A DNA stretch of 43,468 nt from an uncultured Gammaproteobacteria bacterium (GTDB lineage Bacteria > Patescibacteriota > Microgenomatia > Levybacterales > GWA1-39-11), in NCBI GenBank assembly GCA_964490835.1, contig CAZBEA010000003.1:1-43468 (forward strand), written 5' to 3'. A program made the translations under genes and the position numbers. The notes under the pieces are model-generated. The model saw only the letters and a list, made by a program, of their open reading frames with translations, ran no database searches and had not been told where the DNA came from. Positions 1 through 43,468 of this stretch are shown here, piece by piece (the first letter of the stretch is position 1; every line of letters begins with the position of its first letter).

Positions 1-285
1 ATTACTGCAACATTTGGACTGGTTCACATCGCATTGCCCATTTTGTTACCGTATGTCTTGGTTTTGGCTTCGATGAAGATTAATCAAACGATATTTGATA
101 GAAAAATTGATCTTTCTTATGGAACATATATCTATTCTTTCCCTGTCATGCAAGCTCTTGCTTTTTTTGGGTTGAATACGTCTCATTTTTTTTACTTTAT
201 ACTCAGTATTTTCTTTACTCTTCCTTTTGCCCTTTTTAGTTGGTTTGTAGTTGAAAAACCTTCACTTAATTTAAAAAGGATATAA
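1..285 (+). CDS. Acyltransferase family 3 (OafA/OatA-type membrane O-acyltransferase), C-terminal fragment running in from the left window edge
   Basis: Frame +1 is open from nt 1, so the ORF-track start at 34 (a TTG) is not a real start. The tail FDRKIDLSYGTYIYSFPVMQALAFFG plus terminal hydrophobic helices resembles the conserved SYG.YL.H.P end of acyltransferase_3 proteins. Stop TAA at 283-285. Confidence 0.5.
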   Translation: MTATFGLVHIALPILLPYVLVLASMKINQTIFDRKIDLSYGTYIYSFPVMQALAFFGLNTSHFFYFILSIFFTLPFALFSWFVVEKPSLNLKRI

Positions 286-294
286 ATGGAATAA

Positions 295-2238
295 CTACCA
301 AAACTTATAAACCTTGTCATTATTAATTAGCGAATAACCACTATGTTGTTTTATATTAAACTCTATCGATGTTATTTCTCTCGGTAAATAAAATAAAGGC
401 ACTCTATCAAGATTAATTACACAGATTTCTTTATCACAATTCATATATTCAATTTTTGTCTCAAATCCTTCCCTCGTCTTCATTGTAATTGCTGAAAATT
501 CTTCCTCAGTCTTTTTGTGTTTTACTAACAGAATTTTGCCCTGCGAGTTGAATTTAATAGAATTATTATTTCTTAGAATATTGGTGAAATCAAAAATTCT
601 ATCACTTTCTAACTTATGGCTTCCTTCGGAACGAGGAATATTTCCAAGAGAAACACTGAGCAAGTTCTTGGAAATAACGGGATCGTTTTTAACCAATTCG
701 TTCTGAAAAAAATCAACCGAATTACCCGATCGTCTCATGACAAGTGTCTCTTCTTCTTTGTGAAGAGGTATATAATGAGTGAGAAGAAATTTTAATTCGT
801 TAGGAACCCTCATATAGTCTGGCACTCCGTCTATAAATGCAAAGCGTGCAAAGTTGTATAAAAGATATTCGGGTTTTTGATTTTTTAGATATTCAAGCCT
901 GTACTCTTCGATGTCTTTATATGAAGATACATATGTATCAACGTATTTAGGCGGCATTACACCTCCGAGAACATACCACACGGGCTCTCCAGGGAATGAA
1001 TAAAAACTTTTTTGCGATGAAATGAATGAAAGCAATCTCTCATTGGAATATGCTCCGGTACTTTTAGTAATAGATTCTTTATTTGCTTCTATACACTCTG
1101 AGACTTTATTAAGATTTTCATTAAAAAAATTAAATTCTTGTTTTTGTAGGAATGGCCTTTTAGCGAATGGATAAATTACAAGAATGAAAAATAAAAACAA
1201 AAAGAGATATACATATCTGTAGTACCAAAGAATTGCATTTTTTTTCAGTTCTGTAAGTAGCTCAGACACAAGAATAAGAGATAGGAAAAAAGATACAAAG
1301 GTTATCTGCCTATCAATTGACTTAATGAGACTTTTTTGTTCGAGTAAAAGTATAAATACCAGCAATACAATTTGATAAGAATCGGTTGCAGTAAGTTTTT
1401 TTTTCGTGACAAGTTTTATAGATATATAAAGAGAAGAAATATAGAATATAAAGAAAGTAAAAATATTGTCAGGAGAATTAAGAAAGGGCGTTAGGGGAGT
1501 TTTCCACGCAGGCAGGAGGTAAGATATGTCCCTTAAGAAGGTGATATACGCACTAACAGAATCGGTAAATATTAGATATAAAATAAATGGTAGAACTCCA
1601 ATTAAAAATCCTAACGAATAAGCAATTATATTTTTCATGCAATTTATAGATACTTGTTTTATTGAGTTTTTTCTTAAAAGTACAGCTGATGAAAATATCG
1701 TAATTGCAGTAAATAATATTCCTGAATAAATTCCCGGATCCCCAAGTAACCCATACATCAATCCATTAATAAAACCAAATAACACAAAAACTTTTAACGA
1801 TGGCTTTTTCTGAAGGACAAAATCAATGCAAAATAATCCAAAAAGTAATACCACACCATAACGATTAACCAGATACGCACCCGTATATACCTCCAAGAAC
1901 AAAACAAATGCCCACCCGAGAAAGATAGCAATTATTTTGTTAAGAAAGATTTTTTTTATGAAATAAAAGAAGAAATGAATAACTGCCAAATAAAGAAAAT
2001 AGGGAATAAGGTTTGTGATGAAATTATACTGAGAATAATATGAAAGAATTCCATAGGGGTAAAAGATATCCCTATAAGGAAGTAGTCCACTTGCTAATGT
2101 ATAATTCCACAACACGCCGTGTTGACCATCAAATCCAAGATCAAAAAAAATACTACAGTATGTAATATTTTCAAATGTTATAAGAATTGCACCTATTAAG
2201 AAGATTAAATAAGAAAAAACGTTGCTTTTAATTGTCAT
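295..2238 (-). CDS. Large polytopic membrane protein with a ~270-aa soluble C-terminal domain; possible GT-C-fold (polyprenol-phosphate-sugar dependent) glycosyltransferase
   Basis: The ORF-track start at 2274 is TTG; the first ATG is at 2238 (MTIKSNVFSYL...). About 11 hydrophobic segments fill the first ~380 aa. An early loop FFDLGFDGQHG...LPYRDIFYPYG is reminiscent of the acidic/aromatic first-loop motifs of GT-C enzymes. The C-terminal half is hydrophilic. The family call is tentative. Confidence 0.5.
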   Translation of the reverse strand: MTIKSNVFSYLIFLIGAILITFENITYCSIFFDLGFDGQHGVLWNYTLASGLLPYRDIFYPYGILSYYSQYNFITNLIPYFLYLAVIHFFFYFIKKIFLNKIIAIFLGWAFVLFLEVYTGAYLVNRYGVVLLFGLFCIDFVLQKKPSLKVFVLFGFINGLMYGLLGDPGIYSGILFTAITIFSSAVLLRKNSIKQVSINCMKNIIAYSLGFLIGVLPFILYLIFTDSVSAYITFLRDISYLLPAWKTPLTPFLNSPDNIFTFFIFYISSLYISIKLVTKKKLTATDSYQIVLLVFILLLEQKSLIKSIDRQITFVSFFLSLILVSELLTELKKNAILWYYRYVYLFLFLFFILVIYPFAKRPFLQKQEFNFFNENLNKVSECIEANKESITKSTGAYSNERLLSFISSQKSFYSFPGEPVWYVLGGVMPPKYVDTYVSSYKDIEEYRLEYLKNQKPEYLLYNFARFAFIDGVPDYMRVPNELKFLLTHYIPLHKEEETLVMRRSGNSVDFFQNELVKNDPVISKNLLSVSLGNIPRSEGSHKLESDRIFDFTNILRNNNSIKFNSQGKILLVKHKKTEEEFSAITMKTREGFETKIEYMNCDKEICVINLDRVPLFYLPREITSIEFNIKQHSGYSLINNDKVYKFW

Positions 2239-2656
2239 ATTTTTTTCGAAGTAAAAACCATGAAGCAATAACAACTAGAAATGGAAATAAAAGAAAGATG
2301 TAGATAACAATAGCATCAAAGTTCAAAGGATAATTGAAATAATGATCATATCCTATCGCTCTCATTTCTCCAACTTTAGGTTGCAATAATATATTTTTTA
2401 TGAGCCTTAAGCCAACTCCTAATAATCCTACAAGCAAAAAAAGAAAAGAGATCGAATAAATAAGATGCAGAAAAAGTTTTTTAGTCTTAATAATTATCAA
2501 CAAAGGAGAGAGAAATAATATAGGCAATAAAGTCGATGCTAGCAATCTACGACTAAAACTATCTAGCATTAATGAGAAAATAATAACGACGCCAATAAGA
2601 ATAATACTGAGGAGGAATAGGGTCTTTGAATTTTTATTATCATGTCTTTGTACCAT
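2228..2656 (-). CDS. Small 4-helix integral membrane protein of unknown function
   Basis: ATG at 2654-2656. Four hydrophobic segments. It overlaps the first ATG of the downstream membrane ORF by 11 nt. I recognise no family motif. Confidence 0.5.
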   Translation of the reverse strand: MVQRHDNKNSKTLFLLSIILIGVVIIFSLMLDSFSRRLLASTLLPILFLSPLLIIIKTKKLFLHLIYSISFLFLLVGLLGVGLRLIKNILLQPKVGEMRAIGYDHYFNYPLNFDAIVIYIFLLFPFLVVIASWFLLRKKYDN

Positions 2657-2670
2657 TGTATTTTGAGGTG

Positions 2671-2713
2671 AGTATAACTTTTTCTTGATTTAGAGACAAG
2701 TATTCTTTATAGT
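2671..2713. promoter_or_regulatory. Candidate divergent overlapping sigma70-type promoters in the 67-nt gap between the two glycan operons
   Basis: Plus strand: TTGATT (2685-2690), 17 nt spacer, TATAGT (2708-2713), then ATG at 2724. Minus strand: TTGTCT (2694-2699 complement), 17 nt spacer, TATACT (2671-2676 complement), then ATG at 2656. Pattern match only. Confidence 0.3.
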
Positions 2714-2723
2714 ATTGTTTGTT

Positions 2724-3398
2724 ATGAAAAATAAAAATGCTATTATTAAAAAATCTTATTCAGATCAGGAAAAATATTATTTGAATTACCTCATTAAGCA
2801 TGAAAAGGAAAAAAGATCACATTTTTCCCTACTAGGACTTCATCATAAACATCTCGATGATTATATTAGGTCTGGCATTAAAGACTTGCCAAAAGCATCT
2901 AAAATTTTAGACGCCGGATGCGGAATTAATGCTTGGCCTACCACTGCAATGCGCAAAAAATATATTATAGAAGGCATCGATGGAGAGGAAGATGCAATTA
3001 ACTTTTGCAAGAAGCATTATTCTGAAAAATATATTCATGGTGATCTGTATAAGATGCCATACAAAAACAATTCATTTCACGCGGTTACAATGAGGGAAGT
3101 TATCGAGCATTTTATAAAACCCGAAGCTGCAGTAAAAGAAGTGTATCGAATCCTAAAGCCAGAAGGAAAGTTTGTTTTGACTACCCCCAATTATGATAGT
3201 TGGAAACTCAAAATTATTGAGAACACTTACAACAGATTTTTTGGTGGACACTGCAAGCCATATCGCGATGATGTTCATCCAAGTAAATTTAAATTACAAC
3301 CTTTAGAAAAGCTAATTAGTAAGTATTTTACAATACTAGACCACAGCACTATTGATATGGGTATCTCACAGGGAGTCATTGCGATCAAAACCAAATAG
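2724..3398 (+). CDS. Class I SAM-dependent methyltransferase
   Basis: The ORF-track start at 2715 is TTG; the first ATG is at 2724. Motif I ILDAGCGINAW is present, followed by post-I/II-like segments and LKPEGKFVLTTPN, typical of Methyltransf_11/23-type enzymes. Confidence 0.8.
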   Translation: MKNKNAIIKKSYSDQEKYYLNYLIKHEKEKRSHFSLLGLHHKHLDDYIRSGIKDLPKASKILDAGCGINAWPTTAMRKKYIIEGIDGEEDAINFCKKHYSEKYIHGDLYKMPYKNNSFHAVTMREVIEHFIKPEAAVKEVYRILKPEGKFVLTTPNYDSWKLKIIENTYNRFFGGHCKPYRDDVHPSKFKLQPLEKLISKYFTILDHSTIDMGISQGVIAIKTK

Positions 3399-3442
3399 CT
3401 TCATTGATTTCTCCACAGTCATGATTTATAGTATCAATCACA

Positions 3443-3880
3443 ATGCTTGAACCAACAATAATTAATGTGCATTCCCACTCAGACAGAAGAGGTGTCTTGC
3501 GATACGCAAACGAATTTACTTTTCCTAATGTAAAACGGTTTTATCATATCGTTTTGCCTGAAAAAGGAATAATCCGAGCATTTCATGGACATATGAAAGA
3601 AGAAAAATATGTGTATGTGATAAAAGGGTCAGTTAAAATAATACTAGCCCCACTTTCTGACAAAACAACGCCTTCAAAAAATGTAGAATTAATAGAATAT
3701 ATATTAAATTCACAAAATCCTTCAATTCTTCATATTCCATCAAAATTCGCAAATGGCATAATGTCACTAGAAGACAATTCAGAAATTATTTTTTATTCAA
3801 CGCTTTTGCTTGAGGATTCTTTGAGGGATGACTATCGATTTGATGAAAAATATTGGGGCGAAGATATTTGGATACAATAA
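3443..3880 (+). CDS. WxcM/FdtA-like cupin (NDP-4-keto-6-deoxyhexose 3,4-ketoisomerase family; an RmlC-like epimerase role cannot be excluded)
   Basis: A 145-aa single cupin. HSDRRGVL...FKRFYHI...RAFHGHMKEEKYVYVIKGSV matches the RG.H.H plus beta-roll signature of FdtA/QdtA/WxcM C-terminal domains. Confidence 0.65.
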   Translation: MLEPTIINVHSHSDRRGVLRYANEFTFPNVKRFYHIVLPEKGIIRAFHGHMKEEKYVYVIKGSVKIILAPLSDKTTPSKNVELIEYILNSQNPSILHIPSKFANGIMSLEDNSEIIFYSTLLLEDSLRDDYRFDEKYWGEDIWIQ

Positions 3881-3881
3881 T

Positions 3882-5153
3882 ATGGAATATAAAAATATAG
3901 GAGAGTATAAATACTTTGATAAATGTAGGTTTTGTTTCTCTTCAAATGGCGAGGTAGTAATTGATTTGGGCGTGGTACCCCTGGCAGGAGGTTTTATCGC
4001 AAAAGACTCAAAAAGCGAAATTTTTAATACAGAAAAGCTTTTTCCTCTGCAATTATATTACTGTCGAGAATGCTATCTTCTTCAAGTAAATACTTCAATA
4101 AATCCAGATACGCTTTTTAAAAACTATTTTTATTTTTCATCATCGATTAAGACTTTAGTCGATTACTTTCAAGGCTTTTCTGAAGATTTATTAAAAGATA
4201 AAAAATATTCCTCTAAAACGCACGTAGTCGAAGTTGGCTGCAACGATGGGGAGCTTTTGAAAGCTTTTATCGCAAAAGGTGTATCAGTAACAGGAGTAGA
4301 CCCGGCAACAAATGTAGTCAAACCATTAATAAAAAGGGGGATGCCAATTATCAATGACTATTTTAGCGAGAAAGTCGCTGAAAAAATTATAAAAGAAAAA
4401 GGAAAGGCCGACTTTATTGTATCGTTTCATAGCATGGCGCATATTGAAAATATGCATGATGTCGCAAGTGGAATTAAGAAATTGCTCAAACCAAAAGGCG
4501 TCCTTGCATTTGAAGTACATTATCTAGGAAATCTAATATTGCAAAAACAGTACGACATGATGTATCACGAACATCAATTTTATTACTCCCTTCATACACT
4601 ACAGAAATTTTTCGCTCAATATAATATGGAGGTTTTTGATATCCAAAAATCTAACGTGAGAGGGGGATCTATGATTTACTATGTTCAACATAAAAAGACT
4701 GGAGTTAACAAAATATCAAAGAATATAAAAGACCTAACCAGATACGAAATGGATAAAAAATTGATAGATATACAAACATTCAAAAAATACAATGCCTTTA
4801 TTAAGAGAAGTAAAAAAGATTTAACAGATATTCTTGACAAACTAAAAAAAAAGGCAACTATCGTTGGTTATGGAGCATCAGGACGTGGAACAATAATTAT
4901 GAATTACTGTGGACTGGACAAAAAATATTTTAATTTTGTCATAGACGATGCGCCACAAAAATGGGAAGCATATTGTCCTGGTACACATCAGCAAATTATC
5001 AGTAACACAATACTTTCAACTAAAAAAAGACCTGACTATTGCGTTCTTTTTGCTTGGCCTTTTGCAAGTGAAGTGGTAAAAAGGAATGAAGAATTTGTTA
5101 AAAACGGTGGAAAATTTATTGTTCCTCTGCCTCGTGTTACAATCATTCCATAA
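3882..5153 (+). CDS. NDP-hexose C-methyltransferase (TylCIII-like: Zn-ribbon + SAM MTase + C-methyltransferase C-terminal domain)
   Basis: The N-terminal CRFC...CREC Zn-binding pair with LGVVPLAGGF is present, as is the MTase core VVEVGCNDGELL. The C-terminal VGYGASGRGTIIMNY...VIDDAPQKW...PDYCVLFAWPFASEV matches the Methyltransf_13/14 architecture. I chose the ATG at 3882, 1 nt after the upstream stop, over the overlapping ATG at 3828. Confidence 0.75.
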   Translation: MEYKNIGEYKYFDKCRFCFSSNGEVVIDLGVVPLAGGFIAKDSKSEIFNTEKLFPLQLYYCRECYLLQVNTSINPDTLFKNYFYFSSSIKTLVDYFQGFSEDLLKDKKYSSKTHVVEVGCNDGELLKAFIAKGVSVTGVDPATNVVKPLIKRGMPIINDYFSEKVAEKIIKEKGKADFIVSFHSMAHIENMHDVASGIKKLLKPKGVLAFEVHYLGNLILQKQYDMMYHEHQFYYSLHTLQKFFAQYNMEVFDIQKSNVRGGSMIYYVQHKKTGVNKISKNIKDLTRYEMDKKLIDIQTFKKYNAFIKRSKKDLTDILDKLKKKATIVGYGASGRGTIIMNYCGLDKKYFNFVIDDAPQKWEAYCPGTHQQIISNTILSTKKRPDYCVLFAWPFASEVVKRNEEFVKNGGKFIVPLPRVTIIP

Positions 5154-5998
5154 TGACTATAAGTGTACTGGTATTAGGCTGTGACGGAATGGTCGGGAAT
5201 GCCGTATTTAAGTACTTAAGAAAAAATAAGAGCCTTCAAGTATTTGGTGCCGCACGAAAAAATTTCGATAACAATAAAATATACCGCCTCGATGTAAACT
5301 CTTTTGAAGAGGATTTTATTAATATTCCCCGAGTAAATTATGTTATTAATTGCATAGCAGTTTTGAAAGACGTGTCCGAAAAAGAATTTGTAGAAATTAA
5401 TGCAACTTTTCCTCAAAAGCTTTCTCTTTTTCTGTCTAAAAAAAATACAAAACTTATTCACATCTCTACTGATGCCGTTTTTGCGGAAGATGCTGGACCC
5501 GTCAACGAGAATGAAATCCCCAACCCCTCTGCCAATTACAATAATGCTTATGCAGTATCAAAATTACAAGGGGAAGTAAATAAAAAACCCCACATCACAA
5601 TTCGTACGTCACTACTCGGAATTGGATTAACAGGTTTATTGAATGATCTGATTAATTCTAAAGACACAATTCTTAAAGGGTTCACGAACCAACTATGGTC
5701 TGGATGCACATCCGTTCAATTTGCTAGATTTTGTGAGGATATTATATGCGTTAGATTTGATTCCCAAATAAATGATGCAGAAGTTATTCACTTTGCCCCA
5801 ATCGGACCCATTACTAAATATGAAATTGTAAAAAGTGTGAATGAAGTTTTTGGATTACAAAAGAAAGTGAAAGAAGAAAAATCTCTACCAATTACAAGAT
5901 ACTTAACTTCTGAAATAATTGATTTAGCTAGAAATCCACGGTATACTAACTCAATTCATGAAGCACTAATTGAGCTGAAAGAATTTTATAAATTATGA
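5153..5998 (+). CDS. RmlD-like NAD(P)-dependent sugar-nucleotide reductase (SDR)
   Basis: Motifs VLVLGCDGMVGNAV (Gly-rich NAD motif), ISTDAVF and YAVSKLQGE (YxxxK). The size (281 aa) fits the dTDP-4-dehydrorhamnose reductase family. TAATG overlap with the upstream gene. Confidence 0.65.
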   Translation: MTISVLVLGCDGMVGNAVFKYLRKNKSLQVFGAARKNFDNNKIYRLDVNSFEEDFINIPRVNYVINCIAVLKDVSEKEFVEINATFPQKLSLFLSKKNTKLIHISTDAVFAEDAGPVNENEIPNPSANYNNAYAVSKLQGEVNKKPHITIRTSLLGIGLTGLLNDLINSKDTILKGFTNQLWSGCTSVQFARFCEDIICVRFDSQINDAEVIHFAPIGPITKYEIVKSVNEVFGLQKKVKEEKSLPITRYLTSEIIDLARNPRYTNSIHEALIELKEFYKL

Positions 5999-7185
5999 AA
6001 AAGAAAAAATTGGCTTTTATCTTAGGAATACGCCCGGACATAATCCGAGCTGTTCTCATAATGCGATACCTCGAACAAGCAAAGGATATCGAAGTGATAT
6101 TTATTTGGTCGGGGCAACATTATTCACATAATTTGAAAGGAATATTCTTTAAAGAATTTGGCATGAGAAAAGCCGACTACGAACTTGGGTGTAAAGGAGA
6201 CACAGATGCGGAAATTGCAGGATCTCTTATCACCAAACTCTATCCACTCCTGGAAAAAATAAGACCTGATGCAGTTGCATTTTTAGGCGATACGAATACA
6301 ACTATTGCTTCAGTCGTCCCAGCAATGCTCAATATTCCGATTATCCATATTGAAGGCTGTTGGCATTCTTATGACTGGCGCATGCCGGAGGAAAAATTTA
6401 GAACACTCACAGACCACCTTGCAGATGTTATATATACATACGAAGATGAATATAAGCTTCGAGGCATCGCGGAGGGTTTAAATCCTAAAAATATCGTTGT
6501 TACTCGCAATCCAATTGTCGACATCCTGAACGAATTTTATTATAGGCAAAAAAAGAAGCTCGAAAAAAAAGCTACAAAATCTTTCTTCTCAAAAAGAAAA
6601 ATTGAAAATGGAAATTACTATCTTATGACGTGTCATAGACGTGAAAATGTACACATCGACACCTCATTCGACGCTATTATGAACTTAGTAAAACATGCCT
6701 CATTACCAGTCTATTTTCCGGCAAGCTACCGTACTCAAAAGGTGATCAAGGAGAGAAAACTGAAATTACCGTCAAACCTTATCGTAGTCGACCCGGTGGG
6801 ATATGAGGAGATTCTGATCTTGGCAACTCATTCAAAGGGAATATTTACAGATTCCGGAACACTGATTGAAGAAGCAAGCGTTTTGGGAATTCCGGCAGTT
6901 CAAATGAGAAAATCAACCGAAAGACCTCAGGTCTATGACGTAAGGGGAGCTGTTAAATTTGACCCAGATCAACCAAAAAAATACTCACCAGAACTTGTTC
7001 TTAAAAAGCTTCAAAAAATTACCGGCACTACATGGAAACATGCATTTGGTGATGGAAAAGCGTCTGAAAGAATAGCAAAAGACCTCATTAAAAGACTTAG
7101 AGAAAACAAACTTCGAGGTCATCTTCCGGAAAATAGTCATCTTCCTATAAAAAGATCATTTATTGAAGATGGCATAAATGTTTAA
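5995..7185 (+). CDS. wecB: UDP-N-acetylglucosamine 2-epimerase (non-hydrolysing)
   Basis: Motifs ILGIRPDIIR, GDTNTT, HIEGC and TCHRRENV, plus the C-terminal TDSGTLIEEA...P, all typical of the WecB/MnaA family. ATGA overlap with the upstream gene. Confidence 0.85.
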   Translation: MKKKKLAFILGIRPDIIRAVLIMRYLEQAKDIEVIFIWSGQHYSHNLKGIFFKEFGMRKADYELGCKGDTDAEIAGSLITKLYPLLEKIRPDAVAFLGDTNTTIASVVPAMLNIPIIHIEGCWHSYDWRMPEEKFRTLTDHLADVIYTYEDEYKLRGIAEGLNPKNIVVTRNPIVDILNEFYYRQKKKLEKKATKSFFSKRKIENGNYYLMTCHRRENVHIDTSFDAIMNLVKHASLPVYFPASYRTQKVIKERKLKLPSNLIVVDPVGYEEILILATHSKGIFTDSGTLIEEASVLGIPAVQMRKSTERPQVYDVRGAVKFDPDQPKKYSPELVLKKLQKITGTTWKHAFGDGKASERIAKDLIKRLRENKLRGHLPENSHLPIKRSFIEDGINV

Positions 7186-7909
7186 AGAACAAGCGTTATA
7201 TAACGAGCTTAAAGACGGTCAATTTACTTCTCTTTTTTCACGTGAGCAAAGAAAAGTGGAACAAATTCCAAATCCAAATTCAGAAGGTGTCGTTGTTCTC
7301 TCCGGACATGGAATTTATGGTGAGGACGGAAAAACACCAATAACATGGAATTCTCCGGAGAATCAAGTGAGAATTCTTCATGGAGTAAACACATATCTTA
7401 AAATCGCGCAACAAAAACTGGGAATAGAACATCCTACAAGAGAAAACTTAGTATCACTGGCCTCAGGTGATCGTCCATTCTTCTTATATCTAAATGGCGA
7501 GTTTCATGAGCCTGAAAATCCAAGAAACCAGCTTAAGGATATGTTCGAAATACTTGATGTTGTCGAGTTTCCTGTTGAACTTGCTGTTGCGCAAAATTGT
7601 GTAATTGGGGGACGATTCAATACATTAACTCAATTTCAGGCGATAAATGAGGATCCGGTCCTTGGAAGCGCAAAACATATAACGCTTGTCACAAGCGATT
7701 ATCATGCAATTCGCGCTGCGGGAACAGCAGAGGTAAATCTTTCTCAACATATTGCTTTCGATATCGCGCCGGCACATCAATTTGCACAAGAACAGGATGT
7801 ATTTAAAACACTCTCACAAATAGCCGGAGAGATTGACCGAATTGTTAATTATTCATCAAAAACTCCCCCGGACGTTGCATTAGTGTTAACACGTGGATCA
7901 ATATTATGA
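7178..7909 (+). CDS. DUF218 / YdcF-like (ElyC/SanA family) protein
   Basis: VVVLSGHG..., ...NTLTQF... and ITLVTSDYHAIRA match the DUF218 pattern (VTS.yH..RA). Overlaps wecB by 8 nt. Confidence 0.55.
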   Translation: MFKEQALYNELKDGQFTSLFSREQRKVEQIPNPNSEGVVVLSGHGIYGEDGKTPITWNSPENQVRILHGVNTYLKIAQQKLGIEHPTRENLVSLASGDRPFFLYLNGEFHEPENPRNQLKDMFEILDVVEFPVELAVAQNCVIGGRFNTLTQFQAINEDPVLGSAKHITLVTSDYHAIRAAGTAEVNLSQHIAFDIAPAHQFAQEQDVFKTLSQIAGEIDRIVNYSSKTPPDVALVLTRGSIL

Positions 7910-8661
7910 AGCAAAAAAAAGACTCACTTGCAGTTATCATCCCAATGTATAACGAAGAAAAAGGAGCAAGAAAATGTATTACTGAAGTGGTTGGGGAACT
8001 AAAAGAAATACATTTTCCTATCAAATTGATAATTGTTAATGATGGAAGCAAAGACAACACGGAAAAAATTATTTTGGATGAGAAAAAGAAATTTAAAAAA
8101 TACCTTGAAATTATTAGTTATAAAAAAAATAAAGGTTACGGCGGGGCACTTCAGGAAGGAATTCGAGGAGCCTTACAAAATGGTTTCACATATGGACTTT
8201 TTATGGATTCAGACTTAACCAATGATCCAAAGTACATAAAAGATTTTGTGAAGGTTATCTCGCAAAATTTCGATCTTGTAAAGGCTTCAAGGTATATCAA
8301 ACATGGAAGTATGAAGGATATTCCATTAAAAAGGCGGGCATTATCGTACACTGCAAGTATTTTTGCACGAAATTTATTTAGAATGGGAATAAAAGATGTT
8401 ACGAACGGATTCAGAATGGTGAGACTTGAACTCTTAAGGAATGTGACATTCAAGGAAAACTCATTCCCGATAATACTTGAGGAGCTCTATTACCTGAAAA
8501 AAAAGGGTGCTAATGCGTATGAGATTCCGAATATTCTCACCGCTCGAAAAAATTCAGCTTCACATTTTCAATATAATTATGCTACTATGTGGGGGTATTT
8601 AAAGTATGCTCTTAAAGCTTCACTAATATATGGTTCAAAAAATAAAAAGAATAATCTTTGA
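7906..8661 (+). CDS. GT2 polyprenol-phosphate glycosyltransferase (DPM1/Ppm1/GtrB-like catalytic domain, no TM helices)
   Basis: Motifs LAVIIPMYNEE, VNDGSKDNT, KNKGYGGAL and FMDSDLTNDP (the DxD context of the Dpm1 family). ATGA overlap with the upstream gene. Confidence 0.75.
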   Translation: MKQKKDSLAVIIPMYNEEKGARKCITEVVGELKEIHFPIKLIIVNDGSKDNTEKIILDEKKKFKKYLEIISYKKNKGYGGALQEGIRGALQNGFTYGLFMDSDLTNDPKYIKDFVKVISQNFDLVKASRYIKHGSMKDIPLKRRALSYTASIFARNLFRMGIKDVTNGFRMVRLELLRNVTFKENSFPIILEELYYLKKKGANAYEIPNILTARKNSASHFQYNYATMWGYLKYALKASLIYGSKNKKNNL

Positions 8662-10111
8662 CCCTGTGAAAGCAAGGGTTTTATATGATTTGTTTGTAGT
8701 AGCATTCTGTTTTGCACTTATTTACGGGCTTCTCTCTCTTTTTGTCCCGCAGGTCCCACATCCGGCTGAATTTGCTTATCCGATTTTTGCAATACTGCTT
8801 TCATTCATCCTTGGGATTTATACCAGGTATAGAATTTCAAATCTGTTTCTAAAATTTGAAATCCTCTCAATCTCCACCTTTGGTTCATTTTTATTAATTA
8901 GTTTCATCGCGGATATGTTTTCCGCACCATTGCTATTAAGCAGTGTTTTCTCGTTAATACTCCTTTTCCTCCCTCGACTTTTTCTTAATTTCCACATTCT
9001 CGCATCGGGTAATATACCGCTCAATACCGTTGTGCAATCCCACTCCCCTATTCTTGTAGTTGGTGGCGGTGGATATATTGGAAGCTATGTTGTAGAGAAT
9101 TTATTATCGAAGGGATATGCTGTGAAGGTTTTTGATAAATTTCTATACGGGAGAAATGTGTTAAAAGATCTTGAGAAAAATCCGAAGCTTGAAATTATTG
9201 AAGGAGATATCTCAAATATTTTCCAACTTACTCTCGCGCTCCAAAATACTCAGGCTGTTGTTCACTTAGCTGGGATCGTTGGAGATCCGGCATCAGCACT
9301 CGATCCAACAGTCACAAGACATATGAATATCACTTCAACACGAATTCTAAAAGACACTGCCAAGGCGTTTGGAATTCCAAGATTTATCTTCGCATCAAGT
9401 TGTTCTGTATATGGAGCAAATGATGAGGTAGTTAATGAGAGTTCTGTAACAAACCCGCTTTCACTCTATGCTCAATCAAAAATTGATTCGGAAAATGAAA
9501 TTCTTCGTGAAACAGCTGACTTTTTCCATCCCACGGTTTTACGGTTTGCGACAGTCTTTGGTCATTCAAGACGTCCCCGATTTGATCTTGTTGCCAATCT
9601 CTTTGCCGCAAAAGCATTCGCCAAAGAAGACATCACTGTTTTTAATGGGGAGCAATGGAGGCCACTTATTCATGTCAAAGACGTAGCCGAAGCAATTGTG
9701 TTGTGCCTTCAGGCACCTCTTGAAAAAGTTAGCCGTGAAATTTTCAATGTCGGTGATGATCAAATGAACTACACCATTCTTAATATTGCCCAAACCGCCC
9801 AGGATATCTCAGGCAAAAACCGAATCAGAATTATCGAAGAAAACGCAGTACAGGATAAAAGAAATTACAGGGTTTCTTTTGAAAAAATAAATAAAATTCT
9901 CGGTTTCGAAGCAAAAATTACGCTATTTGAAGGCATGCGCGAAATGTATGAAAATTTTCTGAACAAGACATACATAAAAGATTATAAAAATCCGCTGTAT
10001 TCGAACTTAGAGATGACAAAAAGCATAAAGATGGAATTCTATTCGGAAGACTATAAAAAGAGCCATATTACTGATTTTGAAGTCATTAATCCGAAATATT
10101 CTGTTTCATAA
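8630..10111 (+). CDS. Membrane-anchored extended-SDR NAD-dependent sugar epimerase/dehydratase (about 4 N-terminal TM helices + GalE-like domain)
   Basis: The N-terminal ~130 aa are hydrophobic. They are followed by VVGGGGYIGSYVVENLL (GxxGxxG), ASSCSVYG and YAQSKIDSE (YxxxK). The ATG at 8630 overlaps the upstream gene by 32 nt; an in-frame GTG at 8666 is an alternative start. Confidence 0.7.
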   Translation: MVQKIKRIIFDPVKARVLYDLFVVAFCFALIYGLLSLFVPQVPHPAEFAYPIFAILLSFILGIYTRYRISNLFLKFEILSISTFGSFLLISFIADMFSAPLLLSSVFSLILLFLPRLFLNFHILASGNIPLNTVVQSHSPILVVGGGGYIGSYVVENLLSKGYAVKVFDKFLYGRNVLKDLEKNPKLEIIEGDISNIFQLTLALQNTQAVVHLAGIVGDPASALDPTVTRHMNITSTRILKDTAKAFGIPRFIFASSCSVYGANDEVVNESSVTNPLSLYAQSKIDSENEILRETADFFHPTVLRFATVFGHSRRPRFDLVANLFAAKAFAKEDITVFNGEQWRPLIHVKDVAEAIVLCLQAPLEKVSREIFNVGDDQMNYTILNIAQTAQDISGKNRIRIIEENAVQDKRNYRVSFEKINKILGFEAKITLFEGMREMYENFLNKTYIKDYKNPLYSNLEMTKSIKMEFYSEDYKKSHITDFEVINPKYSVS

Positions 10112-10115
10112 CTCC

Positions 10116-11048
10116 CTACTTTCGATTTACAAACCCAACGATCATGCCACTCAATACTGCAATATCTGAGGCGACTTGCAACAGAGGGAGATAGAAATAC
10201 TTTAAATTAGACTTAATATATTTGTTATTTTTTGCTATCGCCCACATCAGATACCCAATAAACGCAACAATTAAAAATATAAAAAGCCAAAAACTCTTAT
10301 AATATAATGCCATACCTAACAACAACAATCCAATTATATATCTCCCATACAATAAAGGAGTCTGCTGCCGAATATATAAGGCCTGACCATCACCTCTGGC
10401 GTAATTATAGAACTGAACAAATGCAGAAATAATATTTTTTTGCTGGGGCCATATTACAAACGCTTTTTTCTCAAACACAAAACGAAAACCCTTTTTTCTG
10501 AGTTCTCTGGCAAACACTAAATCTTCACAGGTATCTAAATGTTCCGGATAGCCATTCACTTTTTCCCATGCTTCTTTTTTGAATGCAATAGATCTTGATG
10601 AGGGAAGATAATTTTTTACATCGATCCTGTCCTCCATAACACATGTATATGTAGATAGGGATTTTGTGAAAGGAGTCTTGGCTCCGGAGTAGTAAAATCC
10701 TGAAACGACATCGACATTTTTTCTAAAACAGTTACTCAAATACTTTGACCAGTTTTTATCTGGAATACACCCAGCGTCCGTTACGAGGATTGTTTTACTC
10801 TTTGCCATCTTAATTCCATAATTACGACCCTTGGATCTATTTCCTTTTTTTCTGTATAAAAAAATATTTTTTTTCTTTCTTTCCTCTATAAAATTTTTTA
10901 CATATTTATAGGTAGCGTCCTTTGAAAATGCATCAACAATTATTATCTCATCGATTCTTTTGATCTGACCAACCAACGCCTCAAGAAGTGGAACAATAGT
11001 ATCTTCTTCATTATAAACCGTGACAACACAAGCAATCATTTTTTCCAT
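10116..11048 (-). CDS. GT2 glycosyltransferase with C-terminal transmembrane helices
   Basis: Motifs ACVVTVYNEEDTI, IIIVDAFSKDAT, VTDAGCIPD and CEDLVFA. The C-terminal ~90 aa contain 2-3 hydrophobic helices. Confidence 0.75.
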   Translation of the reverse strand: MEKMIACVVTVYNEEDTIVPLLEALVGQIKRIDEIIIVDAFSKDATYKYVKNFIEERKKKNIFLYRKKGNRSKGRNYGIKMAKSKTILVTDAGCIPDKNWSKYLSNCFRKNVDVVSGFYYSGAKTPFTKSLSTYTCVMEDRIDVKNYLPSSRSIAFKKEAWEKVNGYPEHLDTCEDLVFARELRKKGFRFVFEKKAFVIWPQQKNIISAFVQFYNYARGDGQALYIRQQTPLLYGRYIIGLLLLGMALYYKSFWLFIFLIVAFIGYLMWAIAKNNKYIKSNLKYFYLPLLQVASDIAVLSGMIVGFVNRK

Positions 11049-12136
11049 ACCTCCTCATATAAATCGGCCACTTTTTGCCATGATTGAGTTTGAGCCCACT
11101 CGTATCCCCGTTCGATCATATTTTTATATTGCTTTTTGTGTCTCAGATATTTTTGAATTTCCAACGCAAGAGATGAACCGTCATTTCCAATAAGAACATA
11201 CCTACTTACAGGCCTCAAGTAATCCTTTTTTAACGCATTCTCATACACGGCAACTACTAATTTCTTCCTTATCAGACCCTCAAGTATTGACAGGTACGAT
11301 GATGCAAAAATGATATCGCTCTGATCGGCCAAATATGATATATCCTGTACGAAACCTTTTACCGTGGCATATTTTTCAATAGATGATCTCATTTGTCCAT
11401 CACCCAAAACCGTACAAGTGTATTTTATACCCAATTCATCAAGATGGTTCAGTACTTTCATATACGTCTGCACACCGATGTCTCTGTCTAGTCTTCCGAT
11501 TATTAAAATACGCAGTTCTTTTTTTACATGTCTATATTTAAATATCTTCTTTCTCTCAACTCCACCGTATGTAATGTACGGTGACGATGTTCCGTACCAC
11601 CTTTTAATAAAACTCCCAACAAGTATAGATTGCCTTGCTAGCTCATAACTAATTTTTCGAATGAGTACTGCATTTTTTTGAGGAGGAACAACTCCCTCAT
11701 ACCCATGAAATGTTACATAGCTTTTTTTCCAAAAATATATGAATCTCATTGGAAAATACCAAATATATACATCATGACAATGAACCACATCAGAGCTTGT
11801 GATCAATTTTCGCATTTTCCATAGCTCATACCATATTTTGAATTTCTTAATGTATCTTTTTTTTCCAAAATCAACTACATATACACTGCATCTACCATTC
11901 CAGAGATTATAAGAATAGATTGATTTATCAAGACGTTTTGAAATCAGGACCTGCTTAACACTCGATCCACTTGACTGATAAAATAGTTTTTTGCTATGCT
12001 TAATTTTTGGGGGTAATTCTGAAATAATCGTAATCGTATGTCCTCGCTTTACCAATTCCTCTGATATTTTTAATACATGAGTTTGGACACCTCCCACAGA
12101 AGGAAATACAAACGGTACTAGAAAAAGGACTTTCAT
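11036..12136 (-). CDS. GT4 (GT-B fold) glycosyltransferase
   Basis: MKVLFLVPF...GGVQTHV is the glycosyltransferase_4 N-terminus, and the C-terminal half has the GT1-type fold pattern. The ORF-track N-terminal extension to 12217 reads through a tRNA gene, so the start is set at the ATG at 12136. Confidence 0.75.
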   Translation of the reverse strand: MKVLFLVPFVFPSVGGVQTHVLKISEELVKRGHTITIISELPPKIKHSKKLFYQSSGSSVKQVLISKRLDKSIYSYNLWNGRCSVYVVDFGKKRYIKKFKIWYELWKMRKLITSSDVVHCHDVYIWYFPMRFIYFWKKSYVTFHGYEGVVPPQKNAVLIRKISYELARQSILVGSFIKRWYGTSSPYITYGGVERKKIFKYRHVKKELRILIIGRLDRDIGVQTYMKVLNHLDELGIKYTCTVLGDGQMRSSIEKYATVKGFVQDISYLADQSDIIFASSYLSILEGLIRKKLVVAVYENALKKDYLRPVSRYVLIGNDGSSLALEIQKYLRHKKQYKNMIERGYEWAQTQSWQKVADLYEEVWKK

Positions 12137-12159
12137 AGATTTGAGGCAGGAGTACTCTG

Positions 12160-12231
12160 TGGACTCGGAAGGATTTGAACCTTCGACCTTTCGCATGTGA
12201 AGCGAACGCTCTACCACTGAGCCACGAATCC
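12160..12231 (-). tRNA. tRNA-Val (anticodon CAC), 72 nt, 3' CCA not encoded
   Basis: Hand-folded cloverleaf of GGATTCGTGGCTCAGTGGTAGAGCGTTCGCTTCACATGCGAAAGGTCGAAGGTTCAAATCCTTCCGAGTCCA. It has a 7-bp acceptor stem (one G-U), a GCTC/GAGC D-stem, a TTCGC/GCGAA anticodon stem with loop TT-CAC-AT, and a GAAGG/CCTTC T-stem with TTCAAAT loop. The discriminator is A and is followed by CAG. Confidence 0.9.
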
Positions 12232-12248
12232 GAATTTGAGTAAAACCT

Positions 12249-12276
12249 ATTGTAACAAATAATTTGGTTTTTCCAA
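12249..12276 (-). promoter_or_regulatory. Candidate promoter for tRNA-Val (extended -10)
   Basis: On the minus strand: TTGGAA, 16 nt spacer, TGT-TACAAT. The -10 ends 17 nt upstream of the mature tRNA 5' end. Pattern match only. Confidence 0.3.
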
Positions 12277-12278
12277 AG

Positions 12279-12307
12279 TTGACATCCGAAGCTAAAACAG
12301 GCAGAAT
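12279..12307 (+). promoter_or_regulatory. Candidate lepB promoter placed for a leaderless or near-leaderless transcript
   Basis: TTGACA (12279-12284), 17 nt spacer, CAGAAT (12302-12307). Only 8 nt separate the -10 from the lepB ATG at 12316, and there is no convincing SD. Confidence 0.3.
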
Positions 12308-12315
12308 AGAAGTCT

Positions 12316-12879
12316 ATGATAATTTTAAAAAAGATATACGAGTTTTTCGTTGATTTCGTTGAAACGATAGCTATAGCAGGCGCAATCTTTGTAGTTGTCT
12401 ATGCATTTTTATTCCGGCCATTTCAAGTCAGCGGAGAGTCTATGTTCCCTAATTACCACAACGGGGAGTATATCCTAACCAATCTTATAACTCTCCGTCT
12501 TTCAGAGATAAAGCGAGGAGATGTAGTGGTGTTTAATGCACCCATAGATCAAGATAAAGATTTTATTAAGCGTGTAATTGGCATTCCCGGGGATAAAATA
12601 GCTGTTGAGAATGGAAAAATTGTACTAAATGGTAAGGTTCTTGATGAAAGCGAATACCTTGCCCCAACTGTATATACCGAAGCCGGTCCTTACACAGCAA
12701 ATCAAACAATTACGGTTGAACCGGAAACTTATTTTGTAGTGGGGGACAATAGACCCAACAGCTCTGATTCAAGAGCTTGGGGGCTCGTACCGCGTGACAA
12801 ATTAATAGGAAAATCAATGTTTGTGTATTGGCCGTTGAATAGAATAAGACTGGTCAAACACGTCTCGATAGGTGAATAA
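12316..12879 (+). CDS. lepB: Signal peptidase I
   Basis: N-terminal TM helix, then SGESMFPN (catalytic Ser box), KRVIGIPGDKI (Lys box) and VVGDNRPNSSDSR (box E). Confidence 0.9.
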   Translation: MIILKKIYEFFVDFVETIAIAGAIFVVVYAFLFRPFQVSGESMFPNYHNGEYILTNLITLRLSEIKRGDVVVFNAPIDQDKDFIKRVIGIPGDKIAVENGKIVLNGKVLDESEYLAPTVYTEAGPYTANQTITVEPETYFVVGDNRPNSSDSRAWGLVPRDKLIGKSMFVYWPLNRIRLVKHVSIGE

Positions 12880-12909
12880 AATCAGCTTTTAAAGAAAAAT
12901 AAATTCGTT

Positions 12910-13722
12910 CTAGCTAATAAGTTTGTCGTAGATTTCTTTTAGCCTTGGCCCCGTTTCGTCTTCGCTACCCTTTATAACAATTGTAATTCGACCAAGAGCC
13001 CTGGATTGGAAAAAATCAACTTTATGGAAATTTTGTTTTTCACGGAGCGTTTTCGCCATTTCCTCCTGTTCCGGAATGTAAATTTTGTCCTTTTTCTTAT
13101 GCGGCTCTTTTTCTTGGATTTCTGATTTTACTTGACGCGCAACTTCTTCTGCTCCTCTAACAGATATTCCTTCAACTAAAATTCTTTTAAAAGCTGCGAG
13201 CATTAACTTGTGATCTCCTATCGAAATCAGCGGTCTAACGTGTCCTTCGGTGATGACTCCCGCTGAAAGTGCATCTTTAATAGCATCTGGAAGAGTAAGG
13301 AGTCTAAGCGAATTGGAAATATACGGCAGCGATTTACCGACTCTTTTGGCTACCTCTGTTACAGAGAGACCAAATTCCTCGATGAGCCTTTTATAGGCTA
13401 GCGCCCGCTCTATTGGATTGAGATCTTCACGTTGAATATTTTCAACGATTGACATCTCAAGCATCCCCAAAGGCGTTGTTTCTTTTACGATAACCGGAAC
13501 TTTTTCAAGTCCCAAAATTTTTGATGCTCTCCATCGTCGCTCTCCAGCAATAATTTGAAATCCGGCCGGAGTCTTTGCAACAACAATAGGCTCAAGGATT
13601 CCTTGCTCGCGAATTGAATTTACAAGGTCGGTTAGAGATTCAGGAGAAATGAGTCCTCGAGGTTGCAGAGGATTGGGTTGAAGTAACGTTAATTCGAGTT
13701 CAACTATCCTATCGTTATCCAT
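12910..13722 (-). CDS. parB: ParB/Spo0J-family chromosome partitioning protein (no adjacent parA)
   Basis: LQPNPLQPR, the GERRWRA arginine patch, a helix-turn-helix (EVAKRVGKSLPYISNSLRLL) and a C-terminal dimerisation-sized tail. The start ATG overlaps the rpmA stop (TAATG). Confidence 0.85.
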   Translation of the reverse strand: MDNDRIVELELTLLQPNPLQPRGLISPESLTDLVNSIREQGILEPIVVAKTPAGFQIIAGERRWRASKILGLEKVPVIVKETTPLGMLEMSIVENIQREDLNPIERALAYKRLIEEFGLSVTEVAKRVGKSLPYISNSLRLLTLPDAIKDALSAGVITEGHVRPLISIGDHKLMLAAFKRILVEGISVRGAEEVARQVKSEIQEKEPHKKKDKIYIPEQEEMAKTLREKQNFHKVDFFQSRALGRITIVIKGSEDETGPRLKEIYDKLIS

Positions 13723-13967
13723 TAGATTACTTCCACGTACTGTTTGCCGCGGAGTGTTTTGAAATTAACTTTTCCCGGTTTTACTGCAAAAATAGTATAA
13801 TCACGACCCATATCGGTTCCTTCTCCAGGGTAGAATTTTGTACCCTTTTGTCTCACAATTATAGATCCGGACTGAGTTGTTTGCCCTTCATACAATTTAA
13901 TCCCAAGCCTTTTAGCAATGGAATCGCGATTACCTTTAACTGCTCCTTGTGATTTTGTGTGTGCCAT
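13722..13967 (-). CDS. rpmA: 50S ribosomal protein L27
   Basis: MAHTKSQGAVKGNRDSIAKRLGIK...GSIIVRQKGTKFYPG is the canonical L27 sequence. Confidence 0.95.
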   Translation of the reverse strand: MAHTKSQGAVKGNRDSIAKRLGIKLYEGQTTQSGSIIVRQKGTKFYPGEGTDMGRDYTIFAVKPGKVNFKTLRGKQYVEVI

Positions 13968-14006
13968 GTTTTATTATTTTACAGTACTCCGTGAAAAATG
14001 CAAGCT

Positions 14007-14348
14007 TTATTTTGTGGCTGATTTGGTACTTTTCACGCCGTTTTGAATTTTTTCAATTAGAACACGCGTGAGGGCAGATCGGTGTCCATATACTTGTCGA
14101 TATCGAGATTTTGCTTTGTATCTTGCGACTCTCACTTTTTCTCCTTTATAGTGCTCAACAATTTTGCCGGTCACCGAAATACCACTTACGTGAGGTGTAC
14201 CGATTTTTACATCTTCATCATTCACGTGCAACAGGACTTCGCCGAATTCAATTACACCGTCTTTTTGGTCTATTCTATCAACTTCAATAATTGTTCCTGG
14301 GGAAACTCTGTATTGTTTGCCACCAGATGTAATCACTGCGTATTGCAT
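14007..14348 (-). CDS. rplU: 50S ribosomal protein L21
   Basis: MQYAVITSGGKQYRV...KVRVARYKAKSRYRQVYGHR is canonical L21. The ORF-track start at 14366 is TTG; the ATG at 14348 gives the conserved N-terminus. Confidence 0.95.
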   Translation of the reverse strand: MQYAVITSGGKQYRVSPGTIIEVDRIDQKDGVIEFGEVLLHVNDEDVKIGTPHVSGISVTGKIVEHYKGEKVRVARYKAKSRYRQVYGHRSALTRVLIEKIQNGVKSTKSATK

Positions 14349-14371
14349 ATCCAAGTATTCTAACAAAAAAG

Positions 14372-15448
14372 TTACGCAATTTCCAGTAGTTTAGTTTTTT
14401 TTCGCTTCGATATATTAGAAATAATCCCTAAAATCATAAAATTAGTAAGAAGCGAGCTTCCCCCATACGAAACAAGTGGTAATGTAACCCCCACGATAGG
14501 TAAAATTCCAATATTCATTCCCATATTAAAGAAGAGGTGGGTAAGTAATAGAAAAAACGATCCCATCAGAACCATTCTTGAAAAATCATTATCCGTATCG
14601 GATGAAATTTTATAGATCCTCAAAAACATAAAACTGTACAACACAAGAAGAATTATGCCGCCCACCAAGCCAAGACTTTCCAGGATCGTTGCAAATATAA
14701 AATCTGTATGCTGCTCCGGAAGAAAATGAAGAACCGATTGTGTTGACTGGCCAAACCCCTTGCCCATAAAGCCTCCACTACCAATCGCAATAAGAGCCTG
14801 AATTGCGTTATACGATGAGCCAAAAGGGTCTTGAGACATATTTAAAAAACTCGTAATTCTGAGTCGCTGATAGTCGTGTAAAAAATGGTACGCGATGGGA
14901 GCGACAATAATTGCGGGAGCCAGCAACCCTGCGAAAAACCTTGTTGGAAATCCATATGCAAAAAGCATAAACAAAGTCAGAAGGCCAACAATTAAAGCAT
15001 TCCCCAAGTCCGGACCTCTTAATACAAGAAATCCAACAGGAGCAGATAAAAGTAGAACGCTGATAAATTTTTCAAGAGTATGTCTGTCGTTGCGAGTTAG
15101 AAAATATGACAAAAAAAGAATATAGAATATCTTAATAAATTCAGAAGTCTGAACACGTATATTAAAGATTTCTATCCACCGCACAGCACCTTTTACCTCT
15201 ACACCAAAAATGAGCGTTAAAAACAAAACAAGATTGAGTGCAATATAAACTCCAGCCCAAATTCCACTGATTTTCGGAATGTAAAGCTTTGAGATGAGGA
15301 TAAATATGCCGATTCCCGCGAGTAAGAAAAAAAATTGTTGTCTGAAGAAGACCGGTTCAAGTGAATAAATCGCCGCAAGTCCAAAAAATACTATAAGAAC
15401 GGCTGAAAGAAGTAGTATCCAATCAACACCACTGAAAAATTTATTCAT
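14372..15448 (-). CDS. rodA: SEDS-family peptidoglycan glycosyltransferase, RodA-like (outside the dcw cluster)
   Basis: About 10 TM helices, with QPSEF-like ...VQTSEFIKI..., PEQHTDFIFA and LPLVSYGGSS motifs of FtsW/RodA/SpoVE. The RodA assignment rests on context only; a second SEDS gene sits in the dcw cluster. Confidence 0.75.
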   Translation of the reverse strand: MNKFFSGVDWILLLSAVLIVFFGLAAIYSLEPVFFRQQFFFLLAGIGIFILISKLYIPKISGIWAGVYIALNLVLFLTLIFGVEVKGAVRWIEIFNIRVQTSEFIKIFYILFLSYFLTRNDRHTLEKFISVLLLSAPVGFLVLRGPDLGNALIVGLLTLFMLFAYGFPTRFFAGLLAPAIIVAPIAYHFLHDYQRLRITSFLNMSQDPFGSSYNAIQALIAIGSGGFMGKGFGQSTQSVLHFLPEQHTDFIFATILESLGLVGGIILLVLYSFMFLRIYKISSDTDNDFSRMVLMGSFFLLLTHLFFNMGMNIGILPIVGVTLPLVSYGGSSLLTNFMILGIISNISKRKKTKLLEIA

Positions 15449-18257
15449 TCACGATTGTAACGCCAAATTCACCCTTTGCAATAGTACGAACCAAAGCCTT
15501 TTTTTTGATTTCTATTTCAAATTCTTCGGGCCATTCACGCAACCTAACATCTACGAGATCTGTTAATTTCGTGCCGATTTTTTTTCGTTCCGCCTGAATG
15601 CTTCGGATAATCTCGCGAGCCTCCCCCTCGGATTTTAATGCATCTGTAATATTGGTATCCAAGACGACACTCATTTTCTCGCCTTTTTGGTCGATAACTT
15701 CTTTAATATTTAATTCATCGGCTATAACTTTTTTTACTTCATCCGAGAATAAAACAGGTGTCGTAACTGTAACGTTTGCAAGAGGTTGACGAACCTTAAT
15801 GGATGATTCTTTTCTCAGAGAATGTGCCTGTTCAACTGCCTGACGCGCTGCATCCATTTCCTTTTCCAGTTCGCGATTTACCAACTCCGATTCTACTTCG
15901 GGCCAATCTGTAAGATGAACAGACTCCTCACCGGTTAAATTTCGATATATCTCCTCGGTAATAAATGGAATAATCGGTGCCAAGACCTTGGTGTACGTTG
16001 TCAGGACATGCCAAAGTGTAGAATAAGCATCATTTTTTTCACTTTCCGAAGCAGTAACGTTTGGCCCCATGCGCTCCCTGCTTCGTCTTAAATACCAAAG
16101 AGACAAATCCTGTATAAAAATATTTGCTTGTCCGACAACTTCGGGTAGATCGTATGCCTCATAAGCTTTAGTCGTATTCTTGAGATTTCCATTTAGTCGT
16201 GAAATTATCCAGCGATCAAGAACATTTTCGGAAGCTTTGCATTCGGACGCTTTCCACCCGTCTGCAATTGCATTGCTAATAAAAAAGTTATATACATTCC
16301 ACAATACCAGAAGCAGTCCTCGGACCTGATTTCTATATTGCTCTTCACTTATCACTATGTCCTCACCGTGCATAACGGGAGACCCCATAAGATAAAGTCT
16401 GAGAGCGTCTCCCCCGTATTTTTGAAGCATTTCTTTCGGATCGGGATAATTTCCATAATTTTTAGACATCTTTCGTCCATCTGTTCCAAGAATAACTCCT
16501 TCAACAACAACGTTTTTAAATGCAGGAGAATCGTATAGCGCTGCTCCAATTACGTGGAGTACGTAAAACCACGCGCGAATTTGACCTGTATATTCTGCAA
16601 TAAAATCAGGTGGAAAAAAATCTTCCAATTTTTGTGTAGAATCGAACGGGAAATGTCTCTCGGCAAACGACGCACTCCCTGCCTCAATCCAGCTATCCAA
16701 AACTTCACTTACTCTTCTCACCTTCTCACCACAAGACTTACACACTACTTCGACTTCATCGATCTCCGGCTTGTGGAGCTCATTTATTTTTGTTCCGGTT
16801 GCTTCTTCGAGTTCTTTTATCGAACCCGGTACAAAGCGTTCGCCACACCTACATTCCCAGACAGGGACCGGAGATCCCCAATAACGAGACCGTGATATAT
16901 TCCAGTCCGGCGCGTTCTCCAAACTCTTTAAGAATCTCCCCTCTTTAAAATGTGATGGGAACCAATTCACTGACTCGTTAGTCTTTTTCAGTTTTTCTTT
17001 TAAATTCTGAATATTTACATACCACGCGTTTTGTGGGTTATAAAAGAGGCGAGTTCCACATCTCCAACACAATGGAACATTATGCGGAACCTCTTCGTCT
17101 TTATATATCAATCCGCGGGCTGCGAGGTCTTCGTTAACAAGTTTATTTGCCTTCAAATAAAACATTCCTCCGAATTGTGGGACGTGTTCCAGTATCATCC
17201 CCTCATCGTCTACATGCATTTCCATATGAATATTCTGTTCTTGCATTACTTTTAAATCTTCCTCACCATATACTGCAATAGTCACAACACCGGTACCCTC
17301 TTCTGCTGTAACAAAATCACCCGGTATCAGCTCGAAAGCCTTTTCACCGGGTTGAATTTTGTCTTTGTAATAGTCGTAATGGGGAATATATTTTTTCCCA
17401 ACAAGATCCTTACCCTTAAATTCTTCCAAAATTCTAAACGACGATTCCTCTCCAAGAATTTTTATAGTTGTCTTAGCGAGTATATACATTTCCCCGTTTT
17501 GCTCAACTTTTACGTAATCAAGGTTAGGATGTATAGCAAGTGCCGGAGTTACAATTTTGTTCCAAGGAGTAGTAGACCAAGCCAGAACATATGTATTTTC
17601 ATCTCCTTCAAGTTGATATTTGTATGTAGTTGCAGCATCCGGAATCTCTTTGTAATTACCAGCATCCATCGCAACCTCAAAATTTGAAATCGGAGTTGAA
17701 CAATGAGGGCAATATAGTGAGACACGAAGACCTTTGTAGATGTGACCCTTGTCATACATTTGCTTAAAAACCCACATGACGGATTCCATATAATCTCTAT
17801 CCATTGTGCGATACGCGTTTTTAAAGTCTACCCAGCGACCGATATGGTCCACATACCATTCCCATTCACTTGAAACTTCGGATACGTACAATTTACACTC
17901 ATCTATGAATTTTTTAACCCCGACTTTCTCCTCAATATCTTTTTTGCGCGTTAGACCCAATTTGTTCTCTACCTTATTTTCAGCGGGTAATCCATGACAA
18001 TCCCATCCCCAGACTCTTCTCACTTGATACCCCTTCATGGTCCAGTATCTCGGAAAAACATCTTTTGGAATCGATGAAAGGAGCGATCCATAGTGAGGCA
18101 TCCCGGTAATAAAGGGTGGACCGTCAAGGAATGTCCAGGTTTTATCGGATGGCCGCGCGCTTACAGATTTTTCAAATATCTTATTTTCTTTCCAGAATGA
18201 AATTGTTCTCTCTTCCATTTCGGCAAATCCGATTTGAGTATTTACAGGTTTAAACAT
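15441..18257 (-). CDS. ileS: Isoleucine--tRNA ligase, type 2 (eukaryote/archaea-like)
   Basis: FLDGPPFITGMPHYGSLL (HIGH-region variant), the CP1 editing domain, the KMSKNYGN (KMSKS) motif and an anticodon-binding domain. The ORF-track start at 18293 is TTG and lies in the predicted -35. The ATG at 18257 gives MFKPVNTQIGFAEMEE..., typical of IleS N-termini. Confidence 0.93.
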   Translation of the reverse strand: MFKPVNTQIGFAEMEERTISFWKENKIFEKSVSARPSDKTWTFLDGPPFITGMPHYGSLLSSIPKDVFPRYWTMKGYQVRRVWGWDCHGLPAENKVENKLGLTRKKDIEEKVGVKKFIDECKLYVSEVSSEWEWYVDHIGRWVDFKNAYRTMDRDYMESVMWVFKQMYDKGHIYKGLRVSLYCPHCSTPISNFEVAMDAGNYKEIPDAATTYKYQLEGDENTYVLAWSTTPWNKIVTPALAIHPNLDYVKVEQNGEMYILAKTTIKILGEESSFRILEEFKGKDLVGKKYIPHYDYYKDKIQPGEKAFELIPGDFVTAEEGTGVVTIAVYGEEDLKVMQEQNIHMEMHVDDEGMILEHVPQFGGMFYLKANKLVNEDLAARGLIYKDEEVPHNVPLCWRCGTRLFYNPQNAWYVNIQNLKEKLKKTNESVNWFPSHFKEGRFLKSLENAPDWNISRSRYWGSPVPVWECRCGERFVPGSIKELEEATGTKINELHKPEIDEVEVVCKSCGEKVRRVSEVLDSWIEAGSASFAERHFPFDSTQKLEDFFPPDFIAEYTGQIRAWFYVLHVIGAALYDSPAFKNVVVEGVILGTDGRKMSKNYGNYPDPKEMLQKYGGDALRLYLMGSPVMHGEDIVISEEQYRNQVRGLLLVLWNVYNFFISNAIADGWKASECKASENVLDRWIISRLNGNLKNTTKAYEAYDLPEVVGQANIFIQDLSLWYLRRSRERMGPNVTASESEKNDAYSTLWHVLTTYTKVLAPIIPFITEEIYRNLTGEESVHLTDWPEVESELVNRELEKEMDAARQAVEQAHSLRKESSIKVRQPLANVTVTTPVLFSDEVKKVIADELNIKEVIDQKGEKMSVVLDTNITDALKSEGEAREIIRSIQAERKKIGTKLTDLVDVRLREWPEEFEIEIKKKALVRTIAKGEFGVTIVNE

Positions 18258-18264
18258 AGCCTCA

Positions 18265-18293
18265 ATTGTACCTGAAAAAGACTCGTTCTTCAA
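18265..18293 (-). promoter_or_regulatory. Candidate ileS operon promoter positioned for a leaderless mRNA
   Basis: On the minus strand: TTGAAG (18288-18293), 17 nt spacer, TACAAT (18265-18270), then 7 nt (TGAGGCT) and the ATG at 18257. Pattern match only. Confidence 0.35.
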
Positions 18294-18314
18294 GGAAAGT
18301 GATACGATAAGAGA

Positions 18315-19157
18315 ATGATTGAAAATTGGCTAGTGCTTGCTGTGATCGCAGGTCTCGCATCAAACATCTACAATATATTCAATCGTGTCATACTCCGAAA
18401 AGAACAAAGTGATCCTACCGCCTTCGCGTGGATTACGGAAATTACTCGACTGCTCATGGGTCTTTTGTTTATTCCTATAAATTTTATGATTCTAATCACT
18501 ACAAAAAGCGTTATTCTTTTTACACTTCTAAGCCTCATCGAAGTAGCATCGGTATTTGTATTCATGAAAATGCACGCTTATAGCAACTTATCTGTTTCGA
18601 CAATAATTCAGCGAACAAGACTTATCTGGATACCGATCATTGCGTTCTTTTTACTGGGTGAACGGCTTGGAACCAGAGATTACATAGGAATAATAATCCT
18701 TTTCGTAGGACTTTCGATAACCACGTCCCCCAAAAGACTCACCTTTGACAGCGGTATAAAATATGCATATCTTTCCTCTGTTATTGTTGCTATCTTGTCG
18801 GTTGTTATGAAACAAACCTCCGCTTTTGCCTCAAATGCAGTTCTGATGATCATTATGTCCTTTGCGTCTGTTCTGCTTCTACCTTTCGTCATGAAAAGCG
18901 GTAAAAAAAGAATCAAAAAAGAACTTTCCCATGATCTTCATATTAAGATTCTCCCGGGCGTGGCCAACGGAATTTCAATGTTTTTTTATTTTCTTGCTCT
19001 ACAACAAGGACCTGTCTCTACTATCACAGCTATTTATCAAGGAATGATGATCGTGAGCGTTGCAGCTGGCATTGTCTTTCTTGGCGAGCGCGACAATATG
19101 CGCCAGAAAATAATCGGAACACTGATCACTCTCATTGGGGTGTTGCTACTCATCTAG
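18315..19157 (+). CDS. EamA/DMT-superfamily transporter
   Basis: A 10-helix protein made of two 5-helix halves, each ending in the EamA-like pattern ...FLLGERLG... / ...VFLGERDN.... Confidence 0.8.
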   Translation: MIENWLVLAVIAGLASNIYNIFNRVILRKEQSDPTAFAWITEITRLLMGLLFIPINFMILITTKSVILFTLLSLIEVASVFVFMKMHAYSNLSVSTIIQRTRLIWIPIIAFFLLGERLGTRDYIGIIILFVGLSITTSPKRLTFDSGIKYAYLSSVIVAILSVVMKQTSAFASNAVLMIIMSFASVLLLPFVMKSGKKRIKKELSHDLHIKILPGVANGISMFFYFLALQQGPVSTITAIYQGMMIVSVAAGIVFLGERDNMRQKIIGTLITLIGVLLLI

Positions 19158-19242
19158 ATTTTCTTACCAATCTATAGCAATTATGTGACATTGCGGTTAA
19201 AAATTTCACTTAACATAGTCAGAACATGAGAAGGGAGGTGAG

Positions 19243-19434
19243 ATGTACATGGTAAGAACTTTAACACTCGGGATTTTGGTCTTGGTAATGTCATTGTTTG
19301 TAGGAACGACTTTTGTGAATGCACAAACAGCATCTCCTTCACCCACAACAGCACCTAGTCCAACAGCAAGCCCTACACCAACAACAACAGATTCGACAAC
19401 ACCAGGAGCACCACGAACTGGATTTGGCTCCTAA
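19243..19434 (+). CDS. 63-aa secreted Pro/Thr/Ser-rich mini-protein ending in APRTG-FGS (possible sortase substrate)
   Basis: A strong SD, AAGGGAGGTGA (GGAGG at 19234-19238), lies just upstream of the ATG. The signal peptide MYMVRTLTLGILVLVMSLFVGTTFVNA|Q is followed by a 36-aa low-complexity S/P/T segment. A PxTG core occupies residues 57-60. The gene sits directly upstream of a sortase. Confidence 0.6.
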   Translation: MYMVRTLTLGILVLVMSLFVGTTFVNAQTASPSPTTAPSPTASPTPTTTDSTTPGAPRTGFGS

Positions 19435-19466
19435 CTTTTAGACTGTAGGCATTCAGGCTATTAAAT

Positions 19467-19511
19467 AAGAACACGGTTTATACGATTCAAAATCATATAG
19501 ATCGTGTTCTT
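19467..19511 (+). promoter_or_regulatory. Long near-perfect RNA hairpin between the mini-protein gene and the sortase gene
   Basis: AAGAACACG (19467-19475) pairs perfectly with CGTGTTCTT (19503-19511). The helix continues through G-U/U-A/U-G and then TATACGATT/AATCATATA (one C-A mismatch) to a 3-nt loop, about 21 stacked positions in all. No U-tract follows. The hairpin ends 13 nt before the sortase ATG. Confidence 0.5.
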
Positions 19512-19524
19512 GAGCTAAAAGCCC

Positions 19525-20142
19525 ATGAAAAAAAGTACATTATTTATCGCTCTTGCCCTTATCGGTATAATTTTTCCGACGATACTATTTCGTACTTTTC
19601 AGCTCAACCTCCCAAAACCTGTCACAAATCTTATCTATGGGGATAGATCGGATACAATATCCCCAATTTCACAGACACCCGCCCCTGCCCCCGGGCTCCC
19701 TACAACAATCCACATCCCAAGCATTGGCCTCGCTAGTGCTCACATTGAGCACGTTGGGATAGATGATGCTGGAAGAATGGATGTACCTAAAGTCATTTCA
19801 AATACAGGGTGGTATATGGAAGGTACACGACCCGGGGAGAAAGGAAGCGCTGTAATTGATGGTCATTATAATACTCCAACGGGCGCACCGTCGGTTTTTT
19901 ACAATCTTAAAAATATCGTTGTTGGAGATATTATTGAAATCGATGACTCATCCGGCAAAACATATCGCTTTAAAGTGTTCGATGTAGTTACTTATGATTT
20001 GGCAACAATTCCAATGGAGAAGATATTTGAAAAAACAGATGAGGCACGTCTGAATTTAATTACCTGTGATGGAACATGGAACACACGGGATAAGGATTAC
20101 TCACAACGAGTGGTTGTATATTCAAGACTATTGGAAGGGTAG
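19525..20142 (+). CDS. Sortase (class F/E-like), N-terminally membrane-anchored
   Basis: TM anchor, then IHIPSIGLASAHIEHVG, catalytic His in VIDGHYNT, catalytic Cys in LNLITCDG, and Arg in QRVVVYSRL. Confidence 0.85.
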   Translation: MKKSTLFIALALIGIIFPTILFRTFQLNLPKPVTNLIYGDRSDTISPISQTPAPAPGLPTTIHIPSIGLASAHIEHVGIDDAGRMDVPKVISNTGWYMEGTRPGEKGSAVIDGHYNTPTGAPSVFYNLKNIVVGDIIEIDDSSGKTYRFKVFDVVTYDLATIPMEKIFEKTDEARLNLITCDGTWNTRDKDYSQRVVVYSRLLEG

Positions 20143-20184
20143 AATGTAAGGCTAATTACTTATTTACAACACTCTAGTCTAGAG

Positions 20185-20201
20185 ACTGAAAGATATTCAG
20201 T
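20185..20201 (+). terminator. Weak candidate intrinsic terminator after the sortase gene (overlaps the ftsZ stop codon)
   Basis: ACTGAA-AGATA-TTCAGT (6-bp stem) followed by TTCTCTGTCTT. A second short palindrome, CTCTA-GTC-TAGAG, sits at 20172-20184. The stem is AT-rich and short, so support is weak. Confidence 0.25.
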
Positions 20202-21309
20202 TTCTCTGTCTTAAGAATGCGGGGATATCGAAGATATCTTGATCGTCTTTTTTCTCTTGCTCCTCATCTTCTGGGGTTGAAGAATTATTCATACCACTAC
20301 TCTGGGGATTAGGATTGTATTCGTCTTGTCGGACCATTTCAGCAAGCCTCTTTCGTGATTCGTCAAATCCTGTGGCAATAACAGTAATCTTAATTTGATC
20401 TTTAATGGTTTCATCTATTGTCGCACCAAAGATAATATTTGCGTCAGGATCTGCAGCACCCTTAATGATCTTGGATGCTTCATCGACTTCAGACATGGTC
20501 AGATCTGCTCCTCCCATTATGTTAAAGAGAACGCCGCGAGCACCTTCCATCGAGACTTCAAGGAGCGGAGATGAGATTGCTTGACGAGCGGCCATATGCG
20601 CCCTATTTTCACCAATTCCAACACCGATTCCCATAAGAGATGTTCCGGCATCAGACATGATAGCCTTCACGTCCGCGAAGTCGACGTTAACAAAGCCTGA
20701 TTTTGTAATAATGTCAGAAATCCCCTGCACGCCCTGCGTCAGAACGCTATCTGCAACTCGAAATGCATCGACAAGTGATAACTTTTTATCAGCAACTTCA
20801 AGAATTCTTTGATTTGGGATAACAATGAGCGTGTCGACATTACCTTTTAGATCTTCAATCCCACCCTCTGCAGACACCATGCGACGCGTACCTTCAAAAA
20901 GAAAAGGCTTGGTAACTACTGCTACTGTAAGTGCACCTGCTTCTTTTGCAATTTTTGCGATAACCGGTGCTGCTCCGGTTCCGGTTCCACCACCCATTCC
21001 GGCAGTGACAAATACCATATCACTTCCCTCAACCATCTGTTTTATTTTTTCTGCGGATTCTTCAGCTGCTGCTCGACCGATCTCGGGATTGCCGCCCGAT
21101 CCAAGTCCGCGGGTAAGATTTTCTCCAATTTGTAATTTTGTGTTGGCTGGATTTCCGAGGAGTGCTTGTGCGTCTGTGTTTACTGCTATAAATTCCACAC
21201 CCGTAATTTCACCTGTTTTGATCATGGAGTTGATTGCATTACATCCACCACCACCCACACCAAGAACACGGATTTTAGCAAAACTAGCAGTTTGAGGTTT
21301 TATGAGCAT
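20197..21309 (-). CDS. ftsZ: Cell division protein FtsZ
   Basis: [11 protein letters not shown], the [10 protein letters not shown] tubulin signature, NTDAQAL, and the C-terminal DIPAFLRQ peptide. Confidence 0.97.
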
Positions 21310-21375
21310 AGATAATTACATGAATCCTAGCACATCTAGAAATCATTTGCAACCAAGGCAGGAGGCGTTTTTAGA

Positions 21376-22662
21376 CTATGGAAGAAAATGTTTGATAAGT
21401 TTTTTTATACGATTCGATACCTGTGTAATTGGACCAAGCGAACCGATATTTATAAGGTTGTCGAGTGCTCCCCTCGTGTCTCTTCCGGCAAAATTTCGTC
21501 CGAATGCAAGAAGTCCAATAGCAGTTGCGTAGGAGGGATTCTCCACATCATCAATAAGACCGGTGATATTTTGGGGGTATGCAATTCTGACAGGCATTGC
21601 AAGCATGCGCTTCGCAGCATCTTCAGCTCCCACCGTAAGAGCTCCTCCGCCGGTTATGACAATTCCGGCAGGAGTCTGAGTCCCAAATCCGGATTTCTTA
21701 AGCTCAATCCCAACCATCGTAAAAAGCTCGTTGAGTCTGGGTCTAATAATTCCATCGACTAATGTTTTTTGAGATACTTTTCTCAGATCTTCTATAAGTC
21801 TTAACTCTGAAAGATCGATTTCATCAGTCTTTTCTGCGACCTCTTCCGGCCTCAGATGGCGAGGCTTTCTTAGTTTTTCGGATAAGAAAAGTTTTATTTT
21901 TTCAGCAGACTCAAGTGAAATTCTGAGACCTATCGCCAAGTCATTTGTTATATGTCGTGCGCCGATCGGAATTACTCTTGAATGAGCCAGTGCTCCATCG
22001 ACAAAAATACAGATATTGGTAATTCCGGACCCAATATCCACCATGACTACACCAAGCTCTTTTTCTGTCTCTGTAAGTGTCGCAAGAGAAGAAGCAAATC
22101 CGGAAAAAACAAGTGAAGAAACCTGAACACCGGCTTCTGACTCAAGGACTCTATGTATATTTTTTACCGAAACTGCGTTCACAGAAATAATATGGGTCTC
22201 GACCTCAAGCCTCACTCCAGTCATTCCGATTGGATCTTTAATTCCACCTTCTCCGTCTACTGTAAAAGTTCGCGGGAGAACATGGATGATATTCGAAGAG
22301 GTAGGCTTGGAGATAGCACCGGCCGCCTCAAGAACCCTATCTACGTCGGAGGGACCAATTTCGCCATTTGCTTGTGAGATTGCAACAATTCCTTTTGAAT
22401 TTTGAGATTCGACATGAACACCTGAAACCGAAACGAAGGCACGATCGATATTATATCCAGCCATTCGCTCCGATGCATCAAGCGCCTGATTAACAGCACC
22501 AGCCGCTTCTTCTATATCAACAATCTGACCTTTTCGAATACCACGGGAGGGAATTTCTGCAACGCCGAGAACGTTAATCGTTTCTTCTTGCACTTGCCCG
22601 ATCACTGCTGCGATCTTGGATGATCCAATATCAACACCAACAACTATTTGGTTGTCACGCAT
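21376..22662 (-). CDS. ftsA: Cell division protein FtsA
   Basis: Actin-fold phosphate motifs VGVDIGSSKI and VMVDIGSGITN, plus GGGALT and a C-terminal amphipathic tail. The position next to ftsZ supports the call. Confidence 0.92.
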   Translation of the reverse strand: MRDNQIVVGVDIGSSKIAAVIGQVQEETINVLGVAEIPSRGIRKGQIVDIEEAAGAVNQALDASERMAGYNIDRAFVSVSGVHVESQNSKGIVAISQANGEIGPSDVDRVLEAAGAISKPTSSNIIHVLPRTFTVDGEGGIKDPIGMTGVRLEVETHIISVNAVSVKNIHRVLESEAGVQVSSLVFSGFASSLATLTETEKELGVVMVDIGSGITNICIFVDGALAHSRVIPIGARHITNDLAIGLRISLESAEKIKLFLSEKLRKPRHLRPEEVAEKTDEIDLSELRLIEDLRKVSQKTLVDGIIRPRLNELFTMVGIELKKSGFGTQTPAGIVITGGGALTVGAEDAAKRMLAMPVRIAYPQNITGLIDDVENPSYATAIGLLAFGRNFAGRDTRGALDNLINIGSLGPITQVSNRIKKLIKHFLP

Positions 22663-22677
22663 AATAATAGTTTAGCC

Positions 22678-23103
22678 TCATTTTACAAACTTTACAATAG
22701 GCCTATTATACCGCAGGTCAATGACCGTCGGAATCTTATTCTCTATTGTAAGTCGTTGCAAAATACTTTGCAAAGAGGAAATCTGCCAATTTATCTCTTT
22801 TTCGTACGAAAAATACACCTGTGTTCCTTTATCCAGATCTGCTCTGAGTGAGCCTGATGATGAAGATATCGTTACTGTTGTGTATTGAATTTTTGCTTGA
22901 GCCAGAGCATCGCGGATATCGCTAATCGAGTAAGTGGCGTTTGGATTTATGATTTTACCCGAATGGTTTGAAAATTTAGGAATTGAGAAAGAGAAATCTC
23001 TGAAAAACAAATAAAGCAACAAAGAAATAAGAAATACAACTACTATAGACGTGGAAAGAATAACAATTTTCTTAACCTTTTTGCGTGTGCTTCTTCTTTT
23101 CAT
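22678..23103 (-). CDS. ftsQ: Short FtsQ/DivIB-like bitopic protein (TM anchor + ~100-aa periplasmic domain)
   Basis: The gene is in the ftsQ position between murG and ftsA. The basic N-terminus MKRRSTRKKVKK is followed by one TM helix. The C-terminal ...VIDLRYNRPIVKF resembles the end of the FtsQ beta domain. The ORF-track start at 23115 is TTG; the ATG is at 23103. Confidence 0.5.
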   Translation of the reverse strand: MKRRSTRKKVKKIVILSTSIVVVFLISLLLYLFFRDFSFSIPKFSNHSGKIINPNATYSISDIRDALAQAKIQYTTVTISSSSGSLRADLDKGTQVYFSYEKEINWQISSLQSILQRLTIENKIPTVIDLRYNRPIVKFVK

Positions 23104-24172
23104 AAAGGTCCACAATTACTTGTACAAGATTTTCCACTGCATGGGAATGGGTAGTTTTTTCCTTTATTCGTAATTGTTCAACTTTTTGTAGCGAAGAAAA
23201 AAATTGTACGCTTGAAAGGTTGCTTTGATTTATAACAATTGCATTGCCATTACGTTCTAAAAATTCTGCATTCATTTTTTGCTCGCCATTTTGCCCTCCC
23301 GGCAGAGGAATAAGTATTGCCCTCTTAGATAGCGCCATAAGCTCTGCTACCGTATTTGCTCCTGCCCGAGAAACAACAACGTCTGCGATAGAATAAATCC
23401 AGCCTATCTCATCCGGCGTTACATATTTTTTTACGATGTAGCAATCCTTCTGGTCGTCAGTTAGTGAATTTTTAATTGTTGTCATTTTATCAAAATCGCC
23501 AAATTCCGAACTGTCACCAGTCTGATGAATCAACACAAACTTCACAAGAATTTCCGTAAGATTATTTTGTACAAAATTATTGAGAACGTGCGCTCCCGTA
23601 CTTCCTCCGGTAACATATAATATTTTTTTGCCCGGTGGAACAGATGTTTTTTTAATAATTTTAAAAACTTCTTCACGTATCGGAAGTCCTGTTAGGACCG
23701 TTTTGTGTTTTGGGAAAAACTTTTCCGACTCTTTATACGAAATACAAATAATGTCTGAAAATTGAGCGGCAATTTTATTTGCAAATCCTATATGCAAAGT
23801 TTGCTCATGCAGAATAACCGGTATTCTTAGCGATTTTGCGGCCAAAACTACCGGGGGTGCAATATACCCGCCAAAAGTAACCACAATATCTGGTCGCTCT
23901 TTTTTCAAAATTGCAATTGCATGAATTAACCCGCCTGGAATTTTAAGAATAGAAGGAATAGTGTGTTTTGTAATTTTTCTTTGTAACCTTCCGGTCGGTA
24001 GATCTATAAAACGAACACCTTCGTCTCTACATATTGTAAATTCTAAGGATTCGGCAGTATCACCTTCAAAAGCATATCTTCTTCCGACAACAACAACTTC
24101 GTGCTTTTTTTGCATTTTCTGAATAAGTGCGTATGCTGGAGAAAAGTGACCACCCGTTATAAGTATTTTCAT
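23072..24172 (-). CDS. murG: Undecaprenyldiphospho-muramoylpentapeptide beta-N-acetylglucosaminyltransferase
   Basis: MKILITGGHFSPAYAL (G-loop 1), VTGGSTGAH, and the GT28 C-terminal pattern RAGANTVAEL...P...GEQ..NA. Confidence 0.9.
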   Translation of the reverse strand: MKILITGGHFSPAYALIQKMQKKHEVVVVGRRYAFEGDTAESLEFTICRDEGVRFIDLPTGRLQRKITKHTIPSILKIPGGLIHAIAILKKERPDIVVTFGGYIAPPVVLAAKSLRIPVILHEQTLHIGFANKIAAQFSDIICISYKESEKFFPKHKTVLTGLPIREEVFKIIKKTSVPPGKKILYVTGGSTGAHVLNNFVQNNLTEILVKFVLIHQTGDSSEFGDFDKMTTIKNSLTDDQKDCYIVKKYVTPDEIGWIYSIADVVVSRAGANTVAELMALSKRAILIPLPGGQNGEQKMNAEFLERNGNAIVINQSNLSSVQFFSSLQKVEQLRIKEKTTHSHAVENLVQVIVDLYEKKKHTQKG

Positions 24173-25248
24173 TTTTTCTTATGTACGAACCGAGAGATAT
24201 TTAATAGTATCCCCACTGCTATAAAATTAATCAAGAGAGATGATCCTCCGTAAGAAATAAATGGCAGAGGAACACCGGTTAAGGGGAGCAATACGACTTG
24301 CGATGCAAAATTAATAACAGCCTGCAGCGAGATAAATGTAACGATTCCGACTCCCAGTAATTTTGCGAATGGATCGGGGCTTGCCATAGCAATTAAAAAT
24401 CCGATAGCGGAAAAAATGATAAAGATTGTTATTAAAAAAATACTACCGATAAATCCTGTCTCCTCGGCGTATATTGCGAAAATCGAATCGGTTGTTGCCT
24501 CGGGTAAATAAGCATATTTCTGAATAGACTGTCCAATTCCAACCCCGGTAATACCACCAGATCCAAGCGCAATAAGGACTTGTTTTATATGATAATCGTT
24601 ATCGGATATATTCTCGTAATTAAAATTTTGGAAGGCCATCAGTCTTTGAGCGCGATATGGTTCAACTTTTATAAGAACTAAAACTCCTACAATTCCGATA
24701 ATAAATATGGTGGCCATATGCTTCAGCGGTGCTCCGGATAGAAAATACAAAATAACAGAAGTCGTAGCTACGATCATTGTCGTTCCTAAGTCTGGCTGCA
24801 GCATGACAAGTCCGCACATCACCCCAACAAGCAGACAAAAAGCCAACAGTCTGCCTTTTTCTTTCACAGAAAGCCACGCTGCAAGATACATTGAAAGAGT
24901 TATCTTAAGCGCTTCTGACGGCTGCATGACAAAAAGCCCAAAATTGATCCATCTTCGTGCACCCTTCAATTCAAGTCCGATTCCCGGTATCAGAACAGCA
25001 AGGAGTAGTACTGTAGTAACAACAAGAATGGGAACAATGTATTTCTTGTACAGCGTATACGGAATTCGGGAAATTACAAGACACAGAAGTAATCCCGCAA
25101 TGAAATACCCCGCCTGGAATTTTACAAAATGATACTTGTCTCCGATTTGAATCAAAGAGGAATAGGTTGAGGTTTCAAAAAGAATAAACAAACCGATACA
25201 TGTTAGAATGAAACTGGTCGATAATAGGGCAATACCAATTTTGTTCAT
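24169..25248 (-). CDS. ftsW: SEDS-family lipid II flippase/polymerase FtsW
   Basis: A 10-TM protein with QPSEALKI, PEATTDSIFA and LPFISYGGSS motifs. It lies between mraY and murG, with an ATGA overlap with murG. Confidence 0.85.
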   Translation of the reverse strand: MNKIGIALLSTSFILTCIGLFILFETSTYSSLIQIGDKYHFVKFQAGYFIAGLLLCLVISRIPYTLYKKYIVPILVVTTVLLLAVLIPGIGLELKGARRWINFGLFVMQPSEALKITLSMYLAAWLSVKEKGRLLAFCLLVGVMCGLVMLQPDLGTTMIVATTSVILYFLSGAPLKHMATIFIIGIVGVLVLIKVEPYRAQRLMAFQNFNYENISDNDYHIKQVLIALGSGGITGVGIGQSIQKYAYLPEATTDSIFAIYAEETGFIGSIFLITIFIIFSAIGFLIAMASPDPFAKLLGVGIVTFISLQAVINFASQVVLLPLTGVPLPFISYGGSSLLINFIAVGILLNISRFVHKKK

Positions 25249-25251
25249 GTA

Positions 25252-26271
25252 CTAAATGAGCGCCAGATACAAGCCGATAAGTGCAAAAACCATCCCCAAC
25301 AGCCATGCACGCATTACTACCTTTGGCTCTTCCCATCCTTTTTGTAGAAGATACAGATGGAACGGGGCAACTGGAAATGCTTTTTTCTTTAGGAATTTTT
25401 TTGAGAGAATTTGTATGAGTGATGAGGCAACTTCAATGACAAATACCCCACCGATAAAACCTATCGCAATGGTCTTACCCGTTAACAGCCCTATGACGGC
25501 AAGTGCCGCGCCGAAGGCAAGGGAACCGACATCACCCATCCATAACCTTGCCTTATAAATATTGAAATACAAAAACGCAGCAACCGAACCAAGAAGTACC
25601 GACGTAAATAATCCAAGCGATGGATCAAGAATATTTGCAGAAATTGCTAAAAATGCAATAAGACATATGACAAACAACCCAGCAGATAACCCATCCAACC
25701 CATCCGTTATATTTACGGCGTTAACAAAAGAAACAATAACAAAAGCAGCAAATAGAATATACATCGCTCCAATTGCGACATCACCAAACCAATGTATATA
25801 CACAAAATTATATCCGTTCATATACAGAATTGTTCCGATAATAATTGCCAAAATCCATTGAATAATAAATTTATATTTGAATCTAAGACCGAAAAATGGT
25901 GAGCTTTTACCATTTAAAATTTTCTTAAGATCGTCATAAAAACCCAGAGCACCAAAACCTATAAATGCAAATAGCAATGTTGCGATTTCCCAAAGCTTAA
26001 CGTTAACTCCCAAGATACCATAAGCAAACAAGGTTAGAAATGTAACAACACCGATAACAAGTATTCCCCCACCAAAAGGAGTACCGACCTTCCAATCGCT
26101 CATTTTGTCAAAAAGTGGAGTTCTTTTATTAAATATGTCTCTCGTTTTTTGTTTGCGTCGTTGCAATTTTATTCGATAGAGAAAATCGATAAAAGGCACA
26201 AGACATACCGCAGTCACAAAAAATGATAGGATTGTAAATCCGAGTAATCTTTCCATACGAATGATCCTCAT
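25252..26271 (-). CDS. mraY: Phospho-N-acetylmuramoyl-pentapeptide transferase
   Basis: NAVNITDGLDGL and MGDVGSLAFGAAL motifs in a polytopic protein. The ORF-track start at 26298 is TTG. ATGs occur at 26271 and 26256; the latter has a GAGGA SD 7 nt upstream and may be the true start. Confidence 0.92.
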   Translation of the reverse strand: MRIIRMERLLGFTILSFFVTAVCLVPFIDFLYRIKLQRRKQKTRDIFNKRTPLFDKMSDWKVGTPFGGGILVIGVVTFLTLFAYGILGVNVKLWEIATLLFAFIGFGALGFYDDLKKILNGKSSPFFGLRFKYKFIIQWILAIIIGTILYMNGYNFVYIHWFGDVAIGAMYILFAAFVIVSFVNAVNITDGLDGLSAGLFVICLIAFLAISANILDPSLGLFTSVLLGSVAAFLYFNIYKARLWMGDVGSLAFGAALAVIGLLTGKTIAIGFIGGVFVIEVASSLIQILSKKFLKKKAFPVAPFHLYLLQKGWEEPKVVMRAWLLGMVFALIGLYLALI

Positions 26272-26299
26272 TATATCACCATATAGTATGGTGATCAAA

Positions 26300-27325
26300 C
26301 TATCTCAAAAAGTGTCCTTTTCGAACAGTTGTCAGAAAGTCTATGATAAAGGTAATCCAGTATCTTTTTGAAACCGGAAGATCTAAGGAGTGTAGGTAAT
26401 CAACTTGAAATCCACCAAATCCTTTCTTAAAACTTGAGAGACCGTACCATGGATTTTTGGGGTTTTCATCTTTTGAGATTCCCCAAAAATCATAATATTT
26501 AATCCCGTTTTTCCTGGCCTCTTGGATCGCATGCCATTGGAGAAGATACGATGCCGCGGTTTTTCTTCCAACTTCGCTTGTTGCACCATGTCTATAGATT
26601 GCTGAATTTTGAGAATAAATGATAAGAGCCCCTGCAAGAATTTTGTTTTGTTGTTGCGCCAAATAGAGTTTTGCTTTGCCGATTTTTTGAAAATACTCAA
26701 ATTCTTCTCTTATTAAATTATGTGGAACAAACCCTTTTATTAGAGCAGTTTGCTGATATATTTTTTCAAATTTTTTAAATGAGTCAGCTGTCAATTCCGA
26801 TTGGACTTCAATCCCTTCTTTCTCACCTCTTCTAATCATATATCGGGTCGTTTTTCGCATTCCGGAAAGAATGGTGCTTTCTTCTTGATCCAAATCAAGC
26901 ACCCATCTGTTTTCGGCGTCAATATTATAAACCGGGGAAAACCGAAAACCGGCACTTTTCAGAAATTTTTCAGAATGTGTACCCTCTCGAATCAAAGGAC
27001 TTATTCTTACAAAGCTGGCATTCTTTTCTTCAGCAAGTTTTTTCAGAAAGAAAGCAAGTTCTCGAGCATAAGTTTTTGTCCATTTTTTAAGAACCGGTCC
27101 ATGACGAACGTGTAAAAAATGACCTCGTTTTGCTTTTTTCTCGAATATTTGCATTACACCGATTCGAGATTTTCCGTCAAAAATATCATACTGTTCAACT
27201 TTGGTATGATGGTTTTTTTCTATCTCGCCCCATTCAAGTGTCTGAAAAAATGGAGAGTTTTCACTCAGCTCAAGCGCTTGGTCCCATGTCTTTTTATCAA
27301 TTTGCCTATGAAATTTGAGACTCAT
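26300..27325 (-). CDS. FemAB-family aminoacyl-tRNA-dependent peptidoglycan peptide-branch transferase, short FemX-like form
   Basis: Motifs FFQTLEWGEIEK, ...HVRHGPV..., RKTTRYMIRRGEKEGIEV, AIYRHGATS, ASYLLQWHAIQEARKNGIKYYDFWGI and SSFKKGFGG. At 341 aa it has no long coiled-coil insert. Confidence 0.8.
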   Translation of the reverse strand: MSLKFHRQIDKKTWDQALELSENSPFFQTLEWGEIEKNHHTKVEQYDIFDGKSRIGVMQIFEKKAKRGHFLHVRHGPVLKKWTKTYARELAFFLKKLAEEKNASFVRISPLIREGTHSEKFLKSAGFRFSPVYNIDAENRWVLDLDQEESTILSGMRKTTRYMIRRGEKEGIEVQSELTADSFKKFEKIYQQTALIKGFVPHNLIREEFEYFQKIGKAKLYLAQQQNKILAGALIIYSQNSAIYRHGATSEVGRKTAASYLLQWHAIQEARKNGIKYYDFWGISKDENPKNPWYGLSSFKKGFGGFQVDYLHSLDLPVSKRYWITFIIDFLTTVRKGHFLR

Positions 27326-28526
27326 ATTTTTTTATGGACTTAATAACTCTATTGATGTCTTTTTTGTTAAGTGTGGGGTTTGTTGGAAGATTGATGATTT
27401 GCTTTGCAACTCTTTCTGCAACCGGACACGAATGTGATTTATACTTTAAATCCTTGAGTGGTATCGATTTTGGATCTATACAATTCGAGTACCAATTACC
27501 AAGATATATTCTGTCTTTCTTTGCGAAATTCAGTATCTGGTCTCTTTTTACCGAGAAATATGGGACCCTCAACAATGGAGAGTCTTTTCGAAGATTTACA
27601 CCGACCAAATAATTTTTTTTGTACATGCCTACCCACTCAATTCTTTTTTTGTTAAAATCCTCAACCGAGTTTAATTGCATAAAAATGAGTCGGGCAAGTG
27701 CATTCGGATATTTTTGAATAGAATCGTTGCCTAATCTTAACTCATTTCCGACAGGACTTGGAACAATTTTTGACGCCCTATACATTTTTGTAGCTGCTTT
27801 TCCCAGGAAAGGATGTATGTAGAAAAGCGCATAAATCAAATATGTAATTGCCGGGTGGAGCAGGTATCTTACTATCTCGTGCGGTTCTGGAAATGGGAGC
27901 AATTCATATTCTTCAAGAATTTTTGAAGAAAGAAATGAATCCTGAACTATCAGCGCCCCACCGGTTACCGAAGAAATCGCTTTATCTCGACCAAAACTAA
28001 AAAGGTACCCGTCAGCATTCATCTTTAAATACTCCTCCGGATCAAAAATATGAGCTAAATCTAAGAGTAGGAATATTCCCTTCTCACGAGCTAATTTTTT
28101 AATTTTTACAAATTCCGGTGTAATTCCAAAAGTAGATTGCAAGATAACAACTTTTGTTTTTGGGGTGACTTTCCTCTCAAATTCGGAGTAATCCATAGAT
28201 AACGTTTTTTCTGAAATATCAGCATAAATGGGAACCGCACCGGTCCAGAGAATCGGCTGCACAACAGCAGCGCATGTAAATGCCTGAACAATTACTTCAT
28301 CACCCTTTGAAACATTAAGACTTCTAAGCAACATATACTCACCTTCTCGTGCCCGCATAAAAAGAAAAACGTTTGGAGATTGAAATAATTTTTTTAAATG
28401 GAGACCGGTGAAGTTAAGCCAATCACCTTGCTGCAATTCAGCAACTCGGAAAAGAGATCTTATTGATGCAGCAACATCAATAAGTCGAAGGTTTGGGGCA
28501 AGTCCGCATGAAATGAGGCGTTTCAT
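27306..28526 (-). CDS. DegT/DnrJ/EryC1/StrS-like fold-type-I PLP-dependent enzyme (divergent)
   Basis: GDEVIVQAFTCAAVVQPILWTGAVPIYADI, ...VVILQSTFG..., LLDLAH and FSFGRDKAISSVTGGALI (the putative PLP lysine) follow the DegT aminotransferase layout, but with non-canonical residues. ATGA overlap with murF and a 20-nt overlap with the FemX-like gene. Confidence 0.65.
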   Translation of the reverse strand: MKRLISCGLAPNLRLIDVAASIRSLFRVAELQQGDWLNFTGLHLKKLFQSPNVFLFMRAREGEYMLLRSLNVSKGDEVIVQAFTCAAVVQPILWTGAVPIYADISEKTLSMDYSEFERKVTPKTKVVILQSTFGITPEFVKIKKLAREKGIFLLLDLAHIFDPEEYLKMNADGYLFSFGRDKAISSVTGGALIVQDSFLSSKILEEYELLPFPEPHEIVRYLLHPAITYLIYALFYIHPFLGKAATKMYRASKIVPSPVGNELRLGNDSIQKYPNALARLIFMQLNSVEDFNKKRIEWVGMYKKNYLVGVNLRKDSPLLRVPYFSVKRDQILNFAKKDRIYLGNWYSNCIDPKSIPLKDLKYKSHSCPVAERVAKQIINLPTNPTLNKKDINRVIKSIKKYESQIS

Positions 28527-30133
28527 TTCCCAAAAACCTTCCTTTTATGGACAAGTGAAAAAGCTCCAAATGACTCTTTTCCTTCAAAAACCGCACCGTC
28601 TTTTTCCGAAAGTGAATTAATAAATTCTGCGATTTCACTCTGAGACGCAACTTTAAGAACCAAATCAGAATCGATTTTCTTGGCACCTTGAGTAATAGCG
28701 GAGAGGAAATTTTTATTCGTTAAAAAAAGATAATCGCATAATTGAGCAGCTTTTTTTCCTACTTCAAAATGATGCTTAACAGCCGAATCCCCAAGCTCTA
28801 TCATTGGCTGAAGCACCAAAACCTTTTTTCCTTTAAATATTTGCAAGTAATCGAGAGCTGAGTCGACAGAAGCAGGATTTGCATTAAAAGTATCATCAAT
28901 TACTACGGTATTTTTAGAAGTCAGGTATGGTTCCATTGTTTTGTTGAAGGGAATTATTTGTAAAAGTGCGTTTTTTATTTCAGCAACGGTCATACCCATT
29001 TTTTCTGCTATCCAAATACCCGGTAATACATTTTCAATATGATGTCTTCCGACAAGGTTTGTTCTGAATGATCCAAATTCACGACCCCTAATAAATACCT
29101 TAAATTTTAAAGATGTCGGCAGAACCTTTATGTCAGTTGCCGTAATATCCGCTGAGTGCGTTCCACCAACTTTGTATAAAATTTTTTTCTTTCTTGTTCT
29201 CTTGTATAATTTCAAAGCATTCGCGTTATTTCCATTAAAAAGCGAAATGCCATTATTTGGAATAGAATCTATTAACTCGTATTTTGCTTTCATTGTATTC
29301 TCAACTGAACCAAAGAGAGAAACATGCTGTTCATTTACTGCTGTCAAAATTCCAATGAGAGGACGGACCATATTGCACATATATTGAATTTCACCTCGCT
29401 TATATGCTCCCATCTCTACTATGAAAATTTTTGTTTTAGTGCTTACATCTGAAAGAAGCGATCTGGCAATTCCAATCGGAGTATTAAACGTGTCTTTTGT
29501 TTTGGCAACGTTAAATTTTGAAGAAAGTATTGTATGCATGTATTCTTTTGTCGAACCTTTACCATAACTTCCTGTGATTCCAATAACCATAAGATTTGAA
29601 AGCTTTTCCCTTTTTTTTATAGCTTTATTTATTGTTATATCTCTTGAAAAATCTGCAGGAATTGAAAAAAGTAATATTTGTATCCCTATAATAAATGGGA
29701 TCATAATATCAACGACCAAGAGCCAAAGTGCAATATCAATTGGCGCAAAAATATATAAAAGAATCGATAATGAAAATGTAACTATTGCTATGAAAATAAT
29801 TTTCGTAGTGAATTCTGGAATTTTTACTTTCCTATGAAGGAAGAATTGCTTTTTATCAAGAAGTATATAAGCGAATAATAAAAGAGCGGCAAACGTGTAT
29901 AAAGTTAAAATATTGTAATAAATAAGAAGAACATAGCTAAAAATTAGCAATAACCTAAGAGCTGTAATTCTTCCAAAAACAAGCTCTCTTCCTTGAATCG
30001 TCTCTCGAACATGAACCATAAGCCTATCCATTCGGTATTCTTTCATTTGCCACAGATGTAACCAAAAAAGAATTTTATATATTACCTGAATAAAGAACAG
30101 GACTGTGAGAGGAAAAATGAGTAAATTAAGCAT
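28523..30133 (-). CDS. murF: UDP-MurNAc-tripeptide--D-alanyl-D-alanine ligase fused to an N-terminal polytopic membrane domain
   Basis: Residues ~1-165 contain about 5 hydrophobic helices and the motif LWQMKEYRMDR. The P-loop GITGSYGKGST lies at ~185-195. Further motifs are FNTPIGIARSLL, VEMGAYKRGEIQYM, AVNEQHVSLFGS and VIDDTFNANPASV, typical of MurF. Confidence 0.85.
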   Translation of the reverse strand: MLNLLIFPLTVLFFIQVIYKILFWLHLWQMKEYRMDRLMVHVRETIQGRELVFGRITALRLLLIFSYVLLIYYNILTLYTFAALLLFAYILLDKKQFFLHRKVKIPEFTTKIIFIAIVTFSLSILLYIFAPIDIALWLLVVDIMIPFIIGIQILLFSIPADFSRDITINKAIKKREKLSNLMVIGITGSYGKGSTKEYMHTILSSKFNVAKTKDTFNTPIGIARSLLSDVSTKTKIFIVEMGAYKRGEIQYMCNMVRPLIGILTAVNEQHVSLFGSVENTMKAKYELIDSIPNNGISLFNGNNANALKLYKRTRKKKILYKVGGTHSADITATDIKVLPTSLKFKVFIRGREFGSFRTNLVGRHHIENVLPGIWIAEKMGMTVAEIKNALLQIIPFNKTMEPYLTSKNTVVIDDTFNANPASVDSALDYLQIFKGKKVLVLQPMIELGDSAVKHHFEVGKKAAQLCDYLFLTNKNFLSAITQGAKKIDSDLVLKVASQSEIAEFINSLSEKDGAVFEGKESFGAFSLVHKRKVFGK

Positions 30134-30848
30134 ACTTCTCTATATATGAATCGACAATATCTGCAAATTGCTTCGGATCTTGATATGGCAGGGAATGCCC
30201 GAAACCCTTTACTTTTCTTGCGTGTTTTACTTGATTTATTTTTTGTATTTTATCCAGATCACTCGCGGGTGTCAAACGGTCAAGTTCACCCCATATAAGA
30301 ACAACCGGAGCTGTGATGTTTTGAAAATAAGGAATGAGAGATTCTCCAATTATATTTTTGAAAGTATTTTTTTTCTCGCCTGTTTTTACATAATCATACT
30401 CTCCAATAATTCTATAGAGTGCTTTTCTGGATAAATGTGCCCACGACGCAGGCAAGATCACAAATGGAATCTTCAGAGTTTTTGCAGCAACAAGACTCAC
30501 TCTTTGTTTGAGTCCGTAATGACGGATAATGGGAACACCAGTTAAGACTAACAATGCAACATTCTCATTATTGAAAGAAGTATACTGAACCCCTACTCTT
30601 CCCCCAAAAGAATGTCCGACGATAATATGTTTGGTGATCTTATTCTTCTCAAGAAATTTTGTATAGAATTCTGTAAAGTCCGAGAGGGTCATCGAAGATT
30701 TTGTCGCAATTTCTTTTCCAAATCCGGGAAAATCCGGGGAGAAAACTTTATATCCTTTTTTTTCTAAATATTTTCTAAATTCGGAGTATCGTTCTCCTGA
30801 AAGACCCCAACCATGGAGAATAACTACAGTATGATCTTGTTTTTTCAT
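30126..30848 (-). CDS. Alpha/beta-fold hydrolase (Ser-Asp-His triad) of unknown substrate
   Basis: VVILHGWG, the nucleophile elbow VGHSFGG, GELDRLT and GFGHSL. Overlaps the murF start by 8 nt. Confidence 0.75.
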   Translation of the reverse strand: MKKQDHTVVILHGWGLSGERYSEFRKYLEKKGYKVFSPDFPGFGKEIATKSSMTLSDFTEFYTKFLEKNKITKHIIVGHSFGGRVGVQYTSFNNENVALLVLTGVPIIRHYGLKQRVSLVAAKTLKIPFVILPASWAHLSRKALYRIIGEYDYVKTGEKKNTFKNIIGESLIPYFQNITAPVVLIWGELDRLTPASDLDKIQKINQVKHARKVKGFGHSLPYQDPKQFADIVDSYIEKYA

Positions 30849-30862
30849 TTGTATATGAGGAA

Positions 30863-31483
30863 TTACCGCTCCTTAATTATACTAGCTTCGGGGTGACATC
30901 CTTTCACTGAAACGAGCGGATAAACAAGTGAATTCTTTCCAAGTAGAGTTCCGGGATTTAGAACAGCATTTACTCCCACGGTAACCCCATCACCCACAAC
31001 TGCACCAAATTTTTCAAGACCGGTATCGATCAGTATTTCTTCGTTTTTCACTTTTACAGGAGCTCTATCGAGCCTGAGGTTTGCAATAATTGCACCTCCT
31101 GAAATATTCACATTATTTCCAATGACACTATCACCAACGTAATTTAAGTGACCAATACTCGTATCATTAAGGATTATTGAGTGTTTTATTTCCCCACCAT
31201 GCCCAATGAAAACATTATCTCCTATAACAACTCCGTTACGTAATAAAACTCCATGACCAATGATACAGTTTTTGCCTATTACGGCTTTCCCCTCAATGCG
31301 AGCCGTATCCTGAATGGTGCTGGTCGGGTCAATTACAATCGTTTCCTTTTGTGCTTCTGCCAACTTTTTATCAATGTATAAGTCGAGCTTTTTTAGCGCT
31401 TCCCAAACAGAATGGTTTGAATTAAAAAGATCTTTGTGATCGAATTTTTCTAAATCAAAGAAATCGGGTGCTAAAAAATTCAT
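30863..31483 (-). CDS. Left-handed beta-helix (hexapeptide-repeat) acyltransferase, GlmU C-terminal-domain-like
   Basis: Repeated [LIV]G..... hexapeptides run from ~residue 60 to the end (IGKNCIIGHGVLLRNGVVIGDNVFIGHGGEI...). ATGA overlap with the upstream nucleotidyltransferase. Confidence 0.6.
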   Translation of the reverse strand: MNFLAPDFFDLEKFDHKDLFNSNHSVWEALKKLDLYIDKKLAEAQKETIVIDPTSTIQDTARIEGKAVIGKNCIIGHGVLLRNGVVIGDNVFIGHGGEIKHSIILNDTSIGHLNYVGDSVIGNNVNISGGAIIANLRLDRAPVKVKNEEILIDTGLEKFGAVVGDGVTVGVNAVLNPGTLLGKNSLVYPLVSVKGCHPEASIIKER

Positions 31484-32223
31484 AATTTAGTCAATAAATC
31501 CTCTGCCTCCCGTAATTCATCCGGAGTATTTATCCCGCGCCATATTACATTCTCTGCCGTATATGTATGAACATTTAACTTATTTTGCAAGGCCAGCTCA
31601 ATGAGGCTTGTTAAGTAGTACTCACGGGTAGCGGGACTTTTTGGGATTTTGTTAATATAGCTCTTTAAAAATTTCTTTGAAAACACAAAGCACCCGGGAT
31701 TTATTTCTGAAATTTTTTTCTGAGCTTCTGTCGCATCTTTTTCTTCAACTATTCCTATAAGTGTCCCACTCTCGTCCCTATCAATTCTCCCGAGCCCTTT
31801 TGGATCGGAAACTTTGAGAGTCAGAAATGTAACGTCACTTTTCATTTCACGATGTTTTTTGAGAAGAGACGAAAGAACGTCTGAACTATACGAGGTGTCA
31901 TCGCCGTAAAACACGAAGACATCAATTACATCGTCCGGAACAATCTTTAAACCTTTTTTTACAGCATGCCCGGTACCAAGTCTTTTACTCTGATAGGCAT
32001 AGAGTACCGAATCACCTACTAATTTTTTAACCGATTCCTGCGCATGACCTACTACGAGAACAAGATATGGAATACCGGTTTGTCTGAGATTCTTCACGAT
32101 CCGAAGTATTATTGGTTCACCTGAAAGACGCAGCGTAACTTTATTAGCCTTTTTAGCGTTCATTCGTTTGCCTTTTCCAGCTGCCAAGATAATCGCGCAT
32201 GTATTTTCAAAAACACTACTCAT
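31480..32223 (-). CDS. Sugar-1-phosphate nucleotidyltransferase, GlmU N-terminal-domain-like
   Basis: AIILAAGKGKRM (the LAAGkG.RM pyrophosphorylase loop), YQSKRLGTGHAV and FYGDD. At 247 aa it has no LbH domain attached. Confidence 0.7.
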   Translation of the reverse strand: MSSVFENTCAIILAAGKGKRMNAKKANKVTLRLSGEPIILRIVKNLRQTGIPYLVLVVGHAQESVKKLVGDSVLYAYQSKRLGTGHAVKKGLKIVPDDVIDVFVFYGDDTSYSSDVLSSLLKKHREMKSDVTFLTLKVSDPKGLGRIDRDESGTLIGIVEEKDATEAQKKISEINPGCFVFSKKFLKSYINKIPKSPATREYYLTSLIELALQNKLNVHTYTAENVIWRGINTPDELREAEDLLTKL

Positions 32224-32225
32224 AA

Positions 32226-33548
32226 TTATTCATTTACAACTGAGATTTCTGCTCCTAAAGCCTCTAACCTTTCTTCAAAATTTTCATATCCTCTATCCAA
32301 ATGTTCTACGCCAAATATAATGCTCTCACCCTTTGCTAACAGAGCTGCAATAAGAAGTGTTGCTCCGGCTCTCAAATCAGCCATCGTGAGAACTGCGTTA
32401 TGAAGGATTGTTGGGCCAACTATTTTTATACCCTGCATCTTGTTAGAAAAATCATCGGTATCAAAATTATAAAAATCCGCAGGATTGCTCACTTCCGGTT
32501 TGAAGAATTCAATTTTTGCACCCATCTTATTTAATTCGCTTACATATTCAAATCTCTTCTCATATACGGTTTCATGAATTGTCGAAACTCCTTGGGCTTG
32601 AGTTGCAAGAATTGCCCATGGCCCCTGCCAATCTGTCATAAATCCGGGATGAATTCCGGTTGTAATATCAAGCGCTTTAAGCTGATCTTTTATATAAAAG
32701 GAGATTCCATTTTCACTCTCCTGATATTCTCCACCCGCCTTTTTAAATACTTTCAAGAATTCATCGATATGTTTTAGGTTGCCATTTTGTATTTGTATGG
32801 CACCGTCGTTCAAAGCCGATAAAATTGCCAAGGTCACGAATTCGTTTCTGTCTGTGGTGATCGTGAAATCCGTTCCCGATAGTTTTTCAACTCCCTCAAT
32901 CTCAATAATCCTATTCTCTTTTCTTGTAATTTTTGCTCCCATTTGATTTAGTAGCGCAATAAGGTCATCGATTTCCGGCTCAAGCGCTGCATTTTGGATA
33001 ACGGTTGTACCCTTGGCAAGAACACCGGCCAGGATAATGGTTTCGGTCCCTGTATGTGAATTTTTTATAAAAGATACTGTACCCCCGTGAAGCGATTCGG
33101 CGGATGCGTGAAAGTATCCATCGTCACTCGAATATTCAATATCTATTCCAAGCTCTCCAAGACCTTTAATGTGTCGGTCGATAGGTCGAGCCCCTAATCG
33201 ACAGCCCCCGGGATTGGGGACGCTTGCTTTTCCGGTTCTTGCAACAAGAGGTGCCAAAAACATAGTTGAAGTTCTAATACTTGCTCCAAGTTCTAGTGGA
33301 ATTTCATATTTGGAGATATTTTTTGCTTCGATGGTCACAACGTCATCCTCAAAATGCACGTCTCCACCCAAGTACTTTATGATTTCCACGAGCAGGAATA
33401 CGTCGCTGATTCTTGGTACGTTTCGCAATGTTACTTTTTCCTCGGTAAGACACGCGGCTATAAGTGCTTTGGTTATAACATTTTTAGCGCCCGAGACACG
33501 GATCGTACCTTCCAATTTTTTTCCACCATGGACAATGTATTTTTTCAT
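32226..33548 (-). CDS. murA: UDP-N-acetylglucosamine 1-carboxyvinyltransferase
   Basis: GGKKLEGTIRVSGAKN, the active-site loop PGGCRLGARPIDRH and C-terminal DLRAGATLLIAAL...HLDRGYE. Confidence 0.95.
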   Translation of the reverse strand: MKKYIVHGGKKLEGTIRVSGAKNVITKALIAACLTEEKVTLRNVPRISDVFLLVEIIKYLGGDVHFEDDVVTIEAKNISKYEIPLELGASIRTSTMFLAPLVARTGKASVPNPGGCRLGARPIDRHIKGLGELGIDIEYSSDDGYFHASAESLHGGTVSFIKNSHTGTETIILAGVLAKGTTVIQNAALEPEIDDLIALLNQMGAKITRKENRIIEIEGVEKLSGTDFTITTDRNEFVTLAILSALNDGAIQIQNGNLKHIDEFLKVFKKAGGEYQESENGISFYIKDQLKALDITTGIHPGFMTDWQGPWAILATQAQGVSTIHETVYEKRFEYVSELNKMGAKIEFFKPEVSNPADFYNFDTDDFSNKMQGIKIVGPTILHNAVLTMADLRAGATLLIAALLAKGESIIFGVEHLDRGYENFEERLEALGAEISVVNE

Positions 33549-34975
33549 TTATTGATCAGCTCTTTACCGAGAGTATATACGTCTCCTGCCCCCATTGTTA
33601 TGACAACGAACTCAGAATCCGTATGGCCGAGAACGTATTCTACCACACTGGACCTGTCTTCGAGAAGCACGGCGCTTGAATTATTTTTTTGAAATCCCGG
33701 CAAAATATTAAATGTATCCGAATTTTCTTGCTCCCTTTTGGTAATAAAAACCGGGAGCAAAACGAGCTGCTCAACGCCTGCAAAAGAATAAGAAAATTCA
33801 TCTAACAAAGCTGTTGTCCGAGATAGAGTGTGCGGCTGAAAGATACAAAGAATTTTTTTATTGGGATATGCCAATCGAACAGCAGAAAGCGTTTTTGTTA
33901 TCTCCTCAGGATGGTGAGCATAGTCATCGATAACAACTGCCCCGTTATTTAGATTGCCGACAATCTCAAACCTTCTTTTAGTACCTGTAAACACCTGTAG
34001 TGCACTTTTTATTCTCTCCCGATCTATTCCGATTTGTTCACATAATGCTATAACTCCTAAAGCATTGAGGGTATTATGAACTCCGGGAATATGTATCGTA
34101 AATTCATCATTACTGCCGTTTTTTCTGAGGACTTGAAAGGTAATCGACCTTCCATTTTCTTTATAATCACCTAACGCGTAGTCGTTATTTGTGGCAATTC
34201 CGTAGGTAACAATATTTCGATCCCCCAATGTTTCGATGATCGACAAAATCCGTTTGTCGTCTCCATTTACGACAATAAAACCATTTGGGTCAACCTGTGT
34301 CATAAAATCTGCAAAGACTTTTTCAATCTGATCAATTGATTCATAAAAATCAGGGTGATCAAAATCGATATTATTTATAATCTGGATATATGGAAATTGA
34401 TAGAGAAGTTTTGGCTTCCGATCGTATTGAAGTTCTGACACGTATTCATCCGCCTCAGCAATAAAATATTCTCCACTTCCATAATGACCCGGATTTCCTA
34501 TGGGAAAAAGTGAACTCGTTCCAACAACATAACTCGGATCAAGTCCCAGCTCCCTAAAGACGGTTGCAAGCATTCCCGAAATCGTCGTTTTGCCATGAGA
34601 TCCTGCTATAGATATTCCTTTGAACGACCTCCCAAATACATCTCCCTTCATAAATTCCCCCACTGCCTGTCCATGTGTTAAAACCCTGATATCTTTTGTT
34701 ATCGCCCACTTTACCTGTGGATTATCAAATCCTCCATGAGCGGAAGTTGTAATGACCAAAACTTCTTTCGGATCAACACCATTCATGAAATTGGCAATTT
34801 CTTCTTCCGCAAAAGAATGAGTATAGAGAATTTCATTTTGTCGGAGAACTTCATCTGTAATAAATTCACTTTCAATATCCGACCCTCGCACTTCTATTCC
34901 TGCTCCTTTCGCGACTAACGCCAGAGAGGTCAATCCTACCCCTTTAATTCCTACAAAAAAAATCTTTTTATACAT
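33545..34975 (-). CDS. murC: UDP-N-acetylmuramate--L-alanine ligase
   Basis: N-terminal Rossmann FFVGIKGVGLTSLA, P-loop IAGSHGKTTISGML, DDYAHHPEEI and the C-terminal domain. Confidence 0.92.
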   Translation of the reverse strand: MYKKIFFVGIKGVGLTSLALVAKGAGIEVRGSDIESEFITDEVLRQNEILYTHSFAEEEIANFMNGVDPKEVLVITTSAHGGFDNPQVKWAITKDIRVLTHGQAVGEFMKGDVFGRSFKGISIAGSHGKTTISGMLATVFRELGLDPSYVVGTSSLFPIGNPGHYGSGEYFIAEADEYVSELQYDRKPKLLYQFPYIQIINNIDFDHPDFYESIDQIEKVFADFMTQVDPNGFIVVNGDDKRILSIIETLGDRNIVTYGIATNNDYALGDYKENGRSITFQVLRKNGSNDEFTIHIPGVHNTLNALGVIALCEQIGIDRERIKSALQVFTGTKRRFEIVGNLNNGAVVIDDYAHHPEEITKTLSAVRLAYPNKKILCIFQPHTLSRTTALLDEFSYSFAGVEQLVLLPVFITKREQENSDTFNILPGFQKNNSSAVLLEDRSSVVEYVLGHTDSEFVVITMGAGDVYTLGKELINK

Positions 34976-35645
34976 ATCTCATTTCTGCTACTGTCACAAA
35001 CCGTTCTGTTTTATTACCTTTCCGATACGAAAAATAACGCTCGTCTTCTTTGGTACATCGCTCTAATTGTTGCACATTTGAGGCTGCAATGCCATTGGTA
35101 ATTAATTTTCTATATACTGCATCCCGAATGTTTATGTGATATTGATCTTTTTTTTCATAAACAGATTCAGGAAAGGCATTTTTAAAATGTTCATATCTTG
35201 CAGAATCAACCGCATAACATTCTTCACAGATGCATGGGCCCAAAAACGCATATACATTTTGAAATTCGGAATTATGCTTTCTTAGGAAATCTATTCCAAC
35301 ATCAATAATTCCTTTTAAAATTCCTCTATATCCACAATGTTGAACGATAAGAATTTTTTGCAATGGATCATATAGTACAAGTGGGAGACAATCGGCTGTT
35401 TTAATAACCAAACAGCGCGAGGATGCTTCTGTCCAAACCGAATCACCCATGACTTGCTCGCCAACAGCATGAGATAACAAGATTCCATGGTCCTGCGACA
35501 TGCCGGAATACAGAGAAGACATGCTATTTTGAGACAAAAAACGATCAAGATTATGAATACCTGCAGAACTACTCATCTCTCCGTCACGTATATCCGAAAT
35601 GGCGATTACTATTTTTGTAGAAAATATTTCTTTTTCGAATATCAT
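34968..35645 (-). CDS. pgeF: YfiH/PgeF-family (DUF152, laccase-domain) peptidoglycan editing factor
   Basis: KTADCLPLVL and VQHCGYRGIL... (His-Cys-His centre pattern). The size (225 aa) fits the family. 8-nt overlap with murC. Confidence 0.75.
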   Translation of the reverse strand: MIFEKEIFSTKIVIAISDIRDGEMSSSAGIHNLDRFLSQNSMSSLYSGMSQDHGILLSHAVGEQVMGDSVWTEASSRCLVIKTADCLPLVLYDPLQKILIVQHCGYRGILKGIIDVGIDFLRKHNSEFQNVYAFLGPCICEECYAVDSARYEHFKNAFPESVYEKKDQYHINIRDAVYRKLITNGIAASNVQQLERCTKEDERYFSYRKGNKTERFVTVAEMRYV

Positions 35646-36836
35646 TTACAATGAAGATAATATACACTCCCGGTCGCTCCAATCATATTCCGTCCCTTTA
35701 ATGTTCATAGATTTCTCATGCCCCTTACCGGTTACCAAAACCAAATCATTTTTTTGCGCAATTGAAAGAGCTTTTTGAATCGCCTCTCCTCTATCAACGA
35801 TTACAGAGTACTCTTTTTGGGAATTTTTATTAAGACTTTTTGTTTTGTTAAATTTCTTATGTATCCCCTCGGCAATTTCCTCACATATTTGAACCGGGTC
35901 TTCAAATCTTGGATCTTCACTCGTCAAAATAATCACATCAGCATATTTGGATGAGCATTCGCCCATGAATGGTCTTTTTGTGCGATCCCTGTCCCCAGCG
36001 CTGCCAAACACATGAATTATTCTCCCATTTACTTTTTTTCTGAGATGAGAAAGAATCATATCAATCGAATTGGGAGTATGTGCAAAGTCTACCATGACTT
36101 GAAAATCATCAAGATATACGTACTCTTGCCTGCCTTCGGGGAGAACAAAGTTGGATAGTTTTTGTTCGGCGTCTTTGGCAACATCTACGGAAACTTGGCA
36201 AACCGCCGCGATTGCAGCAAGTCGATTTGAGGTGTTAAAGTCGTCTCCACTGATTCCGACTTTTTGGGGATAAAAATCAGCGTTACGGTTTTTTGTAGAG
36301 TATGTCACAACCCTTTTGCCTATCAACTTCTGAATAAGATGTTCATACGATGAATCGTCTTTGTTGAGAATTGAAACTTTGGATAATTTGAGTAATTTCA
36401 ATTTTGCTGCTCGGTATTTTTCAATTGTCTTATGATAATCAAGGTGTTCATGGGTAATATTTGTAATTACGCCCACATTGAAGGGGATTCCATATGCCCT
36501 ATTCTGATCAAGAGCATGGGATGTCACTTCCAATACCAAATGGGTACATCCTTCTTTTTTTATTTGCTTAATGATTCTCTGCAATGCAAATCCTGACGGA
36601 GTTGTGACATGAAAACCCGTATCGATCAATTTACCATTTACATATGCTCCAATTGTGGAGACTACCGCAACTTTATACCCGCTTGCTTGGAGAAGATGAT
36701 AAATTAAATTGGCCGTTGTAGTTTTACCATCAGTTCCTGTTACACCAATAACAAATAGGCTTTTTGCCGGATAATTAAAACCAAGCGCCGCAACAAGCGA
36801 CTGAATAAGATGATAATAATTTTTGATCTTTTGCAT
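35646..36836 (-). CDS. murE: MurE-type Mur ligase (UDP-MurNAc-L-Ala-D-Glu:diamino acid ligase) lacking the usual N-terminal domain
   Basis: GVTGTDGKTT (P-loop at residues 31-40), LVLEVTSHALDQNR, ITNITHEHLDYH, VDFAHTPNS, FGSAGDRDRTKRPFMG and LTSEDPRFEDP. The ORF cannot extend upstream, because only 42 nt separate it from the ftsI stop. Confidence 0.8.
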   Translation of the reverse strand: MQKIKNYYHLIQSLVAALGFNYPAKSLFVIGVTGTDGKTTTANLIYHLLQASGYKVAVVSTIGAYVNGKLIDTGFHVTTPSGFALQRIIKQIKKEGCTHLVLEVTSHALDQNRAYGIPFNVGVITNITHEHLDYHKTIEKYRAAKLKLLKLSKVSILNKDDSSYEHLIQKLIGKRVVTYSTKNRNADFYPQKVGISGDDFNTSNRLAAIAAVCQVSVDVAKDAEQKLSNFVLPEGRQEYVYLDDFQVMVDFAHTPNSIDMILSHLRKKVNGRIIHVFGSAGDRDRTKRPFMGECSSKYADVIILTSEDPRFEDPVQICEEIAEGIHKKFNKTKSLNKNSQKEYSVIVDRGEAIQKALSIAQKNDLVLVTGKGHEKSMNIKGTEYDWSDRECILSSL

Positions 36837-36878
36837 GGGGCTATCTTATTATATTGCGGCACAATCTATCTTTCAATC

Positions 36879-38561
36879 TTAGTATGACGGGGGTATTTTG
36901 TAGTAATTTATTACATCTTCCGCAATTTTGAAAAAGATCGGCGCAGCTGTTTCAGATCCGTAAATAGAAGTCTTCGGCCTGTTTACCAAGACCAGCATCG
37001 AAACCGTTGGATCCTCAGCCGGATAAAATCCGACAAATGATGCAATCGTTTGACTCGGATCATAGTGTCCCGCGACTGGAATCTGAGCGGTACCGGTTTT
37101 ACCGGCTACTCTATAACCTTTCAACTTTGTCCATTTAGATTCTCCTTTCTCTACAGCATTCACCATCATTGCTGTCATGACCTTTGCGGTCGAGGATTTT
37201 ATAGGTTCACCAATTTTTTCGGGCTCTGTTTCAAAAACCTCTCCTGAATCATCGGTAATATATGATGCTACAAACGGTTTCATCATAATTCCGTCATTTG
37301 CGATAGAATTTACTGCTGTAAGAAGCTGTATCGGAGTAATCGAGATTCCCTGACCAAAACTCGCAGTTGCCAAGTCTATCGGATACCATTCGTTCTCATC
37401 ACGTATCACACCGGTTGCTTCTCCTTGGAGATCGATATTGGTAACATTTCCTATTCCGAACCGTTCCAAATAGTCGATGAGTTTGTCTACACCCAATTTT
37501 CGAGCCGTAAAGACCATGCCGGTATTATCCGAGTGTTGAATAACCTCAGTCATCGTAGTATCCGGGTAATATTTATTATTCCAGGTTTTTATTTGGTACT
37601 CACCGATCTCAACAGGTTTGGAACACTCATTACACTTCGTATTAGGCTTAACCACTCCCGCATCAATCCCTGAGGCCATCACAAGAACTTTAAAAGTTGA
37701 ACCCGGTTCGTAGAGGTTGGAGATCGCCGGGTTTTGGTAATCGGTTGCCTCGTAATATTTTTGTGGATCAAACTGAGGAAATGACGCCATAGCCAGCACT
37801 GCTCCTGTTTTTGGATTCATGACAATTACGGTCCCACCTTCTGCCTCGTAGGACCGTATCCCGTTTTTTAGTTTTTCTTCGACGATATATTGGACTGTTC
37901 TGTCGAGTGTCAGTTTTATGGTTCGACCGTCAATCTTCTCTTCTTCGCGAATGTCTGAAAGAATGGGATTTCCCAAGGCATCTCGAATGATATATGAGGC
38001 ACCACCGCGGCCTTGCAGAAGCTCGTCATAGTAGCCTTCTATCCCAAAATAACCCTTATCATTTCCATAATTGTCCTTTCCTACAAATCCAACTAAGTGT
38101 GCTGACATCGATGCCTCCGGGTAGTATCGTGCAGCTCTTGTTTCAAACCCTATACCCTTAAATTCTAAATTTTCTATCTCCTTCTTTTTCTCAAGTGTTA
38201 AATTATCAGCCAGCTTCACCCAAAAAAGATCTTTCTCAAGAGCGGCAGATATGGATGCTTGATCCCGACCCACCAGATGCGAGATGCGATTGGCATAATC
38301 GAATTTGGTATCGATAAGCTGAGGGTTGGCATACATAAGGTATGAAAATTGATTTGTCGCGAGTGGATATCCGTCTTGGAATAATATTTCCCCCCTCTGC
38401 GGAGGATTTGTAATCGTTTCTGTGCTCTGAGCTCTTCCTAAATCGCGTAAATCCTGAGCTCTAACAACCTGCCAATACGATAACCTAATAACGATACATG
38501 CATAAAAAAATACGAGGACTAAAAAGACAACTGAGAATCTCAGCGTTTCTAATTTCTTCAT
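36879..38561 (-). CDS. ftsI: Class B penicillin-binding protein (FtsI/PBP2-type transpeptidase)
   Basis: TM anchor, PBP dimerisation domain, then SxxK (GSTFKV), SxN (HSDNTG) and KTGT (AGKTGTAQ). Confidence 0.9.
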   Translation of the reverse strand: MKKLETLRFSVVFLVLVFFYACIVIRLSYWQVVRAQDLRDLGRAQSTETITNPPQRGEILFQDGYPLATNQFSYLMYANPQLIDTKFDYANRISHLVGRDQASISAALEKDLFWVKLADNLTLEKKKEIENLEFKGIGFETRAARYYPEASMSAHLVGFVGKDNYGNDKGYFGIEGYYDELLQGRGGASYIIRDALGNPILSDIREEEKIDGRTIKLTLDRTVQYIVEEKLKNGIRSYEAEGGTVIVMNPKTGAVLAMASFPQFDPQKYYEATDYQNPAISNLYEPGSTFKVLVMASGIDAGVVKPNTKCNECSKPVEIGEYQIKTWNNKYYPDTTMTEVIQHSDNTGMVFTARKLGVDKLIDYLERFGIGNVTNIDLQGEATGVIRDENEWYPIDLATASFGQGISITPIQLLTAVNSIANDGIMMKPFVASYITDDSGEVFETEPEKIGEPIKSSTAKVMTAMMVNAVEKGESKWTKLKGYRVAGKTGTAQIPVAGHYDPSQTIASFVGFYPAEDPTVSMLVLVNRPKTSIYGSETAAPIFFKIAEDVINYYKIPPSY

Positions 38562-38842
38562 CGAATCATAGCGATCGGGAGATCCTCATATAATGATATA
38601 TGAGATTTCGATTCTGTAAATCCGAGCGTTGCCGCACGAGAAGCTACCTCTTCAAAAGCCGTATATTCTAGAATTTTTGAAGATAACATACTGTTCTCCT
38701 CTTCAAGTTCTTGAATTTTTGAGGTAAGTGAGCCCGCGTTGAGACTGTCTGCTGCAACCTTATTGGCAACAGAGAGATGAACTACCTCGAGTAAAATCGC
38801 GACTATTGATAGCACTGTGATAATAAAACCGTACTTTTTCAT
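38558..38842 (-). CDS. ftsL: FtsL-like small bitopic division protein
   Basis: A 94-aa protein with one TM helix followed by a heptad-rich segment (KIQELEEENSMLSSKILE) and ...AATLGF.... It lies between rsmH and ftsI, with ATGA overlaps on both sides. Confidence 0.55.
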   Translation of the reverse strand: MKKYGFIITVLSIVAILLEVVHLSVANKVAADSLNAGSLTSKIQELEEENSMLSSKILEYTAFEEVASRAATLGFTESKSHISLYEDLPIAMIR

Positions 38843-39708
38843 AATTTTTCTAAAGCTCTCATTTTTGCTGAGCGTGAACGAACATTCTTTTTAGTTTCTT
38901 TCCAATCAGCCGTTATTGGTTTTTTGGATATAATCCTTCCCATATTATTTTCTGATTTGTTTTCAAAAAAACGTTTCACAATTCTGTCCTCCAGCGAATG
39001 GAAACTTATGACCACAAGTCTTCCATTCTTCTGTACTATTTCAAATCCCTCTCTCAGGCCCTCTTCCAGAACATCCAATTCCTTGTTCGCCTCAATTCTC
39101 AGAGCTTGAAATACCCGCGTTGCAGGGTGAATTCTTTTTTCACCCGAAACACTTTTTACAATTTCAACTAGCTCACCTGTCATTTCAATTCTATTTACTC
39201 GACGGGCGCCAAGAATAGCACGAGCAATTTGTTCTGCATAAGGTTCTTCACCAAATTTCGTAAATGTTTCATATAAATCTTCAAAGCTATAATTGTTTAC
39301 AATCGTCTTGGCATCAAGAGTCCCATCTTTATGCATTTTCATGTTCAAATCCTCATTTCTTTGAAATGAAAACCCTCTTCCCGATGCGTCAATTTGGTAA
39401 CTTGAAACACCCAAATCGAATAGAACCCCAAATGGACGAATATCATAACTCCTACAGATCTCTTGCAACCTGCTAAAATTTCCAATACTGATACGAACGT
39501 TTTCCTCACCTGAAAACCTCTTTTTCAAATGAGCGATCGCATCCTCATCCTGATCAATACACACAACTCGTCCACCACGTTCTAAAATTTCCTGCGTATG
39601 CCCACCTCCTCCGGCAGTCGCGTCGACATACCAAAAATTTGGCTTCACTTCCAGAAAATCTACAGCTTTTTGTAAAAGTACGCTTGTATGCTTAAATTCA
39701 CTTCCCAT
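38839..39708 (-). CDS. rsmH: 16S rRNA (cytosine1402-N4)-methyltransferase
   Basis: HTSVLLQKAVDFL, VDATAGGGGHT, DLGVSSYQ and SFHSLEDRIVK. The ORF-track start at 39738 is TTG; the ATG at 39708 gives MGSEFKHTSVLL. Confidence 0.93.
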   Translation of the reverse strand: MGSEFKHTSVLLQKAVDFLEVKPNFWYVDATAGGGGHTQEILERGGRVVCIDQDEDAIAHLKKRFSGEENVRISIGNFSRLQEICRSYDIRPFGVLFDLGVSSYQIDASGRGFSFQRNEDLNMKMHKDGTLDAKTIVNNYSFEDLYETFTKFGEEPYAEQIARAILGARRVNRIEMTGELVEIVKSVSGEKRIHPATRVFQALRIEANKELDVLEEGLREGFEIVQKNGRLVVISFHSLEDRIVKRFFENKSENNMGRIISKKPITADWKETKKNVRSRSAKMRALEKL

Positions 39709-40138
39709 TTCCGATATTCTCAATGAGCCCTTCCGCAATGCTTGCTATATTCTTCGTTGCATTTTCCTGATATTCTTCCCAACGCTTTTTATCCCAAATT
39801 TCCGCATACCTATATAACCCAACCACAACGACTTCCTCTCCTATTTTTCCAAATCCTCTCAAATATTCAGGTATTACAAATCTTCCCTGAGCATCTAAGT
39901 CGCAAAGTGTCGCTCCTCCTAAGAGATATCGTTGCGTATCCCGAGCTCCACTGAGAAGGAATGGCTTGTCTTCTGTTCCTTCAAGTAATGCCTTCCAATT
40001 CCTTTCCGACACCACCATTAACGCCCCCTCAAAACCACGGGTTACAATAATCCTCTCACCGAGCTCTGCTCGAAATCTCTTTGGAAATGCGATTCTTCCT
40101 GAAGTGCCTGCCTTTATTAGATACTGACCAATTAGCAT
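39698..40138 (-). CDS. mraZ: Transcriptional regulator MraZ
   Basis: Two SpoVT/AbrB-like halves carrying the DxxxR-type motifs GRIAFPKRFR and GRFVIPEYLR. It is the first gene of the dcw cluster. Confidence 0.92.
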   Translation of the reverse strand: MLIGQYLIKAGTSGRIAFPKRFRAELGERIIVTRGFEGALMVVSERNWKALLEGTEDKPFLLSGARDTQRYLLGGATLCDLDAQGRFVIPEYLRGFGKIGEEVVVVGLYRYAEIWDKKRWEEYQENATKNIASIAEGLIENIGNGK

Positions 40139-40142
40139 AATT

Positions 40143-40177
40143 CACCATTTTATTCCATCACTCACCAATATTTTCCA
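40143..40177 (-). promoter_or_regulatory. Four phased TGG(A/T)(A/G) direct repeats (candidate MraZ operator)
   Basis: The minus strand reads TGGAA-AATAT-TGGTG-AGTGA-TGGAA-TAAAA-TGGTG-AATT-ATG. The TGG triplets fall at 40177, 40167, 40157 and 40147, an exact 10-bp period that forms two 20-bp super-repeats. Confidence 0.45.
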
Positions 40178-40205
40178 TTTTGCATCAAATGCTACGCTAT
40201 GTCAA
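40177..40205 (-). promoter_or_regulatory. Candidate dcw (Pmra-like) promoter
   Basis: On the minus strand: TTGACA (40200-40205), 17 nt spacer, CAAAAT (40177-40182). The -10 abuts the first TGG repeat, leaving a ~30-35 nt leader before the mraZ ATG. Confidence 0.35.
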
Positions 40206-40289
40206 TACAATATCCACCAAAATAGTGGAAGCATAATACAAACAACACTATATAGTGAAAATATTACAAGAAGTTATAAAAGCAAAGAG

Positions 40290-40763
40290 TTATTCGAGGG
40301 AAACACTGGATTCTGCAACACCGATTTCTCCATTTACATAGTTTACACGGATTACAACAGATACTTCAGCCACTCCTTTATCATACTTACAGGTGCCTGA
40401 AGAACATGTTCCGAGATCAACGTCGTGCGATACCTTTTTACCGGGTACTACTTCCAATTCTCCTATCGCACCACGTGGAACTGTTTCTCCGTTCTCGATT
40501 GCATCATATGAGAGCTCGTATTCAAAACCTTTTATTCCTTCGATGTTGGCAATTTCAATTCTTATTTTTTGATTGTTACTAACCGGCGTCAGTGTGAGCC
40601 CAATTTCCTCAGGTGTCACCTCTTTTGCCGTCATTTTTTTTGTTTGGGTAGGAGCTGTGGTCTTCTCTTCTGTGCCGCCGCCCAGTAGAAAGAATAATCC
40701 TCCAAAGAGTCCAACCAGAATAAGAACCGCTCCACCAATCAGAATAAGGTTTGATTTCTTCAT
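40290..40763 (-). CDS. Small N-terminally anchored extracytoplasmic beta-rich protein, unknown function
   Basis: MKKSNLILIGGAVLILVGLFGGLFFLLGGG is the anchor or signal sequence. A T/K/E-rich linker follows, then a ~100-aa beta-strand-patterned domain with a Cys pair (GTCSSGTCKYD). Confidence 0.6.
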   Translation of the reverse strand: MKKSNLILIGGAVLILVGLFGGLFFLLGGGTEEKTTAPTQTKKMTAKEVTPEEIGLTLTPVSNNQKIRIEIANIEGIKGFEYELSYDAIENGETVPRGAIGELEVVPGKKVSHDVDLGTCSSGTCKYDKGVAEVSVVIRVNYVNGEIGVAESSVSLE

Positions 40764-40806
40764 TGCAATAATAACTCTACAAAAATTATATGAGTTGAGT
40801 CAAGCT

Positions 40807-42273
40807 CTAAATTTTCCAATCTCGCATTCTGTCCTGAATATAATCTTCAAGACTTCCTAAAGCAACTCTGTCTTGGTGCGCCGTATCCCGATTCCGAACC
40901 GTAACAGTATCGTCGTCAAGTGTTTGGAAATCAACGGTGACGCAAAATGGCGTCCCAATCTCATCTTGGGATAAATACCGCTTTCCAATATTTCCACGAG
41001 CATCAAACGTTGCGTGGAATTTTCTTTTTACGTTTTTATATACGTTTTGCGCTTTACTTACCAAATCTTCTTTATTTGCCAGAAGTGGGAATACGGCTAC
41101 CTTAAAAGGAGCAAGAGCCGGCGAGAGTCTCAAAACAACTCGATCCCCATCTTCATGATATGCATCACAAAGCGTCATAAGAAAAATCCTATTAATACCC
41201 ACCGCAGGTTCTATTACATGGGGCAGTGTCTTTTTGCCGGATTGTGAATCCACAACTCGGAGTTCTTTGCCTGATCCTTTTTCGTGTTGCGAGAGGTCAT
41301 AATCAGTTCTGTACGCAAGCCCCCATAATTCTTTAAAACCGAAAGGAAAGTTATATTCAAGATCTTCAGTCCGTCTGCTGTAAAAGGATCGTTCTTCATC
41401 GGTATGCTCACGCCAACGAAGATTTTCTGCCCTGATTCCTATTTTTTGAGTAATGAATGACCACATGTCGCTCTTCCAATTTTCAAATATTTCCTCCCAA
41501 TTACTTACCTCCGGATCGAAGAAGTACTCTATTTCACCCTGTTCAAATTCCAAAGTTCTAAAAACAGAATTACCCGGTGTAATTTCGTTGCGAAAACTCT
41601 TTCCAAGCTGTGCAATACCAAAAGGCATCTTAACCCGTGTGGAAGACAGGATGTTTGAAAAGTTGATAAACATTCCCTGTGCCGTTTCGCCTCGAAGATA
41701 TGCAAGACTCTGGTCTCCTTCGATAATACCCAAATTAACGGGAAATAGTAAATTAAATTTACGCACATTAGTCCACTCTAATTTTTCACAGTTTGGACAA
41801 GTGATCTGAAAGATTTTTATAAACTCATCAAATTCTTGATCACTCCAGCCTTCTACCTTTCCTGTTTCAAAAGCATTGGAAATTTTTTGTTCGGACAAAA
41901 CATCATACTTTCCGTCCAAATTTGAATTCGAAGGTCGTTCTTTTTGTAACTCAATCCATTCCTCAACTAAATGATCTGCTCTTTTTCTCAATTTACAACT
42001 ACGACAATCAATAAGCGCATCGGCAAATCCACCAACATGGCCAGACGATTTCCATACCTCCTGATGCGAAATGAGTGACGCTTCAAGTCCAACGATATCG
42101 TCTTTTCCGTGAACAAATTCCTCCCACCACGCATTTCGAATATTCCGTAACAATTCCACCCCTGCAGGACCGTAATCATACGTATTGGCAAGTCCCCCGT
42201 AAATATCCGAACCTGGGTATATAAACCCACGTCTTTTTGCGAGAGCTGTAATGACTGATAAATCTTTTACCAT
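40807..42273 (-). CDS. glyQS: Glycine--tRNA ligase (alpha2 homodimeric class II type)
   Basis: RRGFIYPGSDIYGGLANTYDYGPAGVELLRNIRNAWW, class II motifs 2 and 3 (FRNEITP..., GINRIFL), and a C-terminal anticodon-binding domain. Confidence 0.95.
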   Translation of the reverse strand: MVKDLSVITALAKRRGFIYPGSDIYGGLANTYDYGPAGVELLRNIRNAWWEEFVHGKDDIVGLEASLISHQEVWKSSGHVGGFADALIDCRSCKLRKRADHLVEEWIELQKERPSNSNLDGKYDVLSEQKISNAFETGKVEGWSDQEFDEFIKIFQITCPNCEKLEWTNVRKFNLLFPVNLGIIEGDQSLAYLRGETAQGMFINFSNILSSTRVKMPFGIAQLGKSFRNEITPGNSVFRTLEFEQGEIEYFFDPEVSNWEEIFENWKSDMWSFITQKIGIRAENLRWREHTDEERSFYSRRTEDLEYNFPFGFKELWGLAYRTDYDLSQHEKGSGKELRVVDSQSGKKTLPHVIEPAVGINRIFLMTLCDAYHEDGDRVVLRLSPALAPFKVAVFPLLANKEDLVSKAQNVYKNVKRKFHATFDARGNIGKRYLSQDEIGTPFCVTVDFQTLDDDTVTVRNRDTAHQDRVALGSLEDYIQDRMRDWKI

Positions 42274-42332
42274 GTGAGTTGTACTGAGTCGTAGTATATC
42301 AAAGCCGTGTAGGTGAGTAAAGAAAGGAAGAA

Positions 42333-42869
42333 TTATCCTTGGAAAAAATCACGCGATTTTATTTTTCGCTCAGCTACCTGATCTATGTACGAGGAAAGGT
42401 CTTGTTCGCTTACAAATGCACGCCGCGCATCCCAAAACCCTAACGCTGTTAGCATTTGGACCTGGAATTCACGGAATAAGTCTTTTTCGACATCATCACG
42501 GCATGCGGAGAGAACCTGATCAAGAAGCGCATATACATCTTCGTGTTTTTGCCATGAACGGGTTAATTTGTCTATTAATTCGCACACCAAAAATCCAAGT
42601 TTTACATTCTCCAAATTTTGTTTTAGTGCAGTTTGGGAATTCAATAATTGAACCTCTGTGAGAACATAATTCGTATGCGATCTTACGGCCTGAAACTCTA
42701 TGTGATTGAGCGGTTCGAGCGATGGCGCTCGTCTTGATGAAATAGACCTCACCCCTCTGGCGAAAACTTCAATTTTGCCACTATTCTTTGTGAACAGGGT
42801 AATAAAGCGGTCTTTTTCTCCCGAATTGATTCGGCGTATTACAAAGGCAGTATCTTTAAGAAAATCCAT
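42333..42869 (-). CDS. recO: DNA repair protein RecO (short form, 178 aa)
   Basis: The N-terminal OB-fold pattern AFVIRRINSGEKDRFITLFTKNSGKIEVFARGVR is followed by a helical region ending ...QVQMLTALGFW. No CxxC zinc finger is present. Confidence 0.7.
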   Translation of the reverse strand: MDFLKDTAFVIRRINSGEKDRFITLFTKNSGKIEVFARGVRSISSRRAPSLEPLNHIEFQAVRSHTNYVLTEVQLLNSQTALKQNLENVKLGFLVCELIDKLTRSWQKHEDVYALLDQVLSACRDDVEKDLFREFQVQMLTALGFWDARRAFVSEQDLSSYIDQVAERKIKSRDFFQG

Positions 42870-43468
42870 TATCGAAGTTTGAGATTTAATTGTTTGTCGG
42901 ATGTAAGATTGAAGGTCTCGACAACTTCTCCATTTACCGATATTTCATATGGAATCTCTGATGTTCCCGGCTGTTTTTGAATCAGAACCGGAAGATCGCT
43001 ATTATCTGCAAGCTTAAATGGAAGCGTGTAGGTATATGTAATTTCCGATTTCCCAAGAGGTTTGACCGTGAAGAATGATTCGTAATATGTTTTACCTAAT
43101 TCCTCTTTCGTCTCAACTTTTACCTCAGATCCCTTGGAAGTATCAAGCGTTGCACCTTCCGGAACATACATTCTTTGGAAGTTTCGAAGCGTTGCATTCA
43201 AGCATAACCCCCCTCTTTCTAAATTACAGTCAGAATGAGGCTGGGGATTTTTGTACGTAATAGTGATCGTTTTTTTAATTTCCCCCGATTCGTTTACTTC
43301 GTAATTAATCGCAACACTTTGCTGTACGTATAAGTTGGATTTTGCCCCTCCAAAGTTAGCGTCATTTATATGAAGATAATCGCCCTCAAATTCTTTTATT
43401 CTTCCGGTCCAATTAAGCCCATCCAACCCCTTTTGTGCTTCTTTGTTAGTCACTGAGAAAAGAATGTG
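42869..43468 (-). CDS. C-terminal part of a larger extracytoplasmic protein, DUF4012-like; the ORF is open to the right window edge
   Basis: The reading frame stays open past the ORF-track GTG at 43453 to nt 43468. The segments NDANFGGAKSNLYVQQS...ITITYKNPQP...RMYVPEGATL...FTVKPLGKSEITYTYTLP resemble the conserved C-terminal third of DUF4012 proteins. Its TAA stop overlaps the recO ATG (TAATG). Confidence 0.5.
   Translation of the reverse strand, partial: HILFSVTNKEAQKGLDGLNWTGRIKEFEGDYLHINDANFGGAKSNLYVQQSVAINYEVNESGEIKKTITITYKNPQPHSDCNLERGGLCLNATLRNFQRMYVPEGATLDTSKGSEVKVETKEELGKTYYESFFTVKPLGKSEITYTYTLPFKLADNSDLPVLIQKQPGTSEIPYEISVNGEVVETFNLTSDKQLNLKLR

Follow-up and report, generated by a model that had tools for sequence, protein, structure and literature searches.

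Why would a bacterium encode an alpha/beta hydrolase, a DegT-fold PLP enzyme and a FemX-type transferase together with murF inside its dcw operon, and what could these proteins do to the peptidoglycan precursor? The question is raised by a 43,468-nucleotide stretch of DNA (the window) whose assignment to the CPR was borne out. An earlier note, made from the sequence alone, had described these four genes as one accessory module; their open reading frames lie on the minus strand exactly where it had placed them, and its gene identities were right, as judged by Pfam and NCBIfam domain matches.

The cassette and its place in the dcw operon

The features of the operon, all on the minus strand, are as follows.

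32226..40138, minus strand: upstream part of the dcw operon, with mraZ, rsmH, ftsI, a short murE, pgeF, murC and murA (Pfam and NCBIfam)
30863..32223, minus strand: split GlmU, 5' of the cassette, comprising a nucleotidyltransferase (31480-32223) and an LbH acetyltransferase (30863-31483)
30126..30848, minus strand: alpha/beta hydrolase, 240 aa, cytoplasmic, accessory (Pfam Abhydrolase_1)
28523..30133, minus strand: membrane-anchored MurF (TM-MurF), 536 aa (NCBIfam murF, Pfam Mur_ligase_M and Mur_ligase_C)
27306..28526, minus strand: DegT-fold PLP enzyme, 406 aa, accessory (Pfam PF01041)
26300..27325, minus strand: FemX-type transferase (Fem), 341 aa, accessory (Pfam FemAB)
25252..26298, minus strand: mraY (Pfam Glycos_transf_4 and NCBIfam mraY)
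20197..25248, minus strand: downstream part of the dcw operon, with ftsW, murG, an ftsQ-like single-TM protein, ftsA and ftsZ (Pfam, NCBIfam and hydropathy)

The sequence of the internal junctions reads as an 8-nt overlap between the hydrolase and MurF (ATGCTTAA), a 4-nt ATGA overlap between MurF and DegT, and a 20-nt overlap between DegT and Fem (ATGAGTCTCAAATTTCATAG). The median gap across species is -4 nt at each of the three, and the translational coupling that had been predicted for the cassette genes is upheld. Coupling to the cassette is absent from mraY, which lies 3' of it (NCBIfam mraY 2.5e-54, 184.9 bits, just under the cutoff of 192.05). The fem stop codon is TAG, with a possible TTG start for mraY 1 nt further on; the true mraY start is probably one of two predicted ATG codons, at ~26271 or 26256, and the choice between them explains the gap of 28-43 nt noted earlier between Fem and mraY. 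A promoter-like site is found at 26298-26270, at mraY, and promoter- or terminator-like sites within the cassette were not above shuffled expectation. GC content is even over the region. Elsewhere in the window, at 3.8-12 kb, there is a sugar-modification cluster.

Neighbourhood profiling detected the cassette in at least 568 species-level genomes, of which almost all belong to uncultivated ultra-small Patescibacteria/CPR, and look-ups begun from MurF and from Fem both returned it. The linkage is thus conserved far beyond this contig, and the DegT gene is not part of an ordinary O-antigen cassette. The hydrolase-MurF-DegT-Fem order is kept in most of the 80 loci examined, and relatives sharing only 33-42% identity have the genes in this order with these overlaps, which is more than chance would produce.

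DegT and Fem share an operon everywhere, usually with overlapping genes, and Fem lies 3' of DegT in essentially all loci. They are fused in at least five lineages, with natural DegT-Fem fusions in five clusters (P0369, P0373, P0403, P0438 and P0462); further fusions join MurF to DegT (three clusters), a transglutaminase-fold protein to DegT (one) and the hydrolase to MurF (one, P0277). DegT and Fem are an obligate pair, the invariant core of the cassette. Upstream, this pair is accompanied by the alpha/beta hydrolase, in most cases together with MurF; other lineages have instead the transglutaminase-fold protein to which DegT can also be fused. The pair is also present far from MurF, in loci L035, L047 and L078, and outside the dcw operon cell-wall neighbours persist (ftsI, ftsQ, ftsA, Ddl, DAGK, MurI and MurD). 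The conserved unit is therefore not murF-degT-femX-mraY, as had been suggested: mraY follows Fem in only 22 of the 54 loci with room for it, at a median gap of ~400 nt. In the literature searched we found no described function for a hydrolase/MurF/DegT/Fem cassette, in agreement with the earlier note.

That note had also proposed that DegT, together with the LbH and nucleotidyltransferase genes upstream, could make an N-acyl amino sugar. This fails because the latter two are a split GlmU: the nucleotidyltransferase is the N-terminal half (NCBIfam 6e-57), LbH matches the C-terminal half of the archaeal-type enzyme (4e-46), and the two halves are fused in relatives as proteins of 420-590 aa. They were rejected as DegT partners.

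The membrane-anchored MurF and the hydrolase

TM-MurF is a two-part protein. Residues 178-536 correspond to the central and C-terminal domains of MurF (Pfam Mur_ligase_M 8e-33, Mur_ligase_C 2.6e-08), and the best NCBIfam match of the 536-aa protein is murF at 6e-70, vs 1e-19 for murC. The alignment with the MurF structure 4ziy (2.7e-33, from residue 173) contains GITGSYGKGSTKE and DDTFNANPASV; the MurF-specific DDTxNANPxS motif and the ATP P-loop are both present. The AF2 model (pLDDT 90) has MurF 4qf5 as its best Foldseek match, with an rmsd of 3.0 Å over 370 columns. Alignment to the murF model begins only at profile position 67; the N-terminal UDP-MurNAc-binding domain is thus absent, which accounts for a score of 236.3 bits, under the TIGR01143 cutoff of 288.6. 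Residues 1-177 form instead a five-helix membrane domain, with at least three hydrophobic helices within residues 1-130 by hydropathy, for which Foldseek and PDB searches gave no PDB match. Its invariant residues, read from family alignment A4, include the cytoplasmic motif LWQxKEYRxDRxxxHxxETxQG. TM-MurF therefore resembles the UDP-MurNAc-tripeptide:D-Ala-D-Ala ligase MurF in its catalytic domains, P-loop, DDTxNANP motif and position before mraY, and differs from it in having exchanged the UDP-binding N-domain for a membrane domain that carries an invariant motif rich in charge.

The family is large (1835 homologs, mostly of 503-568 aa, with query coverage of 93-100%). In the close relative L089, TM-MurF lies directly before mraY and is the sole MurF candidate in the dcw cluster, from which the hydrolase, DegT and Fem are absent; second Mur ligases near the cassette are MurD or unassigned. 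TM-MurF is, on its sequence, the ordinary, predicted housekeeping MurF of the lineage, and the idea of a four-gene accessory module holds for the hydrolase, DegT and Fem and is given up for MurF.

The hydrolase (Pfam Abhydrolase_1, 1.9e-24) is encoded directly 5' of TM-MurF in 45 of 49 loci. Across 51 family members, conservation of its Ser80-Asp190-His218 triad and HGW oxyanion motif is 90% or higher, the nucleophile elbow GxSxG reads GHSFGG (S80), and no NCBIfam equivalog scored above its cutoff. An operon that encodes a hydrolase beside a Mur ligase recalls PgeF/YfiH and MurC, and pgeF does lie beside murC in the same window, at 34968-35645. The alpha/beta hydrolase has a different fold from PgeF/YfiH, and an editing role would be by analogy.

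The DegT-fold and Fem proteins

The DegT-like protein matches DegT_DnrJ_EryC1 (PF01041) at 2.3e-37 and 129.5 bits, and a PDB profile search returned sugar aminotransferases at 1e-56. It keeps the PLP-lysine context FSFGRDKAIS while being divergent, as had been observed: Lys182, Asp156 and His159 do not vary among 118 sequences, and the best Foldseek matches of the AF2 model (pLDDT 95.2), which has a sugar-aminotransferase fold, are ArnB, Spr1654, KabA and NtdA, at TM 0.73, E 5e-21 and only 16-19% identity. The fold and the PLP-binding Lys, Asp and His/Gln positions are those of the DegT/DnrJ/EryC1/StrS enzymes (ArnB, QdtB, PseC, NtdA/KabA), and the C-terminal aromatic pair W345-Y346 aligns with the H-Y pair of QdtB. 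The H-Y pair, Tyr183 and Lys219 of QdtB are presumably nucleotide-sugar contacts; the latter two positions are occupied in the DegT-like protein by Gly179 and an inserted hydrophobic helical hairpin. This insert of ~60 residues (~residues 215-252, with a gap in the PDB profile at positions 212-277) sets the family apart from other DegT enzymes, as do the family-specific residues Arg60, which replaces the phosphate-binding Ser/Thr, and Arg180-Asp181, within an invariant GRDK motif before the lysine, and the linkage or fusion to MurF, Fem and hydrolase-fold proteins. Every NCBIfam equivalog was far under its cutoff, the best being DesI at 80.5 bits vs 650, and Pfam shows a weak resemblance to class V aminotransferases and to Beta_elim_lyase. 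The structural neighbors all use keto-sugars or inososes. A 4,6-dehydratase or dehydrogenase that would form a keto-sugar was not among the recurrent neighbors in ~90 loci, which extends to the family the lack of such a partner remarked on for this operon.

Fem is a FemAB protein (PF02388, 6.9e-36, 124 bits vs a cutoff of 24) and, as predicted, the short form with catalytic residues kept. The alignment to S. aureus FemX and FemA skips their coiled coil, which is absent here. The family profile matched S. aureus FemX (6snr) at 4e-26, FemA (1lrz) at 6e-19 and FemX of Weissella viridescens (FemX_Wv, 1ne9) at 8e-15; Fem itself scored 54.9 bits against the NCBIfam equivalog NF047883, vs a cutoff of 500. 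The catalytic Phe299-Lys300, within the motif SFKKGFGG, is invariant in 15 family members and corresponds in the alignment to the FKK of S. aureus FemX and FemA; MRKTTRY is an invariant motif as well. Lys305 is described as the sole reactive residue of FemX_Wv (PMC12945691). The HMMER alignment of Fem to FemX_Wv ends at residue 298, and the equivalence to Lys305 is accordingly drawn via the S. aureus proteins.

With the group made up of the UDP-MurNAc-pentapeptide:L-Ala transferase FemX_Wv and the FemABX/MurM family, Fem shares the double-GNAT FemAB fold, the short form, the catalytic Phe-Lys and a genomic location linked to MurF and cell-wall genes. Unlike FemX_Wv, Fem is always paired, and sometimes fused, with a PLP enzyme; to our knowledge no described Fem system (FemX_Wv, FemABX/MurM) is paired in this way. 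Lys36 and Arg211 of FemX_Wv bind both UDP phosphates and both D-Ala residues (PMC2655667). Lys36 aligns with E36 of Fem, adjoining the mostly conserved K37, Arg211 aligns with the variable position 203, and in place of Asp108, the proposed base, the Fem family has Ser or Asn. As Arg211 and Asp108 are not conserved, the acceptor may not be UDP-MurNAc-pentapeptide; action on this soluble precursor is a plausible prediction. In 10 loci a SerRS gene lies at a distance of 1-4 kb from the cassette, arranged in three different ways, and GlyRS is also among the linked genes; this linkage may be housekeeping synteny.

A possible precursor-tailoring complex and its alternatives

We propose, with the chances standing at about even, that the cassette is an accessory system of Patescibacteria (CPR) in which a membrane MurF/DegT/Fem complex tailors the precursor of peptidoglycan at the final cytoplasmic stage. 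The three proteins would form a membrane-associated complex beside MraY, where MurF would finish UDP-MurNAc-pentapeptide and Fem would move an amino acid, probably of Gly/Ser/Ala type, from aminoacyl-tRNA to the free amino group of stem residue 3. This residue is probably DAP-like, since MurE, with its conserved ED(P/Y)R motif, keeps the Arg of a DNPR-type motif. The DegT-fold enzyme would bind the UDP-MurNAc-peptide in its nucleotide-sugar pocket and its PLP would act on the amino-acid-like free end also addressed by Fem, either the distal center of residue 3 or the alpha-amine of the amino acid that Fem has just attached, by transamination or epimerisation, with Arg60 and Arg180 binding the carboxylate. 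The hydrolase, or in other lineages a Cys-enzyme, might edit or trim wrong products, by analogy with PgeF and MurC. The stem peptide would come out branched or capped, a modification optional for the clade. That a DegT-fold enzyme has been turned, together with Fem and MurF, from keto-sugars to PLP chemistry on the free end of the stem peptide or on an aminoacyl donor is a more tentative part of the proposal, for which epimerisation, transamination or decarboxylation would be candidate chemistries. We know of no DegT-fold enzyme that acts on a peptide or amino-acid amine.

The dehydrophos enzyme DhpH offers a different model, in which a PLP enzyme precedes a Fem-like aminoacyl-tRNA transferase in one polypeptide, as in P0369 and the other DegT-Fem fusions, where the domains follow that order too; in the window the two are the separate, overlapping genes described above. 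The N-terminal PLP domain of DhpH makes the amine that is used by DhpH-C. By this logic DegT would aminate a sugar of the wall, linked to UDP or to a lipid (MurNAc, GlcNAc or a different wall glycan), and Fem would aminoacylate the sugar amine, so that the glycan is modified rather than the stem peptide. Such acceptors lie within the range of Fem-like enzymes, which can use partner-made amines or sugar amines: the acceptor of DhpH-C is L-Ala(P), and Orf11 glycylates streptothrisamine (PMC12945691). The DegT fold, PDB neighbors that are all sugar aminotransferases, and a hydrophobic hairpin that would suit a lipid-linked substrate agree with amination of a sugar. We nevertheless consider it rather unlikely: none of the ~90 loci links a keto-sugar-making enzyme, the partners that recur have hydrolase folds, positions that usually contact the nucleotide are changed, and both the fusion of MurF to DegT and the linkage with Ddl speak for the peptide end. 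The likeness to DhpH is one of domain logic, and DhpH, with its Leu-tRNA transferase domain, belongs to Streptomyces secondary metabolism, whereas the cassette lies in primary cell-wall synthesis across a whole radiation.

The obligate pairing and fusion of DegT and Fem would also fit a PLP enzyme that alters the aminoacyl-tRNA donor, for example by converting Ser-tRNA to another aminoacyl species that Fem transfers. SelA, SepSecS and SepCysS are PLP enzymes that act on aminoacyl-tRNA, and the nearby SerRS genes and the weak similarity to class V aminotransferases and Beta_elim_lyase fit such a step. It is quite improbable, however, as the family is clearly DegT and not SelA or SepCysS, no tRNA-binding extension was seen in the DegT-like protein, and the proximity of SerRS, not seen in Microgenomates, may be a matter of synteny (in L027, Lys/AspRS is close by as well).

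A supply of the second MurF substrate, with DegT making a D-amino acid out of a keto acid, Fem extending it from aminoacyl-tRNA to a dipeptide and MurF adding this instead of the D-Ala-D-Ala of Ddl, is very unlikely. The MurF-DegT and DegT-Fem fusions would accord with it, ddl is missing from the dcw clusters of Microgenomates, and a VanX-like M15 peptidase adjoins the cassette in one lineage. The cassette is dispensable beside TM-MurF in the L089 dcw cluster, however, and DegT-Fem lies far from MurF in the three loci named above; L073 has a true Ddl in direct coupling with TGase-DegT-Fem, and a tRNA-derived L-residue at stem position 4 would be unsuited to D,D-transpeptidases. Chance insertion of unrelated genes, such as part of a cassette for O-antigen or secondary metabolites, which the presence of a sugar-modification cluster elsewhere in the window could favor, is refuted by the conservation in at least 568 species and the gene fusions, and the overlapping junctions and uniform GC also speak against it.

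The tailoring of the precursor by a MurF/DegT/Fem complex thus remains our preferred explanation. If DegT does carry out PLP chemistry on the stem peptide or the donor, much of the CPR would possess a peptidoglycan chemistry, and a step of precursor editing, not known from cultivated bacteria. The cassette suggests a so far undescribed way of modifying the peptidoglycan building block.

The dcw operon and its surroundings

Between about 40.1 and 20.2 kb, the minus strand of the window carries a single long dcw operon, in the order mraZ, rsmH, ftsI, murE, pgeF, murC, murA, the N-terminal half of GlmU, the LbH half of GlmU, an α/β hydrolase, a Mur ligase, a DegT-like gene, a FemAB-like gene, mraY, ftsW, murG, an ftsQ-like gene, ftsA and ftsZ. 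The coordinates and overlaps of the four cassette genes, hydrolase to FemAB-like, were re-read on the window sequence and agree with the earlier note.

Features of the window
3828-12217, sugar-modification and glycosyltransferase cluster (C-methyltransferase, RmlD-like reductase, UDP-GlcNAc 2-epimerase, SDR epimerase/dehydratase, GT2, GT4)
14372-15448, minus strand, second SEDS protein (RodA/FtsW family), immediately downstream of and overlapping IleRS
15441-18293, minus strand, IleRS, downstream of ftsZ
26300-27325, minus strand, Fem-like aminoacyl-tRNA transferase
27306-28526, minus strand, DegT-like PLP enzyme
28523-30133, minus strand, membrane-anchored MurF (TM-MurF)
30126-30848, minus strand, α/β hydrolase
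30863-32223, minus strand, GlmU split into two overlapping genes, nucleotidyltransferase and LbH acetyltransferase
34968-35645, minus strand, pgeF, PgeF/YfiH-type peptidoglycan editing factor (Cu-oxidase_4), between murE and murC
35646-36836, minus strand, murE, 396 aa, without the N-terminal UDP-binding domain
40807-42273, minus strand, GlyRS, just upstream of mraZ

On the sequence, the hydrolase and MurF genes overlap by 8 nt (ATGCTTAA), the MurF and DegT genes meet in an ATGA overlap, and the DegT and Fem genes overlap by 20 nt (ATGAGTCTCAAATTTCATAG); a short gap, with no overlap, separates Fem from mraY. GC content is even throughout the cassette region, and promoter-like and terminator-like matches between 25.0 and 32.3 kb showed no excess over shuffled expectation. 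The top sigma-70-like match of the region (TTGATC-17-TATAAT with a TG extension; 26270-26298, minus strand) lies in the Fem-mraY gap and could serve mraY-ftsW-murG as an internal promoter.

The suggestion that the DegT-like, LbH and nucleotidyltransferase genes form an amino-sugar pathway had to be abandoned, as the latter two are the split GlmU, which is one protein of 420-590 aa in many relatives. The pgeF gene abuts murE and overlaps murC by 8 nt, a placement found in many relatives. Because ftsI ends at 36879, there is no upstream space for a MurE N-domain, and MurE is uniformly short in these lineages (about 400-440 aa, lacking this domain). Its specificity motif is ED(P/Y)R in place of the DNPR of DAP-adding enzymes, with the Arg retained.

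The SEDS gene downstream of IleRS is distinct from the dcw ftsW. In the separate sugar-modification cluster, the longest GT4 ORF overlaps tRNA-Val (12159-12231) at its 5′ end, so its start is probably further in. Pfam and NCBIfam gave no match for ORFs of 659, 157 and 194 aa (295-2274, 40290-40763 and 42869-43453, all on the minus strand), the second of which lies between GlyRS and mraZ.

Conservation, partners and fusions of the cassette

More than 1,200 proteins in the collection searched are closely related to the DegT-like protein, and those with named hosts are nearly all from Microgenomates or other Patescibacteria. When one genome per GTDB species was scanned with a pattern, at least 568 species had a relative, with host labels that include Levy-, Gottesman-, Roizman-, Woese- and Daviesbacteria; further labels include Paceibacterota, Magasanik-, Uhr-, Andersen-, Harrison-, Dojka- and Peregrinibacteria. 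Among ENA-derived MAG records, many that bear the title "uncultured Gammaproteobacteria bacterium" (e.g., loci L006, L010, L012, L015, L017 and L019) contain a CPR-type dcw cluster with the cassette; the taxonomy in these titles is apparently a placeholder or wrong.

Neighbors were counted in 80 loci fetched from related genomes (L-numbers), in which ORFs were labeled with the window's own proteins. DegT is followed by Fem in essentially all loci with room, DegT is preceded by TM-MurF in about 50 of 68, and MurF by the hydrolase in 45 of 49. The median estimated gap is −4 nt at each of the hydrolase/MurF, MurF/DegT and DegT/Fem junctions and about 400 nt between Fem and mraY. Reverse look-ups from MurF homologs and from Fem homologs retrieve the same hydrolase-MurF-DegT-Fem unit. 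The linkage is therefore not confined to the window contig. For the proposed murF-degT-femX-mraY order, the degT-femX link held, but mraY comes next in only 22 of 54 loci.

Features of related loci
L003/L004:4687-5526 and L083:10-954, minus strand, VanX-type M15 D-Ala-D-Ala dipeptidase homolog
L023:9744-10145 and 13 other loci, prokaryotic diacylglycerol/undecaprenol-kinase homolog (DAGK, PF01219) in the Fem-mraY gap
L090:7068-7442 and L091:7067-7441, PF01219 homolog in the Fem-mraY gap, Gottesman-type
L090:3223-5994, L091:4047-5996, L045:12199-12870, L038:11107-11523 and L061:11152-11553, Gottesman-type insert regions
L040:12512-14562, plus strand, directly 3′ of Fem, second Mur-family ligase (467 aa, central and C domains only) and a Peptidase_S51 gene (dipeptidase E/cyanophycinase family)
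L073:1459-2355, plus strand, Ddl-family ATP-grasp ligase, directly upstream of and overlapping a transglutaminase-DegT-Fem set

Partners and order vary. Gottesman-type loci have three or four genes between DegT and Fem, encoding an MBL-fold hydrolase, a small 4-TM "Phage_holin_4_2" protein and a CvpA/CAP or other protein, and carry the DAGK homolog between Fem and mraY. In about 12 loci (L020, L024, L028, L030, L033, L053, L063, L064, L071, L073, L077 and L078), the gene overlapping the DegT start encodes not MurF but a soluble transglutaminase-core protein of about 330 aa (TGase, PF01841), which takes the place of hydrolase plus MurF as the overlapping upstream partner. That the TGase partners share the MurF membrane domain or its motif was ruled out, the proteins being soluble and the motif absent. 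L038 and L061 have the hydrolase directly before DegT, and the DegT-Fem pairs of L035 and L047 lie amid housekeeping genes. Outside the dcw cluster the cassette still lies beside wall and division genes (ftsI, ftsQ, ftsA, MurI, MurD and DAGK). The invariant core is therefore DegT plus Fem, usually with a hydrolase-fold partner. In one lineage only, the VanX-type homolog adjoins the hydrolase gene divergently.

Fusions were sought by searching 1.84 billion representative proteins exhaustively with a profile; over-long proteins among the best 150 matches were confirmed with Pfam. Those 150 matches contain DegT-FemAB fusions in five separate 50%-identity clusters (proteins P0369, P0373, P0403, P0438 and P0462), MurF-DegT fusions in three (P0421, P0474 and P0479) and a transglutaminase-DegT fusion in one (P0414). 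A single protein, P0277, joins an N-terminal part of the hydrolase to TM-MurF and may reflect a frameshift. Adjoining genes overlap in different frames, so a gene caller could join them only where a true indel exists. The fusions, whose domain order is the gene order, are strong sequence-based evidence that MurF, DegT and Fem work jointly. Comparison across the loci shows membrane-anchored MurF, PLP enzyme, Fem transferase and hydrolase to be a conserved, translationally coupled and occasionally fused set.

The cassette proteins

Each cassette component falls within a known superfamily, and none reaches a curated equivalog. The 536-aa ligase matches the murF model at 6e-70 versus murC at 1e-19, and solved MurF structures align with it from residue 173 through to its C-terminus, P-loop and DDTFNANP included. 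Its AF2 model (pLDDT 90) superposes on Acinetobacter baumannii MurF at 3.0 Å. By alignment and model it is a MurF except at the N-terminus, where residues 1-177 contain five predicted membrane helices. This membrane domain has no likeness in the PDB, no Foldseek match for the model and no Pfam or NCBIfam match. Across 43 homologs (43-76% identity to the window protein), the N-region is invariant at L27-W-Q-x-K-E-(Y)-R-x-D-R...H41...T45..G48, P106, K111, W137 and P159, with the charged motif LWQxKEYRxDRxxxHxxETxQG at residues 27-48. Such conservation indicates more than a mere anchor; by topology the invariant residues would face the cytoplasm, and the domain may be a new one that binds substrate or partner.

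In locus L089, a TM-MurF with 47% identity to that of the window lies in a cluster, ftsI-murE-murC-murA-glmU_N-TM-MurF-mraY-ftsW-murG, that lacks the hydrolase, DegT and Fem genes. TM-MurF is therefore probably the standard MurF of the clade, and the other three genes, absent from the operon in at least this one close relative, are dispensable there. Of the accessory module of four genes first proposed, the hydrolase, DegT and Fem genes remain and MurF drops out. No canonical MurF was seen beside the TM form in the fetched loci; the extra ligase of L040 has no family assignment, and an extra Mur ligase near mraY in L079, considered as a second MurF, was identified as MurD. Two Mur ligases of the clade, TM-MurF and MurE, thus lack the usual nucleotide-binding domain, which raises the question of how they recognize their substrates.

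The DegT-like protein has a good PF01041 score, far under all curated equivalogs, and was rightly described at first reading as divergent with the PLP-lysine context kept: the Schiff-base lysine K182 (in FSFGRDK), D156 and H159 do not vary in 118 homologs. The nearest structures to its AF2 model (pLDDT 95.2) are ArnB, Spr1654, KabA/NtdA, WbpE and perosamine synthase (TM about 0.73, 16-19% identity). Unlike these sugar aminotransferases, it has an inserted hydrophobic helical hairpin at about 215-252 (with conserved H224, P225, G242 and K243), an invariant Arg60 at the position usually held by a phosphate-binding Ser/Thr, and an invariant Arg180-Asp181 immediately before the Schiff-base lysine.

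The Fem-like protein matches PF02388, and its family profile finds Staphylococcus aureus FemX (4e-26), FemA and Weissella FemX (8e-15). It is, as first supposed, the short form, since the alignment skips the coiled-coil insert, and it retains the catalytic residues, with F299-K300 (SFKKGFGG) invariant and aligned with the FKK of the S. aureus enzymes. In Weissella viridescens FemX, Lys305 is the only reactive residue in the active site (PMC12945691), and Lys36 and Arg211 hold the UDP phosphates and both D-Ala residues (PMC2655667). Lys36 is conserved only approximately in the cassette protein, and Arg211 is not conserved.

The hydrolase is a cytoplasmic α/β-fold protein of 240 aa that no model of a specific family matches above its cutoff. 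Among 51 orthologs, Ser80 (GHSFGG), Asp190, His218 and an HGW motif show conservation of at least 90%. Judged by these alignments, catalytic residues are intact in the PLP enzyme, the Fem transferase and the Ser hydrolase, whose place a Cys-fold protein takes in some loci.

Proposed chemistry and its alternatives

For the donor amino acid and acceptor of the Fem transferase, the DegT reaction and the role of the hydrolase, we infer the following scheme. A membrane-associated complex would branch the stem peptide of the MurF product using aminoacyl-tRNA, and the DegT-fold enzyme would perform PLP chemistry on the shared free amino acid-like end; its new active-site arginines would fit a carboxylate-bearing substrate. 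The hydrolase may edit the products, by analogy with the PgeF encoded beside murC in the same operon.

In function, the closest analog is DhpH of dehydrophos biosynthesis, in which a PLP domain, one half of the protein, is joined to a Fem-like domain. The Fem-like half is DhpH-C (PMC12945691). The main alternative follows a DhpH/Orf11-type logic, whereby DegT makes an amine on a wall sugar that Fem then aminoacylates. This would best fit the DegT fold, but no keto-sugar-forming enzyme is linked to the cassette; no dehydrogenase or dehydratase recurs near it in the fetched loci, as the earlier note had indicated for the window. A weaker alternative is that the PLP enzyme acts on the aminoacyl-tRNA donor. 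Weaker too is a Ddl-independent dipeptide supply, contradicted by L089, a cluster without the cassette, and by L073, where the only Ddl in 1.34 Mb of fetched DNA (E. coli DdlB probe) is directly coupled to the cassette.

With respect to the donor in the stem-peptide scheme, 10 non-Microgenomates loci have SerRS within 1-4 kb of the DegT-Fem cassette, in three different arrangements (L077, L078, L030, L027, L052, L057, L084, L033, L064 and L073), which could hint at Ser-tRNA as Fem donor, or at synteny. The GlyRS adjoining the window operon was downgraded to a weak hint. GlyRS precedes mraZ in the window and in L034, and the GlyRS and IleRS placements recur in other Microgenomates loci (L034; L015, L029, L066, L069 and L070); being paired with a conserved IleRS after ftsZ, the GlyRS placement is apparent housekeeping synteny.

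In the full-text literature searched, we found no description of the obligate DegT-Fem pairing in wall synthesis, of the fusions, of the hydrolase/TGase partner alternation or of the membrane-domain MurF; likewise, no described function was found for the combination within a dcw cluster, in line with the first reading. The cassette is best read as a new form of Fem-type tailoring of peptidoglycan precursors, and there is a real chance that its PLP step is chemistry so far unseen in peptidoglycan synthesis.

A large part of bacterial diversity belongs to the Patescibacteria (CPR), whose cell-wall chemistry is, to our knowledge, essentially unstudied. Through its genomic placement and its fusions, a compact cassette found in hundreds of species links a PLP enzyme and a transferase that depends on tRNA with the final cytoplasmic step in making peptidoglycan. 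A stem peptide that is branched, or modified in another way, is the predicted outcome. Fem homologs that confer lysostaphin immunity are known, and by analogy such a modification could bear on how these epibionts shield their own walls against lytic enzymes.
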